Positions 1 through 48,940 of a stretch of DNA of 48,940 nt are shown piece by piece. The notes under the pieces were generated by a model. That model did no database searches. It was not told the DNA's origin and worked only from the letters and a program-made list of their open reading frames with translations. Positions within the stretch are counted from its first letter, which is position 1; the number at the start of each line of letters is the position of its first letter. The translations under genes and the position numbers were made by a program. The stretch is taken from the NCBI GenBank assembly GCA_027923505.1, contig BROI01000022.1:620001-668940 (forward strand), written 5' to 3'. The DNA comes from Mayamaea pseudoterrestris. Taxonomy: Eukaryota.

Positions 1-3000
1 GCGGAGAAGAAGCGCGACCGAGAAAAGTCGGTCCTCGATAGCTTGCCCAAGAATATGCGCGTGCCAAGTCAGTATTCCTGCGCGTTTTGGCCAACCTTTT
101 TCCTGGGAATACTTGGAACCTTGTATGCGCTAGTGATACTGATGCAGTACTGGAGGGTGGACTTTAACGTTTGGCTTAACTATCGCGAAATGGATCCAAC
201 GAGGCAGGAACTGCCAGACGATTTGCTGCAAATTGACGTGGAGCAGGACTTGGAGGAGCAAGCCAAGCGAAAGCAACAACTCAAGGATGCAACTCAAACG
301 GTTCCGGATCGGAAGATTGCGAATCCGCCATCCATTCTACCTACTTGTGCACGCATTACTCCCAAGAAGGGCCCCGAGATTTTGGTGGACCTGGAATATT
401 ATCCGACGCTGGGAATGACATTTGAGTATCATCGCCGCCGCTACGTGTACAAATCGCCGCACGGCTGGACGAAGATTCGCTGTCAAACAAAGATTCCGTT
501 GGATAATTTAAAAGCTTGGAAAGGCTTTCCGTCGCCGCTGCAGCTGATTGGTGGACAAATTCGATTTGGACCAAACATGTTTACAGTCAAGCAGCCTTCG
601 TTCGTTGATTTATACAAGAAGCAGCTACTGAATCCCTTTTCCATTTTCCAAATGTTTTGCGTCTTGCTTTGGGCGATTGATGATTACATTTTGTACAGCT
701 TGTTCAATCTGTTCATGGTATTTACGTTTGAGGCGACGGTTGTGTTTCAACGCATCCAGAGCATGAAGGCGCTCAGAGGCATGGGCAACCCCAGTCGTAA
801 CATTTATGTGTACCGAAGCAACCACTGGACAATCTGCGATTCGTCCGAACTACTTCCGGGCGATATAATGAGTTTGAAACGAATTGCGCCGCACCGATCA
901 AAGGATGCGACCCAGCCGAGCGCAGCAATTCAAGATGCTGGAGGCGACATTGTACCGGCGGATCTGCTTTTGCTTCGCGGGTCAACGGTTGTGAATGAGG
1001 CAAGCTTGACCGGTGAATCGATACCGCAGATGAAGGAAGGGTTGGTTGATTTGGAAGCCGGCGATCGTCTCGACATGAAAACAAAGCACAAGATGAATGT
1101 TGCATACGCTGGCACGAAGATGCTCCAATGCAAAGGCGCTGCCGAGATTGAAGCCGACTCGACCGCACCCAAGCTATACAGTCAGATTCCAAATCCTCCT
1201 GACGACGGCTGCGTTTGCTTTGTTTTGCGGACCGGATTTGCTTCGGCTCAAGGAAAGCTAGTTCGAATGATTGAAGGTTCGCACGACAAGGTCAAGGGCC
1301 ACGAGCGCGAGACTGGGTTGCTCCTTCTGTTTCTTTTTTGCTTTGCTGTCATGAGCTCGTCGTATGTGCTCTATCACGGCATGCAGAACGAAAAGCGCAG
1401 TAAATATGAGCTGCTGCTTCATTGCATCATGATTGTCACCAACGTTATACGGCCGGAACTTCCGATGCAGATGGCCCTCGCTGTGAACAATGCCTTGATG
1501 ACGTTGATGAAGATGCACATCTTTTGCACGGAGCCGTACAGGGTACCCATGGCAGGCCGTTTAAATGTGTGCCTTTTCGATAAGACGGGCACTTTGACTA
1601 CGGATGAACTTGTTGCAGGTGGAGTTTGCGAGCCTGTGAAACTCGACATTTCATCCGGGATGGAGGATGCGGATCCAGAATTCCTCACTCCCATGACCAA
1701 GCTAAACGGCGGAGCGGCTCTTGTTCTGGCGGGCTGTCACTCTCTTGTTGTTGTAGACGAGGAAATTGCTGGCGATCCTTTGGAAAAGGCATCGTTATCT
1801 GCTATGCGATGGCAGCTATCCGTTTCATCCGGTCATGCGACACCTGCTCCGGCTACTGATAAACGACCGGCTGGCAATCCCATCTCTGTCGCTGACACTC
1901 ACTTGACTGATGTTGATGTGCTAACACGACACCACTTTAGTTCAAAGCTGCAACGTATGAGTTGCGTCATTAAATCGTCAGGCAAAATGTTTTCTGTTGC
2001 GAAAGGCTCACCAGAGGCGATTGGACGGCTACTCGCTTCAAAACCTGCTGCGTATGATGAGAAGGCGGCATACCTGGCGAAACAAGGCTACAGAGTCATC
2101 GCTCTTGCGTGGAAGCAACTTGCGTCGGACTCAATTGCTCACCAGGCCATGGAAAGTCGTACGACATGCGAAGAAGAGCTATTGTTTGCCGGTTTCATAG
2201 CCTTTACGTGCATGGTGCGGAAAGATACTGCTAGCGTATTAACTCGACTCAAAGAGGGAGGAATGACATGTGCAATGGTGACGGGCGATGCGTTGCTTAC
2301 AGCTATCCATGTTGCCAGAGAAGTTGAAATTTGTGAACTAATTAACAAGAACGAAACAGACGCAGGTGCTGACCTTACAGAAACGAGCGAAGAACTGAAA
2401 GCTTTACTATTAGCGAAACGCGGTGTTTCGGACACCAAACCAAAACAGAACGAACGGAAGATCTACCGCGATCTCCTGTTTCTCGAAGCGGATGACAAGG
2501 GAGGCATGTACTGGGCTCGGTATGAAGATAGCTCTCGTGCGCAAGACTTTGTCGCAAGCCAAATTCCTACTTTGGCATCCACGCATGATCTCGCAACAAC
2601 CGGAGCTAGTCTGTCTCTGGCGTATGAGTATGATCCAGAAATTAGCTCAATGCTTGAGCACATTCAAGTTTTTGCACGCATGACGCCGGATGCTAAAGAA
2701 AAGGTAATTGAGTGCCTTCACTCCATCGGCAAACTGACGATGATGTGCGGCGACGGCGCGAACGACGTTGGGGCTTTAAAAGCAAGCTCCGGTAAGTTTT
2801 TTCATGTCTTTCAATGCACTTCCTCATGACATAACCTCTCACTTATGTTTGTCGTTCCAGTCGGTGTCGCTTTGCTGTCGGGCTTCGGAAACCTCAATGT
2901 GCAGAAGGAAAGTAACGAGAAAATCGAACCGAAACGTGACGATGGCGTAAGAGCCATCATGAGCCAAGAACACCTCAACGAGATTCGTGCACTACCTGTC

Positions 3001-4419
3001 TTCGCGTTAAAGATGAAGATCCGTAGTCTCGGATGCGACCCGAACAAGTATCCCGAACTAAAGGAAAAGGAAGACCTTGTACAGCTGTACCAGATCAAGT
3101 CACGCGAGCTAGCAATCAGCAGGCATGACAAGAAAAACCAACTGGATGCTAAGAAAATGACTCCTGCTGAACAGAAGTTAGAACAACGCAGGAAATTGGA
3201 AGAGAAACAGCTTGCCATGCAAAGACGAGTACAGGAGTTGGAGGCACGAGGAGAGACCTGGGCGCAGTTCAAAGTAATGAAAGAGTTCATGGCCAATGAA
3301 TTTAAAGAGGCGCAACAGAAGAAGAATGAAATGTCTAAGTTTAGCGGCGTGGAAGGCCAAGCTGCGATGCTGGCATCGAAGCTTGATGACGTAGATGCTG
3401 GAGGTGTTCCAATGATAAAGCTTGGAGACGCTAGCGTAGCCGCCCCATTTACGAGCAAGATGCCGAGTATTCGAAATTGCGTCGACATTGTACGACAAGG
3501 ACGGTGTACGCTTGTGAACAGCATGCAGATGTATCAAATTATGGCTCTCGAATGTCTCATAAGCTCGTACTCCTTGTCGGTGCTATACCTCGACGGCGTC
3601 AAGTATGGAGATACGCAAATGACAGCGATGGGAATCCTTGGATCGGTATCGTTCATGTCAGTGTCTCGGTCGAAGCCGCTCGACAAGCTGAGCAGTGTGC
3701 GCCCATTGACTAGCATCTTTCACCCTGCCAAATTCTTAAGTCTTTTGGGACAATTTGCAATTCATCTTGGAGTAATGCTTTTTGCCGTGTACTCAGCTAA
3801 GAAGCATTTGCCTCCCGACTATGAACCCGATCTGGACGGGACGTTCCAGCCTGGTATTCTCAACACTTGCGTATTTCTAGTCAGCAGTGTGCAGCAAGTT
3901 ACAGTATTTGTCGTCAATCTACAAGGACGGCCATTTATGACGGGTCTGTCAGAGAACAGACCTTTGTTGTGGTCGCTGTTGGGGACGTTCATTCTCACAT
4001 TCATGTTTGCCAGCGAAACAGTCCCTGGATTGAACCGATATTTCCAGCTTGTTCCCTTCCCCGATGAACGATTCCGTGATTTCCTTCTCATTCTCTTGGT
4101 CATGGACCTGGTGGCTACGCTAGCATTTGATCGTCTGATGCAGTTTTTGTTCAGCCGCGACATTTTGATCGCCAGCGTCAAGGGTACAACATGGAAGGAT
4201 GTCTTCGGCATTCTTCGTACGTTTGCCGTGATCGCTGTCATTATGAGTGTCGTGTTCGGGAACAGCGAGCAGTGGGACGAATTGCTGGAGATGCAGACGA
4301 ACATGACCAACGAAACCGCAGAGGAGAGCTTGTCAACATCAGAGACTATAGCTGCGTGTGCTGGCGACCTATGTGACGCCGTCAATGGAACCATTCCGGC
4401 ACTGCGAGACGAATTTTAA
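1..4419 (+). CDS. P5A-type ATPase (Spf1/ATP13A1 family), 5'-partial; exons <1-2791, 2861-4419
   Basis: Frame is open from base 1. Motifs LTGES, FDKTGTLT, VTGD, MCGDGANDVGALK and LGDASVAAPFTSK. A 69-bp GTAAGT...TTCCAG intron at 2792-2860 restores ALKASS-VGVALL. Confidence 0.95.
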
Positions 4420-4819
4420 AGGCTGGATCTAGTAAGCTTCCTCATTGTTTATAATTTTATTATCGCATATAATAGGATTGCGGAGTATTTTTTCAAAACG
4501 ATGTTGGTGAGATACTGTCTTCACCATAGGCGAAGAGATAATATCATCGCTACTCGTACATCAAAGTGGCAATACTGCAACATAAGCAAGCAGTTGAAAC
4601 TACCGGTAGGATAATGTTGTGCTTGCGGATGGTTTCTTCTGTTTCGGGGCTGAGCGCCAAGCTACAAGTGAGTTCGAGATGGATGTGCCAGGACACAGTT
4701 TAGCTGCTCACTATGCCATAACAGCGATGTCATGAGTTGACGCAACTCAGCTGCATGCTTTAATCTCTCAAGAGCTGTTTTATTATATTACTTGTTAGTT
4801 GTTATTAGCAAGCTACTCT

Positions 4820-5357
4820 TCACTCTTCATCCTCCTCGTCGTCGTCATCATCATCATCATCGTTAAAATTCGTCATTTTGGCGACTGCCTTTTCCCAACC
4901 AGCCGCAATTTGAGCAGGCGCCGACGCTGCTACAACATGCCCATGATGCTCGTGTCCATGGTCGTCGCCCGGCGCATGCTCCCAAGGATGGCGCCAGCCC
5001 AAAACGACTGGCAAATCGTGACTGGCGCGATGAAAGACCCAAAGCCAGCAAACGGTGCCAAACACTTCACCGGCGATGCGATGATTCTCCGATACTGTCA
5101 TGTAGTGCCTGTAAAGTGTACAGAAAGAACATGAGCTTAAATTTATGTGTAATTAACATAGAAGCTTGCTTGGCCGATCGTTGAAGAGGTGGAGGAATTC
5201 AATCGTCGAGCTGCTTCTACTAATATTCATCCAATTATTTATGTTTCACGCACCCTCCGGCCATGCCACGCCGAGCTCCATTTTGCGCGGGAAGCTTCTG
5301 CAGGCCCCGCCGGCCGAGTGTTCTTGTGGAACGAGCAGCAGCGCCGAGCATCGTCAT
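4820..5357 (-). CDS. NDUFB2: Mitochondrial complex I subunit NDUFB2 (AGGG); exons 5357-5254, 5108-4820
   Basis: Spliced product MTMLGAAARSTRTLGRRGLQKLPAQNGARRGMAGGHYMTVSENH...VCWLWVFHRASHDLPVVLGWRHPWEH. It has an Arg-rich presequence, an AGG mature start and the plant-type WxWxxxRxxxDxPVVxGWRHPW motif. Minus-strand intron 5253-5109 (GTGCGT...TTTACAG). Confidence 0.85.
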
Positions 5358-5704
5358 GGTGGATTGTGACGGTCGTCGCGGTGCGTTTGTCGCTGGGCGG
5401 TAGGTACGACATTACAAAGCGCGAATGAAAACGCCGCTCGAGGTATCGTCGCCGCGGATCCGCCGTCGCTGCGCGCAGACATGAAAGATCGAAGCAGCAC
5501 ACAAACAAGCTCCTTTGATTAGATCCTCTGCTTCCACTTTCTGCATACTTGCGAGATTTTGTTGCAGCTGCAGCGATACAGTATTCTGTAATCTGATCAA
5601 TTGTCCTTCGCGAGCAAGGCGTTTGACACGCAAGGTCGCTACACCTCGAATCGTCCAATTAACAAGTGATCATTGCTTGAGCTTCATCCCTCTACTGCAG
5701 CAAT

Positions 5705-8700
5705 ATGAATCGAACGTCAAATACAGGCCTCGGAGCGGAAGATATGGATGCGGAGGAAGGACTGAACGAGTCTACAATGAATAATAACTCGACCGGATCG
5801 GAAATGAGAAATGGTACGGAGCCAGAACTTCCATTCGATCCGCAAACCAATGCCAAAGACAACAGCCAGGCTGCCGTCACGACTTGCATTGAGTGGCGCA
5901 GAGGCGAAACGTCCGCAGTTTTTCTAGAGCGACACTCTGCCCTCCAGAGTTGGAAGCAGAATCGATCGCTCGACGCGCTGCTCATCAATGACGACTTTTT
6001 CACCAACTATTTACAACTCTCGGATGTTGAATTGGAAGAAATTACCAATATATTGACGAATCACCCTTTCAAGACGCTTCATCTCCAGTCGCTCCCTCGC
6101 GCATTCTCTCTATCGGCTTGCCGACGATTGACTCATTTCTGCGCAATGCTTGGCCGCATGCATTCAATGAAAACTATTGATATCTGCTGCGAGCAAGAGC
6201 CAGGTGGTGGAATGAATACGACGCATGTGACTATAATTAGATGCATGCCTTTTCTTCAACATTTGAGTATTTGGGAGGGCCACCAGGCAGACGTGGAATG
6301 CTGGCGCGATCTGGCGGCGGCGCTATGCAGCCAAAAATCATGTCTTGAAACGGTTTGCTTGTGCATTCCGTCGGCTCACTATGCGATTGTTTTGCCGGCC
6401 CTGTATTCCATTCAATCATTATCGAAAGTTACCTTGTACGAGTATTTGCAGATTGACGACGAGGAACTCCAAGACGGGGAAGATGAGTTACCTCCCGATA
6501 CTATTAATGCCATGGCAGGCTTGCTGCGAATGGGCGAAAGTAATCCAGACCTTAGAGTCGAACTCAAGCAATGGCAAACCTTTGGACAAGAGACACAGAC
6601 TACGCTCTGTCGGGCATTGGCCGAGACGACAATCAAGGGATTAGAATTGAGCTATATAGATATATATGATCCACAAATGCTGGCTTCTTCTTTGTCGCAA
6701 TGCCAGCTGAAGGACCTGAAGCTTACGCACCTAGAATTTGATATATTCGATTCCAGGGCCGGCTTGGTACTTTCTTCCTTGTCTCAGGTAATTCATGCCA
6801 TGGAGCAGTTGGAAAAGCTTGAATGTGGATATCCTGCAGGTGGTCAAATGGCGATGGAAGGCGACTACAAGGACGCTGCCGTATTACAGCTCGTTGAAGC
6901 TGTTGCCCAGTGCCATCGACTCGAGTACTTGAAATTCTTTTTGACATATTTCCCTCATGAGGAGTTGGATAAGGCGTTGGCCGCATGTGTTGATCCTGTA
7001 AATGACCATCTTGTTCACGTCCACGTCTGCTGCTACAGTACCTATTCAACAGAAACGTGGCGACCGAAGTGCCTTCCGATGATTTCGAAAGCTTTGCAGA
7101 AGAACTACACGATTCAACGCATTCGTCTGCAAACGGTACTTTACCTACTTGAAGATTGTATCCCACAGAACATCCCACCATGGGATCCACTTCTCGAAAA
7201 GGGCATTCAAATTTTTCCACAATTAAACAGGGCTGGACGCCGATTGGCGGAAGAAACGGACGGAATTGGTGGAACGAACGTCCTTGGAGAAGTGAGCAAT
7301 AACTTGGATTGTATTTTTCACTATTTGCGTGACATCCCTACGTTGTGCAACCGCAAGGCTGCGAATGGCAATGCAGCGGGCCGTCAGCCATGGGTTCAGC
7401 TTGAGACAACCATGTCTCTCCCGGGTCTACTTCTGGAGGCATCTAGAGGGAGTAAGTATCAAATTTTTCACTTGCTCAAGCAGTCCGTGCGTTACTTATC
7501 TGCCCTTTACCCTTCCACACTTGCAGGCTTGACAGCGGTGTCCACCCTTTGCAAATTTCCTATTACTGTTCTCGAGACCGACCAAATTCATTTGGTACTT
7601 CAGGAATTAATGTTCAGACTTCAAGAGCAGACCATGCAATCGGCGAGCAACGCAGCGACGTCAATTGCCGCTATCGCCAAGGCGTATCGTGCCAGTATAT
7701 ATGATAAAACAAGCGTTTTATCTGAGCTCATGGCGCGTTTGCTCAATGCCTTGTTTGATGCATTAGAACGAGCGTATGTTTACAAAGGAAACCTATGCAT
7801 GGAAGCAGCATCGGCTGTGGTGGAACTTGCCGAGTCAAGTGCTTTGGATTCCGTTCCCATACTCATCGGTTTTACCCATCGCGTCCTTACTGGCATGCGT
7901 AACGTGCTCAGAGCCCGATCAGACTTCGCCGAACAAGAGTGCGCTGCGAATGGTTTCCTTTCGCAATGTTGTGACATTGTAAAGGCAATCTTTTCACGCT
8001 TATCCAAGATGGATAGGGACTTCATCGACGAAAAAGTTATAGCTGGGGACACCATAGTGGCCGATACAACAGGATTGGTGTACCAGACTATGCAGATCGA
8101 GTGTGCTGGATGCGTCAAAAATTCATTTATGGCTGTTTCTGCTATAGCGCGTTGCGTGCTTAGTGGGTTTAAAGTAAGTTTTGTTGACCAACAGTGGATC
8201 ACATGTCAGAATATCTCATGATGCTAATCTCAATGCCGTGGCATACACAATCAGCCTTACTGCGACCAAACGGTGGCAGCGCTTGTGGCAGCTTTCATGA
8301 ACCCCCGTCTCGCGCGAGATGCCAAACCGGCTGTGATCTCATGCATTGGTCACCTTGCAATAAGCGTTGTCTCCATTGCTCCTTTTGTACAGGCTTGTGC
8401 CACCGTGCTCGAGTTGGCAGCAGATCTGTGTACGGTAAGCTCGGACGATGGAGATGATCAAATTTTCGTTGACGATTTGCGAATGGCTATTCTTGAGGCG
8501 TATTATGGCATCATCTTCAATCTTGGGGAGCAGGATGACGCGGATCGTATCAGAGCGCATTTCCCTTCAGCCCTGAGGTTTCTGCTGCATGTTGCATCTC
8601 CGCAATCAAACAGGGACAAGCGAGTTTTGATAAAGACTGTTGAATTGGTTTATGCATTTCTTAATTTGAATTTGGCGCATTATCATGGACCGATGTTCGT

Positions 8701-8824
8701 CCACTATCATCAACTAGTCAGACTCATTCACGAAGCCAGCGTTTCATCCGACGAAGACGCTCGACAGAGTGCGGACGCAACGCATGCCGCAATTCAAAGT
8801 CGCTTTTTAAGGACTCGGCCGTAA
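5705..8824 (+). CDS. RNI-like leucine-rich-repeat protein fused to importin-beta-like C-terminal HEAT repeats; exons 5705-8173, 8255-8824
   Basis: N-terminal LxxLxL repeats end in NYTIQRI...LNRAGRR...LDCIFHYLRDIPTLC. A phase-0 81-bp intron at 8174-8254 (GTAAGT...TCAG) joins to PYCDQTVAAL...KPAVISCIGHLAI...LRMAILEAYYGII, which resembles importin-beta HEAT repeats. Confidence 0.7.
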
Positions 8825-9893
8825 TGCAACCGGTCCACCTACTGGGAGTATCAGGAATTTTGGACATGGCCTAACTACTGGCTGCGTCAAATGATTGGGA
8901 CAACTAAGTTGCATGTTGGTTTATGATGTCAGTGATGCTGTCGCATTGGGCATCAACGTACCTTCTATAATGCCACAGCTTGCCTATATATATAGAAAGT
9001 CTGCGCGTATTTATGATATTTATAATATGATTTTCTGCCTACTGAGTAGTCTATCAAGAGGGAAGCATACAAACGTGGCCTGGACCAATGCGCCAGACAT
9101 AGAACGGACATCGCCCAGACTCAGGGTTCACAAGTTCTCTGGTCCCTTCAAACAAGATGATGATGCTGCAATAAGAAGGCTTACGAGTTCCAGTAGTTAT
9201 TTTGCAGAAGCTCGCGAAGGATTGCAGGATAAATTTCAGCAACATGAAGTAGGAATCGTAACGCACGAGCGGACTTTGTCTGGTCTTTTCGCAAGGAGAG
9301 ACGGAGCAGATTAGAAGAAGAAGCCTTTGCTTGTTTACGGCCACGAGATGCTCATTATGTGCAAGCCACTCTGGATCAAGCGAATCTGGCTCGCGCAACA
9401 AACTTACCGCCACCAAGCTTGCTTCCATAGCGCCACAAACCGTTCAGAGGGCAACGGAAGGCAGTACATCACAAGCATCAAAATTCTCTTTTTCAACACA
9501 CAGGCGGTACAACAGAACCACCATCCATAGATAAGACGCAGCATGCTTCAACACCGTATATTAAGTCAAAAAGGCTGCACTTGAAGAGCGATACATTGCA
9601 TGCAGCGTTACGTAATTGACGACGAGTCCCGAGGGGCATGTAGAAGCGCAGGATATTGGAAGTTTGCTGCTGCTGCAGCTGCTATTCGCGCAAGTATGCA
9701 AAGTTTCGTTCGATAGAAGAGGCATGATCATGTATATTTTGTCTGATGGCGATAGTGGGCGGGCGACGAGGCGAGGGCGCTGTGCGCAGTCGCCCGGGAT
9801 CTTTGGAAAACACCACTGCGACACGAATCTTGGCGACCATTCGAATCATGCGAAGCAAAAGATCCATCCATTGTTTTGTCCATCAATCTCACC

Positions 9894-11474
9894 ATGGCAT
9901 CAACTATTACTACTCGACGGCTAATAAGGTTTTGGCTCATATTATTGTCCATCCATAGCCTTTCGGCCTTTCAGAGCCCTAATGTTTCTTGCAAATGGAC
10001 GAGTTCGCCTTTAGTGAGAGCTTGCCGTGCCGCTTCCTCCCATCGACGACATTTACAACGACCCATCACACTTTCGAAAAATGGCGGCTTACAACGAAGA
10101 CGGACAAGTCGTCAAGGATTATCATCTTCATCCAGTACGTCACTATCACTGTCACTATCAAGCAGTTTTGCATCCATTCAGTCGCTCCATGCGAATCCTT
10201 CCTACTGCTTGACCGCCTTGCTATTGCTCGGCACCTTTGGCGTCAAGCTCGAGCAACGCACCAAGCTTGGCAAGGCCCTTTCAGCGCCACTGGCAACCAT
10301 GGCTATTGCCTTGATTGCCGCCAATCTCAAATTGATTCCGTTTGCCAGTCCCATGTATGACATGGTGAATTCTCACTTGGTGGGACTCGCCGTGCCAATG
10401 CTGCTGATGGATTCCAATCAGATTCGAAAACTGTTTCGGAAAAAGAGCAAGACTAGTAGTACTAGCGATCAGAATCCAAATCTAAAGTCGCTACTTGGAG
10501 CATTTGTCGTTGGTACTATTGGAACCTTGGTAGCAACGCTTATTGTGTATCCGCTCATTCCGCTCCGCGGCTTGTCGGCATCATCATCATCCGTAGCAAC
10601 CGCAAGCACTCCAGCGTCAGCAAACGTTGGCTGGAAGATTGCCTGCGCACTCGCCGCTCGTCACATTGGAGGCGCCATCAACTTTGTCGCCGTGGCGGAA
10701 ACCTTGAGCATTCCGGGAACGGTGGTTTCGGCGGCCATTGCCGCCGACAATGTTGTGGTCGCCCTGTACTTTGCCGCGCTTTTTGCACTGGCCAAGCCAG
10801 CGAGTGCTACAACAACAAGTACAGATGAATTAAAGACAAAGACATCTACTGCAACTGTTGTCTCAGACAGTGAACTTGAGTTTACCATCATCGATGATGA
10901 AGATGCAGACCAAGACCCTGCCAATCAACAAATTACACTTTCCTCCATTGGTATGGCTCTTTCGACAGCGTCTGGTTTGGTGACTCTTGGCGGCATTATT
11001 ACAAAGGCGATACTACCAAAAGGCACGTCGGCGCTTCCCTTAACATCCCTTCTAACGGTGACGGCAGCGACTATGTTTCCAAAATACTTTATGAAGATTC
11101 GCTCAGCGGGTTCGGCACTGGGTATACTAGCCATTCAACTCTTTTTTGCCGCATCCGGAGCGGCTGGATCCATAGCACTAGTGTTGCAGCAAGCGCCAGC
11201 GTTGTTTGCCTTTAGTGCCTTGCAGATTGCGGTACACTTTGGTATTTTAATGGGAGTTGGACGTGGCATTTTTAAATTGCCGCTGCGCGAGTTGTACCTG
11301 GCGTCAAACGCCTGCGTCGGAGGTCCCACGACTGCGGCAGCCATGGCAACAGCAAAGGAATGGAAAGCACTGATTCTGCCGGCTCTGTGGATTGGCATAC
11401 TAGGATATGCTATTGCTACGGCGTTAGCATTGGCCATGGGGCCGGTGCTATTACGACTACCGTTATTGCAATGA
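9894..11474 (+). CDS. DUF819-family multi-pass membrane protein, probably plastid-targeted
   Basis: Many hydrophobic helices, with HIGGAINFVAV and LASNACVGGPTTAAAMA motifs. The N-terminal hydrophobic stretch ends in LSAF and is followed by a Ser/Arg-rich transit-like region. First ATG is at 9894. Confidence 0.85.
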   Translation: MASTITTRRLIRFWLILLSIHSLSAFQSPNVSCKWTSSPLVRACRAASSHRRHLQRPITLSKNGGLQRRRTSRQGLSSSSSTSLSLSLSSSFASIQSLHANPSYCLTALLLLGTFGVKLEQRTKLGKALSAPLATMAIALIAANLKLIPFASPMYDMVNSHLVGLAVPMLLMDSNQIRKLFRKKSKTSSTSDQNPNLKSLLGAFVVGTIGTLVATLIVYPLIPLRGLSASSSSVATASTPASANVGWKIACALAARHIGGAINFVAVAETLSIPGTVVSAAIAADNVVVALYFAALFALAKPASATTTSTDELKTKTSTATVVSDSELEFTIIDDEDADQDPANQQITLSSIGMALSTASGLVTLGGIITKAILPKGTSALPLTSLLTVTAATMFPKYFMKIRSAGSALGILAIQLFFAASGAAGSIALVLQQAPALFAFSALQIAVHFGILMGVGRGIFKLPLRELYLASNACVGGPTTAAAMATAKEWKALILPALWIGILGYAIATALALAMGPVLLRLPLLQ

Positions 11475-11701
11475 CGATTGTAACTGCTAGTGACAAGTAT
11501 AGTCTCATAGAGTATACTACAAATGCTTGGCTAGTCAAGTGATGCTTGATGCCAAAGCTTAAATAAATAAAAGTCACATTGACTCACCGATTCCACTTTC
11601 TTCAGCGAGTCGAGTTGATACATGAAGTGTTAACTAATGTTGACTGCCAATGATGTTCACCAATTTCCACCAATGTTGACCAACAATACTGACTGAATTC
11701 A

Positions 11702-11923
11702 ACATTGTTGGCTGGCATTAGACAGGCATAATTTCATGATGTGGAAAGTGCAATAATGCATTCATCTCTAGCCCATTGCGTCTCTAAGTTTTGCCACCAG
11801 GAATGGCTGAATTTGTGGTCTGTCCATAGTAGCAGGCTGCCATGTCCCTCTCCACATGCCAATAAAGTATACATTGTTGGCTGGCAGTTGACAGGCATTG
11901 TTTCATGATGTAGAAAGTGCAAT
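11702..11923. repeat. Intergenic 53-bp imperfect direct repeat at 169-bp spacing
   Basis: 11702-11754 and 11871-11923 match at 48/53 positions (acattgttggctggca...ttcatgatgt.gaaagtgcaat). The surrounding tract is CpG-poor. Confidence 0.85.
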
Positions 11924-12164
11924 GCACGCAATGTCGAGCCATCATGCTGAGGAAGATTAATGTCATGTCTTAGCGGTTCTTTTCAAGTACCGAACGGACA
12001 CAACGTGACAGAAAATGCGCCTCGCCTCGTTCTTTCCTCCGATCTTCCATCCACATCCCGCGACCTTCCATCCTCTTCCATCATGTAATTATTCACGCTG
12101 CGCCGAGACGAGCATCAAGCCGACTGCTCTTTCCAAAAGTTTATTGGTTGTGAGGAAAAGTGTC

Positions 12165-15100
12165 ATGCTAGATATCTTGACTAGTGGCACTTCATCTTCA
12201 ACGACACTTTTCTTACAAGCATTTGCAGTACTTTTACTCGGCATTTGCCTTTACTTCTACATTTTCAAACGATCCATGAGTAGCTCTCTGCTAAGTCCGA
12301 TCATTGCCAAGGCCTTGGCGCAGTTTGTCGTTGTGGATGCGCATGACGTTCAAACGAGTCTCTTCACCAAAGCTGGAGTTTCCTTGAGCAACTGCGAGCT
12401 TCAACCAACCTTTATACAGCTAAATGAAACAACGACTGCTGTCATTACTGGAACGGTTCAACTTCTGAGTTTCTCGTGGAATTGGGGAAGTCAGCCGAAC
12501 GGAGGTTCCAACTTTGTCAAGGACGCGCGACTGCTATTGGAGAAGGTGCAAGTGACGGTCACGCTCTCGTCAAATCATGATGGCAAGGATGCCAGCGCCA
12601 TGGGAGCAAAGCCGCTAGGCCAAGCCGATGGTGCAGCAACAGATGCATCCGAAAAGGACGCGCCGGTTGGTTTCGTGCAGGATCAAGTGAATCGCATACT
12701 TGACGCACTTGCCTTTGACGTTTCGGACTTGAGCGTCAAGATTGTGATTGCCGGCAAGGATTACAATGTTGCACCGGACGAGCAGTCGTCAAGCCTCGTT
12801 TTGGGATTGGCTGGCGTAACGCTCGAATCACAGAAACAAGGCGGGGATAATGGACTGATCGTTCAAACCATGGCGCTAAATGGCTTGTTTGCCAACGTTT
12901 TGGTTCACAATAGTGACGTTGGCACGAGCAGTAACTTTGCGCTGTTGGAACCAGTTTCGTACGCAACGACCGTCACGCGGCCAAGTGGACTGCGCGACTT
13001 GACTGCACTGCTGCAGCATGGACTTGAAACTGTCGGAGCTTCGACTGACCAAGGCATTGTTGTGCATGCTGGACTGGAACAAGTTGGTCTTTTGCATCGG
13101 CTGGGAAATGTTTTGCTGGTGAGCGAGGTAGCGAGCAAGGATGAACTAAAGTCAATGGCGGCGGCTCTGGTGAACGACGGCTCCGAGGGCGAAGAAAAGG
13201 TTGAAGTTTTTGAGGAGCATGGACTAGAAACCATTACTTCGACAGACAGCGAGAACGCACCCACCAGCAGCTTGGCGTCGGCGGACCAAGAAGGGTCATT
13301 CGTCAAGCTCCCACTGTCGGCAATTTCAATTATATTGCCCAACGACACGAAAATCTCCATGACTGGTCTGATGTTAGACTACAAGCTTGATGGCAGTAGC
13401 ATGACTGTAACTGGACGAGAAGGAGTTTCCATCAACGGATATCCTATCATGGCAATGTCCGACTCGTGCGTGTGGGAAGCGAACTTGATCGAGTCGCAGT
13501 TCCGCGCCTATTCGTCCAATCCGCAGCAAACGGACGAGGAATCAGTGGTCAAAATTTGCGCGCGGCAAAAGGAACTAGATTGTTTGAAGGACGGGGCGCA
13601 GCAGCTAATCGGCATTGCGCATGCCCTAGCTACTGCTGATTCAGATGCTCACCTGGCCGTGGCGAACACCAAGACTGCCAGTAGTGCCGATGAGGCCGCA
13701 TCGTCGACTTCGGCCAAGGCATGGTCGGCGGACATTGCGAGTATGGCATTCATGTTGCGTGATACGAATGATGACTTGACGGTTGAGCTGTTGGTGCGTG
13801 ATCTAAAGGCTCGCTCGGCGGGCATGACTTTATCGATTGGTTCAGTCGACAAGTGTTATTTACCCCATACTATTCGACTGGGCCAGCCCTTGCTAAATAC
13901 GAAACTTCAGTACAATGGCACCCTGCTCACTCTGGATATTGACGACGTTGTGGCTGTACTAGAGGAACCTGATGTTTCGCAAAAGCCTGTCGATGATGTC
14001 GAGGACATCAAGCTGGCAACGATGGAGCAGCCCGCGAGCGCATTGTCGGCTAGTGACAAGGCGGTGGACGATGGATCAATGATACTTCCATTTGGAATCC
14101 ATGCCCTTGCCAAGAGCATTAAAGTATACAATACAGACGGCAGGTCGGTTCACACGACAATCAAAGCCTTGCGGTTTGCCGCGGGTCCTGATCTGTCAGA
14201 GGATGGACAGCAGCCGACTGGTGCAATTCGCACACTCGTCATGATGGAAGAGTTCAACCATGACATGCTGAGCATGAACTTGGCCAAGTTATCAGCCGTC
14301 GTTCACCCTGGAAATTTGAACCGCATTGACAAGCTTGACTTTGATGCTCGTGTGATTGCGATTGCGAAAGGTTACAGCGTGTTTGCGTGGCGACGTTTTT
14401 TCGCGACAGGCGATGAACGACGAGAACCGAAAAAGGCGAAGACAAAGTCAAAGAAGCAGAACGCACCAATTTACCTTCCTTATGCTCACGTCCATGAAAT
14501 CAAGCTAAAGATTGCGGTCAAAGCGACTTTGGTGTCGGCAAAGGACGCAACTTTGCATCTTGGCGAGTTTAGAGGAAATGAATCGACTACGTTGAACGAT
14601 ATGATCATGTGGTATACGCAGCGAGTTCTTTCTAATGCACCGGGTGTGATCACGAACGCCAGTCTTCTCGGCTTTAACGTTTCGGATACGGCTGCAAGCT
14701 ATGGCGGCGCTGTAATGCTAAGCAGTGCTGTCGGTGCGTTGGGAAGCGCTGCTGCTCCCGTTGCTGGCGTGCTTGGCATGGTCGGCTTTGATGCCGTGAA
14801 GAATACGATAAACGCAGGGAAGAGGGAGAGAGGAGCTGAAGACGATGACAAACGTCAGCTTGGAGATTTCTTTCGAGGCGTTGGTCAGTTGGGGAAAGAG
14901 GCAGCGCAAGGAGGGGCGTCTGCGAGAGGAAAAAGTCAGGGTCAACAGGCTGATGCACTTGATTGGGCACTTGGCGCGACTGGGAACGTAGGGCATTATG
15001 CAGACCAGAACAAAGCTAGACTTGGAGGTGCTGGAGTCGGCGCGGTTGGATTTGGATATGGATTCATGCTCGGTGGTCCAGTTGGGGCGCTGGCTGGTGC

Positions 15101-15191
15101 CTTGATTGCCAGTCGTGCAACCAGTGGCACAATCAACGTCGTGGATCGCAGGTTGAGAGGAAAGAAAGGAGAGATGGCTGTCCGGCAGTAG
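12165..15191 (+). CDS. Large hypothetical protein, VPS13/ATG2-like (Chorein_N-like start, ATG_C-like end); start could be 12165 or 12276
   Basis: Intronless ~1000-aa ORF. The segment IIAKALAQFVVVDAHDVQTSLFTKAGVSLSNCELQP resembles Chorein_N, the middle is beta-rich, and the C-terminus is Gly/Ala-rich and amphipathic. The ORF is solid but the family call is tentative. Confidence 0.55.
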   Translation: MLDILTSGTSSSTTLFLQAFAVLLLGICLYFYIFKRSMSSSLLSPIIAKALAQFVVVDAHDVQTSLFTKAGVSLSNCELQPTFIQLNETTTAVITGTVQLLSFSWNWGSQPNGGSNFVKDARLLLEKVQVTVTLSSNHDGKDASAMGAKPLGQADGAATDASEKDAPVGFVQDQVNRILDALAFDVSDLSVKIVIAGKDYNVAPDEQSSSLVLGLAGVTLESQKQGGDNGLIVQTMALNGLFANVLVHNSDVGTSSNFALLEPVSYATTVTRPSGLRDLTALLQHGLETVGASTDQGIVVHAGLEQVGLLHRLGNVLLVSEVASKDELKSMAAALVNDGSEGEEKVEVFEEHGLETITSTDSENAPTSSLASADQEGSFVKLPLSAISIILPNDTKISMTGLMLDYKLDGSSMTVTGREGVSINGYPIMAMSDSCVWEANLIESQFRAYSSNPQQTDEESVVKICARQKELDCLKDGAQQLIGIAHALATADSDAHLAVANTKTASSADEAASSTSAKAWSADIASMAFMLRDTNDDLTVELLVRDLKARSAGMTLSIGSVDKCYLPHTIRLGQPLLNTKLQYNGTLLTLDIDDVVAVLEEPDVSQKPVDDVEDIKLATMEQPASALSASDKAVDDGSMILPFGIHALAKSIKVYNTDGRSVHTTIKALRFAAGPDLSEDGQQPTGAIRTLVMMEEFNHDMLSMNLAKLSAVVHPGNLNRIDKLDFDARVIAIAKGYSVFAWRRFFATGDERREPKKAKTKSKKQNAPIYLPYAHVHEIKLKIAVKATLVSAKDATLHLGEFRGNESTTLNDMIMWYTQRVLSNAPGVITNASLLGFNVSDTAASYGGAVMLSSAVGALGSAAAPVAGVLGMVGFDAVKNTINAGKRERGAEDDDKRQLGDFFRGVGQLGKEAAQGGASARGKSQGQQADALDWALGATGNVGHYADQNKARLGGAGVGAVGFGYGFMLGGPVGALAGALIASRATSGTINVVDRRLRGKKGEMAVRQ

Positions 15192-15466
15192 TGGGAGCTA
15201 TTTGACTAACTTGATTGGTAGATAGACATAACTATAGTTACATATGCCTACTCATTTGAGATATCTCTACATACGCTAGAAGCTGCTAGCAAGTATCACA
15301 GTGCTCAATCCACTGGCTGTACCGATGTAAAATAACAACTGCATTGACCCGATTTATATATATGTTGTAGCTTACAATTCGATATGCACAAGGAGCGACT
15401 GAATACGAACCACAACAACAACATCAAAATTGCAGACGCATTTTGTAAAGTTGTCTCTATGCCTTA

Positions 15467-17041
15467 TTATTTGTCTCGTATAAAGCCGTAAGCTTTTTGC
15501 TCACTTTGCTTCATGCGTCGATTAAACGTGGCTCGTCCAAGAAGCCCCACAGCCCTCTTGCGAGCATACGGGCCAGTCGCGCGAAAGAGGTCAAAGTCTG
15601 GATCACCAGACAGAGCGATACCTTCCAACAGTGCCAATCCTCTCGTGACAAGAGCAAAGAATGGAGGCACCGAAAAGGGATACCGAAAGAATACTTCATT
15701 TAGTTCGTTAGAGATTTGCATGAGACTCCGCTTTCGATGATTCAAATCACTTCTTGACTGCAAAAGACCAACCGTCAGTATTTTGACAATAAGTGGCTTA
15801 ATCTCCTCAGTATCAAAATCTTGCGGCAGGAAACCAAGGTCCTTGGCGTCGTAGTCGACGAGCGTATCGTAGTCCCTCATCAAAATATGAACAATGGCCT
15901 TGGTCATGGCATTGCGCGACTTTTCGTCAATCTCTGTACACAACCCAAAGTCGATGAGGGCCAGTTCACCTTTTTGCGTCACTAGCAAGTTTCCCGGATG
16001 AGGATCGCTGTGAAAATGCCCAATATCAAGCAGTTGCGTCAAAAATAGCTCAATGCCCACCGGAATGAGCTTGCGAATCTGGTCCTTTGGAGCATCCGCC
16101 AGCTTGATCCCTTCAATCCACTCTGATATGAGAACCTTTTCAGTCGAGTACTTGTCATGCACTTTCGGAATAACGACTCTGACGTTTAACCGATGCAACT
16201 CCGTTCGAAACATGCTTTGATTGGCGGCTTCAAGCTGATAATCGAGTTCACCATATGACCCTCGGGCAAAGCTATCATACAATGCTTCATGAAAGGGAGG
16301 CTGGTTGGTAAACATGCTTGTGAAAATGTCCACGAGCATTCCGACTCGCTGCGCCAAGAAAAGATCCAAGCTAAAGCTTTGCCGCATTCCAGGTCGCTGC
16401 ACCTTGATCGCCACAAGCTCGCCCGTTTCCTTCAATCTACCTTGGTAGACTTGTCCCAGGCTCGCCGCAGCAACGAGCTTTAAATCACCGAAAAGGTCTT
16501 GCAGATTGGCGCCACTAAATTCATCCCGCATGACACTCATGGCCAACTCGTCTGGAATGGGCCGCACGGCATCACATAAATGCTGCAGCTCGGCCAAGAC
16601 GGTCGGCGGAACGAGATCTGGTCGTATTGAGACTTGCTGTCCCAACTTGACAAAGGTTGGCCCAAGGTTCGTCAACGCTTCCCTCCACTTGGCGGCGTGT
16701 TGGCGCTGCAGATCCTCCAATGACATTTGCGCGTCACTCTTTGGCGGAAACAAGACAAAATCCTTGACAAAGTACCCTGCCAATGGAACGAGCTCGTACA
16801 AAATGTGAACAAACCTTGCGCACGTTGTCATGGGCCGCTGCATCCAGTAGTCGTGAATGACATTAGCGTCATAGTGTCTTGGCAGACGAATGGCTTTTGC
16901 GTCAGTCGTTCGTTCCAATCGGTTGGCGCGATACTCGACCAAGGCTGCAACTCCGACAATGCTTGTCGACGCGACGAGCGAAACGGAAAGAATGGGTCGC
17001 CTGGATATAGTTCGACGAATCATGCCTGCTGTAGTCGACAT
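15467..17041 (-). CDS. ABC1/UbiB-family atypical kinase
   Basis: Motifs LGPTFVKLGQ, AAASLGQVY, VAIKVQRP, ELDY, FHSDPHPGN and LIDFG. Confidence 0.95.
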   Translation of the reverse strand: MSTTAGMIRRTISRRPILSVSLVASTSIVGVAALVEYRANRLERTTDAKAIRLPRHYDANVIHDYWMQRPMTTCARFVHILYELVPLAGYFVKDFVLFPPKSDAQMSLEDLQRQHAAKWREALTNLGPTFVKLGQQVSIRPDLVPPTVLAELQHLCDAVRPIPDELAMSVMRDEFSGANLQDLFGDLKLVAAASLGQVYQGRLKETGELVAIKVQRPGMRQSFSLDLFLAQRVGMLVDIFTSMFTNQPPFHEALYDSFARGSYGELDYQLEAANQSMFRTELHRLNVRVVIPKVHDKYSTEKVLISEWIEGIKLADAPKDQIRKLIPVGIELFLTQLLDIGHFHSDPHPGNLLVTQKGELALIDFGLCTEIDEKSRNAMTKAIVHILMRDYDTLVDYDAKDLGFLPQDFDTEEIKPLIVKILTVGLLQSRSDLNHRKRSLMQISNELNEVFFRYPFSVPPFFALVTRGLALLEGIALSGDPDFDLFRATGPYARKRAVGLLGRATFNRRMKQSEQKAYGFIRDK

Positions 17042-17483
17042 GGTTAATCGAGTTTCAGCAAGTTATATAGTATCAACAGCGACCTTTACACTGCATTGTA
17101 TATTTTCTATTGTAGATTCATACTTTGGAGCACCCTGGAGTCGAATCAGCAAAGCCTGCTTGCATGCGAAGTGTGACGAGTGTCGAATCGAAGAAACGTG
17201 CCGAACGATGCAACAATGAAAAGACGGAAGGACGTTTCTAGAAAAAAGCCAGCTATCACTACCGGTACCACCGCTTGCCGCTTGGTTTGCCATCAGTTTG
17301 TGCCCATACGGGTACTAGAAGAAACCAAGTAAGGATATGTAAATATAAAGTAGGTTCTAGGGTAGTTTTAACGGACGCTGCCGGCCTGGAGAGTGACCGG
17401 CGCATCAAACCTCTAATGCGCATATACATATTATGTAAATCGGAACGGAACGCCCGGCAATGCTGATGAAAATTAGCATGTCA

Positions 17484-18938
17484 TCAGCTGACGAGGCTCA
17501 TGAATGGTTCTCCCTGCTCCTCGGCAGACTCAAAGAATTCGTTCCAATCGGCCGCGTCGAGAGAAGAGTCGTCGTCCACTTCTTCTTCATCATCCTGTAT
17601 TATGCATGTATTCATTCCGTTCTTCGATGTGAAGAACTCCTCCAATATCGCACCATCGCCCGGATTGACAATGTGCGCTCGCTTCACGCCGCGCTCCATG
17701 GCCCAATTGGTCCATCCCAAGTGCAGCAGCAATTCGACAGCTCCTGATGAAAGCGCTTGACGAGCCTTTTCAAACGTTGCAAAGCCAGTATTGTGAACCT
17801 GAACCTGATGATAGTCGGTGATGCTTTGAGCTGTAGACATGGTCAAGTCTTGAATGTTCTTGCCATTCGATTGAAGTACTGTGGCTTCATTGGACATGTA
17901 TACGAGCTTGTACGCTTCCAACTGCGATGCGACAAAGGCGCTCAAGTGGTAGCCATTCACATTGACGCACTCGCCGAGTGCACTATGCCCAACCGTCGTT
18001 AACAAAACAACATCATTGTTTCGTAAATGCTGTCGTATATTCTCAGTCGCCACCTTGGAGGCGAATCCTGTATACTGAAAGTCATTGCCTCGGACCGTTC
18101 CAAACTGTTGGGCCGTATAAAAGTTACCGCTGACAACGTTGCCTTCCAGCGCCGGACTCGATGACGATGACGTACTAGCCACTCCACCATGGACGCGCAA
18201 CGACTTGTTCAGTCGCCGCTCCACTTCCGTTCTCAAGTAGCCCGCTTCCTCCTCCGTTCGTCGCAACGTATCCGCATCCGTCACTTTGAGAGAATTGTGA
18301 CATGTATGAGCGTGCTCAATCTCCTCCACGTCACACGTATCGGCGTCGTATCGACAACCCGTCACCAGCACCAGTTTCATGCCGAGTAACCAGGCCAGTG
18401 CCATGTCGGAAAACAACTGGTCGGCTTCCTTGCCGTTGGAAGCGTCCAAAATTTCACCGGGAATGTGAATGACCGCCGTTTGATCCGAGTGAGACGCAAT
18501 GTACGGCGCACACAAGTGCATCATTTTGGCGAACGGATAGTTGCTGCTGCTACCTGTCGATGTGTTGTCCGTGTCGAACGACTCCAATTGTCGACTAGAT
18601 TCTTCCGCCGCCCGCAGCAAGAAGTCTTGCTCGACATTGACAAACTCGACTTGCGATGGGTCAAGCGATAGCAGTTTCTGTAGCTTTTCGGTATACTCGG
18701 GTGCTTGGCGATTGACCAAAGGTTCACCAATGGCAAAAGGTTCCGCAACGACGTCCTCGTCGTTTTCGGCTGATCGTGATCCACGATACAAGGAGCTCTT
18801 GGTAAAAGTTCGTCGCTCTGCTGCTGCTGTTCGTGTTCCAAAGGTTGTTGGATGCGACACGACAAAGGATGTCACATAATTCACGTCTGCTGCTAGACTA
18901 CAAGCCAAGATTGTTACGAGTTGCGTTCTCGGAAGCAT
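17484..18938 (-). CDS. N-acetylglutamate synthase (ArgA/plant NAGS)-like amino-acid-kinase domain protein lacking the GNAT domain; plastid-targeted
   Basis: APYIASHSDQTAVIHIPGE, VVSGNFYTAQQFG..GNDFQYTG and GVKRAHIV..DGAILEEFFT...GMNT match the NAGS AAK domain. The signal peptide ends at VTS-F, and an acidic tail precedes the stop. Confidence 0.8.
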   Translation of the reverse strand: MLPRTQLVTILACSLAADVNYVTSFVVSHPTTFGTRTAAAERRTFTKSSLYRGSRSAENDEDVVAEPFAIGEPLVNRQAPEYTEKLQKLLSLDPSQVEFVNVEQDFLLRAAEESSRQLESFDTDNTSTGSSSNYPFAKMMHLCAPYIASHSDQTAVIHIPGEILDASNGKEADQLFSDMALAWLLGMKLVLVTGCRYDADTCDVEEIEHAHTCHNSLKVTDADTLRRTEEEAGYLRTEVERRLNKSLRVHGGVASTSSSSSPALEGNVVSGNFYTAQQFGTVRGNDFQYTGFASKVATENIRQHLRNNDVVLLTTVGHSALGECVNVNGYHLSAFVASQLEAYKLVYMSNEATVLQSNGKNIQDLTMSTAQSITDYHQVQVHNTGFATFEKARQALSSGAVELLLHLGWTNWAMERGVKRAHIVNPGDGAILEEFFTSKNGMNTCIIQDDEEEVDDDSSLDAADWNEFFESAEEQGEPFMSLVS

Positions 18939-19559
18939 TGGATGGATCCGTGATCCGTTGTGCGAGTGTGATGGGCGATGGGTTTAGCGAATGGGTTTCG
19001 GATTTCGGATTAACCTGGAATGGGAGCAGATGGCCTCTACAACAGTGTGAAACCAACAAGAAACGATACAAGTCGCAGACACAAGAATATTGACACCTTG
19101 CTCTTGTTCGTTGCCAACCAAATATTCGATATGATCGAGTCGAAAGTGCACCAAGTGTGACTCCGGAAATGCAGGTGCACAACGCTCGTCGATGGAACAG
19201 TTTTGCCGCGACCGGCGCTTCCAGAACCATCGAGAAGGGACGTGGCCAAATGAGTCATGTTTGACGTGTCAGATTGAAAGGCAATAGTCGCTAGTGCCTC
19301 GTCAGACGCGAAAGTTGTTTGACACGATAATGACCTGTCGCATCGGTTTTGATATCTTGGCAGCGGCATCTTCTCCAAGGATTCTCCATGGTCGAATTCA
19401 TTTTGCAAGGATCTAGAAACGGTGCGACGCATCATGCCATTAATGCCAGCAATGGCGACTGATATTGGTGCTGCCATCAATCTCTCACATCGTCTCATCG
19501 ACCATTGCACGAAATAGTCTACATCGACAACGATTGTCGCTTCACTCTATACGACAGCA

Positions 19560-19976
19560 ATGATTGAAGTAATTCTAGATGACCGCTTGGGCAAAAAAGT
19601 CCGCGTCAAGTGCAACGAGGACGATACCATTGGCGATTTGAAAAAGCTGGCAGCCGCACAGCTTGGTACAAGCCGGGAGAAGCTGCGCATACAAAAGTGG
19701 TATACAATATACAAGGATCACATCACATTGGAAGACTATGAGATTCATGATGGAATGAGTCTTGAATTGTAAGTGGATCGAATGAGTAATTGAGTGCTAA
19801 TTTTCAACGATTGAGGAGCTTTCCGCTTAATCAGCCTTGGACGCCGATTGGAACTTTGAGTTATCGATTGCTTGTGTGTTTCGTCTGCGCAACTTGGTGA
19901 AAGTTTATTCGATGACTGATTCCTGTTGTCTTGCCTCATTCCCATCACTTCTCCGTCCGACAGATATTACTCGTGA
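19560..19976 (+). CDS. UBL5: Ubiquitin-like protein 5 / Hub1; exons 19560-19768, 19964-19976
   Basis: [30 protein letters not shown]... Intron 19769-19963 (GTAAGT...GACAG) restores the C-terminal LELYYS di-tyrosine motif; 73 aa. Confidence 0.97.
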
Positions 19977-20678
19977 TTCTTGGAGCACTGGCGCCGTGAA
20001 ACTTTAGTTGCCTGCTTTCTCGATTCCCTCAGAAGTGTACTAGGACAAGACTATTGCTGCGCTGCCTAGCAATTGGCTACTTGATCAATGGCAGATAATG
20101 TGAATGATTTCGAGCCGCATGGTACTTCAAGCACAACACGCTGGCTCCCTATGGATTAATAATTACTCAATAGCTATAAATAAATGATCATATATCCGAA
20201 TAATGATGTTCAAGCTACCGGTAGCTTCGGTATCCCATCAGTGGAGTTCCAAGTTTGATGATGCACCTATTCCTCAATTTACTGTTAGTAAAACTTTCGG
20301 GTAGTATGCGTGTCGCAGAACTAATCAACGAATAATGACGCCCAACTGAATGAGCGCCCACATTCTATCCCATAGTCAGCGCGCCAGCCTGGCTGTGACG
20401 CATGCATTCAACTATTGCCCTTCATCGAAAACGGTTTGCGAAAAATGCACGAGGAAGAGCCTCCATGGCGCTGCGTTGCTTCTGCTGCTGTCCATCCTTT
20501 CTGCATCCAGGCTTGCTGCCAAGATTCTGCGATTACTGCAAAGACAATCACGTCAACTCGATAAGAGAGGAATAGACTTAAAAGATTGATTGATTGGATC
20601 CAATCAGCGTGACAATCGATTGAACACAGGCAAAAATTTCCATCTTAGTCCTTGGTGCAAGCCCTAATTTCGACAGTT

Positions 20679-23600
20679 ATGGCAGCTCTAGCGGACAGAC
20701 CCGCAACAGTCCCTTCCATAACGCTTTCCATCACAAAGCAAGACGGTGAAAAGTTCCAATTAGCGAGCGAGGCAGTGAGCAAATGTCTTGAGCAATTGGA
20801 AAGATCCAAGGGTTGTGCCTCATCCACTACCAATGCTGCAGCGACAACGACGAATGAATCGGCCGATCAATCCACCAACGACGGAATAATGATTGGAAGA
20901 AGTAAAGGGTTGCTTGAGCTTCTGGAGGAAGCCGTCAAATTGTGTCAGAATCCATTTCTATCCGCTTTTCTGAGGCACCTTGCTGCTTCCAGACTTTCGC
21001 CGGATGAACGCCGACTGAGTCTTTTGCTCTTTGCGAACATGACCAAGTCTGCCAAGCTAAAGCTACTTTTTGATACTTTAGAAAGCAAGGACTCCACTGG
21101 TCTGGGTCGAGAGCAGCTGGTTTCGTTGTTTCGCATCATTTTGACATCCATATCATGCTGCGTACCACCGAATCACTGCGGCAGCACCTCAAAACCTCTC
21201 GAGAATGGCAGCCCCGAGAGTCACACGCAGGAGCGAAAGCGGTTCAAGGCTGACCACTGTCAAAGCGACGAAATTCATGCGGAACGATCAAGGGAGGACG
21301 AGGAGGCAGACGTTGTTGGAGCATCATCATTCGAATCTGCAGCGTCGCTCAAGGACGAGGATGATGCGGCCGCTTTGGTGCAAAAGGAAATTCAGGAAGT
21401 TGCGGCATATGCGGCTGACTCGCTCAAAAACTATACGTCGGGTCATTTTGGGGAAGGGAAAAACGTTACCTTTGCGATTTTTGGAGAGTGGTACAGCACC
21501 GAGGAAGCTGGCGAAAATGCGTCGTGGGTGGAACTGCTCCACAAGTCAAAGTGGTTAACGCCGCAGCCAATACGAAATGCGGATCTTCCAATTTCTCGAG
21601 ACGAGAGTAAAGCGACGAACTCATCGCAACCTTCTCATCAAGCCGAAGTTGCTGCACCTTCGGCCTTGGAGCATGAGTCGCCCACTGATAGTCCAACGTT
21701 GATTTCGTTTGACTTTTCGGGATCTGGCGCACCCCATCCGCTCGTCATTCGCATTTCGGAAGAGAACATACAAGCTCTTCGCCACATGGTATATCGTACG
21801 GGAATGATATTTTGTCAAGCGGCAGATATGTGCAAAATGCTCCTTCAACTGGCTAGTCGAACGTCTCCGAGTGCCCGACCAGACAACTTGAACGTCAACC
21901 GCGCCGTCTTCCATAGTGCCATTGGAAGGTTCGTCATTCCGGCTCATGTCATGCATCTTTGTTCTCCGGCTGAGCAAGAGGCGTTTGTTACGGCTCTCAT
22001 GGATATTTTCACATGCCTGCAAGGCTCACGCCAGGGGCTGGCACCGGACGAAGCTGACCTTCAAGAGGTTGCCACTGCTATATGCTTCTTTTGCGCTGGT
22101 AATAAAAGTACCAAGCTTAGCACCGCCTTTGAGCTTCTTGATGATCAACGACTAGGCTACTTGACGCAGGCACAACTTTTGCGCTATCTGCAATCACATC
22201 TGTTGGCGTTGACGACTCTGGCGTACCTCCAGCCAGTCTCGCCGCACATGCAGCGTCGAGCAACGACTCTTGAACGCGCGAGGATTTTGCGAGAGTCTGT
22301 CATGAGCGGGGCAAAATGGACTTTGTCGCATTTCTTGGAATATCTTGGGACGCCAAATCCAACAGGAACTCAAGACCAATTCTCTTTTGAAAGCTTTGCA
22401 TCCTGGTATTGCTCGGGCGGGTACAATGTAGCGCCGTGGCTGGAACTGCTCGATCTGAACAAAGTTCTCTCGTTGCTTAACGACCAACGGCCAGTCAGTC
22501 CCTTATCAATGGGGACACATTCCTTTCCGCATTCTGATCGAGGATTAGTGACCACAGCTCGACGGCCAGTTCTTCGTGATCGCATGTCGTCGCTCCGACG
22601 ACACCATGCACTTCGAAAAATTTCTTCCGCGCTACCACCAGACGTTCTCTTTTCCTTTCCAATGGCGGGTGGAAGGTCGCTGATTGTTCTCAGAGATGAT
22701 GCGATATACGTTCGGGAAATTGTCGACACGCTGTGCTTACTAGCTGCAAATCCACATGTCACTTGGAGTGCCTTGTATAATTGCGTTGCCAAACGTCGGA
22801 CGCATCATATGGAAGAAACCGCTACCTATGTGAACCAAGCTACTTTTGTCGAGTGCATGAAGGAGGCAATCCCTGCGAACGACAGAAAGCGACGCCTTGA
22901 AGATGACGACTCCGCTCCTTCCGTCACCGAGTTACTATCAAACTTTTACCAGTGCTTTGATATTGACCAAGGAGACAATGTCGCCTTGGACGAACTAATG
23001 GGAGGCATGTCTTTGTTGTGTGGAGGGAAGAAGAGTCTTAAGCTCGCTTTCGCTTTTGGAATATTTGATACCCGGCCAGGCATGAATCGCAAGAAACCTG
23101 GTGAAGGTGTTATTCACTCGTTAAGCGGCGAAGACCTGTTTTTATTTCTACGGTCGGTTCTTATAGTTCTGTTCTCATGCTGCCGGCAAAGTCTAGATTG
23201 GTCGGACGAAATAGTTGGACGATGCATATGTGACACGGCAAATCTAATCTGCAATGATGTTATGCGGCACCAATGGGAGACGAAGCACCTTGACCGATTG
23301 AACTTTGACGACTTTGGACAATGGTATAATGATGGTGGATTTGAACGCGCTCCATGGCTCGAGCTACTCGATCTGAAGAAGTGGGTACTCATCGACAATC
23401 TTGAAGCTCAACCGAAGCAGGAACCCGTGCTTTCAAATCCCTTGGGCAGCTCACTAGAACTACCTCGGCGTCCTGTCCGCTCAGAGAGTAGATCGCCGAA
23501 GCCTGCACCTCGCCCCGAAGCGAGGGAAAAGACTCGCCATATCGTATCCCTGCCCTCTGAAGACGATCTAGACGACTCATTCTTCGACGACAACCAAATT

Positions 23601-24582
23601 ATTGGAATGGGCAGTGTAAGTTTATTCTGGCTCGGGTCCTCCACTGCCATGCATTATCTGACAAGCCTTATTTTTTGTTATACAGATGGATGAGATGGAT
23701 ATGTTTCTTTCTGCCGACACTGACCAAACAGATCGAGTTTTGAAGATGGCTGGATCATTTTCTTTATCGCCCAAGAACGTGCGACGGCCCGAACCGGAAA
23801 TGTCACGGCCGGCTCCGGAGCCTCCACTCAAGTTCCATCTCGTCACTGCTGACAGTCATGGAGGATACAACATGATATTTTCTCAGCGTCAAATCAATCA
23901 TCTGCGGCGAGTCTTACAAGAGAGTGGGCTGCTAGATGTAACCATTGAACAAGTCTGTCGTGTTGTACTTGCCAGAGCATCAGGCGCTCGAGATGCTGAC
24001 CCTCGTATCTCCCAGCAACATTATGATTCAGCCATGATTAGCATGCTGAAATGGAAATCCAACGCGTCGACCGAAACCAAAAGATCGATGATCGGCATGC
24101 TGGAGGAAGTTTTCGCATGCTTTATTGGCGACGGGAACTTGGACCCCAGTGCAGCTGAAGTTGCTTGCGGCATTACTGTCTTTTGCCAAGGCAAGAAGAG
24201 TGACAAGCTTGAGCATGCCTTTGAACTGCTAGACCAGAAACGACGTGGAAAGCTTTCCAAAAAGGAACTGGTCAGATATTTCCAATCTTTTCTTACCGTC
24301 TTGCTTGGTATATCTGTATGTTCGTGTCTCGATTCCGACCTGACGACAGATTCGTTGCAAACGCTTCGAGGCGCCAAAGTCGAGCAATCGCCAAGTGCCG
24401 TTGCTCGCGCCGCCAAAACTGGCGCCGAGTGGACCGCCAATCTCATCTTTCAAGAGCTACAAAAGGCTACCAGTGCTTTACTGTCATTTGACGACTTTGC
24501 CTCTTGGTATACAACAAAGGGACATGTCAGCATGCCTTGGCTGGAGTTGATCGACCTGCGAAAGTGGGTCTTGCAAGTGTAG
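20679..24582 (+). CDS. Large EF-hand protein with four repeated NCS/calcineurin-B-like modules; exons 20679-23615, 23686-24582
   Basis: Repeated GxKSxKLxxAFxLLD...F(D/E)xFxxWY...PWLELLDLxKW modules. Phase-0 70-bp intron at 23616-23685 (GTAAGT...TACAG). The start codon is uncertain. Confidence 0.75.
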
Positions 24583-24847
24583 GCATTCTACGCTATTGTT
24601 TGTTTGCATAACTACAAAACAAATGTGTATTGCGTTAGGTGGAAAGGTAGTACGCTTTTACACAGAGTTACATAGGCATGGCGGTGCACCGTTTACGTCG
24701 TACGACGTAGCAAGGTAGCTACTGAAAACCACTACGATAAATGACTGCTGGACGACAGCAAGAACATGTTTGATGCCGTCGACCTCGAACCGCTTCAACG
24801 AAGCCCGGCTGTTGCCATATCCATGCCGATAATACTTTAATCGCAAC

Positions 24848-25858
24848 ATGTCGAACAAAACTGGATGGTAAGAAGTATAGATGAAGTTAATAGTAACTGT
24901 GAACGAGTGCGTAGTTGTCAGATTTCGCTCATTCTTGCGATGCGAACACAAAACGGAGTGCTGCGGCCACGAAGGCTTTAAACATCTACTGATATTGTAA
25001 TCGCTTGAATCGTTGTCTAAAACCTTGAACTCTCATTCAAATTTAGCATGTGCTGCGCCTACGGGCCGCTCACTACCTTTCCAGCCATTGTTTCCTTCTT
25101 TGCGACCATTTTGACCTACAGCGCCGCCTTTGGATGCTCGCTCTTCACGTCGGGCAACAACCAGGCATCTGTTGGATCATGGGGATTGTGGACGGTGGAA
25201 GGTCGTCAGATCAATTTGGAGCTTGATGCCACTTTGTATGACTATGTCTGCTACAGCTACGCGCAAGTCGTTCCATTTGGCGATCCGAGTGCGTTTCTGG
25301 ATGCTCCAATGAAGGCAGGTCGGGCGTTCTCTGCCATTGCAGCTACTTTAGCGGGTCCATTGTGGGTGACAATCATGATGCTGTGCTGCGTGAACTTTGG
25401 AAACAATAGAGTTATCTTCAAAGTTATCAGTCTTTGGTGTGTGTTTGTTGGAGTCATGATTTTGCTTGAACTGGTACGTGACGACGCACTGTGATGTATC
25501 TGCTTTAAAAATTCAAAGCTGACGACGAAACCTTTTCATTCTCTAGGCTGGAATGGCATCAAAGTTTTGCAAGGATCAAGTTCAGTGCAAGATTGGATCG
25601 GCTGGCATTTTAGCAATCGTGTCGTTCTTCCTTTGGTTATTGACAGCCTTGCTCGTTGCGACCATGAACCAGGAGCCTCGAGCGCTAGCAGGCGATGCTT
25701 CCTTTGATAACCAGCCAAAAGAGGTGGTGGTGGAAACCAAGACTCGCAACCCCGATGGAACTGTCACTGTGACGACGCGCAAGACTATCACGCACGCGGA
25801 CGGAAGCAAGGAAGTGATCGAATCGAGCGACATTGAGGCCACGGGTGTAAAAATGTGA
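24848..25858 (+). CDS. Claudin-like four-TM membrane protein, paralogue 1; exons 24848-24867, 25047-25473, 25547-25858
   Basis: Four hydrophobic helices, WGLW..C loop motif and a Thr-rich tail with NPDGT/ADGS turns. Introns TG|GTAAGA...TTTAG (24868-25046) and GTACGT...CTCTAG (25474-25546). Confidence 0.75.
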
Positions 25859-26402
25859 CGATAGTAGCAGACTTGTAGTTTACGCATCCTTGCACTTGCT
25901 AAATATATATGAGCTAATTAGCACAGTGTCTCGCGTCGGATGGAAACGATGAGGGAAATGCTCTCGTCATCACTGCGTACCGAGGCATATATAATATTTT
26001 TTCCTTTCATTGCCAGGCATGCTCGCCAGCTGGCTTCTACTGTGCCTCTTCGGATCTTTTGGCCCTTTGATTCCTTTGACGCCGTCTCAACTGACGAATG
26101 AGCTGCACGCTGAAGCAGCAACTATGGCATGTAATTCAATCTTGTCAAATAGTTCAAGATAGGGAATTGAAACACAGCTGAAGCAAGCAATCAACCATGA
26201 CGCCAGATCATGATTCTTCAAGGAGATAGGGTCACGTTTCTTACGTGGCAAGCAACACAACATACATATTGTTGATTTCCATCGTGCGTGCAGGATGCGA
26301 CACGAACGATTGATGTTGACGCGCTGCCCAAATTGGATACGCGCGCTTCGATTCACAGAGTTGGAAGTCATAAGGTCAAAGATCTTTTCGGAGACTGTCG
26401 TT

Positions 26403-27443
26403 ATGGGTTGTTTTAAGGCATGGTAAGAGCTGCTTGCGCCATGAAAGATGGGAGCCAATGCTCTGTGTAGGAGTAGTCGCCGTTTGCTTCTCGTGCATGT
26501 GGCCCGAGAATACTCGAATATCTTTCATACTTGATACGACCTTTGACCTCAATAGGCTGACACTTTCTGTTCTTTAGCGTCTGCTGCGCTTACGGGCCCT
26601 GGATAGTGCTTCCAGCCATCCTGGCACTCATTTCTGCCACATTGACCTACACCGCGGTTTTTGGATGCAGCTTGTTTACGAGCACGGACGATGATACCTT
26701 TACCACGTCTGGCCTTTGGACAACGCAGGCGGCGACGTATGTAACGGATGATATCTTTGTCCTTAGCTGCCTTCCTTACGATCAAGTTTTCTACAATGGA
26801 GTTGCGCCTTTTATCATGGATGCATCGCTGAAAGCCGGAAGGGTGTTTGGCGCCATGGCCGCGACGCTTGCCGGGCCTCTGTGGATCGTTGTCATGTTGC
26901 TCTGCTGCATGAACTTTGGCAGAAGCAAGATAATCTTTTGGGTCATCATGGCACTTTGTGTAGTCCTTGCGGTTCTCATGTTGCTGATGCTGGTGAGTGC
27001 ATTCGGACTAGACGAGTTTGGCTTGAAATATCCTCTGCAAAACAGTAAACATTTACATGTACTTCTTCTTTTTTGCGCTTCAGGCCGGTATGGGCACAAC
27101 GTACTGCCAGGATGCTGCTTCTTGCAAAATCGGAGCCACAGGTATTCTGGCCATTATTTCATTCTTCCTCTGGCTGTTGACTGCATTCACCGTGGCACTG
27201 GTCATGAAGAAGGAACCTAGGACGCGATCGCCCGCCAGTCGAAGCTTGAAGCAGCAGCCAAGCAATGTAGAGACGACCGAGACGAGCACTACAAACCCCG
27301 ATGGAACGATTTCAGTGGTGACGCGCACAACAACGATGCATCCCGATGGAAGCAAGGAAGTAAAGGAGACGACTTCGATCAAGCCTGGGGCGACCAAGGA
27401 AGGTGCCATTGACTCTACAGAGACCAGCAACGGAGAGCCGTAA
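26403..27443 (+). CDS. Claudin-like four-TM membrane protein, paralogue 2; exons 26403-26422, 26578-26992, 27084-27443
   Basis: Clear homology to paralogue 1 (CCAYGP, FGCSLFTS, GLWT, KAGR.F.A.AATLAGPLW, CKIG..GILAI.SFFLWLLTA) with the same intron positions and phases. N-terminus is MGCFKACVCC. Confidence 0.75.
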
Positions 27444-27701
27444 GATGTGCCGAGAGGCGTCTCACTTTATGTTAACTAAGAAATGGAGTACTTGTTAAAT
27501 TTCACGTAGTTCTGTTTGCAAGCTCATTCTATAGTTTTATAGCCAAGCGCCATTAACTTGGGATTGCGTACTTAGCTGCCGCGAGAACTTGTGCGACACG
27601 CAAAGTGGCATCATTCCGACAATGACCATGACCATGCAGATCCGCAACCAAGATCAAACTACGGATCCTTTCAAGCCACTTCTTACACCAACGAGAAGAG
27701 A

Positions 27702-27890
27702 ATGTCACAACCCGTCGGAAAGTACACGGAAACAGAGTTCCCTTCGGGTGATCCAATAGAAAAGATTGAAGAGAAGCGAATTAAGCTTCCAGGCAACAAT
27801 GGCATTAAAGTGCTGACGCGAACGACTGTTACATATCCAAGTGGAAAGAAGATTGTGACGGAAAGCAGCAGAGTTGAGCCGCCAAAGTGA
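27702..27890 (+). other. Small ORF or gene fragment resembling the Thr-rich tail of the claudin-like paralogues
   Basis: KVLTRTTVTYPSGKKIVTESS aligns with VTTRKTITHADGSKEVIESS and VVTRTTTMHPDGSKEVKETTS. No TM region is present. Confidence 0.4.
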
Positions 27891-28478
27891 AAAAGGGTCA
27901 AGGTTTTTGAAAATTGATCTTACTGGATGAAGATATGAAGCTGCCAAGAGATTTGTCTCGCATTTCGCGTTTCGCCGTCTTTCATCCACTTTAAATGGAA
28001 GTGGTTTAGCATCCGTAAGAAGCTTCAACATATATTAACAACTTTAATCAAGCATTTAACAAGCTATCCTACTGTATCATGGCTTCAGCGTACACATTGT
28101 TACGGACTAAATGGACTAATGGCATGTGTAGCGTCGTAGCGTCGCCATACCGCAACGGCGAAAAGGATGATGCAATGGCAAAGAGGCAAGTTAACATGAT
28201 GAGCAACGTGCGAACCATTATGACGAGTAATACAAGCGCAGTCTGTGCAGCTGATCGTTTTTCGTTGCGCTGGAGATGAAAGATTGGAAAAGCCGATCAT
28301 GTCAAAACCGCAGCGACACTGTTACAACTCATGACCCAATGGTCGCGCCATGGCGTGCGTTTTTCACCATCGACCATTGCGAAATCCATCCAACTTTCAT
28401 CCTCACTTTATTGATCCCGCCAACCTGTACCGGTAGCTAGGCGACTGTACAGAGCACTTCGACTTGACTCGTTACAAT

Positions 28479-29768
28479 ATGCACCGCCATACTCGGTGTC
28501 TGTCATGGTGGCTGGTGATCGCATTGACAATTGTCTCTGCTGTAACGGCAGAAGGAGAAACTGCATCATCGAGCGCATCGCCGCCAGCAGACTCCAGTAG
28601 TGAAGGAAACGCAGAGTCGACTCCACCAAAAAAAGCTGCTCGCACATATGACTTTGACATTGAAAATACAGACTGGGGTACCTATCATGATCCTCAAGGC
28701 GTCTTTTGCGGCAAGTATGACTGCTACAAGATTCTAGGATTTGACTACGAAAACTTTGGTTCTCCGCAACAAAAGATTATCACGCAACACTATCGATCAC
28801 TTTCGCGCCACTGGCATCCCGACAAGTCGAAACATCCCGAAGCCAAGGAACGTTTTGTCAAGATTGCCCGAGCCTACGAAGTCTTGAGCAATAGCGAACT
28901 GCGCAAAGACTACGATGATCTGCGATACGACCCGCAAAAGTACTACATGAAGCATGGTGCAAGCGTCTTGTGGAACTATGCGCCTCAAACCGATACTGCC
29001 GTTGTAATTATCATGCTGCTGCTAGTCGCCAACTTGTTTGCGTGGCTCGCACAAAAGCATCGCTGGCAGCAAGTGGCGGACCGACTCGTCAAGGCGGCGC
29101 TCGAAGACTGGACGCCCAGTCAAGGAGGTACGCCGGAGTCAAAGGAGCTGCGCGAGCATGCCATGCAAGTCTTGGAGGAGCGCGAGCAAGCTGCGGCTGC
29201 CAAGGAGGCGAGTGTGACGAATAAGACTGCTTCCGAAGCAGCAGCCACGCCTTCCAAGTCGACTGCCAGCGCCAAGAAGCAGACGAAGAAAGTGAAAGAC
29301 AAGCTTTCTGGTAAGGAGAGGAAGCAAAAGGAAATGGATGCATTGAAATCAATCATTGTCGAGATTGTTAGCGAGATGAGGGACTTTGGAGGTGGCTACC
29401 ACTTGCCAACCTGGCGTGACTTGCTGATTATATCCTTGCTCAAGTTTCCTTTTCGAGTCGTCAAGAATATGGCATGGTTGAGCACGTACTATGCTCGGCG
29501 GCTGCGGGGCCTGCCATTGAGTCACGACGAAAAGCGAGTCTTGACGGAGCGAGCAGTCGGACCCATTATCTGGGATACTTCATCCGATGAGCAACGCGAG
29601 GTACTTGTCAAGCGCGAGCTTTGGGTTGTTGCGAATCTGTCAGAGTGGTCCGAGGAACAAGACTATGAAAAGCTTAGTAACGGGGAGAAGAAGTTATTGA
29701 AAAAGATGAAAAAGAAAGGAATCAGAAACCCTGAAGGCGACATCAATGACTTGCTCAAGGAAGACTGA
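28479..29768 (+). CDS. DNAJC25: DnaJ-domain ER membrane co-chaperone, DNAJC25-like
   Basis: Signal peptide, FCGKYDCYKILG, a J-domain with WHPDK and KIARAYEVL, then YAPQTD followed by a TM helix. Confidence 0.85.
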   Translation: MHRHTRCLSWWLVIALTIVSAVTAEGETASSSASPPADSSSEGNAESTPPKKAARTYDFDIENTDWGTYHDPQGVFCGKYDCYKILGFDYENFGSPQQKIITQHYRSLSRHWHPDKSKHPEAKERFVKIARAYEVLSNSELRKDYDDLRYDPQKYYMKHGASVLWNYAPQTDTAVVIIMLLLVANLFAWLAQKHRWQQVADRLVKAALEDWTPSQGGTPESKELREHAMQVLEEREQAAAAKEASVTNKTASEAAATPSKSTASAKKQTKKVKDKLSGKERKQKEMDALKSIIVEIVSEMRDFGGGYHLPTWRDLLIISLLKFPFRVVKNMAWLSTYYARRLRGLPLSHDEKRVLTERAVGPIIWDTSSDEQREVLVKRELWVVANLSEWSEEQDYEKLSNGEKKLLKKMKKKGIRNPEGDINDLLKED

Positions 29769-29883
29769 TAGTTGTGGGCATTCATTCATAACCACAGGCT
29801 TGTGTAGCAGACCCTAAGCAAGATAGAAAAACTACAGTAAAGCGCATCTATGACTGTGCATCGTGCAAGTGTATTCTGTAGAG

Positions 29884-30740
29884 TATGGACATTTGAAAAT
29901 TATGGCATCTGCTGGCTGAGACCGGTGAGAACTTCTCACCAGTCCCATTGCATTCTACCAAGGGACCAGCCAGGCAATCCATCTTGTAGTGCACATGATA
30001 AAAGAATGTTAACACCATTCTGGCTTAATTTGGGCCTACACATGGCTCAAGGTATGGGCTATTGAATATCACAGCCAGCTGCTGTCCACAGAGACACTAG
30101 CTTGTCATCTTGTTTTGTGGCGCATCTGAAATAAGGATGTATTGTGACAGCCATGACTCATTAAACCCCGCCACCCCACCCAAGGGAACAAGTATTGAAC
30201 TAGTTTGCTTCGGGTCCTCAACAGCACTGCTTGATTTGGGCAGTCCACATGCCTAGAGAGACACTAGCTTGTCATCTTGTTTTGTGGCGCATCTGAAATA
30301 TGGATGTTAGCACCATTCTGGCTTGATTTGGGCATACACATGGCTCAAGGTATGGGCATTTGAAAATTACGGCATCTGCTGGCTGAGACTGATGAGAACT
30401 CCTCACCAGTCACATTGCAGTCAACCAAGGGGCAAGCCAGGCAATCTTCCATGTAGCAGACCTGAAATAAGGATGTTAGCACCATTCTGGCTTGATTTGG
30501 GCATACACATGGCTCAAGGTTTGGACATTTGCCAGTCACATTGCCGTCCACTGAGGGACCAGCCAAGCAATCCATCTTGTAGCGCACCTGAAATACGGAT
30601 GTTAGCACCATTCTGGCTTGATTTGGGCATGCACATGGCTCAAGGTATGAGCGTCTGACAATCATGGCACCTGCTGCTTGAGACTGGTGACAAGTTGTCA
30701 CCAATCACACTCATTGCAGTCCATAGAGACACTAGCCTGT
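29884..30740 (-). repeat. Degenerate copies of the 169-bp satellite A in inverted orientation
   Basis: Reads as the reverse complement of A (ggcatctgc.ggctgagac.ggtga.aa.tt.tcacc; ccatcttgtag.gca..tgaa; gatgttagcaccattctgg), with indels and an exact 44-bp duplication at 30090 and 30257. Confidence 0.85.
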
Positions 30741-30743
30741 GTA

Positions 30744-31811
30744 TGTGCGGAGTCTCATGGCAGAGGGATGGGCTTCACACCCAAGGTGACAAGCCTTTGC
30801 ATATTAATCCCTTAGAAAATGTATTTTCTTTGTATTCCCAGAATTGGCAGGCCATTCTGGCAGTCTGAAGTGCCACTTGAGGTGCACTGCTAGTAGATCC
30901 AACAAGTTGATGGATCTGCCGAGTCTCACCATGACATACATGGTGGTGGAGACTGGAATGGGTGGGTGCAACTGACCCAAGCATTGGCCCATCATGACAC
31001 CAAACATGAATTGAAATGGATTGGGGGGCTCAACAGGCAACAATGATGGTTTGTGTAGCCAAAAAGGGTGCACGGCTGGCACATTCAATAAATGGTTGAA
31101 TGTGCGGAGTCTCATGGCAAAGGGATGGGTTTCACACCCAAGGTGACAAGCCTTTGCGTATTAATCCCTTAAAAAATGTATATTCTTTGTATTCCTGAAC
31201 TGGCAGGCCATTCTGGCAGTCTGGAGTGCCACTTGAGGTGGGCTGCTAGCAGATCCCACAAGGTGTTGGATCTGCTGAGTCTCACCATGACATACATGGT
31301 GGTGGAGACTGGAATGGGTGGGTGCAACTGACCCAAGCATTGGCCCATCATGACACCAAACATGAATTGAAATGGATTGGGGGGCTCAACAGGCAACAAT
31401 GATGGTTTGTGTAGCCAAAAAGGGTGCACGGCTGGCACATTCAATAAATGGTTGAATGTGCGGAGTCTCATGGCAAAGGGATGGGTTTCACACCCAAGGT
31501 GACAAGCCTTTGCGTATTAATCCCTTAAAAAATGTATATTCTTTGTATTCCTGAACTGGCAGGCCATTCTGGCAGTCTGGAGTGCCACTTGAGGTGGGCT
31601 GCTAGCAGATCCCACAAGGTGTTGGATCTGCTGAGTCTTACCATGTCATACATGGTGGTGGAGACTGGAATGGGTGGGTGCAACTGACCCAATCATTGGC
31701 CCATCATGACACCAAACATGAATGGAAATGGATTGGGGGGCTCAACAGGCATGAATGATGGTTGGTGTAGCCAAAAAGGGTGCATGGGTGGCACATTCAA
31801 CAATTGGTTAA
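30744..31811 (+). repeat. Satellite B (356-357 bp), ~3 copies
   Basis: tgtgcggagtctcatggca recurs at 30744, 31101 and 31457. Confidence 0.95.
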
Positions 31812-33430
31812 AGGCACCTACAGCAAGCCCTGTAGGTGCCCACATTACACCAGAATGGTGCCAACATCATTATTCAGGCTGCGCTACAACATGGTAGGCT
31901 TGGCAGGTGTCTCAGGGAATGGCAATGTATTTGGTGAAAACTTGCCACCAGTCTCAGCCCACAGATGCCATGACATTCAAACGCCCCTACAGCAAGCCCT
32001 GTAGGCGCCCACATTACACCAGAATGGTGCCAGCATCATTATACAGGCTGCGCTACAAGATGGTAGGCTTGGCGGGTGTCTCAGGGAATGGCAATGTATT
32101 TGGTGACAACTTGTCACCAGTCTCACCCCACAGATGTTGTGAGATTCAAACGCCCCTACAGCCAGCCCTGTAGGTGCCCCCATTACATAAAAATGGTGCC
32201 AACATCATTATACAGGCTGCGCTACAAGATGGTAGGCTTGGCGGGTGTCTCAGGGAATGGCAATGTATTTGGTGACAACTTGTCACCAGTCTCAGCCCTC
32301 AGATGCCGTGACATTCAAACGCCCCTACAGCCAGCCCTGTAGGTGCCCAAATTACACCGGAATGGTGCCAACCCTCATTATTCAGGCTGCGCTACAAGAT
32401 GGTAGGCTTGGCGGGTGTCTCAGGGAATGGCAATGTATTTGGTGACAACTTGTCACCAGTCTCAGCCCCCAGATGCCTTGACATTCAAACTCCCCAACAG
32501 CAAGCCCTGTTGGTGCCCCCATTACACCAGAATGGTGCCAACATCATTATTCAGGCTGCGCTACAAGATGGTAGGCTTGGTGGGTGTCTCAGGGAATGGC
32601 AATGTATTTGGTGACAAATTGTCACCAGTCTCAGCCCGCAGATGCCGTGACATTCAAACGCCCCTACAGCAAGCCCTGTAGGTGCCCAAATTACACCAGA
32701 ATGGTGCCAACATCATTATTCAGGCTGCGCTACAAGATGGTAGGCTTGGCGGGTGTCTCAGGGAATGGCAATGTATTTGGTGACAACTTGTCACCAGTCT
32801 CAGCCCGCAGATGCCGTGACATTCAAACGCCCCTACAGCAAGCCCTGTAGGTGCCCCCATTACACCAGAATGGTGCCAACATCATTATGCAGGCTGCGCT
32901 ACAAGATGGTAGGCTTGGTGGGTGTTTCAGGGAATGGCAATGTATTTGGTGACAACTTGTCACCAGTCTCAGCCCGCAGATGCCGTGACATTCAAACGCC
33001 CTTACAGCAAGCACTGTAGGTGCCCAGATTACTCCAGAATGGTGCCAACATCATTATTCAGGCTGCGCTACAAGATGGTAGGCTTGGCGGGTGTCTCAGG
33101 GAATGGCAATGTATTTGGTGACAACTTGTCACCAGTCTCAGCCCGCAGATGCCTTGACATTCAAACGCCCCAACAGCAAGTCCTGTAGGTGCCACCATTA
33201 CACCAGAATGGTGCCAACATCAGTATTCAGGCTGCGCTACAAGATGGTAGGCTTGGTGGGTGTCTCAGGGAATGGCAATGTATTTGGTGACAACTTGTCA
33301 CCAGTCTCAGCCCGCAGATGTTGTGACATTCAAACGCACCTACAGCAAGCCCTGTAGGTGCCCCCATTACACCAGAATGGTGCCAACATCATTTTTAAGG
33401 CTGCGCTACAAGTTGGTACCATTGGTGGGT
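31812..33430 (+). repeat. Satellite A (169 bp), ~9.5 copies
   Basis: tggtgacaacttgtcaccagtctcag recurs every 169 bp, and the ORF track repeats with the same period. Confidence 0.97.
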
Positions 33431-34237
33431 GTTTGGCAGGCCATTCTGGCAGTCTGAAGTGCCACTTGAGGTGCACTGCTAGTAGATTCAACAAGGTGTT
33501 GGATCTGCTGAGTCTCACCATGACATACATGGTGGTGGAGACTGGAATGGGTGGGTGCAACTGACCCAAGCATTGGCCCATCATGACACCAAACATGAAG
33601 TAAAATGGATTGAGGGGCTCAACAGGCAAAAATGATGGTTCGTGTGGCCAAAAAGGGTACATGGCTGGCACATTCAACTAATGGTTGAATGTGCTGAGTC
33701 TCATGGCAAAGGGATGGGTTTCACACCCAAGGTGACAAGCCTTTGCGTACTAATCACCTAAAAAACAAATGCTCTTTGTATTTCAGAATTGGCAGGCCAT
33801 TCTGGCAGTCTGAAGTGCCACTTGAGGTGCACTGCTAGTAGATTCAACAATTTGTTGAATCTGCCGAGTCTCACCATGACATACATGGTGGTGGAGACTG
33901 GAATGGGTGGGTGCAACCAACCCAAGCATTGGCAAATCATGACACCAAACATGAATTGAAATGGATTGAGGGGCTCATCAGGCAACAATGAAGGTTCGTG
34001 TAGCCAAAAAGGGTGCACGGCTGGCACATTCAACCAATGGTTGAATGTGCGGAGTCTCATGGCAAATGGATGGGTTTCACACCCAAGGTGACAAGCCTTT
34101 GCGCTCTTTTTACTTAAAAAATGTATTTTCTTTGTATTCCAGAACTGGCAGGCTATTCTGGCAGTCTGAAGTGCTACTTGAGGTGCGCTGCTAGCAGATC
34201 CAACAAGGTGTTGGATCTGCCGAGTCTCACCATGACA
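33431..34237 (+). repeat. Satellite B, second block (~2.3 copies; last monomer interrupted, resumes at ~42244)
   Basis: Same sequence as 30744-31811. It stops at ...gagtctcaccatgaca. Confidence 0.93.
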
Positions 34238-37200
34238 AATTGTTGAATGTGCTAGCAGTGAGCCATGCTTTAACTACAGGATCATCAGCTTTGCCTGCTA
34301 AGAAATCCAACCCCTTTCAGTTAATGTTTGTTGACATTTTGATCCAATGCTGGGGTGACCATCACCCCAATATCCACCAGCCTGGCTGCCATGGTGAGAC
34401 TCAGCAGATCCAATAACTTGTTGGATCTGCCAGCAGTGCACCTCAGCTGGTACACAGACCGCCAGGATGGCCTGCAGACCCAAGAATATCAAAACCAAAA
34501 TACATATGATACAATTGGACCAATAGCCATGTCAATTGTGGTGTGGAACGCAGCATTGTGCCATGAGACTGCGCACATTCAACAAGTTGTTGAATGTACT
34601 TGCAGTGCACCCTTTTTGGTTATAGGATCATCAGCCTTGCCTGCTAAGCCATCCAACCCCTTTCCACTGATGTTTGTTAACATTTGATCCAATGCTGGAG
34701 TGACTATCACCCCAATATCCACCAGCCTGGCTGCCATGGTGCGAGTCAGCAGATCCAATAAGTTGTTCGATCTGCCAGTGGTGCACCTCAGCAGGTACAC
34801 AGACAGCAGAATGGCTTGCAGACCAAAGAATATTAAAACCATATTACATATAATACAATTGGACCAATAGTCATGTCAATTGTGGTGTGGAACGCAGCAT
34901 TGTGCCATGAGACTGCGCACATTCAACAAGTTGTTGAATGTGCTAGCAGTGCACCCTTTTTGGCTATAGGATCATCAGCCTTGCCTGCTAAGCCATCCAA
35001 CCCCTTTCCACTAATGTTTGTTGACATTTTGATCCAATGCTGGGGTGACTATCACCCCAATATCCACCAGCCTGGCTGCCATGGTGAGACCCGGCAGATC
35101 CAATAACTTGTTGGATCTGCCAGCAGTGCACCTCAGCTGGTACACAGACCGCCAGGATGGCCTGCAGACCCAAGAATATCATAACCAAAATACATATGAT
35201 ACAATTGGACCAATAGCCATGTCAATTGTGGTGTGGAACGCAGCATTGTGCCATGAGACTGCGCACATTCAACAAGTTGTTGAATGTGCTAGCAGTGCAC
35301 CCTTTTTGGCTATAGGATCATCAGCCTTGCCTGCTAAGCCATCCAACCCCTTTCCACTAATGTTTGTTGACATTTTGATCCAATGCTGGGGTGACTATCA
35401 CCCCAATATCCACCAGCCTGGCTGCCATGGTGAGACTCGGCAGATCCAATAACTTGTTGGATCTGCCAGTGGTGCACCTCAGCTGGTACACAGACAGCCA
35501 GAATGGCCTGCAGACCCAAGAATATCAAAACCAAAATACATATGATACAATTGGACCAATAGTCATGTCAATTGTGGTGTGGAACGCAGCATTGTGCCAC
35601 GAGACTGCGCACATTCAACAAGTTGTTGAATGTGCTAGCAGTGCACCCTTTTTGGCTATAGGATCATCAGCCTTGCCTGCTAAGCCATCCAACCCCTTTC
35701 CACTAATGTTTGTTGACATTTTGATCCAATGCTGGGGTGACTATCACCCCAATATCCACCAGCCTGGCTGCCATGGTGAGACTCGGCAGATCCAATAACT
35801 TGTTGGATCTGCCAGCAGTGCACCTCAGCTGGTACACAGACCACCAGGATGGCCTGCAGACCCAAGAATATCAAAACCAAAATACATATGATACAATTGG
35901 ACCAATAGTCATGTCAATTGTGGTGTGGAACGCAGCATTGTGCCATGAGACTGCGCACATTCAACAAGTTGTTGAATGTGCTAGCAGTGAGCCATGCTTT
36001 AACTACAGGATCATCAGCCTTGCCTGCTAAGCCATCCAACCCCTTTCCACTAATGTTTGTTGACATTTTGAGCCAATGCTGGGGTGACTATCACCCCAAT
36101 ATCCACCAGCCTGGCTGCCATGGTAAGACTCGGCAGATCCAATAAGTTGTTGCATCTGCCAGCGGTGCACCTCAGCTGGTACACAGACAGCCAGAATGGC
36201 CTGCAGACCCAAGAATATCAAAACCAAAATACATATGATACAATTGGACCAATAGTCATGTCAATTGTGGTGTGGAACGCAGCATTGTGCCATGAGACTG
36301 CGCACATTCAACAAGTTGTTGAATGTGCTAGCAGTGCACCCTCTTTGGCTATAGGATCATCAGCCTTGCCTGCTAAGCCATCCAACCCCTTTCCACTAAT
36401 GTTTGTTGACATTTTGATCCAATGCTGGGGTGACTATCACCCCAATATCCACCAGCCTGGCTGCCATGGTGAGACCTGGCAGATCCAATAACTTGTTGGA
36501 TCTGCCAGCAGTGCACCTCAGCTGGTACACAGACAGCCAGAATGGCCTGCAGACCCAAGAATATCAAAACCAAAATACATATGATACAATTGGACCAATA
36601 GTCATGTCAATTGTGGTGTGGAACGCAGCATTGTGCCATGAGACTGCGCACATTCAACAAGTTGTTGAATGTGCTAGCAGTGCACCCTTTTGGCTATAGG
36701 ATCATCAGCCTTGCCTGCTAAGCCATCCAACCCCTTTCCACTAATGTTTGTTGACATTTTGAGCCAATGCTGGAGTGACTATCACCCCAATATCCACCAG
36801 CCTGGCTGCCATGGTGAGACTCGGCAGATCCAATAAGTTGTTGGATCTGCCAGTGGTGCACCTCAGCTGGTACACAGACAGCCAGAATGGCCTGCAGACC
36901 CAAGAATATCAAAACCAAAATACATATGATACAATTGGACCAATAGTCATGTCAATTGTGGTGTGGAACGCAGCATTGTGCCATGAGACTGCGCACATTC
37001 AACAAGTTGTTGAATGTGCTAGCAGTGCACCCTTTTTGGCTATAGGATCATCAGCCTTGCCTGCTAAGCCATCCAACCCCTTTCCACTAATGTTTGTTGA
37101 CATTTTGAGCCAATGCTGGGGTGACTATCACCCCAATATCCACCAGCCTGGCTGCCATGGTGAGACTCGGCAGATCCAATAAGTTGTTGGATCTGCCAGC

Positions 37201-40200
37201 GGTGCACCTCAGCTGGTACACAGACTGCCAGGATGGCCTGCAGACCCAAGAATATCAAAACCAAAATACATATGATACAATTGGACCAATAGTCATGTCA
37301 ATTGTGGTGTGGAACGCAGCATTGTGCCATGAGACTGCGCACATTCAACAAGTTGTTGAATGTGCTAGCAGTGCACCCTTTTGGCTATAGGATCATCAGC
37401 CTTGCCTGCTAAGCCATCCAACCCCTTTCCACTAATGTTTGTTGACATTTTGATCCAATGCTGGGGTGACTATCACCCCAATATCCACCAGCCTGGCTGC
37501 CATGGTGAGACTCGGCAGATCCAATAACTTGTTGGATCTGCCAGCAGTGCACCTCAGCTGGTACACAGACCGCCAGGATGGCCTGCAGACCCAAGAATAT
37601 CAAAACCAAAATACATATGATACAATTGGACCAATAGTCATGTCAATTGTGGTGTGGAACGCAGCATTGTGCCATGAGACTGCGCACATTCAACAAGTTG
37701 TTGAATGTGCTAGCAGTGCACCCTTTTTGGCTATAGGATCATCAGCCTTGCCTGCTAAGCCATCCAACCCCTTTCCACTAATGTTTGTTGACATTTTGAG
37801 CCAATGCTGGGGTGACTATCACCCCAATATCCACCAGCCTGGCTGCCATGGTGAGACCTGGCAGATCCAATAACTTGTTGGATCTGCCAGCAGTGCACCT
37901 CAGCTGGTACACAGACAGCCAGAATGGCCTGCAGACCCAAGAATATCAAAACCAAAATACATATGATACAATTGGACCAATAGTCATGTCAATTGTGGTG
38001 TGGAACGCAGCATTGTGCCATGAGACTGCGCACATTCAACAAGTTGTTGAATGTGCTAGCAGTGAGCCATGCTTTGGGCTATAGGATCATCAGTCTTGCC
38101 TGCTAAGCCATCCAACCCCTTTCCACTAATGTTGGTTGACATTTTGAGCCAATGCTGGAGTGACTATCACCCCAATATGCACCAGCCTGGCTGCCATGGT
38201 GAGACTCGGCAGATCCAATAAGTTGTTGGATCTGTCAGTGGTGCACCTCAGCTGGTACACAGACAGCTAGAATGGCCTGCAGACCAAAGAATATCAAAAC
38301 CAAAATACATATGATACAATTGGACCAAAAGTCACGTCAATAGTGGTGCGGAACGCAGCATTATGCCATGAGACTGCGCACATTCAACAAGTTGTTGAAT
38401 GTGCTAGCAGTGAGCCATGCTTTAACTACAGGATCATCAGCCTTGCCTGCTAAGCCATCCAACCTGTTTCCACTAATGTTTGTTGACATTTTGAGCCAAT
38501 GCTGGGGTGACTATCACCCCAATATCCACCAGCCTGGCTGCCATGGTGAGACCTGGCAGATCCAATAACTTGTTGGATCTGCCAGCAGTGCACCTCAGCT
38601 GGTACACAGACCACCAGGATGGCCTGCAGACCCAAGAATATCAAAACCAAAATACATATGATACAATTGGACCAATAGTCATGTCAAATTTGGTGTGGAA
38701 CGCAGCATTGTGCCACGAGACTGCGCACATTCAACAAGTTGTTGAATGTGCTAGCAGTGCACCCTTTTTGGCTATAGGATCATCAGCCTTGCCTGCTAAG
38801 CCATCCAACCCCTTTCCACTAATGTTTGTTGACATTTTGAGCCAATGCTGGGGTGACTATCACCCCAATATCCACCAGCCTGGCTGCCATGGTGAGACTC
38901 GGCAGATCCAATAAGTTGTTGGATCTGCCAGTGGTGCACCTCAGCTGGTACACAGACAGCCAGAATGGCCTGCAGACCCAAGAATATCAAAACCAAAATA
39001 CATATGATACAATTGGACCAATAGTCACGTCAATTGTGGCGTGGAACACAGCATTGTGCCATGAGACTGCGCACATTCAACAAGTTGTCGAATGTGCTAG
39101 CAGTGAACCATGCTTTGGGCTACAGGATCATCCGCCTTGCCTGCTAAGCCATCTAACCCCTTTCCACTAATGTTGGTTAATATTTTGATCCAATGCTGGG
39201 GTGACTAACACCCCAATATCCACCAGCCTGTCTGCCATGGTGAGACGTGCCATGAGACTGCGCACATTCAACAAGTTGTTGAATGTGCTAGCAGTGCACC
39301 CTCTTTGGCTATAGGATCATCAGCCTTGCCTGCTAAGCCATCCAACCCCTTTCCACTAATGTTTGTTGACATTTTGATCCAATGCTGGGGTGACTATCAC
39401 CCCAATATCCACCAGCCTGGCTGCCATGGTGAGACCTGGCAGATCCAATAACTTGTTGGATCTGCCAGCAGTGCACCTCAGCTGGTACACAGACAGCCAG
39501 AATGGCCTGCAGACCCAAGAATATCAAAACCAAAATACATATGATACAATTGGACCAATAGTCATGTCAATTGTGGTGTGGAACGCAGCATTGTGCCATG
39601 AGACTGCGCACATTCAACAAGTTGTTGAATGTGCTAGCAGTGCACCCTTTTGGCTATAGGATCATCAGCCTTGCCTGCTAAGCCATCCAACCCCTTTCCA
39701 CTAATGTTTGTTGACATTTTGAGCCAATGCTGGAGTGACTATCACCCCAATATCCACCAGCCTGGCTGCCATGGTGAGACTCGGCAGATCCAATAAGTTG
39801 TTGGATCTGCCAGTGGTGCACCTCAGCTGGTACACAGACAGCCAGAATGGCCTGCAGACCCAAGAATATCAAAACCAAAATACATATGATACAATTGGAC
39901 CAATAGTCATGTCAATTGTGGTGTGGAACGCAGCATTGTGCCATGAGACTGCGCACATTCAACAAGTTGTTGAATGTGCTAGCAGTGCACCCTTTTTGGC
40001 TATAGGATCATCAGCCTTGCCTGCTAAGCCATCCAACCCCTTTCCACTAATGTTTGTTGACATTTTGAGCCAATGCTGGGGTGACTATCACCCCAATATC
40101 CACCAGCCTGGCTGCCATGGTGAGACTCGGCAGATCCAATAAGTTGTTGGATCTGCCAGCGGTGCACCTCAGCTGGTACACAGACTGCCAGGATGGCCTG

Positions 40201-42241
40201 CAGACCCAAGAATATCAAAACCAAAATACATATGATACAATTGGACCAATAGTCATGTCAATTGTGGTGTGGAACGCAGCATTGTGCCATGAGACTGCGC
40301 ACATTCAACAAGTTGTTGAATGTGCTAGCAGTGCACCCTTTTGGCTATAGGATCATCAGCCTTGCCTGCTAAGCCATCCAACCCCTTTCCACTAATGTTT
40401 GTTGACATTTTGATCCAATGCTGGGGTGACTATCACCCCAATATCCACCAGCCTGGCTGCCATGGTGAGACTCGGCAGATCCAATAACTTGTTGGATCTG
40501 CCAGCAGTGCACCTCAGCTGGTACACAGACCGCCAGGATGGCCTGCAGACCCAAGAATATCAAAACCAAAATACATATGATACAATTGGACCAATAGTCA
40601 TGTCAATTGTGGTGTGGAACGCAGCATTGTGCCATGAGACTGCGCACATTCAACAAGTTGTTGAATGTGCTAGCAGTGCACCCTTTTTGGCTATAGGATC
40701 ATCAGCCTTGCCTGCTAAGCCATCCAACCCCTTTCCACTAATGTTTGTTGACATTTTGAGCCAATGCTGGGGTGACTATCACCCCAATATCCACCAGCCT
40801 GGCTGCCATGGTGAGACCTGGCAGATCCAATAACTTGTTGGATCTGCCAGCAGTGCACCTCAGCTGGTACACAGACAGCCAGAATGGCCTGCAGACCCAA
40901 GAATATCAAAACCAAAATACATATGATACAATTGGACCAATAGTCATGTCAATTGTGGTGTGGAACGCAGCATTGTGCCATGAGACTGCGCACATTCAAC
41001 AAGTTGTTGAATGTGCTAGCAGTGAGCCATGCTTTGGGCTATAGGATCATCAGTCTTGCCTGCTAAGCCATCCAACCCCTTTCCACTAATGTTGGTTGAC
41101 ATTTTGAGCCAATGCTGGAGTGACTATCACCCCAATATGCACCAGCCTGGCTGCCATGGTGAGACTCGGCAGATCCAATAAGTTGTTGGATCTGTCAGTG
41201 GTGCACCTCAGCTGGTACACAGACAGCTAGAATGGCCTGCAGACCAAAGAATATCAAAACCAAAATACATATGATACAATTGGACCAAAAGTCACGTCAA
41301 TAGTGGTGCGGAACGCAGCATTATGCCATGAGACTGCGCACATTCAACAAGTTGTTGAATGTGCTAGCAGTGAGCCATGCTTTAACTACAGGATCATCAG
41401 CCTTGCCTGCTAAGCCATCCAACCTGTTTCCACTAATGTTTGTTGACATTTTGAGCCAATGCTGGGGTGACTATCACCCCAATATCCACCAGCCTGGCTG
41501 CCATGGTGAGACCTGGCAGATCCAATAACTTGTTGGATCTGCCAGCAGTGCACCTCAGCTGGTACACAGACCACCAGGATGGCCTGCAGACCCAAGAATA
41601 TCAAAACCAAAATACATATGATACAATTGGACCAATAGTCATGTCAAATTTGGTGTGGAACGCAGCATTGTGCCACGAGACTGCGCACATTCAACAAGTT
41701 GTTGAATGTGCTAGCAGTGCACCCTTTTTGGCTATAGGATCATCAGCCTTGCCTGCTAAGCCATCCAACCCCTTTCCACTAATGTTTGTTGACATTTTGA
41801 GCCAATGCTGGGGTGACTATCACCCCAATATCCACCAGCCTGGCTGCCATGGTGAGACTCGGCAGATCCAATAAGTTGTTGGATCTGCCAGTGGTGCACC
41901 TCAGCTGGTACACAGACAGCCAGAATGGCCTGCAGACCCAAGAATATCAAAACCAAAATACATATGATACAATTGGACCAATAGTCACGTCAATTGTGGC
42001 GTGGAACACAGCATTGTGCCATGAGACTGCGCACATTCAACAAGTTGTCGAATGTGCTAGCAGTGAACCATGCTTTGGGCTACAGGATCATCCGCCTTGC
42101 CTGCTAAGCCATCTAACCCCTTTCCACTAATGTTGGTTAATATTTTGATCCAATGCTGGGGTGACTAACACCCCAATATCCACCAGCCTGGCTGCCATGG
42201 TGAGACCTGGCAGATCCAGATCCAATAAGTTGTTGGATCTT
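34238..42241 (-). repeat. Satellite C (345-347 bp), ~23 copies; diverged reverse complement of B
   Basis: 346-bp period. catggtgagactcggcagatccaataacttgttggatctgccagcagtgcacctc is the near reverse complement of the B segment gaggtgcactgctagtagatccaacaagttgatggatctgccgagtctcaccatg. Confidence 0.95.
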
Positions 42242-42419
42242 TTACATGGTGATTCAGACTGGAATGGGTGGGTGCAACTGACCCAAGCATTGGCCCATCA
42301 TGACACCAAACATGAATTGAAATGGATTGGGGGGCTCAACAGGCAACAATGATGGTTTGTGTGGCCAAAAAGGGTGCATGGCTGGCACATTCAACCATTG
42401 GTTAAAGGCATTGGTTAAA
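42242..42419 (+). repeat. Remainder of the interrupted B monomer plus the B-to-A junction
   Basis: tacatggtg...gactggaatgggtgggtgcaactg...gcacattcaaccattggttaaaggca, with a short cattggttaaagg duplication. Confidence 0.9.
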
Positions 42420-45400
42420 GGCACCTACAGCAAGCCCTGTAGGTGCCCCTATTACACCAGAATGATGCCAACATCATTATTCAGGCTGCGCTACAAGATG
42501 GTAGGCTTGGCGGGTGTCTCAGGGAATGGCAATGTATTTGGTGACAACTTGTCACCAGTCTCAGCCCGCAGATGCCGTGACATTCAAACGCCCCAACAGC
42601 AAGCCCTGTAGGTGCCCCCATTACACCAGAATGGTGCCAACATCATTATTCAGGCTGCGCTACAAGATGGTAGGCTTGGCGGGTGTCTCAGGGAATGGCA
42701 ATGTATTTGGTGACAACTTGTCACCAGTCTCAGCCCGCAGATGCCGTGACATTCAAACGCCCCTACAGCAAGCCCTGTAGGTGCCCAAATTACACCAGAA
42801 TGGTGCCAACATCATTATTCAGGCTGCGCTACAAGATGGTAGGCTTGGCGGGTGTCTCAGGGAATGGCAATGTATTTGGTGACAAGTTGTCACCAGTCTC
42901 AGCCCGCAGATGCCGTGACATTCAAACGCACCTACAGCAAGCCCTGTAGGTGCCCAAATTACACCAGAATGGTGCCAACATCATTATTCAGGCTGCGCTA
43001 CAAGATGGTAGGCTTGGCGGGTGTAACAGGGCATGGCAATGTATTTGGTGACAACTTGTCACCAGTCTCAGCCCGCAGATGCCGTGACATTCAAACGCCC
43101 CAACAGCAAGCCCTGTAGGTGCCCCCATTACACCAGAATGGTGCCAACATCATTATTCAGGCTGCGCTACAAGATGGTAGGCTTGGTGGGTGTCTCAGGG
43201 AATGGCAATGTATTTGGTGACAACTTGTCACCAGTCTCAGCCCGCAGATGCCGTGACATTCAAACGCACCTACAGCAAGCCCTGTAGGTGCCCAGATTAC
43301 ACCAGAATGGTGCCAACATCATTATTCAGGCTGCGCTACAAGATGGTAGGCTTGGCGGGTGTCTCAGGGAATGGCAATGTATTTGGTGACAACTTGTCAC
43401 CAGTCTCAGCCCGCAGATGCCGTGACATTCAAACGCCCCAACAGCAAGCCCTGTAGGTGCCCCCATTACACCAGAATGGTGCCAACATCATTATTCAGGC
43501 TGCGCTACAAGATGGCAGGCTTGGCGGGTGTCTCAGGGAATGGCAATGTATTTGGTGACAACTTGTCACCAGTCTCAGCCCGCAGATGCCATGACATTCA
43601 AATGCCCCAACAGCAAGCCCTGTAGATGCCCAGATTACTCCAGAATGGTGCCAACATCATTATTCAGGCTGCGCTACAAGATGGTAGGCTTGGCGGGTGT
43701 CTCAGGGAATGGCAATGTATTTGGTGACAACTTGTCACCAGTCTCAGCCCGCAGATGCCGTGACATTCAAACGCCCCAACAGCAAGCCCTGTAGGTGCCC
43801 AAATTACACCAGAATGGTGCCAACATCATTATTCAGGCTGCGCTACAAGATGGTAGGCTTGGTGGGTGTCTCAGGGAATGGCAATGTATTTGGTGACAAC
43901 TTGTCACCAGTCTCAGCCCGCAGATGCCGTGACATTCAAACGCACCTACAGCAAGCCCTGTAGGTGCCCAAATTACACCAGAATGGTGCCAACATCATTA
44001 TTCAGGCTGCGCTACAAGATGGTAGGCTTGGCGGGTGTCTCAGGGAATGGCAATGTATTTGGTGACAACTTGTCACCAGTCTCAGCCCGCAGATGCTGTG
44101 ACATTCAAACGCCCTAACAGCAAGCCCTGTAGGTGCCCCCATTACACCAGAATGGTGCCAACATCATGTCTCAGGGAAAGGCAATGTATTTGGTGACAAC
44201 TTGTCACCAGTCTCAGCCCGCAGATGCCATGACATTCAAACGCACCTACAGCAAGCCCTGTAGGTGACCAAATTACACCAGAATGGTGCCAACATCATTA
44301 TTCCGGCTGCGCTACAAGATGGTAGGCTTGGCGGGTGTCTCAGGGAATGGCAATGTATTTGGTGACAACTTGTCACCAGTCTCAGCCCGCAGATGCCGTG
44401 ACATTCAAACGCCCCAACAGCAAGCCCTGTAGGTGCCCCCATTACACCAGAATGGTGCCAACATCATTATTCAGGCTGCGCTACAAGATGGTAGGCTTGG
44501 CGGGTGTCTCAGGGAATGGCAATGTATTTGGTGACAACTTGTCACCAGTCTCAGCCCGCAGATGCCGTGACATTCAAACGCACCTACAGCAAGCCCTGTA
44601 GGTGCCCAGATTACTCCAGAATGGTGCCAACATCATTATTCAGGCTGCGCTACAAGATGGCAGGCTTGGCGGGTGTCTCAGGGAATGGCAATGTATTTGG
44701 TGACAACTTGTCACCAGTCTCAGCCCGCAGATGCCGTGACATTCAAATGCCCCAACAGCAAGCCCTGTAGATGCCCAGATTACTCCAGAATGGTGCCAAC
44801 ATCATTATTCAGGCTGCGCTACAAGATGGTAGGCTTGGCGGGTGTCTCAGGGAATGGCAATGTATTTGGTGACAACTTGTCACCAGTCTCAGCCCGCAGA
44901 TGCCGTGACATTCAAACGCCCCTACAGCAAGCCCTGTAGGTGCCCAAATTACACCAGAATGGTGCCAACATCATTATTCAGGCTGCGCTACAAGATGGTA
45001 GGCTTGGCGGGTGTCTCAGGGAATGGCAATGTATTTGGTGACAACTTGTCACCAGTCTCAGCCCGCAGATGCCGTGACATTCAAACGCCCCAACAGCAAG
45101 CCCTGTAGGTGCCCCCATTACACCAGAATGGTGCCAACATCATTATTCAGGCTGCGCTACAAGATGGTAGGCTTGGCGGGTGTCTCAGGGAATGGCAATG
45201 TATTTGGTGACAACTTGTCACCAGTCTCAGCCCGCAGATGCCGTGACATTCAAACGCCCCTACAGCAAGCCCTGTAGGTGCCCAAATCACACCAGAAATG
45301 GTGCCAATTTCATTATTCAGGCTGCGCTACAAGATGGTAGGCTTGGCGGGTGTCTCAGGAAATGGCGATGTATTTGGTGACAACTTGTCACCAGTCTCAG

Positions 45401-45738
45401 CCCGCAGATGCCGTGACATTCAAACGCCCCAACAGCAAGCCCTGTAGGTGCCCAGATTACTCCAGAATGGTGCCAACATCATTATTCAGGCTGCGCTACA
45501 AGATGGTAGGCTTGGCGGGTGTCTCAGGGAATGGCAATGTATTTGGTGACAACTTGTCACCAGTCTCAGCCCGCAGATGCCGTGACATTCAAACGCCCCA
45601 ACAGCAAGCCCTGTAGGTGCCCCCATTACACCAGAATGGTGCCAACATCATTATTCAGGCTGCGCTACAAGATGGTAGCAATGGTGGGTGTCTCAGGGAA
45701 TGGCAATGTATTTGGTGACAAGTTGTCACCAGTCTCAG
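42420..45738 (+). repeat. Satellite A (169 bp), ~20 copies, one with a 38-bp deletion near 44167
   Basis: 169-bp period. The array ends abruptly after the hairpin + gtctcag at 45738. Confidence 0.97.
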
Positions 45739-46789
45739 TCGTTGTCGTAGTGCATACGCCTGGCGTTCGTCCAAAGCCGAAGGGCCGAATCACGGGCAGT
45801 CTTGTGGAGATTGCTCCTCGAATAGTCTTGCGCTCGTCACTCGACCATTGCTATCGTACCAAACTTGTAGTTCTAAATTGTGAGCTGGATCGCCGTCGCT
45901 ACAGACCGAACCATGGAAGCTAGCAATAGCTCCAGCAGGCGATGATTGTCGCTGCTGTTTGGCATGACTGTACTCAAGCTGCTCCAGCTGCTACTCCATG
46001 ATGTAAATGGGTGAACTTGGATGCCTGTATCATTCATTCGCTCCAAGCCTCGTCTTGAGGATGTTGTTCGCGTAATATCATGCAAATTGCGGTGCGCCGA
46101 CAAGGGTTCACGCTGCTGCTTGCTGCAATTAATTCTTCCAGCCATGCTGCTGCCAGTGCTGGTATTCGAGTATATCCACGGTCCCGCAACGAAACATTGC
46201 GCCAAAACTCCATAGTAGGACCGTTGCATCAAGCGATGTCTTAGTAGCAACGTAGCTGACGATAATGAATTAGAATTTGCTGCTTGAAGTGATGCTGTCA
46301 CGCCGCCGCATGAGGATCTCTTTCGATGAGCGTCAGAATGGGGTCTGATTGAGACGACTTTTGTAGCCCAATCAGTCCCAAAAAGAAGCATATTAGATGA
46401 GGACATGCTGGTTAAACTCAATCAGGCAGTCTGGTGACCCGCTCAGTCTATGAATGAGCAAGTGATGGAAGGATTCGCTGCTCGTCCATCCTTTTGACGC
46501 CGTGCCTCCGCGCCTTGCTGCGCGCACGCGACAGATGGACACTGCAAGCGCGAGTAAAAAGTAAAGCATGTCTGGCGCGAGCGCCGGCCGAGTCGATTTC
46601 ATCGCCAAATTCATCTTTTCCTCAACGCACACATGAAAACTTCCGCGACTCTCCAAAGCTTTGGCAAATGCAGTTCCACAATCCGGCCCTCTACTAGCTT
46701 GATACTTGCTACTTGCTACTCCAGACAGACTTAAACCCTCAATATAGATTGAGTCGCCGATTCTACCTATACATAAATTCGTTGCCACA

Positions 46790-48262
46790 ATGAATCTTCA
46801 TTTGGGCGTTTGTCACGCGGATGAAACCAAGGACAATGATCAACATCCAGAGGACGCAAATTCACATGCGGAGTCGCGTCGCGGCTTGCTGAAAAAGCTC
46901 ATTGATCACTACTCGTCAACACCCATTGTCGAAGACGTCGACTGTGCAGCAACGACAGACAATACAGATACAACATTATATGACAATGAAGTTAAGCCAT
47001 TCTCCAAGCTATCCTTGCTAACAGCATCGGAACGACAGTTTTTGGAACACCTGGTCCAGAATGGAGACCTGGAGTCGATTGAGGCTGCCTCCTTGCGTCT
47101 AACAGATCTATTTCCACCGGAGGAGCTGGATGAACCTCACGATGAGCAGCAGCAAGTGCAAGCAGCAACGTCGAGTGGTGGACTTTCATTGAGCAAGAGC
47201 AAACGCGACTCAATGCTGCAGCAGGAACTCTTTCGCCTGCACGAGACTCAAAAAATGGCACCGAGTCGAGTGTTGCAGCACATGTCGCTGGTTCATCGCA
47301 ACTCGATTTTGGATGAGGAGGATGCAACACCCGCTACAAATACCGACTTGAGTTCCTTTCTTTCGGCACCAACGGATGAATTTAGTGGCTCCTTGAGTCA
47401 AGCATCCATGAGCTCCGATTGGAATACATTCAAAGACATTTCAACTTGGGTCGATGGAGGTGTTGGCGTTGAAGTGACGAGTGAAAATGGCGTGGTGGCC
47501 AAGGCTACTGAAACCAAGGCTCCCTTTAAAATTCTGGGCACAACGGCGGACGACGTATCCTGTCACCCACATGTGCTGAGTCCACCACTCATGGAGTCGC
47601 TCTTGGCCTTTTTACCGGAAAGCTTGACGGATTTCAACTTTTTCCTCAAGTACAGCCTGGTGCGAGACGGAGCTGGTCTGTGGACACTCCTTCGCAACAT
47701 TCGCGCCAGCAGCAATTGCTTTTTGGCGATTGAAACGGTTGACGGCCACGTCTTTGGAGCCTTTACAAGCCAGACTTGGAAAGTGTCGCAAGGCTGGTAT
47801 GGCACCAAGGATTCGTTTCTTTTCAAGCTACGACATTCTAGGTTGGAGAGCGTTCCATCAATATTGGAACAAGTAAAGAATGAATCCGAGATACAAGTCT
47901 ATCCATATCGTCCTGGCAATGTTTCGCTTCAAAAGTGCTGCAAAAGCGGAATCATGATGGGCCAAGGTGAATTGCTGCCGGCAATTGCGGAAGGAGACCA
48001 TTATGGATTCGCCCTGTACTTGGACCCTTCACTGCACAACGGCACAACTGGCACTAGTGAAACGTTTGGCAATCCATGTCTTGTTTCGCCGGAAATGCGT
48101 GGGTCGACTTTTGAAGTTTCCAACATTGAGGTTTGGACGCTTACTCCGCACGTTACGGTTCAAGACGCTGAACGAGCCGAACTATCTACCATGTTTTTGA
48201 CTGGTGAACGACATGAGAAGAATCTGAACTTGATGGACATTATCGTCGGAGGATCAATTTAA
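46790..48262 (+). CDS. TLDc-domain protein (OXR1/NCOA7-like)
   Basis: LKYSLVRDGAGLWTLL, LAIETVDGHVFGAFTS, YGTKDSFLF, GFALYLD, SETFGNPCL and FEVSNIEVW. Confidence 0.92.
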   Translation: MNLHLGVCHADETKDNDQHPEDANSHAESRRGLLKKLIDHYSSTPIVEDVDCAATTDNTDTTLYDNEVKPFSKLSLLTASERQFLEHLVQNGDLESIEAASLRLTDLFPPEELDEPHDEQQQVQAATSSGGLSLSKSKRDSMLQQELFRLHETQKMAPSRVLQHMSLVHRNSILDEEDATPATNTDLSSFLSAPTDEFSGSLSQASMSSDWNTFKDISTWVDGGVGVEVTSENGVVAKATETKAPFKILGTTADDVSCHPHVLSPPLMESLLAFLPESLTDFNFFLKYSLVRDGAGLWTLLRNIRASSNCFLAIETVDGHVFGAFTSQTWKVSQGWYGTKDSFLFKLRHSRLESVPSILEQVKNESEIQVYPYRPGNVSLQKCCKSGIMMGQGELLPAIAEGDHYGFALYLDPSLHNGTTGTSETFGNPCLVSPEMRGSTFEVSNIEVWTLTPHVTVQDAERAELSTMFLTGERHEKNLNLMDIIVGGSI

Positions 48263-48346
48263 GTTATGAGGGACTGTTTAACATAATTTATAGTAGTACG
48301 ATATTTGTTTGTCGATAAAATTAGCGACACACGATGTTGATGCAAA

Positions 48347-48940
48347 TTAGTTGGGCTTGCAGTTACTATCAGCCGCCAAGACGCAAGCTCCAGCCGTCGG
48401 CAGGGTGATGAAGCAATCAATATCCTTGTCATACTTGGCCTTGAAGGCATCCTTCATGGCCTTGACGACATTATCAACACAGTCTCGCTTAACAAGCGTA
48501 ACGGTGCATCCACCAAAACCACCACCCGTAATGCGCGAGCCAAAGACACCTTCCGTCTTTTGCGCAACCTCCACCAACAAGTCAATTTCTTCGCATGAAA
48601 CTTCAAAGTCCGTCTTTAAACTCTCATGACTCTCATTCATCAACTTGCCAACCCGCTCCCAAACTCCCAGCCGCAGAGAAATTTTGCATTCCTTGGTGCG
48701 CGTGTTTTCCGTCACGTAGTGCCTGCCCCGCCGAAAGGCGACACTATCGCAGCGGTCCTTGGTTTGCTCCACATCCTGCAGCGTTGCGTCGCGCATGCTG
48801 CCAACGTGGTAGAGTGGAATCTGCTGCATGGCATCCAAGCAATCGTTCAGTTCGCGGCGGCGATCGCCATACTCCGAGTCGGCAATCTCGTGTTTCACAT
48901 GCGAGTTTGTGACTAGAATGGTAGGCTTGTCGTTGACATC
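48347..48940 (-). CDS. GALK: Galactokinase (GHMP kinase), 5'-partial
   Basis: LVTNSHVKHEIADSEYGDRRREL, HYVTENTR, LMNESHESLKTDFEVSCEEID and GSRITGGGFGGCTV. The frame is open to the window end. Confidence 0.93.
   Translation of the reverse strand, partial: DVNDKPTILVTNSHVKHEIADSEYGDRRRELNDCLDAMQQIPLYHVGSMRDATLQDVEQTKDRCDSVAFRRGRHYVTENTRTKECKISLRLGVWERVGKLMNESHESLKTDFEVSCEEIDLLVEVAQKTEGVFGSRITGGGFGGCTVTLVKRDCVDNVVKAMKDAFKAKYDKDIDCFITLPTAGACVLAADSNCKPN

What the first reader, a model, noticed from the sequence alone, without database searches (positions are those of the whole stretch)
29884..45738. 16-kb modular, hairpin-rich composite satellite locus embedded between housekeeping genes
Seen: three monomer families (169, 356-357 and 346 bp) arranged as inverted-A / B3 / A~10 / B3[inverted C~23] / A~20, with sharp edges ~115 bp after DNAJC25 and ~1 kb before the TLDc gene. 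Every monomer carries dyad symmetries. Knowledge: monomers of 170-180 bp or twice that with dyads typify centromeric satellites (alpha-satellite 171 bp, Arabidopsis 178 bp), whereas characterised Phaeodactylum centromeres are short low-GC tracts without satellite. Inference: a candidate satellite-type centromere, a heterochromatin or small-RNA locus, or a repeat-built mobile element.
Basis: partly seen in the sequence, partly recalled or inferred. Interest (0 to 1): 0.85.

Follow-up and report, generated by a model that had tools for sequence, protein, structure and literature searches.

The report
Methylation-scarred satellite DNA island in a diatom
A 16-kb block of non-coding tandem repeats between ordinary genes of an unnamed diatom belongs to two satellite DNA families that are very abundant across its genome and look long-silenced by DNA methylation; nothing yet shows it is a centromere.

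Summary

- There are two families, not three. C (346 bp) is the inverted homologue of B (356 bp), about 72% identical over the full length. A (169 bp) is unrelated to both.
- The ~350-bp unit is an old dimer. A 48-bp palindrome-centred box recurs every 169/177 bp.
- The host is an unnamed raphid pennate diatom, not Phaeodactylum.

New findings:
- The locus is not private. In independent public runs, 13% and 7.6% of all contig records lie on it. Summed depth over A is about 10^4 times the flank.
- CpG observed/expected is 0.13-0.47 inside and about 1.0 outside, with sharp edges. CpG sites carry 6-13 times more transitions than other C/G sites. This is a 5mC-decay signature.
- Dyads occur in 54 of 54 copies and are kept by compensatory changes.
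- The block is non-coding, with no Rfam or tRNA match.
- It lacks the low-GC signature of known diatom centromeres.

Best reading: a methylated heterochromatic outpost of the genome's major satellites. The centromere idea is untested (about 0.12). A mobile element is not supported.

The parts
28464..29768 (+). Left flanking gene: DnaJ-domain protein ORF (434 aa). Not part of the repeat; it marks the left boundary.
   Evidence: ORF; PF00226, E 5.7e-17. CpG o/e 0.87-1.05 in this stretch.
29884..30742 (-). A' block: diverged, inverted A-like monomers (about 4-5 copies, partly degenerate). It contains a stretch that is near single-copy in public runs.
   Evidence: hits at 29892-30040, 30354-30514, 30538-30640 and 30651-30704 on the minus strand, 70-83% to A; period 126 at 30406-30646; bin 30016-30239 has depth 151 in X1, while neighbouring bins have 10,000-84,000.
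30743..31809 (+). B array, 3 monomers of 356 bp.
31810..33432 (+). A array 1, 9.6 monomers of 169 bp.
   Evidence: Mean identity within the array is 0.938.
33433..34237 (+). B array 2: B positions 102-356, one full monomer, then B positions 1-194. It is cut in the loop of the palindrome CACCATG-ACATA-CATGGTG.
34235..42240 (+). C array, about 23 monomers of 346 bp. C is the inverted homologue of B (about 72% identical) and sits inside one B monomer.
   Evidence: Mean pairwise identity is 0.958.
36287..42206 (+). Two tandem copies of a 2,960-bp block (8.55 monomers), 99.97% identical. The junction at 39246/39247 is out of monomer register and lies in sequence shared by the two half-monomer boxes.
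   Evidence: 1 mismatch in 2,960; junction sequence.
42243..42403 (+). Remainder (positions 195-355) of the B monomer split by the C array.
42396..42423 (+). 13-bp tandem duplication at the second B-to-A junction. This junction is otherwise homologous to the first one at 31809/31820.
   Evidence: period 13, 2.2 copies; alignment of the two junctions.
42427..45738 (+). A array 2, 19.6 monomers of 169 bp, including one 131-bp deleted variant at 44117-44247. It ends at A position 138.
   Evidence: Mean identity is 0.946 within the array and 0.940 to array 1.
46790..48262 (+). Right flanking gene: TLDc-domain protein ORF (490 aa). Not part of the repeat.
   Evidence: PF07534, E 6e-30; diatom homologues.

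Best explanation
The block is an interstitial, non-coding island of the two major satellite DNA families of an unnamed raphid pennate diatom.

Family A has a 169-bp unit. A diverged, inverted subfamily, A', lies at the left edge.

The second family has a ~350-bp unit and occurs as two subfamilies in opposite orientation: B (356 bp) and C (346 bp). That unit is an old dimer. A 48-bp box centred on a 13-bp-arm palindrome recurs every 169/177 bp, so both families have a nucleosome-sized period.

Shown:
- the arrays and their layout
- homology between B and C
- the dimer structure of the ~350-bp unit
- absence of coding or known RNA content
- presence of both families far beyond this locus in independent sequencing runs
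- a sharp-edged CpG-decay signature

Inferred:
- The island has long been CpG-methylated, silent heterochromatin in an otherwise unmethylated, gene-dense region.
- It grows and rearranges in three ways: unequal exchange between monomers and between the half-monomer boxes (the 2,960-bp duplication); duplication of composite B-A blocks (the same B-to-A junction occurs twice); and breakage or insertion at hairpin-forming palindromes (the C array lies in the loop of a B palindrome).
- The dyad symmetry itself is maintained, either by selection for a hairpin/cruciform or a dimeric binding site, or by hairpin-templated repair.
- No cellular function specific to this locus, such as a centromere, is needed to explain it.
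For: Arrays and layout.

B and C are homologous: full-length alignment; BLAST identity 69-76% across all copies.

A is unrelated to B/C: z between -0.2 and 1.6 against 300 shuffles.

Dimer structure: the 48-bp box occurs twice per monomer, z 10.6 (B) and 14.6 (C), with 0 of 300 shuffles as high. There are 55 boxes at alternating 169/177-bp spacing. Between B and C the box columns are 87 of 96 identical, against 185 of 266 elsewhere (Fisher p 1.7e-5).

Non-coding:
- The periods 169, 356 and 346 are not multiples of 3.
- 0 of 10 array ORFs has a Pfam hit.
- The 135-aa C ORF has no homologue in the protein database.
- 0 Rfam matches at E<=1 and 0 tRNAs.

Genome-wide abundance:
- 71,546 of 555,133 contig records of X1 and 13,947 of 182,933 of X2 lie on window 28000-34700.
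- From my arithmetic on its table 2, the DnaJ flank bins average 85 (X1) and 28 (X2).
- The A bins average 1.86 million and 218,000, the B bins 40,000 and 4,400, and the C bins 170,000 and 12,500.
- A single locus with about 30 A copies cannot give this.

Methylation signature:
- CpG o/e is 0.32-0.40 in A, 0.13 in B and 0.18 in C, against 1.05 and 1.01 in the flanks.
- 31 inside windows have mean 0.24 and maximum 0.47. 65 outside windows have mean 1.04. The steps fall at both edges.
- Transitions at CpG versus other C/G sites, counted per cell: OR 9.6, 12.9 and 6.4.
- Counted per site: 6 of 10 versus 11 of 79; 3 of 8 versus 7 of 160; 3 of 6 versus 20 of 158 (p 0.0027, 0.0074, 0.037).
- TG and CA o/e are 1.55-1.98.
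- Diatom genomes are described as isolated highly CG-methylated repeat/TE islands in an unmethylated genome (passages).

Dyads are maintained:
- On 38 of the 55 boxes (24 distinct rows), 94.2% of cells pair, against 22-37% when the partner is slid.
- Pair 13/33 is GC in 16 rows and CG in 8. Pair 16/30 is CG in 13 rows and TA in 9.
- There are 18 both-side cells against 6.8 in shuffles (0 of 500 as high).
- A and A' dyad arms differ by a mirrored change, GTGACAA/TTGTCAC versus GTGAGAA/TTCTCAC (read).

Rearrangement. 5 of 7 independent junction ends lie inside palindromes that cover 19-23% of the monomers (P 0.009, post hoc).

Gene-dense surroundings.
Against: - One search used Logan contigs. 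The tool states that summed word depth is not a copy number. Contigs that fit several places, and error variants of a very deep repeat, inflate both counts and sums. The abundance is therefore only an order of magnitude (about 10^4 or more A monomers).
- Runs X1 and X2 differ from the window by 1-3% in the flank, so they may be other haplotypes or strains.
- Methylation is inferred from mutation patterns, not measured. Low CpG in a satellite can partly be a founder effect of the amplified monomer. The variants counted are not all independent events.
- The compensatory changes in the box amount to about two or three events. Related rows can beat shuffles without any constraint, a warning the tool gives. 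G-T cells count as paired there (11 cells).
- A as a whole does not fold more stably than shuffles (z +0.63).
- No higher-order repeat pattern was found (lag identities 0.93-0.97 for A and 0.92-0.96 for C).
- The long-range layout and true length rest on the assembly alone. The 99.97% duplicate could be an assembly error, or the block could be collapsed.
- Nothing here excludes a centromeric or other function.
Confidence: 0.62

Rival explanations
1. Satellite-type regional centromere. The composite A/B/C array, possibly much longer in reality than assembled, is where CENH3 nucleosomes and the kinetochore assemble on this chromosome. The nucleosome-sized units and maintained palindromes would provide the non-B-form DNA thought to favour CENH3 deposition.
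For: - The periods are nucleosome-sized: 169 bp, and 169/177 bp between boxes.
- Dyads are in every copy and are kept by compensatory change. Short dyad symmetries are reported as a feature of centromeric satellites (Kasinathan and Henikoff 2018; start of abstract seen in the listing).
- A is extremely abundant. In many animals and plants centromeres contain large tandem-repeat arrays (Melters 2013; start of abstract in the listing).
- Orientation switches between blocks resemble the macro-dyad arrangement of Tribolium (peri)centromeric satellites (abstract).
- The total abundance would fit one large, assembly-collapsed array per chromosome.
Against: - Characterised diatom centromeres are short low-GC regions without repeats (P. 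tricornutum, passages; predicted for F. solaris at 36-42% GC and 1.4-2 kb, passages).
- This block has 46-53% GC and no 100-bp window at or below 32%.
- As assembled it is only 16 kb, with genes 0.1-1 kb away.
- An A-like variant abuts telomere-type repeats in run X6, so at least some arrays are chromosome-terminal.
- All the fitting features are shared by non-centromeric satellites.
- No CENH3, Hi-C or genome-wide map could be examined.
Confidence: 0.12
2. Former or falsely joined chromosome ends. A-type arrays are subtelomeric, and the head-to-head A'(-) ... A(+) arrangement marks either an ancestral end-to-end fusion of two chromosomes or an assembly mis-join through shared satellite.
For: - In run X6 a loose end joins telomere-type CCCTAA repeats directly to an A-like variant in plus orientation (5 records).
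- That is the orientation expected for the right-hand A array reading into unique sequence. The inverted A' array on the left has the mirror orientation.
- X1 contains contigs that join A' and A on opposite strands (three 'opposite strands' joints).
Against: - No telomere remnant lies in the locus. There is 1 CCCTAA hexamer in 15.9 kb, no tandem pair, and no 18-mer within 5 mismatches.
- The middle of the block is B/C and more A in plus orientation, not a simple mirror.
- The telomere junction comes from a few short contigs of a run labelled as another organism, and it involves an A variant that is not the window's own.
- Both flanks are ordinary gene-dense sequence.
Confidence: 0.08
3. Repeat-built mobile element. 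The whole block is a non-autonomous transposon, or was delivered by one, with inverted subterminal A arrays as its ends.
For: The two outermost blocks are A-type in inverted orientation. Satellite spread into gene-rich regions by transposons or circular DNA has been proposed in Tribolium (abstract). The C array looks like a clean insertion into one B monomer.
Against: - No transposase or any Pfam domain in 10 of 10 array ORFs.
- No target-site duplication at 29884/45738 (read).
- The ends are out of register: the left end reaches about 30 nt further into the A unit than the right end, which stops at A position 138.
- The terminal blocks are only 70-83% alike.
Confidence: 0.04
4. The layout and size are partly an assembly product. 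The families are real, but the number of copies, the 2,960-bp duplicate and perhaps the order of blocks do not reflect the chromosome.
For: - Two 2,960-bp copies differ by 1 base while neighbouring monomers differ by 4-6%.
- The families are so abundant that assemblers are prone to collapse or mis-thread them.
- No public contig longer than a few hundred bases lies on the arrays (table 8).
Against: - The out-of-register junction of the duplicate lies in sequence shared by the two half-monomer boxes. That is what a real unequal exchange would give.
- The left edge is bridged by an independent contig (X2 record 14).
- The split B monomer closes exactly across the C array (194|195).
Confidence: 0.25

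Closest known systems
Euchromatic satellite DNAs of Tribolium castaneum (Cast1-Cast9) spread in gene-rich regions
   Same: Both have long arrays of satellite monomers embedded between genes. In both, the families are present at many places in the genome. Array exchange and insertion are the proposed mode of spread (abstract only).
   Different: This is a different kingdom and an unrelated sequence. Genome-wide positions could not be mapped here. A CpG-methylation decay signature marks the island here. No eccDNA or transposon association was seen or testable.
Tribolium madens major and minor satellites with macro-dyad symmetries
   Same: Both have two related satellites derived from one element, intermingled arrays, orientation switches between blocks and conserved transition zones (abstract only). 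Here B and C derive from one unit in opposite orientation, and the same B-to-A junction occurs twice.
   Different: The Tribolium regions are multi-megabase, their inverted arms are near-identical, and they were localised by FISH. Here the block is 16 kb as assembled, the inverted partners are only 70-83% alike, and there is no cytology.
Centromeric satellites with nucleosome-sized units and short dyad symmetries (alpha satellite 171 bp, Arabidopsis 178 bp)
   Same: Unit lengths are 169 bp and 169/177 bp. Every unit carries dyads, and a conserved box is present. The dyad generalisation is from the start of the abstract of PMC5889037 (listing).
   Different: There is no evidence of CENH3 binding, of one array per chromosome, or of higher-order repeats. 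The array is 16 kb rather than hundreds of kb. GC is near 50%.
Characterised diatom centromeres (Phaeodactylum tricornutum; predicted in Fistulifera solaris)
   Same: Both are intergenic regions in a diatom chromosome.
   Different: Those centromeres are low-GC, 0.5-2 kb and without repeats or conserved features (passages). This block is 46-53% GC, 16 kb and entirely repetitive.
CG-methylated repeat/TE islands of diatom genomes
   Same: Both are sharp islands in an otherwise unmethylated, gene-dense genome (passages). Here the island is inferred from a CpG o/e step of about 1.0 to 0.2-0.4 exactly at the array edges.
   Different: The described islands are mostly transposable elements. Here the island is pure satellite DNA, and methylation is inferred rather than measured.

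Membership tests
Satellite DNA | Head-to-tail tandem arrays of a defined monomer | tested here: met
   periods 169, 356 and 346; 93-96% matches; copy-by-copy coordinates.
Satellite DNA | Non-coding, and not a known RNA gene array | tested here: met
   The periods are not multiples of 3. 0 of 10 array ORFs has a Pfam hit. The C ORF has no protein homologue. 0 Rfam matches and 0 tRNAs.
Satellite DNA | High copy number in the genome beyond a single locus | tested here: met
   13% (X1) and 7.6% (X2) of all contig records lie on the stretch. Summed depth over A is about 10^4 times the flank, and over B/C 10^2-10^3 times. This is an order of magnitude only, because the tool warns that depth is not a copy number.
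Satellite-type regional centromere | Nucleosome-sized unit with dyad symmetry or a protein-binding box | tested here: met
Satellite-type regional centromere | One principal array per chromosome | not testable with these tools
   No whole genome is held. The metagenome scan gave only chance hits.
Satellite-type regional centromere | CENH3/CENP-A occupancy | not testable with these tools
   No ChIP data are reachable.
Satellite-type regional centromere | Higher-order repeat organisation | tested here: inconclusive
   Lag-identity profiles are nearly flat: A 0.93-0.97 and C 0.92-0.96. Lags 2 and 4 are slightly higher than lags 1 and 3 in A. The only large repeat is the 2,960-bp duplicate.
Diatom centromere as characterised in P. 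tricornutum | Cluster of 100-bp windows with GC <=32% (criterion from passages) | tested here: not met
   no such window in 29884-45738 (minimum 0.37). There is one in the whole 48.9-kb window, at 48251.
Diatom centromere as characterised in P. tricornutum | Lack of repeats or conserved sequence features | tested here: not met
   The block consists entirely of tandem repeats.
DNA transposon with terminal inverted repeats | Target-site duplication and matching termini | tested here: not met
   Reading: the flanking bases differ. The left end extends about 30 nt further into the A unit than the right end. The terminal blocks are 70-83% alike.
DNA transposon with terminal inverted repeats | Transposase or other element-encoded protein (if autonomous) | tested here: not met
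   0 of 10 ORFs has a Pfam domain.
CG-methylated repeat island (diatom type) | Cytosine methylation confined to the repeat | tested here: inconclusive
   Only the mutational footprint was tested: CpG o/e of 0.24 inside versus 1.04 outside, with sharp steps, and an excess of CpG transitions. Direct methylation was not measurable.
Subtelomeric satellite | Arrays adjacent to telomere repeats | tested here: inconclusive
   There are no telomere repeats in the window. One loose-end consensus in run X6 joins telomere-type repeats to an A-like variant (5 records).

The most novel reading that the evidence does not exclude
The composite A/B/C arrays are the centromeres of this diatom, and each is much longer in the cell than in the assembly. 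The determinant would be the palindrome, which recurs once per nucleosome length and is kept by compensatory change, rather than the primary sequence. This would be the first satellite-based centromere in diatoms, whose known centromeres are short, low-GC and repeat-free. It would show that centromere type has switched within the group.
Probability: 0.12. Interest if true: 0.85.

Novelty: new member of a known kind. Interest (0 to 1): 0.5.

Why it matters
- Diatom genomes are usually described as poor in satellite DNA. My literature searches found no characterised diatom satellite family (full-text library only).
- This diatom has two families that together account for a noticeable share of all assembled contigs in independent runs. 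Much of its genome may therefore be missing or collapsed in assemblies.
- The sharp CpG-decay island shows that the diatom pattern of 'methylated island in an unmethylated genome' can be read from sequence alone, and that it applies to satellites as well as transposons.
- The palindrome kept by mirrored substitutions is a compact case for asking whether satellites are constrained by DNA structure rather than sequence.
- The locus also gives a concrete, cheaply testable candidate for a satellite centromere in a group where only low-GC centromeres are known. This bears on the design of diatom artificial chromosomes.

Tried and rejected
- Whole-genome mapping was not possible, because no genome is held.
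- Earlier findings of the scan: none for this genome. The sequence look-up gave 4 unrelated bacterial windows sharing 3 of 75 words. None was used.
- Sequencing runs: 8 listed from 2 studies, with no RNA holder listed, so expression and small RNAs could not be examined.
The left 6.7 kb was laid instead, as the tool suggested. The right edge, the C array interior and the 39246/7 junction were therefore never laid. All runs were contigs, so parts without cover and the long-range order say nothing.
- A metagenome scan with a 19-nt conserved A motif returned 13 loci. All were single-site matches extending at most 31 nt, i.e. chance. This used the only metagenome scan, so synteny of DnaJ-TLDc in relatives could not be fetched.
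- Rfam and tRNA searches found nothing.
- The protein search with the 135-aa C-array ORF, meant to find gene calls in other arrays and so count other contigs, returned 0 hits.
- My first half-versus-half test of B used overlapping segments and is void (first line). It was redone correctly.
- The batch fold call failed on a 150-base limit. Folding was done.
- Two regexes had the wrong spacing, so the zero counts for C pal2 and B pal1 are meaningless. They were replaced by the per-copy scan.
- Common origin of A and B/C: both have a palindrome with the core ACAA-N-TTGT followed by AGTCTCA, but at different spacing, and local alignment is not above shuffles. Rejected as unsupported.
- Telomere remnants inside the block: none.
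- Higher-order repeats: none convincing.

Full report
**What is there**

Tandem Repeats Finder finds arrays with periods 169, 356 and 346 bp between 30.4 and 45.7 kb at 91-96% matches. BLAST of one reference monomer of each kind against the window gives the copy-by-copy map:
- inverted, diverged A-like copies at 29892-30704 (70-83% to A)
- B x3 at 30743-31809
- A x9.6 at 31820-33432
- B from position 102 through two further units to position 194, at 33433-34237
- C x~23 at 34235-42240
- B positions 195-355 at 42243-42403
- A x19.6 at 42427-45738

No copy lies elsewhere in the window.

The block sits between a DnaJ-domain ORF ending at 29768 and a TLDc ORF starting at 46790. The 29 kb to the left is gene-dense, with ordinary genes: P-type ATPase, DUF819, ABC1 kinase, amino-acid kinase and EF-hand.

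**Corrections to the anatomy**

C is not a third family.
- Every C copy aligns to the reverse complement of B over the whole unit at 69-76%. The consensus units align end to end.
- A shows no similarity to B or C above 300 dinucleotide shuffles (z -0.2 to 1.6).
- So there are two families, one of them present as two subfamilies in opposite orientation.
- The left-hand inverted A-like copies are a diverged subfamily, A'. Most of it is also multi-copy in public runs, but one 224-bp bin (30016-30239) has near single-copy depth.

The ~350-bp unit is an old dimer.
- A 48-bp segment occurs twice per unit, half a unit apart (z 10.6 in B and 14.6 in C, 0 of 300 shuffles as high).
- The 55 boxes in the block alternate at 169 and 177 bp, so both families have a nucleosome-sized period.
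- Between B and C the box columns are 91% identical (87 of 96), against 70% (185 of 266) for the rest (p 1.7e-5).

**Dyads**

- Every full-length copy carries at least one dyad with arms of 7 bp or more: 28 of 28 A, 4 of 4 B and 22 of 22 C. The controls are 22 of 176 and 20 of 85 size-matched flank pieces.
- The longest arms are 9 bp in A, 11 bp in B and 13 bp in C.
- Overall folding energy is below shuffles for B (z -4.35) and C (z -3.25), but not for A (z +0.63).
- The central palindrome of the box is kept through mirrored changes. I aligned 38 of the 55 boxes, leaving out the 17 in the duplicated block; 24 rows were distinct. 94.2% of cells pair, against 22-37% with the partner slid.
- Pair 13/33 is G-C in 16 rows and C-G in 8. 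Pair 16/30 is C-G in 13 rows and T-A in 9.
- There are 18 both-side cells against 6.8 in shuffles, and none of 500 shuffles reaches that.
- This amounts to about two or three events, and the tool warns that related rows can beat shuffles. The tool also counts G-T as paired (11 cells).
- The main A dyad differs from its A' counterpart by one mirrored change as well (read).

**How the block was built**

- Both B-to-A junctions are homologous. The second carries an extra 13-bp duplication. A composite B-A block was therefore duplicated.
- The C array splits one B monomer cleanly between positions 194 and 195, in the loop of a 7-bp-arm palindrome. The two ends of the C array lie in its own two palindromes.
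- Counting independent junction ends, 5 of 7 lie inside palindromes that cover 19-23% of the units (P 0.009, post hoc).
- 36287-39246 and 39247-42206 are 2,960-bp tandem copies with one mismatch, equal to 8.55 monomers. Their junction lies in sequence shared by the two half-unit boxes. An unequal exchange between box paralogues would give exactly this, but an assembly error cannot be excluded.
- Monomers of the two A arrays are as alike between arrays (0.940) as within them (0.938, 0.946).
- No convincing higher-order periodicity is seen.

**Not coding, not a known RNA**

- The periods are not multiples of three.
- 0 of 10 array ORFs has a Pfam domain.
- The 135-aa C ORF has no homologue in the protein database.
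- There is no Rfam match at E<=1 and no tRNA.

**Whose genome**

The TLDc protein's best outside match is 63-64% identical. Named hits are raphid pennate diatoms: Amphora, Epithemia, Nitzschia, Bacillariaceae and Seminavis. The organism is an unnamed diatom, not Phaeodactylum. Its own contig is 668,940 bp.

**The locus is not private**

Eight public runs from two studies hold parts of the stretch.

Records laid:
- X1: 71,546 of 555,133 contig records
- X2: 13,947 of 182,933
- X6: 772 of 812,177
- X7: 439 of 9,369,044

Mean summed word depth, from my arithmetic on table 2:

| Region | X1 | X2 |
|---|---|---|
| Six DnaJ flank bins | 85 | 28 |
| Seven A bins | 1.86 million | 218,000 |
| Five B bins | 40,000 | 4,400 |
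| Two C bins | 170,000 | 12,500 |

The tool warns that such sums are not copy numbers. Multi-fitting contigs and error variants of a very deep repeat inflate them. Even so, a locus with about 30 A copies cannot produce a 10^4-fold excess. A, and to a lesser degree C and B, are major satellites of this genome, probably at megabase scale.

Other points:
- The flank contigs differ from the window by 1-3%. X2 holds two haplotype contigs at 29276-29454, with 0 and 8 differences. These runs are therefore independent of the assembled haplotype.
- X2 record 14 (29425-29919) bridges the left edge.
- One loose-end consensus in X6 (5 records) joins telomere-type CCCTAA repeats to an A-like variant.
- Three joints in X1 link A' and A on opposite strands.

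A scan of metagenome contigs with a conserved 19-nt A motif gave 13 loci, all chance single-site matches.

**Methylation footprint**

- CpG observed/expected is 0.32-0.40 in A, 0.13 in B and 0.18 in C, against 1.05 and 1.01 in the flanks.
- In 500-bp windows it steps from 0.87 to 0.22 at the left edge and from 0.42 to 1.03 at the right edge. 31 inside windows have mean 0.24 and maximum 0.47. 65 outside windows have mean 1.04.
- This is not just a founder effect of the amplified unit. Among copies, transitions are 6-13 times commoner at CpG than at other C/G positions (p 1.3e-8, 1.1e-3 and 1.8e-5 by cells).
- The same holds by sites, with the duplicated C copies removed: 6 of 10 versus 11 of 79, 3 of 8 versus 7 of 160, and 3 of 6 versus 20 of 158 (p 0.0027, 0.0074, 0.037).
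- TG and CA are in excess (o/e 1.55-1.98).
- This is the pattern expected from long-term 5-methylcytosine deamination.
- Passages of Hoguin et al. [quoted passage not shown] The picture here matches that. Methylation itself was not measured.

**Centromere question**

- Passages of the Diner et al. preprint define P. tricornutum centromeres by clusters of 100-bp windows at or below 32% GC. They state that these centromeres lack repeats.
- Passages of the Fistulifera solaris preprint predict centromeres of 36-42% GC and 1.4-2 kb without highly repeated elements.
- The block here is 46-53% GC, with no window at or below 32% (minimum 0.37). It fails that membership test.
- It does have the generic traits of satellite centromeres: nucleosome-sized units, dyads and a conserved box. 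Its abundance would be compatible with one large, assembly-collapsed array per chromosome.
- Non-centromeric satellites share all these traits. One variant is telomere-adjacent. The decisive tests (genome-wide map, CENH3) could not be run. I put the centromere reading at about 0.12.

**Mobile element**

There is no protein domain and no target-site duplication, and the ends are out of register and only 70-83% alike. This reading is not supported.

**Comparison with the literature**

Three full-text searches found no paper characterising a diatom satellite family: diatom with satellite DNA, centromere and tandem repeat; diatom with satDNA (5 papers, none on diatoms); and 'diatom genome' with satellite, subtelomeric and long-read. 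The library lacks most subscription journals, so this is not proof of absence.

The closest described phenomena are two Tribolium cases, both seen as abstracts only:
- Tribolium castaneum satellites spread in gene-rich regions
- the Tribolium madens major and minor satellites, which derive from one element and are arranged with orientation switches and conserved transition zones

**Verdict**

The best explanation is a methylated, heterochromatic, interstitial island of the genome's two major satellite families, shaped by unequal exchange and palindrome-associated breakage (confidence 0.62). It is a new member of a known kind. It is of moderate interest for diatom genome biology, and a small chance remains of a much more interesting centromere role.

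Noticed in passing
window 39246/39247 (copies 36287-39246 and 39247-42206): A 2,960-bp tandem duplicate with 1 mismatch, equal to 8.55 C monomers. Its junction is out of monomer register, in sequence shared by the two half-unit boxes. It is either a very recent unequal exchange or an assembly error.
   Followed up: partly
run X6, loose end at window place 32685: A consensus of 5 short records joins telomere-type CCCTAA repeats directly to an A-like variant. This suggests that some A-type arrays are chromosome-terminal. The same place shows an abundant A variant (92 records in X1, 37 in X2) that lacks the window's second A dyad.
   Followed up: partly
A dyad at A positions 113-131 and the B/C boxes (e.g. 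window 34908-34955): Both families carry a palindrome with the core ACAA-N-TTGT followed within 0-2 nt of its end by AGTCTCA, at different distances from the centre. Overall similarity of A to B/C is not above shuffles, so it may be chance or a shared binding motif.
   Followed up: partly
window 11501-12000: This is the only 500-bp window outside the block with low CpG o/e (0.41). It is also among the lowest-GC stretches (about 0.42) and lies between the DUF819 gene and the next long ORF.
   Followed up: no
window 5705-8221, 12015-15191, 20679-23693 (+ strand): Three long ORFs (838, 1058 and 1004 aa) have no Pfam family at E<=0.001. So does the 524-aa ORF at 2845-4419.
   Followed up: no
window 45739-46789: The 1-kb spacer between the last A copy and the TLDc start has normal CpG content (o/e 1.03). 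It holds minus-strand ORFs of 182 and 131 aa without Pfam hits. This could be a small unannotated gene or the TLDc promoter region.
   Followed up: partly
window 28000-29900 in runs X1 and X2: Flank contigs differ from the window by 1-3%. X2 has two contigs for 29276-29454, with 0 and 8 differences and depths 10.4 and 22.2. This is consistent with a heterozygous diploid or mixed strains.
   Followed up: no

Follow-up and report, generated by a model that had tools for sequence, protein, structure and literature searches.

The CENP-B box is a conserved protein-binding box in satellites. A 19-bp box has been described from the holocentromere repeats of Meloidogyne (PMC8097292), and centromeric satellites were reported to carry short dyad symmetries or predicted non-B DNA (Kasinathan and Henikoff, 2018, PMC5889037). 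In Tribolium madens the two related satellites TmSat1 and TmSat2 form a macro-dyad, in which they are intermingled in opposite sub-arrays (PMC13081366). Stems can also be created and repaired in one step by template switching, which according to the same report leaves perfect stems and, with no selection involved, 'compensation' by multi-base or transversion changes (Monttinen and Löytynoja, 2022, PMC8794818). The centromeres of the diatoms Phaeodactylum and Fistulifera are described as short, with a GC content of at most 32-42%, and as being without repeats (10.1101/096016; 10.1101/2021.11.10.468027).

Like the satellites described by Kasinathan and Henikoff (PMC5889037), the repeat that we describe here from the diatom Mayamaea pseudoterrestris consists of tandem, nucleosome-sized monomers with inverted repeats above permuted sequence and predicted hairpins or cruciforms. 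Unlike the dyads of less than 10 bp given there, those found here are 9-13 bp long with 27-nt near-perfect palindromes and lie in a conserved ~50-bp box in a diatom host. As in the descriptions of the CENP-B box and the Meloidogyne box, the monomer evolves fast except for a short, far better conserved segment that occurs once per unit, but here this segment is palindromic and ~50 bp long. We propose, with a probability of roughly 0.55, that the hairpins belong to a complex satellite of the diatom's nuclear genome, CpG-depleted and probably of high copy number, in which they form dyad-symmetric boxes, that these boxes act as DNA and that their symmetry results mainly from mutational arm copying.

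The Satellite Block and Its Surroundings

The window (the whole stretch of 48,940 nt that was analysed, from contig BROI01000022.1) is gene-dense diatom nuclear DNA with a satellite block of ~16 kb at 29884..45738 (no strand assigned), which was delimited with TRF arrays, alignment of its ends to monomer consensus sequences and Pfam domains in the flanks. Its left neighbour is a DnaJ-domain gene (28464-29768, + strand, Pfam) and unannotated ORFs and a TLDc-domain gene (46790-48262, + strand, Pfam) lie to the right; the flanking genes are eukaryotic and have diatom best hits. Fifteen ORFs were searched in Pfam, namely the longest of the window and two repeat ORFs (35045-35452 and 30804-31115; 135 and 103 aa). 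The repeat ORFs gave no Pfam match, and neither did five long flanking ORFs. The 346-bp period of the largest array is no multiple of 3 and breaks the reading frame in every unit, as in non-coding DNA. Within the block the CpG observed/expected ratio is 0.18-0.40 versus 1.0 in the flanks, which suggests that the DNA is silenced and methylated.

A Phaeodactylum-type diatom centromere, that is ~0.5-3 kb of 100-bp windows with at most 32% GC and no repeats, was considered and rejected for this block. The whole window contains 57 such low-GC 100-bp windows (the first at 4403, the last at 48259) and none of them lies inside the block, where the minimum is 36%. The host group is the same as that of the centromeres described for Phaeodactylum and Fistulifera (10.1101/096016; 10.1101/2021.11.10.468027), but here there are 16 kb of tandem repeats with 47-52% GC.

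The monomers are arranged head to tail with regular anchor spacing along the arrays, as in satellite DNA (TRF: 169 bp, 9.6 and ~19.6 copies; 356 bp, 3 and 2.3 copies; 346 bp, ~23 copies), and belong to four families: A (169 bp), D (diverged, inverted and A-like), B (356 bp) and C (346 bp), the last being the reverse complement of B and a subfamily 27% diverged from it. That C is B inverted had been missed by the sequence-only reading that preceded this analysis. From left to right, the block begins with D units (29884..30732, - strand, aligned with the reverse-complemented A consensus), which contain the palindrome GGTGAGAA-S-TTCTCACC (29924-29940, from the palindrome list) and a 126-bp repeat (30406-30646, TRF). 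B array 1 follows with three monomers (30740..31812, - strand relative to the C box orientation) and then A array 1 (31810..33432, + strand). The left part of B array 2 (33433..34237, - strand) stops at B consensus position 175, in the loop of CACCATG-ACATA-CATGGTG, and the right part (42243..42406, - strand) restarts at position 176; between them the C array (34238..42240, + strand) is inserted into the B monomer in opposite orientation. Its left end is the centre of a type-1 palindrome and its right end falls 2 nt short of where a type-2 palindrome ends (both types are described below). Inside it lies a recent 2960-bp segmental duplication (36287..42206, + strand; one mismatch in 2951 compared bases), whose junction at ~39246-39250 is an unequal exchange between type-2 and type-1 boxes that leaves a 191-bp unit. 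A array 2 (42417..45738, + strand) closes the block; its B-to-A junction repeats the one at 31810, with an additional 13-bp duplication (42396-42423). In run X1, 75,110 of 555,133 contig records fell on 29500-35300, and 36,507 of 560,787 in run X2; summed depth in A bins was 10^3-10^4 times that of unique flank bins, a depth that is not to be equated with copy number.

B and C as well as A and D thus stand in opposite orientation and the B-to-A junction is found twice, at the single locus seen. Intermingled related satellites in opposite sub-arrays, transition zones that recur unchanged and short hairpins within the monomers are likewise described for the Tribolium macro-dyad (PMC13081366). 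Unlike that structure, which extends over megabases as a symmetric inversion, the present one is a single 16-kb locus in which the inverted part is the diverged C subfamily, placed in a hairpin loop.

Palindromic Boxes of the B and C Monomers

Two paralogous boxes of ~50 bp lie in each B/C monomer at distances of 177 and 169 bp, the same period as that of the A monomer, and each is arranged round a 27-nt palindrome in the layout TGAGACT-nn-palindrome-nAGCnGTGCACC. A 48-bp block is common to both halves of C (z 15.7) and the remainder of the halves is unlike. The presence of both hairpin types in every B/C monomer, inside this duplicated block, had also been overlooked earlier. The arms are GCACATTCAA..TTGAATGTGC in type 1 and GCAGATCCAA..TTGGATCTGC in type 2, as the sequence-only reading had claimed: a pattern scan gave 58 matches, of which 55 (B, 10; C, 45) fall in 30893-42057 and three, outside this range, are spurious. 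Canonical copies in C are found at 34917..34943 (type 1, + strand, GCACATTCAACAA-G-TTGTTGAATGTGC) and at 35094..35120 (type 2, + strand, GCAGATCCAATAA-C-TTGTTGGATCTGC, with T.G at pair 11). Perfect 13-bp arms round a 1-nt centre occur in 20 of the 23 type-1 copies in C. The centre of the hairpin is its most variable part, again as stated before.

Perfect short-loop stems of at least 8 bp number 264 in the window, of which 260 lie in 30-46 kb. In the consensus sequences the longest stem measures 9 bp for A, 11 bp for B and 13 bp for C, lengths that at most 0.5% of 1000 dinucleotide shuffles attained (longest stem P<=0.005; count of stems of at least 7 bp, P about 0.01). As single-stranded DNA the 51-nt boxes have predicted folds of -16.5 and -14.3 kcal/mol (z -6.4 and -5.2). 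The symmetry of the palindromes reaches a 1-nt centre, and there the predicted fold does not close the innermost pair. The palindrome also matched viral contigs in four cases, without common flanks.

The A Hairpin and the A and D Palindromes

Two symmetric elements lie in each monomer of A array 1: the hairpin CCTACAG-CAAGCC-CTGTAGG and a palindrome, TGGTGACAA-C-TTGTCACCA, with GTCTCA after it. The palindrome, which the sequence-only reading had not noticed, is better kept than the hairpin. Between the A and D palindromes GACAA/TTGTC is replaced by GAGAA/TTCTC, a compensated swap from C:G to G:C.

The hairpins claimed earlier are real where they are the palindromic boxes of B and C, but the A hairpin is weaker. 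Its usual form, GCC-CCTACAG-CAAGCC-CTGTAGG-TGC, has a C.T mismatch in the consensus. It had been described as perfect in some copies, and the copy cited there, at the B-to-A junction (31813..31840, + strand), has indeed a perfect 11-bp form; only 7 of 30 copies, however, are perfect over at least 10 bp, and 12 of 30, spread through A array 2, have CCAACAG with an uncompensated A.A, so arm correction is not efficient everywhere. The compensated form CCAACAG/CTGTTGG occurs in a single copy (32491..32516, + strand). One architecture common to A and B/C was not confirmed as claimed: it comes down to ~6 letters in common, and the A and B/C monomers show no significant similarity (Smith-Waterman z 0.0 to 1.7).

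Covariation Between the Arms

According to the sequence-only reading, pairing is maintained while the sequence drifts. For B/C this is partly borne out. In an alignment of 38 boxes (24 distinct), 94.2% of 312 stem cells were paired, versus 22-37% with the partner slid. Type 1 and type 2 are separated by five stem differences, two of which are pairs with full compensation (C:G/G:C and T:A/C:G); if the arms change independently, five random stem changes yield two or more such pairs with a probability of 0.0029. Three of the 13 pairs change on both sides and none of 500 shuffles of these related rows reached the score, but such controls overstate the significance, because the copies are related and the independent events number ~3-4. 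The arm covariation of the B/C boxes is statistically real, though it stems from these few events among related copies. For the A hairpin the covariation analysis gave none, its score being reached by 227 of 500 shuffles. The four variable stem letters that had been said to differ between families and still pair do so in B/C (CATT/AATG versus GATC/GATC, with GATT/AATC as a third form); in A the change to CCAACAG is uncompensated in 12 copies and compensated in one.

Two single B copies add two compensated changes beyond the type-1/type-2 difference. A type-2 copy at 33838..33864 (- strand) has T:A at pair 7 (GATT/AATC), with a half-changed intermediate at 33482-33508, and a type-1 copy at 34024..34050 (- strand) has the inner arms CCA/TGG instead of CAA/TTG, so that pair 12 is compensated. 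Together with the A copy at 32491 these are compensated variants of single monomers. Half of the independent compensated events are transversion swaps, and C:G to G:C (at pair 4, and also between the A and D palindromes) and T:A to A:T have no wobble intermediate. Among 40 of 466 difference rows, no fewer than four mismatches of the locus (30894, 31263, 33496 and 34598) are positions where the prevailing letter of the other repeat copies restores pairing. New variants inside the C array are all pair-breaking singletons (four in 52 stem columns), and variant types per column are 0.077 in stems and 0.186 in the rest, a difference that is not significant (P=0.07-0.09); these rates alone can therefore not separate correction from selection.

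The palindromes might instead be frozen accidents that were copied by array amplification, with no maintained pairing and with compensation by chance. Most copies are recent duplicates, as the segmental duplication illustrates, only 24 of the 38 aligned boxes are distinct and family A lacks covariation. Against this stand the compensation of two in five stem differences (P=0.0029), the additional compensation seen in B copies and in the A versus D palindromes, stems in three families that exceed at least 99.5% of shuffles, and a stem difference between B and C of 7.7% compared with 33% elsewhere. This reading is already disfavoured, and we give it very little credence.

Conservation of the Boxes and Breakpoints in Hairpins

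B and C differ at 4 of 52 stem positions, at 5 of 48 positions in the 12-nt box flanks and at 85 of 257 positions elsewhere (Fisher 9e-5 and 1e-3), which corresponds to a divergence of 8-10% in the boxes. The comparison of stem and flank rates proposed earlier thus came out in two ways: the stems are no better conserved than the box flanks, but both lie below the remainder, and the boxes are the slowest-diverging part of the B/C repeat. Flank conservation is not predicted by a pure template-switch model and a second factor is needed.

Conservation between B and C is 3-4 times higher in the boxes, non-pairing flanks included, than over the remaining monomer, and this would fit selected boxes of a (peri)centromeric satellite, which form cruciform or other non-B structure for the centromere machinery or a CENP-B-box-like site for a dimeric protein once per ~170-bp unit, selection keeping both arms matched. 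There is one box per 169-186 bp across all families, GTCTCA stands 0-2 nt after the palindrome in A, D, B and C, the heptamers are concentrated in the block (AGTCTCA 39 of 40, TGAGACT 35 of 37 of the occurrences in the window) and the A and B/C palindromes have the core ACAA-S-TTGT in common. In addition, dyad symmetries above shuffles, as in this block, are reported for many centromeric satellites (PMC5889037), and inverted sub-arrays with a repeated transition zone for the (peri)centromeric satellites of Tribolium (PMC13081366). However, the diatom centromeres described are short, low in GC and repeat-free (10.1101/096016; 10.1101/2021.11.10.468027), while the 100-bp windows of the block have 36-60% GC. 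Compensation occurs in single copies, yet selection would be blind to one monomer of a probably high-copy repeat; if one dimeric protein read both types, positions that it does not contact would not be expected to change symmetrically; and the A hairpin decays freely. Selection on both arms is therefore a tentative and rather doubtful reading.

The 8-kb C array interrupts a B hairpin in its loop, ACA|TA, between B consensus positions 175 and 176, and one end of the insert is a palindrome centre. At one side of the insertion there is microhomology of 3 bp and at the other a filler of 2 nt, and a target-site duplication is absent, a pattern that resembles end joining or template switching in replication. 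Five of the seven B/C-side breakpoints lie in hairpins, which cover 20% of the monomer (P=0.005); with the A side (0 of 4) included, five of all 11 do so (P=0.06), and the test was picked after seeing the data.

The palindromes might also be relic or active sites of a mobile element or a site-specific enzyme that built the arrays, such as a tyrosine-recombinase core, an HUH or rolling-circle nick site by a hairpin, or Helitron-like ends. The insertion of 8 kb as one block, the constant GTCTCA beside every palindrome and the 10-11-bp inverted arms round a 7-nt spacer in some copies (B type 1, C type 2) agree with this. Yet no recombinase, Rep, helicase, integrase or transposase domain was found among the 15 ORFs searched in Pfam, the insertion shows microhomology and filler instead of a target-site duplication, the viral matches lack common flanks and Helitron-type 5'-TC/3'-CTRR ends were not seen on reading. 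We consider such sites highly improbable.

Two specific candidates were also compared. Tyrosine-recombinase core sites (loxP/FRT-like) have 11-13-bp inverted arms, a 6-8-bp asymmetric spacer and a cognate recombinase. The recombinase site suggested by the sequence-only reading was rejected, with a 1-nt spacer in 20 type-1 copies, 7 nt in some copies only and no integrase domain in the 15 ORFs. Helitron termini have a 3' hairpin ~10 nt before CTRR, a 5' TC and RepHel in the family; the box flanks are without such ends and no Rep/helicase domain occurs among the same ORFs.

RNA stems had been proposed as well, in which case structured RNA would be transcribed from the satellite and its pairing kept by selection. 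The predicted folds are strong, and T.G at pair 11 in all 22 type-2 C copies and G.T at pair 1 in two copies would be legal G.U pairs on the + strand; the recurrent pair-2 mismatch of B copies, however, wobbles on the opposite strand only, so that neither strand is preferred. For the most part compensation consists of transversion swaps, not of transitions via G.U, the symmetry continues into the 1-nt loop, conservation of the box flanks is at the sequence level, and the CpG depletion suggests silenced, methylated DNA. Rfam, searched for a curated covariance model of a structured RNA family, gave no match at gathering score in the whole window and none at E<=1 in 30300-35700. An RNA role is thus very unlikely.

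Arm Copying as Probable Origin of the Symmetry

Template-switch correction had been named earlier as a neutral alternative and is the better fit: compensation in single monomers, transversion swaps and an unpairable 1-nt centre are explained better by template switching or conversion than by selection on RNA or cruciforms, since a compensated monomer is a single one in a probably high-copy repeat, where selection on one copy would be negligible. The symmetry in B/C is probably kept in this way. The boxes would act at the DNA level and not as RNA; their arms may fold back onto each other during replication, and intrastrand template switching (quasi-palindrome correction) would restore arm symmetry. 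Gene conversion or unequal exchange between paralogous boxes may be a further such process, and the exchange between the two box types visible at ~39246 was counted as a sign of mutational origin, as were the pair-breaking singletons of the C array. The symmetry would then not be held by selection on each base pair. As in the quasi-palindrome template switches described by Monttinen and Löytynoja (2022, PMC8794818), a single replication event would copy arm onto arm; unlike the RNA genes treated there, we deal here with non-coding satellite DNA and infer the mechanism from pattern only. The tendency to fold back may also make the boxes fragile, which would place array junctions and the 8-kb inverted insertion at hairpin loops.

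That the entire box diverges slowly, together with its flanks, would point to an extra constraint at sequence level or to biased conversion; the likeliest account is a putative box for protein binding in heterochromatin or (peri)centromeric chromatin. Dyad-symmetric satellite boxes are of a kind already known; what is new is their occurrence in a diatom.

Layout of the Repeat Block

Outside the repeat block the window is gene-dense and eukaryotic, and its long open reading frames (ORFs) contain P-type ATPase, DUF819, ABC1 kinase, amino-acid kinase, EF-hand, DnaJ, TLDc and GHMP-kinase domains. The ABC1 kinase ORF grouped with eukaryotic ABC1 clusters in a feature search and has raphid pennate diatoms as its best named relatives (Fistulifera, Nitzschia and Seminavis; 53-60% identity), with another relative at 73%. 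ORFs of 524-1058 aa at 2845-4419, 5705-8221, 12015-15191 and 20652-23693 had no Pfam match at E ≤ 0.001. The adjacent ORF pairs at 25048-25858 and 26606-27443 are clearly similar pieces of a small membrane protein (common stretches include FGCSLFTS and ILAI.SFFLWLLTA) and look like a tandemly duplicated two-exon gene.

The tandem-repeat block (29884-45738) begins after the DnaJ gene, which ends at 29768, and precedes the next ORFs. It opens with the D units (29884-30732), which are diverged, A-like and inverted, followed by three copies of the 356-bp B monomer (30740-31812), 9.6 copies of the 169-bp A monomer (31810-33432) and 2.3 further copies of B (33433-34237). Then come about 23 copies of the 346-bp C monomer (34238-42240), in which the B family runs on the opposite strand, the remainder of an interrupted B monomer (42243-42406) and about 19.6 copies of A (42417-45738). 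Two repeat ORFs submitted to Pfam gave zero matches, and Rfam gave zero matches either at gathering score over the window or at E ≤ 1 over 30300-35700.

Palindromes of the B and C Families

Perfect short-loop stems of at least 8 bp are concentrated in the repeats, as 260 of the 264 in the window lie within 30-46 kb. In the consensus sequences of A, B and C the longest stem measures 9, 11 and 13 bp, respectively, lengths equalled in at most 0.5% of 1000 dinucleotide shuffles. Scanning for the B/C hairpin pattern with its flanks gave 58 matches, 55 of them in the arrays and three spurious ones elsewhere. When folded as single-stranded DNA, the 51-nt boxes around the two hairpin types reached -16.5 and -14.3 kcal/mol (z -6.4 and -5.2); for whole monomers z was -5.1 for C and just -0.5 for A. 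The B/C hairpins claimed by the sequence-only reading are therefore real, far beyond chance. Type 1 in C reads GCACATTCAACAA-G-TTGTTGAATGTGC and is perfect in 20 of 23 copies, and type 2 reads GCAGATCCAATAA-S-TTGTTGGATCTGC, with T.G at pair 11 in all 22 copies. The B versions of both types have the same outer 10 bp as C and a more variable centre. A scan of viral contigs with the bare palindrome gave four loci, all lone palindromes with unrelated flanks, and these were taken as chance. Metagenome scans gave no matches to the box pattern or to the A palindrome pattern.

Each B/C monomer carries both hairpin types, with centre-to-centre distances of 177 and 169 bp in C and 186 and 170 bp in B. 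Both hairpins lie within a duplicated 48-bp block, TGAGACT-nn-[27-nt palindrome]-nAGCnGTGCACC, which is the sole part in which the monomer halves are still alike (Smith-Waterman z 15.7, with the remainder at noise level). The 346/356-bp unit therefore acts as a dimer that has one box every ~170-177 bp. The same period is found in the 169-bp A monomer.

Compensatory Changes and the Unit of Conservation

We aligned 38 boxes of B and C (24 distinct rows), leaving out 17 that lie in a near-identical 2.96-kb duplicate. Pairing was kept in 94.2% of 312 stem cells and fell to 22-37% when the partner was slid by 1-3 columns. Three of the 13 pairs were changed on both sides, namely pair 4 (G:C in 16, C:G in 8), pair 7 (C:G in 13, U:A in 9, unpaired in 2) and pair 12 (A:U in 21, C:G in 1). 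The split between type 1 and type 2 accounts for the changes at pairs 4 and 7. One copy in type-2 context (33838-33864) has T:A at pair 7, with a half-changed intermediate at 33482-33508, and the copy at 34024-34050 has CCA/TGG in place of CAA/TTG. Five random stem substitutions from a perfect palindrome give at least two compensated pairs with P = 0.0029, and the arms of the B/C palindromes therefore do not evolve independently. The independent compensatory events are small in number (about 3-4), and the shuffle control for covariation ignores the kinship of the copies. The A hairpin (CCTACAG-CAAGCC-CTGTAGG) gave covariation at shuffle level, the observed score being reached in 227 of 500 shuffles. 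The proposal that pairing is maintained while the sequence drifts is partly supported.

The B and C families are 73% identical overall, with differences at 4 of 52 stem positions and 5 of 48 positions in the 12-nt hairpin flanks versus 85 of 257 in the rest of the monomer (Fisher 9e-5 and 1e-3). Slower change of the stems was found against the rest of the monomer but not against the flanks, which are equally slow, and the unit of conservation is a box of ~50 bp and not pairing as such. Within the C array (13 monomers, those in the 2.96-kb duplicate left out), variant types per column numbered 0.077 in stems, 0.186 elsewhere and 0.286 in box flanks, and the difference between stems and the rest was not significant (P 0.07-0.09). 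All four stem variants in this array are pair-breaking singletons, and in the box flanks several of the variants are transitions at CpG (CAGCGG to CAGTGG or CAGCAG). Among the 40 of 466 differences from other repeat copies that were listed, four mismatches of this locus are paired with the letter that prevails in those copies (30894 T>C, 31263 G>T, 33496 G>T and 34598 A>G), and three further differences in or at the hairpins, 31090, 31448 (centre) and 34749 (one contig), restore no pairing.

Palindromes of the A and D Families

The consensus of the A hairpin is GCC-CCTACAG-CAAGCC-CTGTAGG-TGC, with a C.T mismatch. Its 7-bp stem is kept in 17 of 30 copies, one of them with T.G for C:G, and seven of these 17 are perfect over at least 10 bp. 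Twelve of the 30 have CCAACAG with an A.A mismatch, which has spread through the second A array, and one has the compensated form CCAACAG/CTGTTGG. At 32680-32685, many contigs of three sequencing runs (X1, X2 and X4) depart from the window sequence within the A hairpin. Their loose ends, from other repeat copies, have a right arm that reads differently and leaves ~4 bp (agreement 0.78), and the sequence beyond it also differs. These ends suggest that the genome has, at other sites, one more A subfamily that has lost most of the hairpin. In the D units, the equivalent 28 nt give by reading just a shifted 5-bp stem, and an A-like hairpin was not counted as conserved there.

A and B/C monomers are not significantly alike (Smith-Waterman z 0.0-1.7), and the 'one architecture' GCA-N4-CAR that had been proposed for all of these hairpins is therefore unsupported as homology. 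A has a second palindrome, TGGTGACAA-C-TTGTCACCA, which is perfect in 28 of 29 copies. It has the core ACAA-S-TTGT in common with the B/C palindromes, and in both GTCTCA follows after 0-2 nt. The D version, GGTGAGAA-S-TTCTCACC, differs by a C:G to G:C swap. In each of the families A, D, B and C, the main palindrome has the heptamer AGTCTCA/TGAGACT 0-2 nt away (e.g., 32796-32802 and 34909-34915), and 39 of 40 occurrences of AGTCTCA and 35 of 37 of TGAGACT in the window are inside the block. The second palindrome of A, and not the A hairpin, may therefore be the better candidate for a box common with B/C, a post hoc choice to which we give moderate weight only. An HMG/SOX-like site was considered for the ACAA/TTGT core and was given no weight. 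A heat-shock-factor or bZIP site was rejected for the box because by reading the spacing is unsuitable for such sites.

Junctions and the Origin of Arm Symmetry

The C array is a clean 8-kb inverted insertion in a B monomer, which is interrupted at consensus position 175 (34237) and picks up at 176 (42243) with no B bases lost. This point falls within a third hairpin, CACCATG-ACA|TA-CATGGTG, in its loop of 5 nt (34235-34245 and 42236-42245). On one side the insert starts at a type-1 palindrome centre and has 3 bp of microhomology; on the other it stops 2 nt short of where a type-2 palindrome ends, and a 2-nt filler comes next. Neither boundary shows a target-site duplication. Other junctions likewise lie in or next to hairpins, those from D to B and from B to A in the type-1 right arm. 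The B-to-A junction is unchanged at 31810 and 42417, and this identical transition (31790-31815 and 42395-42425, the second copy with a 13-bp tandem duplication, CATTGGTTAAAGG) suggests that a cassette of about three B copies plus an A array may have been duplicated. Within the C array, 36287-39246 and 39247-42206 are copies of 2960 bp with one mismatch in 2951 bases, and either a very recent duplication or an error of assembly could explain them. At their junction, a 191-bp unit at ~39246 represents an exchange between type-2 and type-1 boxes. Five of seven breakpoints on the B/C side fall inside hairpins, which cover ~20% of the monomer (P = 0.005), in a test picked after viewing the data; with the four A-side breakpoints added (none of four) the count is five of 11 (P = 0.06).

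Compensated arms can arise through selection on each pair or, as the sequence-only reading had offered as a neutral alternative, through template switching. We prefer the latter, in which a mutational process would restore the symmetry of the arms, probably by fold-back template switching together with conversion between paralogous boxes. Firstly, compensated variants sit in single monomers of a high-copy repeat. Secondly, the changes include transversion swaps without a wobble intermediate. Thirdly, the symmetry extends to the 1-nt centre, which is unpaired in the predicted fold, and lastly, exchange between box types is visible. Template switching is described as a source of compensatory changes in RNA genes by Monttinen and Loytynoja (PMC8794818). 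A tendency to fold back would also fit the breakpoints at loops. Template switching and conversion do not explain why the whole box, together with its flanks, diverges 3-4 times more slowly, a pattern that suggests a sequence-level role or biased conversion.

Chromatin, Abundance and a Possible Centromeric Role

The observed/expected ratio of CpG is 0.18-0.40 in the arrays (29884-45738) and 1.01-1.05 in the flanking genes (1-29800 and 45739-48940), and that of GpC is similar in both (1.13-1.29 and 1.25-1.26). A CpG deficit with GpC unchanged is the usual footprint of cytosine methylation on repeats, and may be such a footprint here. Of the contig records, 75,110 of 555,133 in run X1 and 36,507 of 560,787 in run X2, from a second study, were placed on 29500-35300. 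Summed depth on A bins was 10^3-10^4 times that on unique flank bins, where depth is not equal to copy number. Contigs from two further organisms were also placed on the repeats (857 and 474). Those of runs X4 and X5 gave zero cover on the unique flank at 29500-29887, and nothing was inferred from this lack.

The closest known systems are the satellites in which Kasinathan and Henikoff described short dyad symmetries (PMC5889037) and those of Tribolium, whose sub-arrays are inverted and whose transition zones are conserved (PMC13081366). The centromeres of diatoms that have so far been described are short, low in GC and repeat-free (10.1101/096016, 10.1101/2021.11.10.468027). The block, with 36-60% GC per 100 bp and tandem repeats, differs from the low-GC, repeat-free centromeres mapped there. 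Our search of the literature outside subscription papers and supplements turned up no account of satellite DNA in diatoms or of the box sequences.

In our view the boxes function as DNA. For the sequence-level role, the obvious candidate is an element of heterochromatic or centromeric satellite chromatin, whether a binding site or a non-B element, as Kasinathan and Henikoff understand it (PMC5889037). More specifically, the ~50-bp box, an ACAA-S-TTGT-centred palindrome with GTCTCA that recurs every ~170 bp in all four families with its outer arms replaced, might act in cis to specify a satellite-based centromere in this diatom lineage, where it would be recognised either in an extruded four-way form or by a dimeric protein that bends it. 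We consider this unlikely, at odds of roughly one in eight.

The locus is a clean natural example of palindrome arms co-evolving through transversion swaps and single-copy compensation, and of a hairpin loop that served as the acceptor of an inverted array of 8 kb. The two are relevant to how readily 'compensatory' changes should be read as evidence of selection on structure. Satellite DNA is hardly described in diatoms, and the two with mapped centromeres have none. A major 169-bp satellite with conserved palindromic boxes is a concrete candidate for repeat-based centromeres or heterochromatin in some diatoms. If the centromeric role were true, this group, whose centromeres have been described as short, AT-rich and sequence-independent, would gain a first example that is repeat-based and defined by sequence or structure.

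Follow-up and report, generated by a model that had tools for sequence, protein, structure and literature searches.

An inverted C-satellite array within a single B-satellite monomer of the diatom Mayamaea pseudoterrestris, with its ends and its target in short hairpin-forming palindromes

We analyzed a window of 48,940 nucleotides from the diatom Mayamaea pseudoterrestris (contig BROI01000022.1, positions 620,001 to 668,940, forward strand), in which three families of satellite units, referred to here as A, B and C, are found. Scanning 13 of the 25 open reading frames of at least 150 amino acids with Pfam yielded ordinary cell genes only, with no Rep or helicase among them. The features considered below, all on the plus strand, are listed with the methods by which they were placed (coordinates are those of the window).

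31556 to 31814, plus: sister (paralogous) partial B monomer, unbroken at B position 93/94 (sequence comparison)
33433 to 34237, plus: left part of the B array, 356-bp units (TRF, BLAST)
34145 to 34237, plus: last left B unit, the 93-base left portion of the split monomer (TRF, BLAST)
34228 to 34237, plus: left arm and three loop bases (CACCATG-ACA) of the B palindrome P_B2 (sequence, folding)
34238 to 42240, plus: C array, 346-bp units, about 23 copies (TRF, BLAST)
34238 to 34252, plus: right half of the C palindrome P_C1 (AATTGTTGAATGTGC), where C starts (sequence)
36287 to 39246, plus: 2,960-bp tandem duplication in the C array, copy 1 (sequence)
39247 to 42206, plus: the same duplication, copy 2 (sequence)
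42211 to 42222, plus: CAGATC in two tandem copies (6-bp duplication), within the left arm of the hairpin that closes C (sequence)
42218 to 42240, plus: last C hairpin, complete, AGATCCAATAAGTTGTTGGATCT, whose 3' base is the end of C-derived sequence (folding, sequence)
42241 to 42242, plus: TT filler, neither B nor C (sequence)
42243 to 42406, plus: right part of the split B monomer (B positions 94-257), starting TACATGGTG (BLAST)

As a sequence-only reading of this window had proposed, the C array is an inverted insertion in a single B monomer. One 356-bp monomer is broken after 34237, and its next base, which that reading had placed at about 42244, is found at 42243, so that B is continuous base for base across the insert. 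The breakpoint lies between B positions 93 and 94, with 0 bases of B lost and 0 bases of target duplicated. When a B monomer was used as BLAST query, B 2-93 matched 34146-34237 and B 94-257 matched 42243-42406. The left side reads ...GAGTCTCACCATGACA up to 34237 and the right side continues as TACATGGTG... from 42243, while CACCATGACATACATGGTG is unbroken in four of the five other B copies of the window and carries two substitutions in the fifth. The insert thus spans 34238-42242 (8,005 bp), of which 8,003 bp, up to 42240, are C-derived and the remainder is the TT filler. If the two edges were unrelated array boundaries, this exact B phase would be expected by chance about once in 356 cases. 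The two joints differ: the left has 3 nt of microhomology (ACA), while the right has the TT filler instead of microhomology, and the B sequence that follows it carries three clustered substitutions, at 42252, 42254 and 42255, which give this flank a private variant, ATTCA, at 42252-42256. The junction structure, known from the assembly alone, is confirmed; among the public short-read contigs listed (about 100 nt, four runs, covering 38735-42700), none bridges the joints 39246/39247 and 42242/42243, which counts neither in favour of these joints nor against them.

The sister copy at 31556-31814, which serves as an in-window empty site, is 92% identical to the rejoined split monomer and shares its B-to-A junction, GGTTAAAGG/CACCTACAG. 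Among the B copies on either side of the insert, divergence is 7-12%.

The break in B falls inside the 5-nt loop of a palindrome of B itself, CACCATG-ACATA-CATGGTG (ACA/TA), and the two ends of C also lie in short hairpin-forming palindromes, making three of three broken ends. C had been read as starting in one hairpin loop and finishing at the end of another hairpin. Its start is 1-4 nt from the centre of P_C1, a 27-nt palindrome (GCACATTCAACAA-G-TTGTTGAATGTGC), the range arising from the ACA microhomology that C has in common with the B end, and its finish is at 42240. The small duplication of CAGATC noted near that finish is present, and the doubling is confined to the last C copy. As single-stranded DNA these hairpins fold with -8.3 to -13.5 kcal/mol, and only 0-1 of 200 shuffled sequences fold as well. 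With palindromes defined by arms of at least 6 bases and loops of at most 8, coverage is 20% of B and 22.5% of C (about 20-24% per monomer), so that three ends of three have a p value of about 0.010, for what is a single event. Taking all rearrangement endpoints of the locus, 6 of 14 lie in palindromes (p = 0.066); for those joining different families the count, post hoc and mapped by eye, is 6 of 9 (p = 0.005), and for within-family or array-end endpoints it is 0 of 5. The link between hairpins and break ends is thus suggestive but not proven: as an association the earlier claim stands, and is even stronger than first put, given that B too is broken within a palindrome loop of its own, whereas as a proven cause it does not, this being one event. 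A break at the centre of symmetry fits the B loop and the left end of C. On its right side C finishes at the 3' stem foot, and no single, simple centre-break rule accounts for every end. The arms are short (7-13 bp), and extrusion of such palindromes from duplex DNA is not expected.

The C array runs from position 3 of its first copy to position 192 of its last. Of its 8,003 bp, 2,960 are shown to have arisen by growth in place: the two copies of the tandem duplication differ by 1 mismatch in 2,960, and their join at 39246/39247, with an offset of 8 monomers + 192 bp, does not keep the monomer register and has no microhomology. For this part, the earlier proposal that C either came in as one block or multiplied on site holds in its second form; the footprint of an extrachromosomal circle (eccDNA) and signs of rolling-circle origin were not found. 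Monomers at the edges (34236-34926 and 42041-42240) depart from the consensus (93.6-93.7% identity for the first two, 88.5% for the last half), compared with 96.8-99.1% in 10 of the 12 full interior monomers. As the interior monomers m12 and m13, at about 94%, are equally diverged, edge divergence is only mildly informative. We also considered the edge monomers as B-like intermediates and rejected this, since at 70.5-72.5% identity to B they are no closer than the interior (71.4-74.7%).

C is related to B in reverse orientation, at a diverged identity of about 72% (BLAST range 67-75%), and the reverse complement of the one aligns with the other over the whole length with a score of 378, compared with a shuffle maximum of 32. 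At this identity, C is therefore an old separate family and not a fresh inversion of B. A conserved 55-nt module, consisting of a hairpin plus GAGTCTCA, is present in two copies per monomer in B and C alike. A has a shorter look-alike of this module; as a relative of B and C it was rejected, local alignment scores of 16-20 being within the shuffle range and only the short motif being held in common. The reverse kinship of C and B, the break in the B loop, the 2,960-bp duplication and the unbroken sister copy of the B-to-A junction had all been missed in the sequence-only reading. No Rfam match (E up to 1) was found over 29800-36400, which includes A, B and C units, on both strands, and a satellite of the self-cleaving-ribozyme or retrozyme type was rejected, as neither a hammerhead nor another ribozyme matched.

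Contigs resembling C are abundant in public runs from two studies. In one run, X1, word depths of C-like contigs sum to 1e4-9e4, compared with 105-260 for single joint contigs, from which the genome would hold far more copies of C than the 23 seen here. Among the contigs listed, four joints of C to B or A on opposite strands were observed, in X1 only and with one contig each; these are probably other B-type copies that match C via the shared 55-nt module. In a metagenome scan the C palindrome had 0 matches, and the palindrome shared by B and C matched one locus (L001), where the match is limited to the 23-24-base palindrome and is presumably due to chance.

Our preferred explanation, in which we place about even confidence, is breakage of both strands within the hairpin loop of B, followed by end joining with uptake of C DNA and then by growth of the array in place. 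A double-strand break would first have occurred in the loop of the hairpin-forming palindrome of one B monomer. End-joining repair would then have taken in, in reverse orientation, C-type satellite DNA that originated at another genomic site. Two palindromes of C itself bound this piece, one edge lying at a palindrome centre and the other at the 3' base of a second palindrome. On the left, the three bases of ACA would have served for joining, and the right joint would have been made with the TT filler and a six-base slip of CAGATC about 20 bases inside. The C block has since grown by the 2,960-bp tandem duplication and, earlier, would have grown by unequal exchange. The anatomy of the locus, the inverted homology of C and B, the unbroken sister copy and the local duplication are observed; the hairpins as cause of the break, end joining as its repair and another locus as the source of C are what we infer from this arrangement, which looks like ordinary break repair and not like a new mobile system. 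A cut by topoisomerase II has a 4-base stagger, and it counts against this explanation that no 4-bp duplication or loss, as such a stagger would leave, is present in B.

A rather doubtful alternative is that C was copied and not captured, by a template switch of the SDSA, MMBIR or polymerase-theta type into C at another locus. A break or stalled fork at the B hairpin might have freed a 3' end that annealed by ACA in the C hairpin loop; synthesis might have ended by drop-off once the new strand had completed a snap-back hairpin, and the released end might afterwards have been ligated to B on the far side of the break. A single break would suffice for all three hairpin positions, and the CAGATC slip, the TT filler and the three microhomologous bases of the left joint all fit, while the substitutions clustered at 42252-42255 by the right joint resemble sloppy repair synthesis. 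Templated insertions of this kind are, however, usually tens to hundreds of bases long, and resumption at exactly the next B base is atypical of MMBIR. The footprint, moreover, is indistinguishable from that of fragment capture. Such pathways are considered for satellite junctions in the part of Sproul et al. 2020 (PMC7403614) used here.

An eccDNA of C, linearized by a single break at a hairpin and then integrated whole, was the source favoured in the sequence-only reading, and we regard it as unlikely. Satellites are common in eccDNA, and re-insertion is proposed for the same kind of nesting in the part of PMC7403614 drawn on here. The neighbouring B block at 30740-31809 does present a whole-monomer footprint, measuring 3.00 monomers and starting and ending at the same spot of the palindrome P_B3. 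The C array does not: with a start at position 3 and an end at position 192, its ends overlap by about 190 bp, and if phased by half monomers they overlap by about 12 nt and differ in sequence (GAATGT vs GGATCT). An eccDNA origin would need two separate breaks.

That the assembler misplaced the C block, or at least the 2,960-bp duplicate, is in our judgment highly improbable. This is a long tandem-repeat region whose duplicate copies differ at one base in 2,960, and public contigs bridging the joints are missing among those listed. Such an error would, however, need two independent chimeric joins on adjacent bases of one B monomer, in families that have no same-strand similarity to mislead overlaps, and the out-of-register duplication joint is unlike a collapse or expansion error.

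Carriage of the C block as cargo of a non-autonomous Helitron-like element (rolling-circle, HUH nuclease) is very hard to credit. The target is not duplicated, the insert occupies an A/T site (ACA/TAC), expected by chance roughly 1 time in 16, and only 2 nt separate a hairpin from the 3' end of the insert. However, the insert ends, AATTG... and ...GGATCTTT (reverse strand AAAGATCC... and ...CAACAATT), have neither 5' TC nor 3' CTRR on either strand, terminal inverted repeats of 12-16 nt are absent as judged by eye, the host site ACATAC has no T/T, and a Rep or helicase is found in 0 of the 13 scanned reading frames. A non-autonomous Helitron can dispense with a Rep/helicase gene.

The birth of C at this very place, by inversion of B at its palindromes and later divergence, is barely conceivable: C is homologous to reverse-complement B and the two shared hairpin modules are near-identical on both strands, but C and B are 25-33% diverged with units of 346 vs 356 bp, compared with 7-12% between the flanking B copies, C-like contigs are abundant in two studies, and continuity of B across the block is not expected from an inversion.

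Nested satellites and hairpin fragility are both already known, and what is presented here is a base-resolution case in a diatom; none of the matches listed in a limited literature search has diatom satellite DNA as its subject. What makes the case worth noting is that the target and both incoming ends lie in palindromes and that the target lost no bases, although at present it amounts to a single neat case (p near 0.01). If the same rule applied genome-wide, composite satellite loci would be built by breaking and rejoining at these short conserved palindromes, which, if true, would give a mechanical reason for their conservation. More speculatively, and with small probability in our judgment, the 55-nt module may be a recognition and cutting site of a structure-specific enzyme (candidates being topoisomerase II, a hairpin nuclease or an HUH-type nickase), so that these satellites would be cut, exchanged and re-inserted module-wise at hairpins. 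The diatom satellites described here would then be a semi-autonomous, site-specific shuffling system rather than passive repeats.

Several known systems should be considered alongside this locus. Polymerase-theta end joining captures extrachromosomal DNA at breaks, as in plant T-DNA integration, and the insert described here resembles such captures in that one joint has microhomology, the other has filler and the target is not duplicated. It differs in that the incoming DNA is the genome's own satellite, and polymerase theta in the diatom is putative. When compared with topoisomerase II breaks at hairpins, the expected 4-base stagger has left no trace in B, and the palindromes of B and C are much shorter than classical fragile palindromes. 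Breaks at hairpin and cruciform DNA, including those made by topoisomerase II on hairpins and those in alpha-satellite hairpin loops, are described in the part of Szlachta et al. 2020 (PMC7337936) considered here, and the breaks of our locus, of which two fall in loops and the third at a 3' stem foot, coincide with the in vitro topoisomerase II hairpin positions given there.

For Helitron-like elements, the part of Li et al. 2024 (PMC11417382) considered describes HLE1 with 5' TC, a 3' hairpin followed by CTRR and an A/T target without duplication, and HLE2 (Helitron2/Helentron) with 12-16-nt terminal inverted repeats and a T/T target. Absence of target duplication, the A/T target and a hairpin by the 3' end are held in common with these elements, whereas TC/CTRR, terminal inverted repeats and a nearby Rep/helicase are all absent here and the cargo is purely satellite.

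The Rsp-like satellite inside X-chromosome 1.688 arrays of Drosophila simulans and D. mauritiana (Sproul et al. 2020, PMC7403614) also invites comparison. In the part of that paper used here, microhomology is described at the junctions, eccDNA and template switching are proposed as sources, and a re-inserted circle is expected to leave first and last truncated monomers that add up to one whole monomer, a footprint that the C array lacks. In both cases one satellite is nested in the euchromatic array of another and the host monomer is cut at a defined base; one of the joints shows short microhomology and the second is more irregular, and later growth of the array, in C probably, was by unequal exchange. 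The Rsp-like and 1.688 families are, however, unrelated, whereas B and C are homologous and inverted, and the Drosophila junction recurs at many loci, whereas ours is seen at one. Hairpins have no role in that part of the Drosophila account, while at the B/C locus all ends lie in palindromes and 0 host bases are lost.

The satellite locus takes up 16 kb of the window (~29.9-45.7 kb) and is built from three tandem-repeat families, A, B and C, with units of 169, 356 and 346 bp, respectively. It is flanked by ordinary genes: in the 13 of 25 ORFs of at least 150 aa that were scanned, Pfam found P-type ATPase, DUF819, ABC1 kinase, amino-acid kinase, EF-hand, DnaJ, TLDc and GHMP kinase domains; neither a transposase nor Rep was among the hits.

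Layout of the satellite locus (forward-strand window positions; arrays from TRF and BLAST)
29892-30704, A-like copies, diverged and inverted
30740-31809, B array (356 bp)
to 33432, A array (169 bp)
33433-34237, second B array
34238-42240, C array (346 bp)
42243-42406, B, resumed
42396-42421, 13-bp unit, two copies (CATTGGTTAAAGG x2), between resumed B and the second A array
42427-45738, second A array

The C array interrupts a single B monomer exactly. The left part of this split monomer ends in ...CACCATGACA at 34237 and the right part opens with TACATGGTG at 42243, the B phase passing from position 93 to 94 with no base lost or duplicated, around an insert of 8,005 bp (8,003 bp of C and a TT filler). 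The B break falls within a palindrome of B itself, CACCATG-ACATA-CATGGTG (fold -9.1 kcal/mol), in the 5-nt loop; this palindrome is B-specific and intact in four of the five other B copies. C opens with AATTGTTGAATGTGC, the right-hand half of a palindrome of 27 nt (GCACATTCAACAA-G-TTGTTGAATGTGC), and shares ACA with the B end (a 3-base microhomology at the left joint); it terminates in the full hairpin AGATCCAATAAGTTGTTGGATCT (42218-42240), with CAGATC doubled at 42211-42222 in the last C copy only. The sequence-only reading had given the points at which B stops and resumes and the form of the two C ends, though not B's own palindrome, and its details are all present, including the B stop at 34237; only the resumption of B, put at ~42244, moves by one base, to 42243. 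At the right junction, 10-13 bases into B, three substitutions fall within four bases (42252, 42254 and 42255; GGTGG -> ATTCA), in the former extended stem of the broken palindrome, and may be a repair-synthesis scar or decay once the palindrome was lost.

A partial B monomer (31556-31809), 92% identical to the split monomer and ending in the same junction, GGTTAAAGG|CACCTACAG, is uninterrupted at 93|94 and can be taken as an empty site within the window. A B-then-A block is found in two copies of ~2.6 kb each (30844-33432, and 33433-34237 plus 42243 to ~44050), each with 2.72 B monomers ending at that same junction, as would be left by an old tandem duplication of ~2.6 kb. Divergence among its B copies is 7-12%, and the second copy has the additional 13-bp tandem duplication.

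C is homologous over its full length to the reverse complement of B (alignment score 378, shuffle maximum 32; BLAST identity 67-75%), so that "inverted", as the insertion had been called, has a real meaning. B and C are two old sister families, head to head. A 55-nt module (GGTGCAC..hairpin..GAGTCTCA..ATGG) occurs twice in the B monomer and twice in the C monomer, and the hairpins at the two ends of the C array are homologous to each other. At 39480 (C position 209), contigs of three public sequencing runs, X5, X2 and X3, depart from C into sequence nearer to reverse-complement B, suggesting that the genome has, at other loci, a third subfamily intermediate between the two.

At least 37% of the C array was made in place, and recently, as a 2,960-bp tandem duplication (36287-39246 and 39247-42206) has a single mismatch between its copies, which meet out of register (8 monomers plus 192 bp) and without microhomology. 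For that share of the array, the earlier proposal that C expanded in place is borne out. Growth in place is also weakly supported by monomer identity to consensus, which is 93.6-93.7% for the first two monomers, 96.8-99.1% for 10 of the 12 full interior monomers (~94% for monomers 12 and 13) and 88.5% for the last half-monomer. Within 34236-42240, monomers 1, 6 and 13 have an alternative 20-nt block (GTGAGCCATGCTTTAAC... replacing GTGCACCCTTTTTGGC...) directly behind their first C hairpin, and monomers 12 and 15 have it in part; it may reflect an older, higher-order periodicity of ~5-6 C monomers.

Since B is interrupted exactly and without loss, a clean break in a B monomer was probably repaired with uptake of foreign DNA. 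The C DNA would have been either captured as a fragment at the break or copied from a C array by template switch, two routes that the footprint does not distinguish. Break repair fits the absence of a target duplication, the joints themselves (a 3-base microhomology at the left, a 2-base filler at the right), the 6-base slip that lies ~20 bases in from the right joint, and the nearby substitutions in B. We infer that C probably came from another place in the genome, because of its 25-33% divergence from B and because, among the contigs listed for run X1, C-like contigs sum to word depths of 1e4-9e4, against 105-260 for a single joint contig. The A satellite (42427-42700) has, among the contigs listed, a summed word depth ~100-400x that on C in X1, X5, X2 and X3, and ~20-190x that on B-holding bins in all four runs; of the three families, A is the most abundant by a wide margin. 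In X2 and X3, which are labelled as other organisms, A and B are present at low depth, as is some C.

A rival to break repair is a Helitron insertion, with which the A|T target, the absent target duplication and the 3' hairpin agree, but C has neither TC, CTRR nor terminal inverted repeats, and its target is not T|T. Misassembly of the C block is unlikely, since two chimeric joins would have to hit adjacent bases of one B monomer; the read check covered 38735-42700, where the 100-nt contigs listed gave no piece bridging the joints and could not settle the matter. The sequence-only reading also offered arrival as a circle (eccDNA). A re-inserted circle leaves truncated first and last monomers that sum to one whole monomer, according to PMC7403614, but the first and last C copies overlap by ~190 bp, and in half-monomer phase still by ~12 nt of different sequence, so that a circle opened by a single cut fails this published test for C. 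That footprint, absent from C, is seen in the first B block (30740-31809; exactly 3.00 monomers, 1,070 bp), which starts and ends at one spot of a B palindrome, P_B3 (B position 254 +/- 3 nt), and whose truncated end copies therefore make one whole monomer. A ribozyme satellite (no Rfam match) and local inversion of B as the source of C (divergence, and B continuity across the block) are excluded.

Palindromes (arms of at least 6, loops of at most 8) account for 20% of the sequence in B, 22.5% in C and 24% in A, and the rearrangement endpoints of the locus were placed on consensus palindromes by eye. All three ends of the C insertion lie in palindromes (p ~0.010), as do six of the nine endpoints that join different families (binomial p = 0.005, for a post hoc grouping), namely B start 30740-30744, B end 31809, A start 31813-31815, the B break, C start and C end; of the three outside, one is at the first junction (its A-like side) and two are the flanks of the A|B joint 33432|33433. 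The remaining endpoints (both ends of the 2,960-bp duplication, both ends of a 38-bp A deletion at 44167, and A end 45738) give 0/5, and pooling gives 6/14 (p = 0.066). The link between hairpins and break points, as first proposed, is no more than suggestive. The motif GTCTCA (GAGAC on the other strand), picked post hoc, lies within 2 nt of four of the eight non-palindrome endpoints (~0.84 expected, Poisson p ~0.011): A end GGGTGT| (33432|33433), C duplication end GAGAC| (39246|39247), A deletion |GTCTCAG (44167) and A array end GTCTCAG| (45738).

Topoisomerase II cleavage has a 4-base stagger, of which the B break bears no trace, and the hairpin arms here are short (7-13 bp). PMC7337936 reports that DNA able to form hairpins is prone to breakage and that the enzyme cuts hairpins, alpha satellite included, in the loop or 1 nt from the stem's 3' foot, the same positions as seen in this locus. 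We rate the finding as real and its mechanism as ordinary, and the hairpin rule merits a genome-wide census. The insertion is of a kind already described, in which break repair places one satellite inside another (PMC7403614); what it adds to that account is that the target site and both ends of the cargo are all at conserved palindromes.
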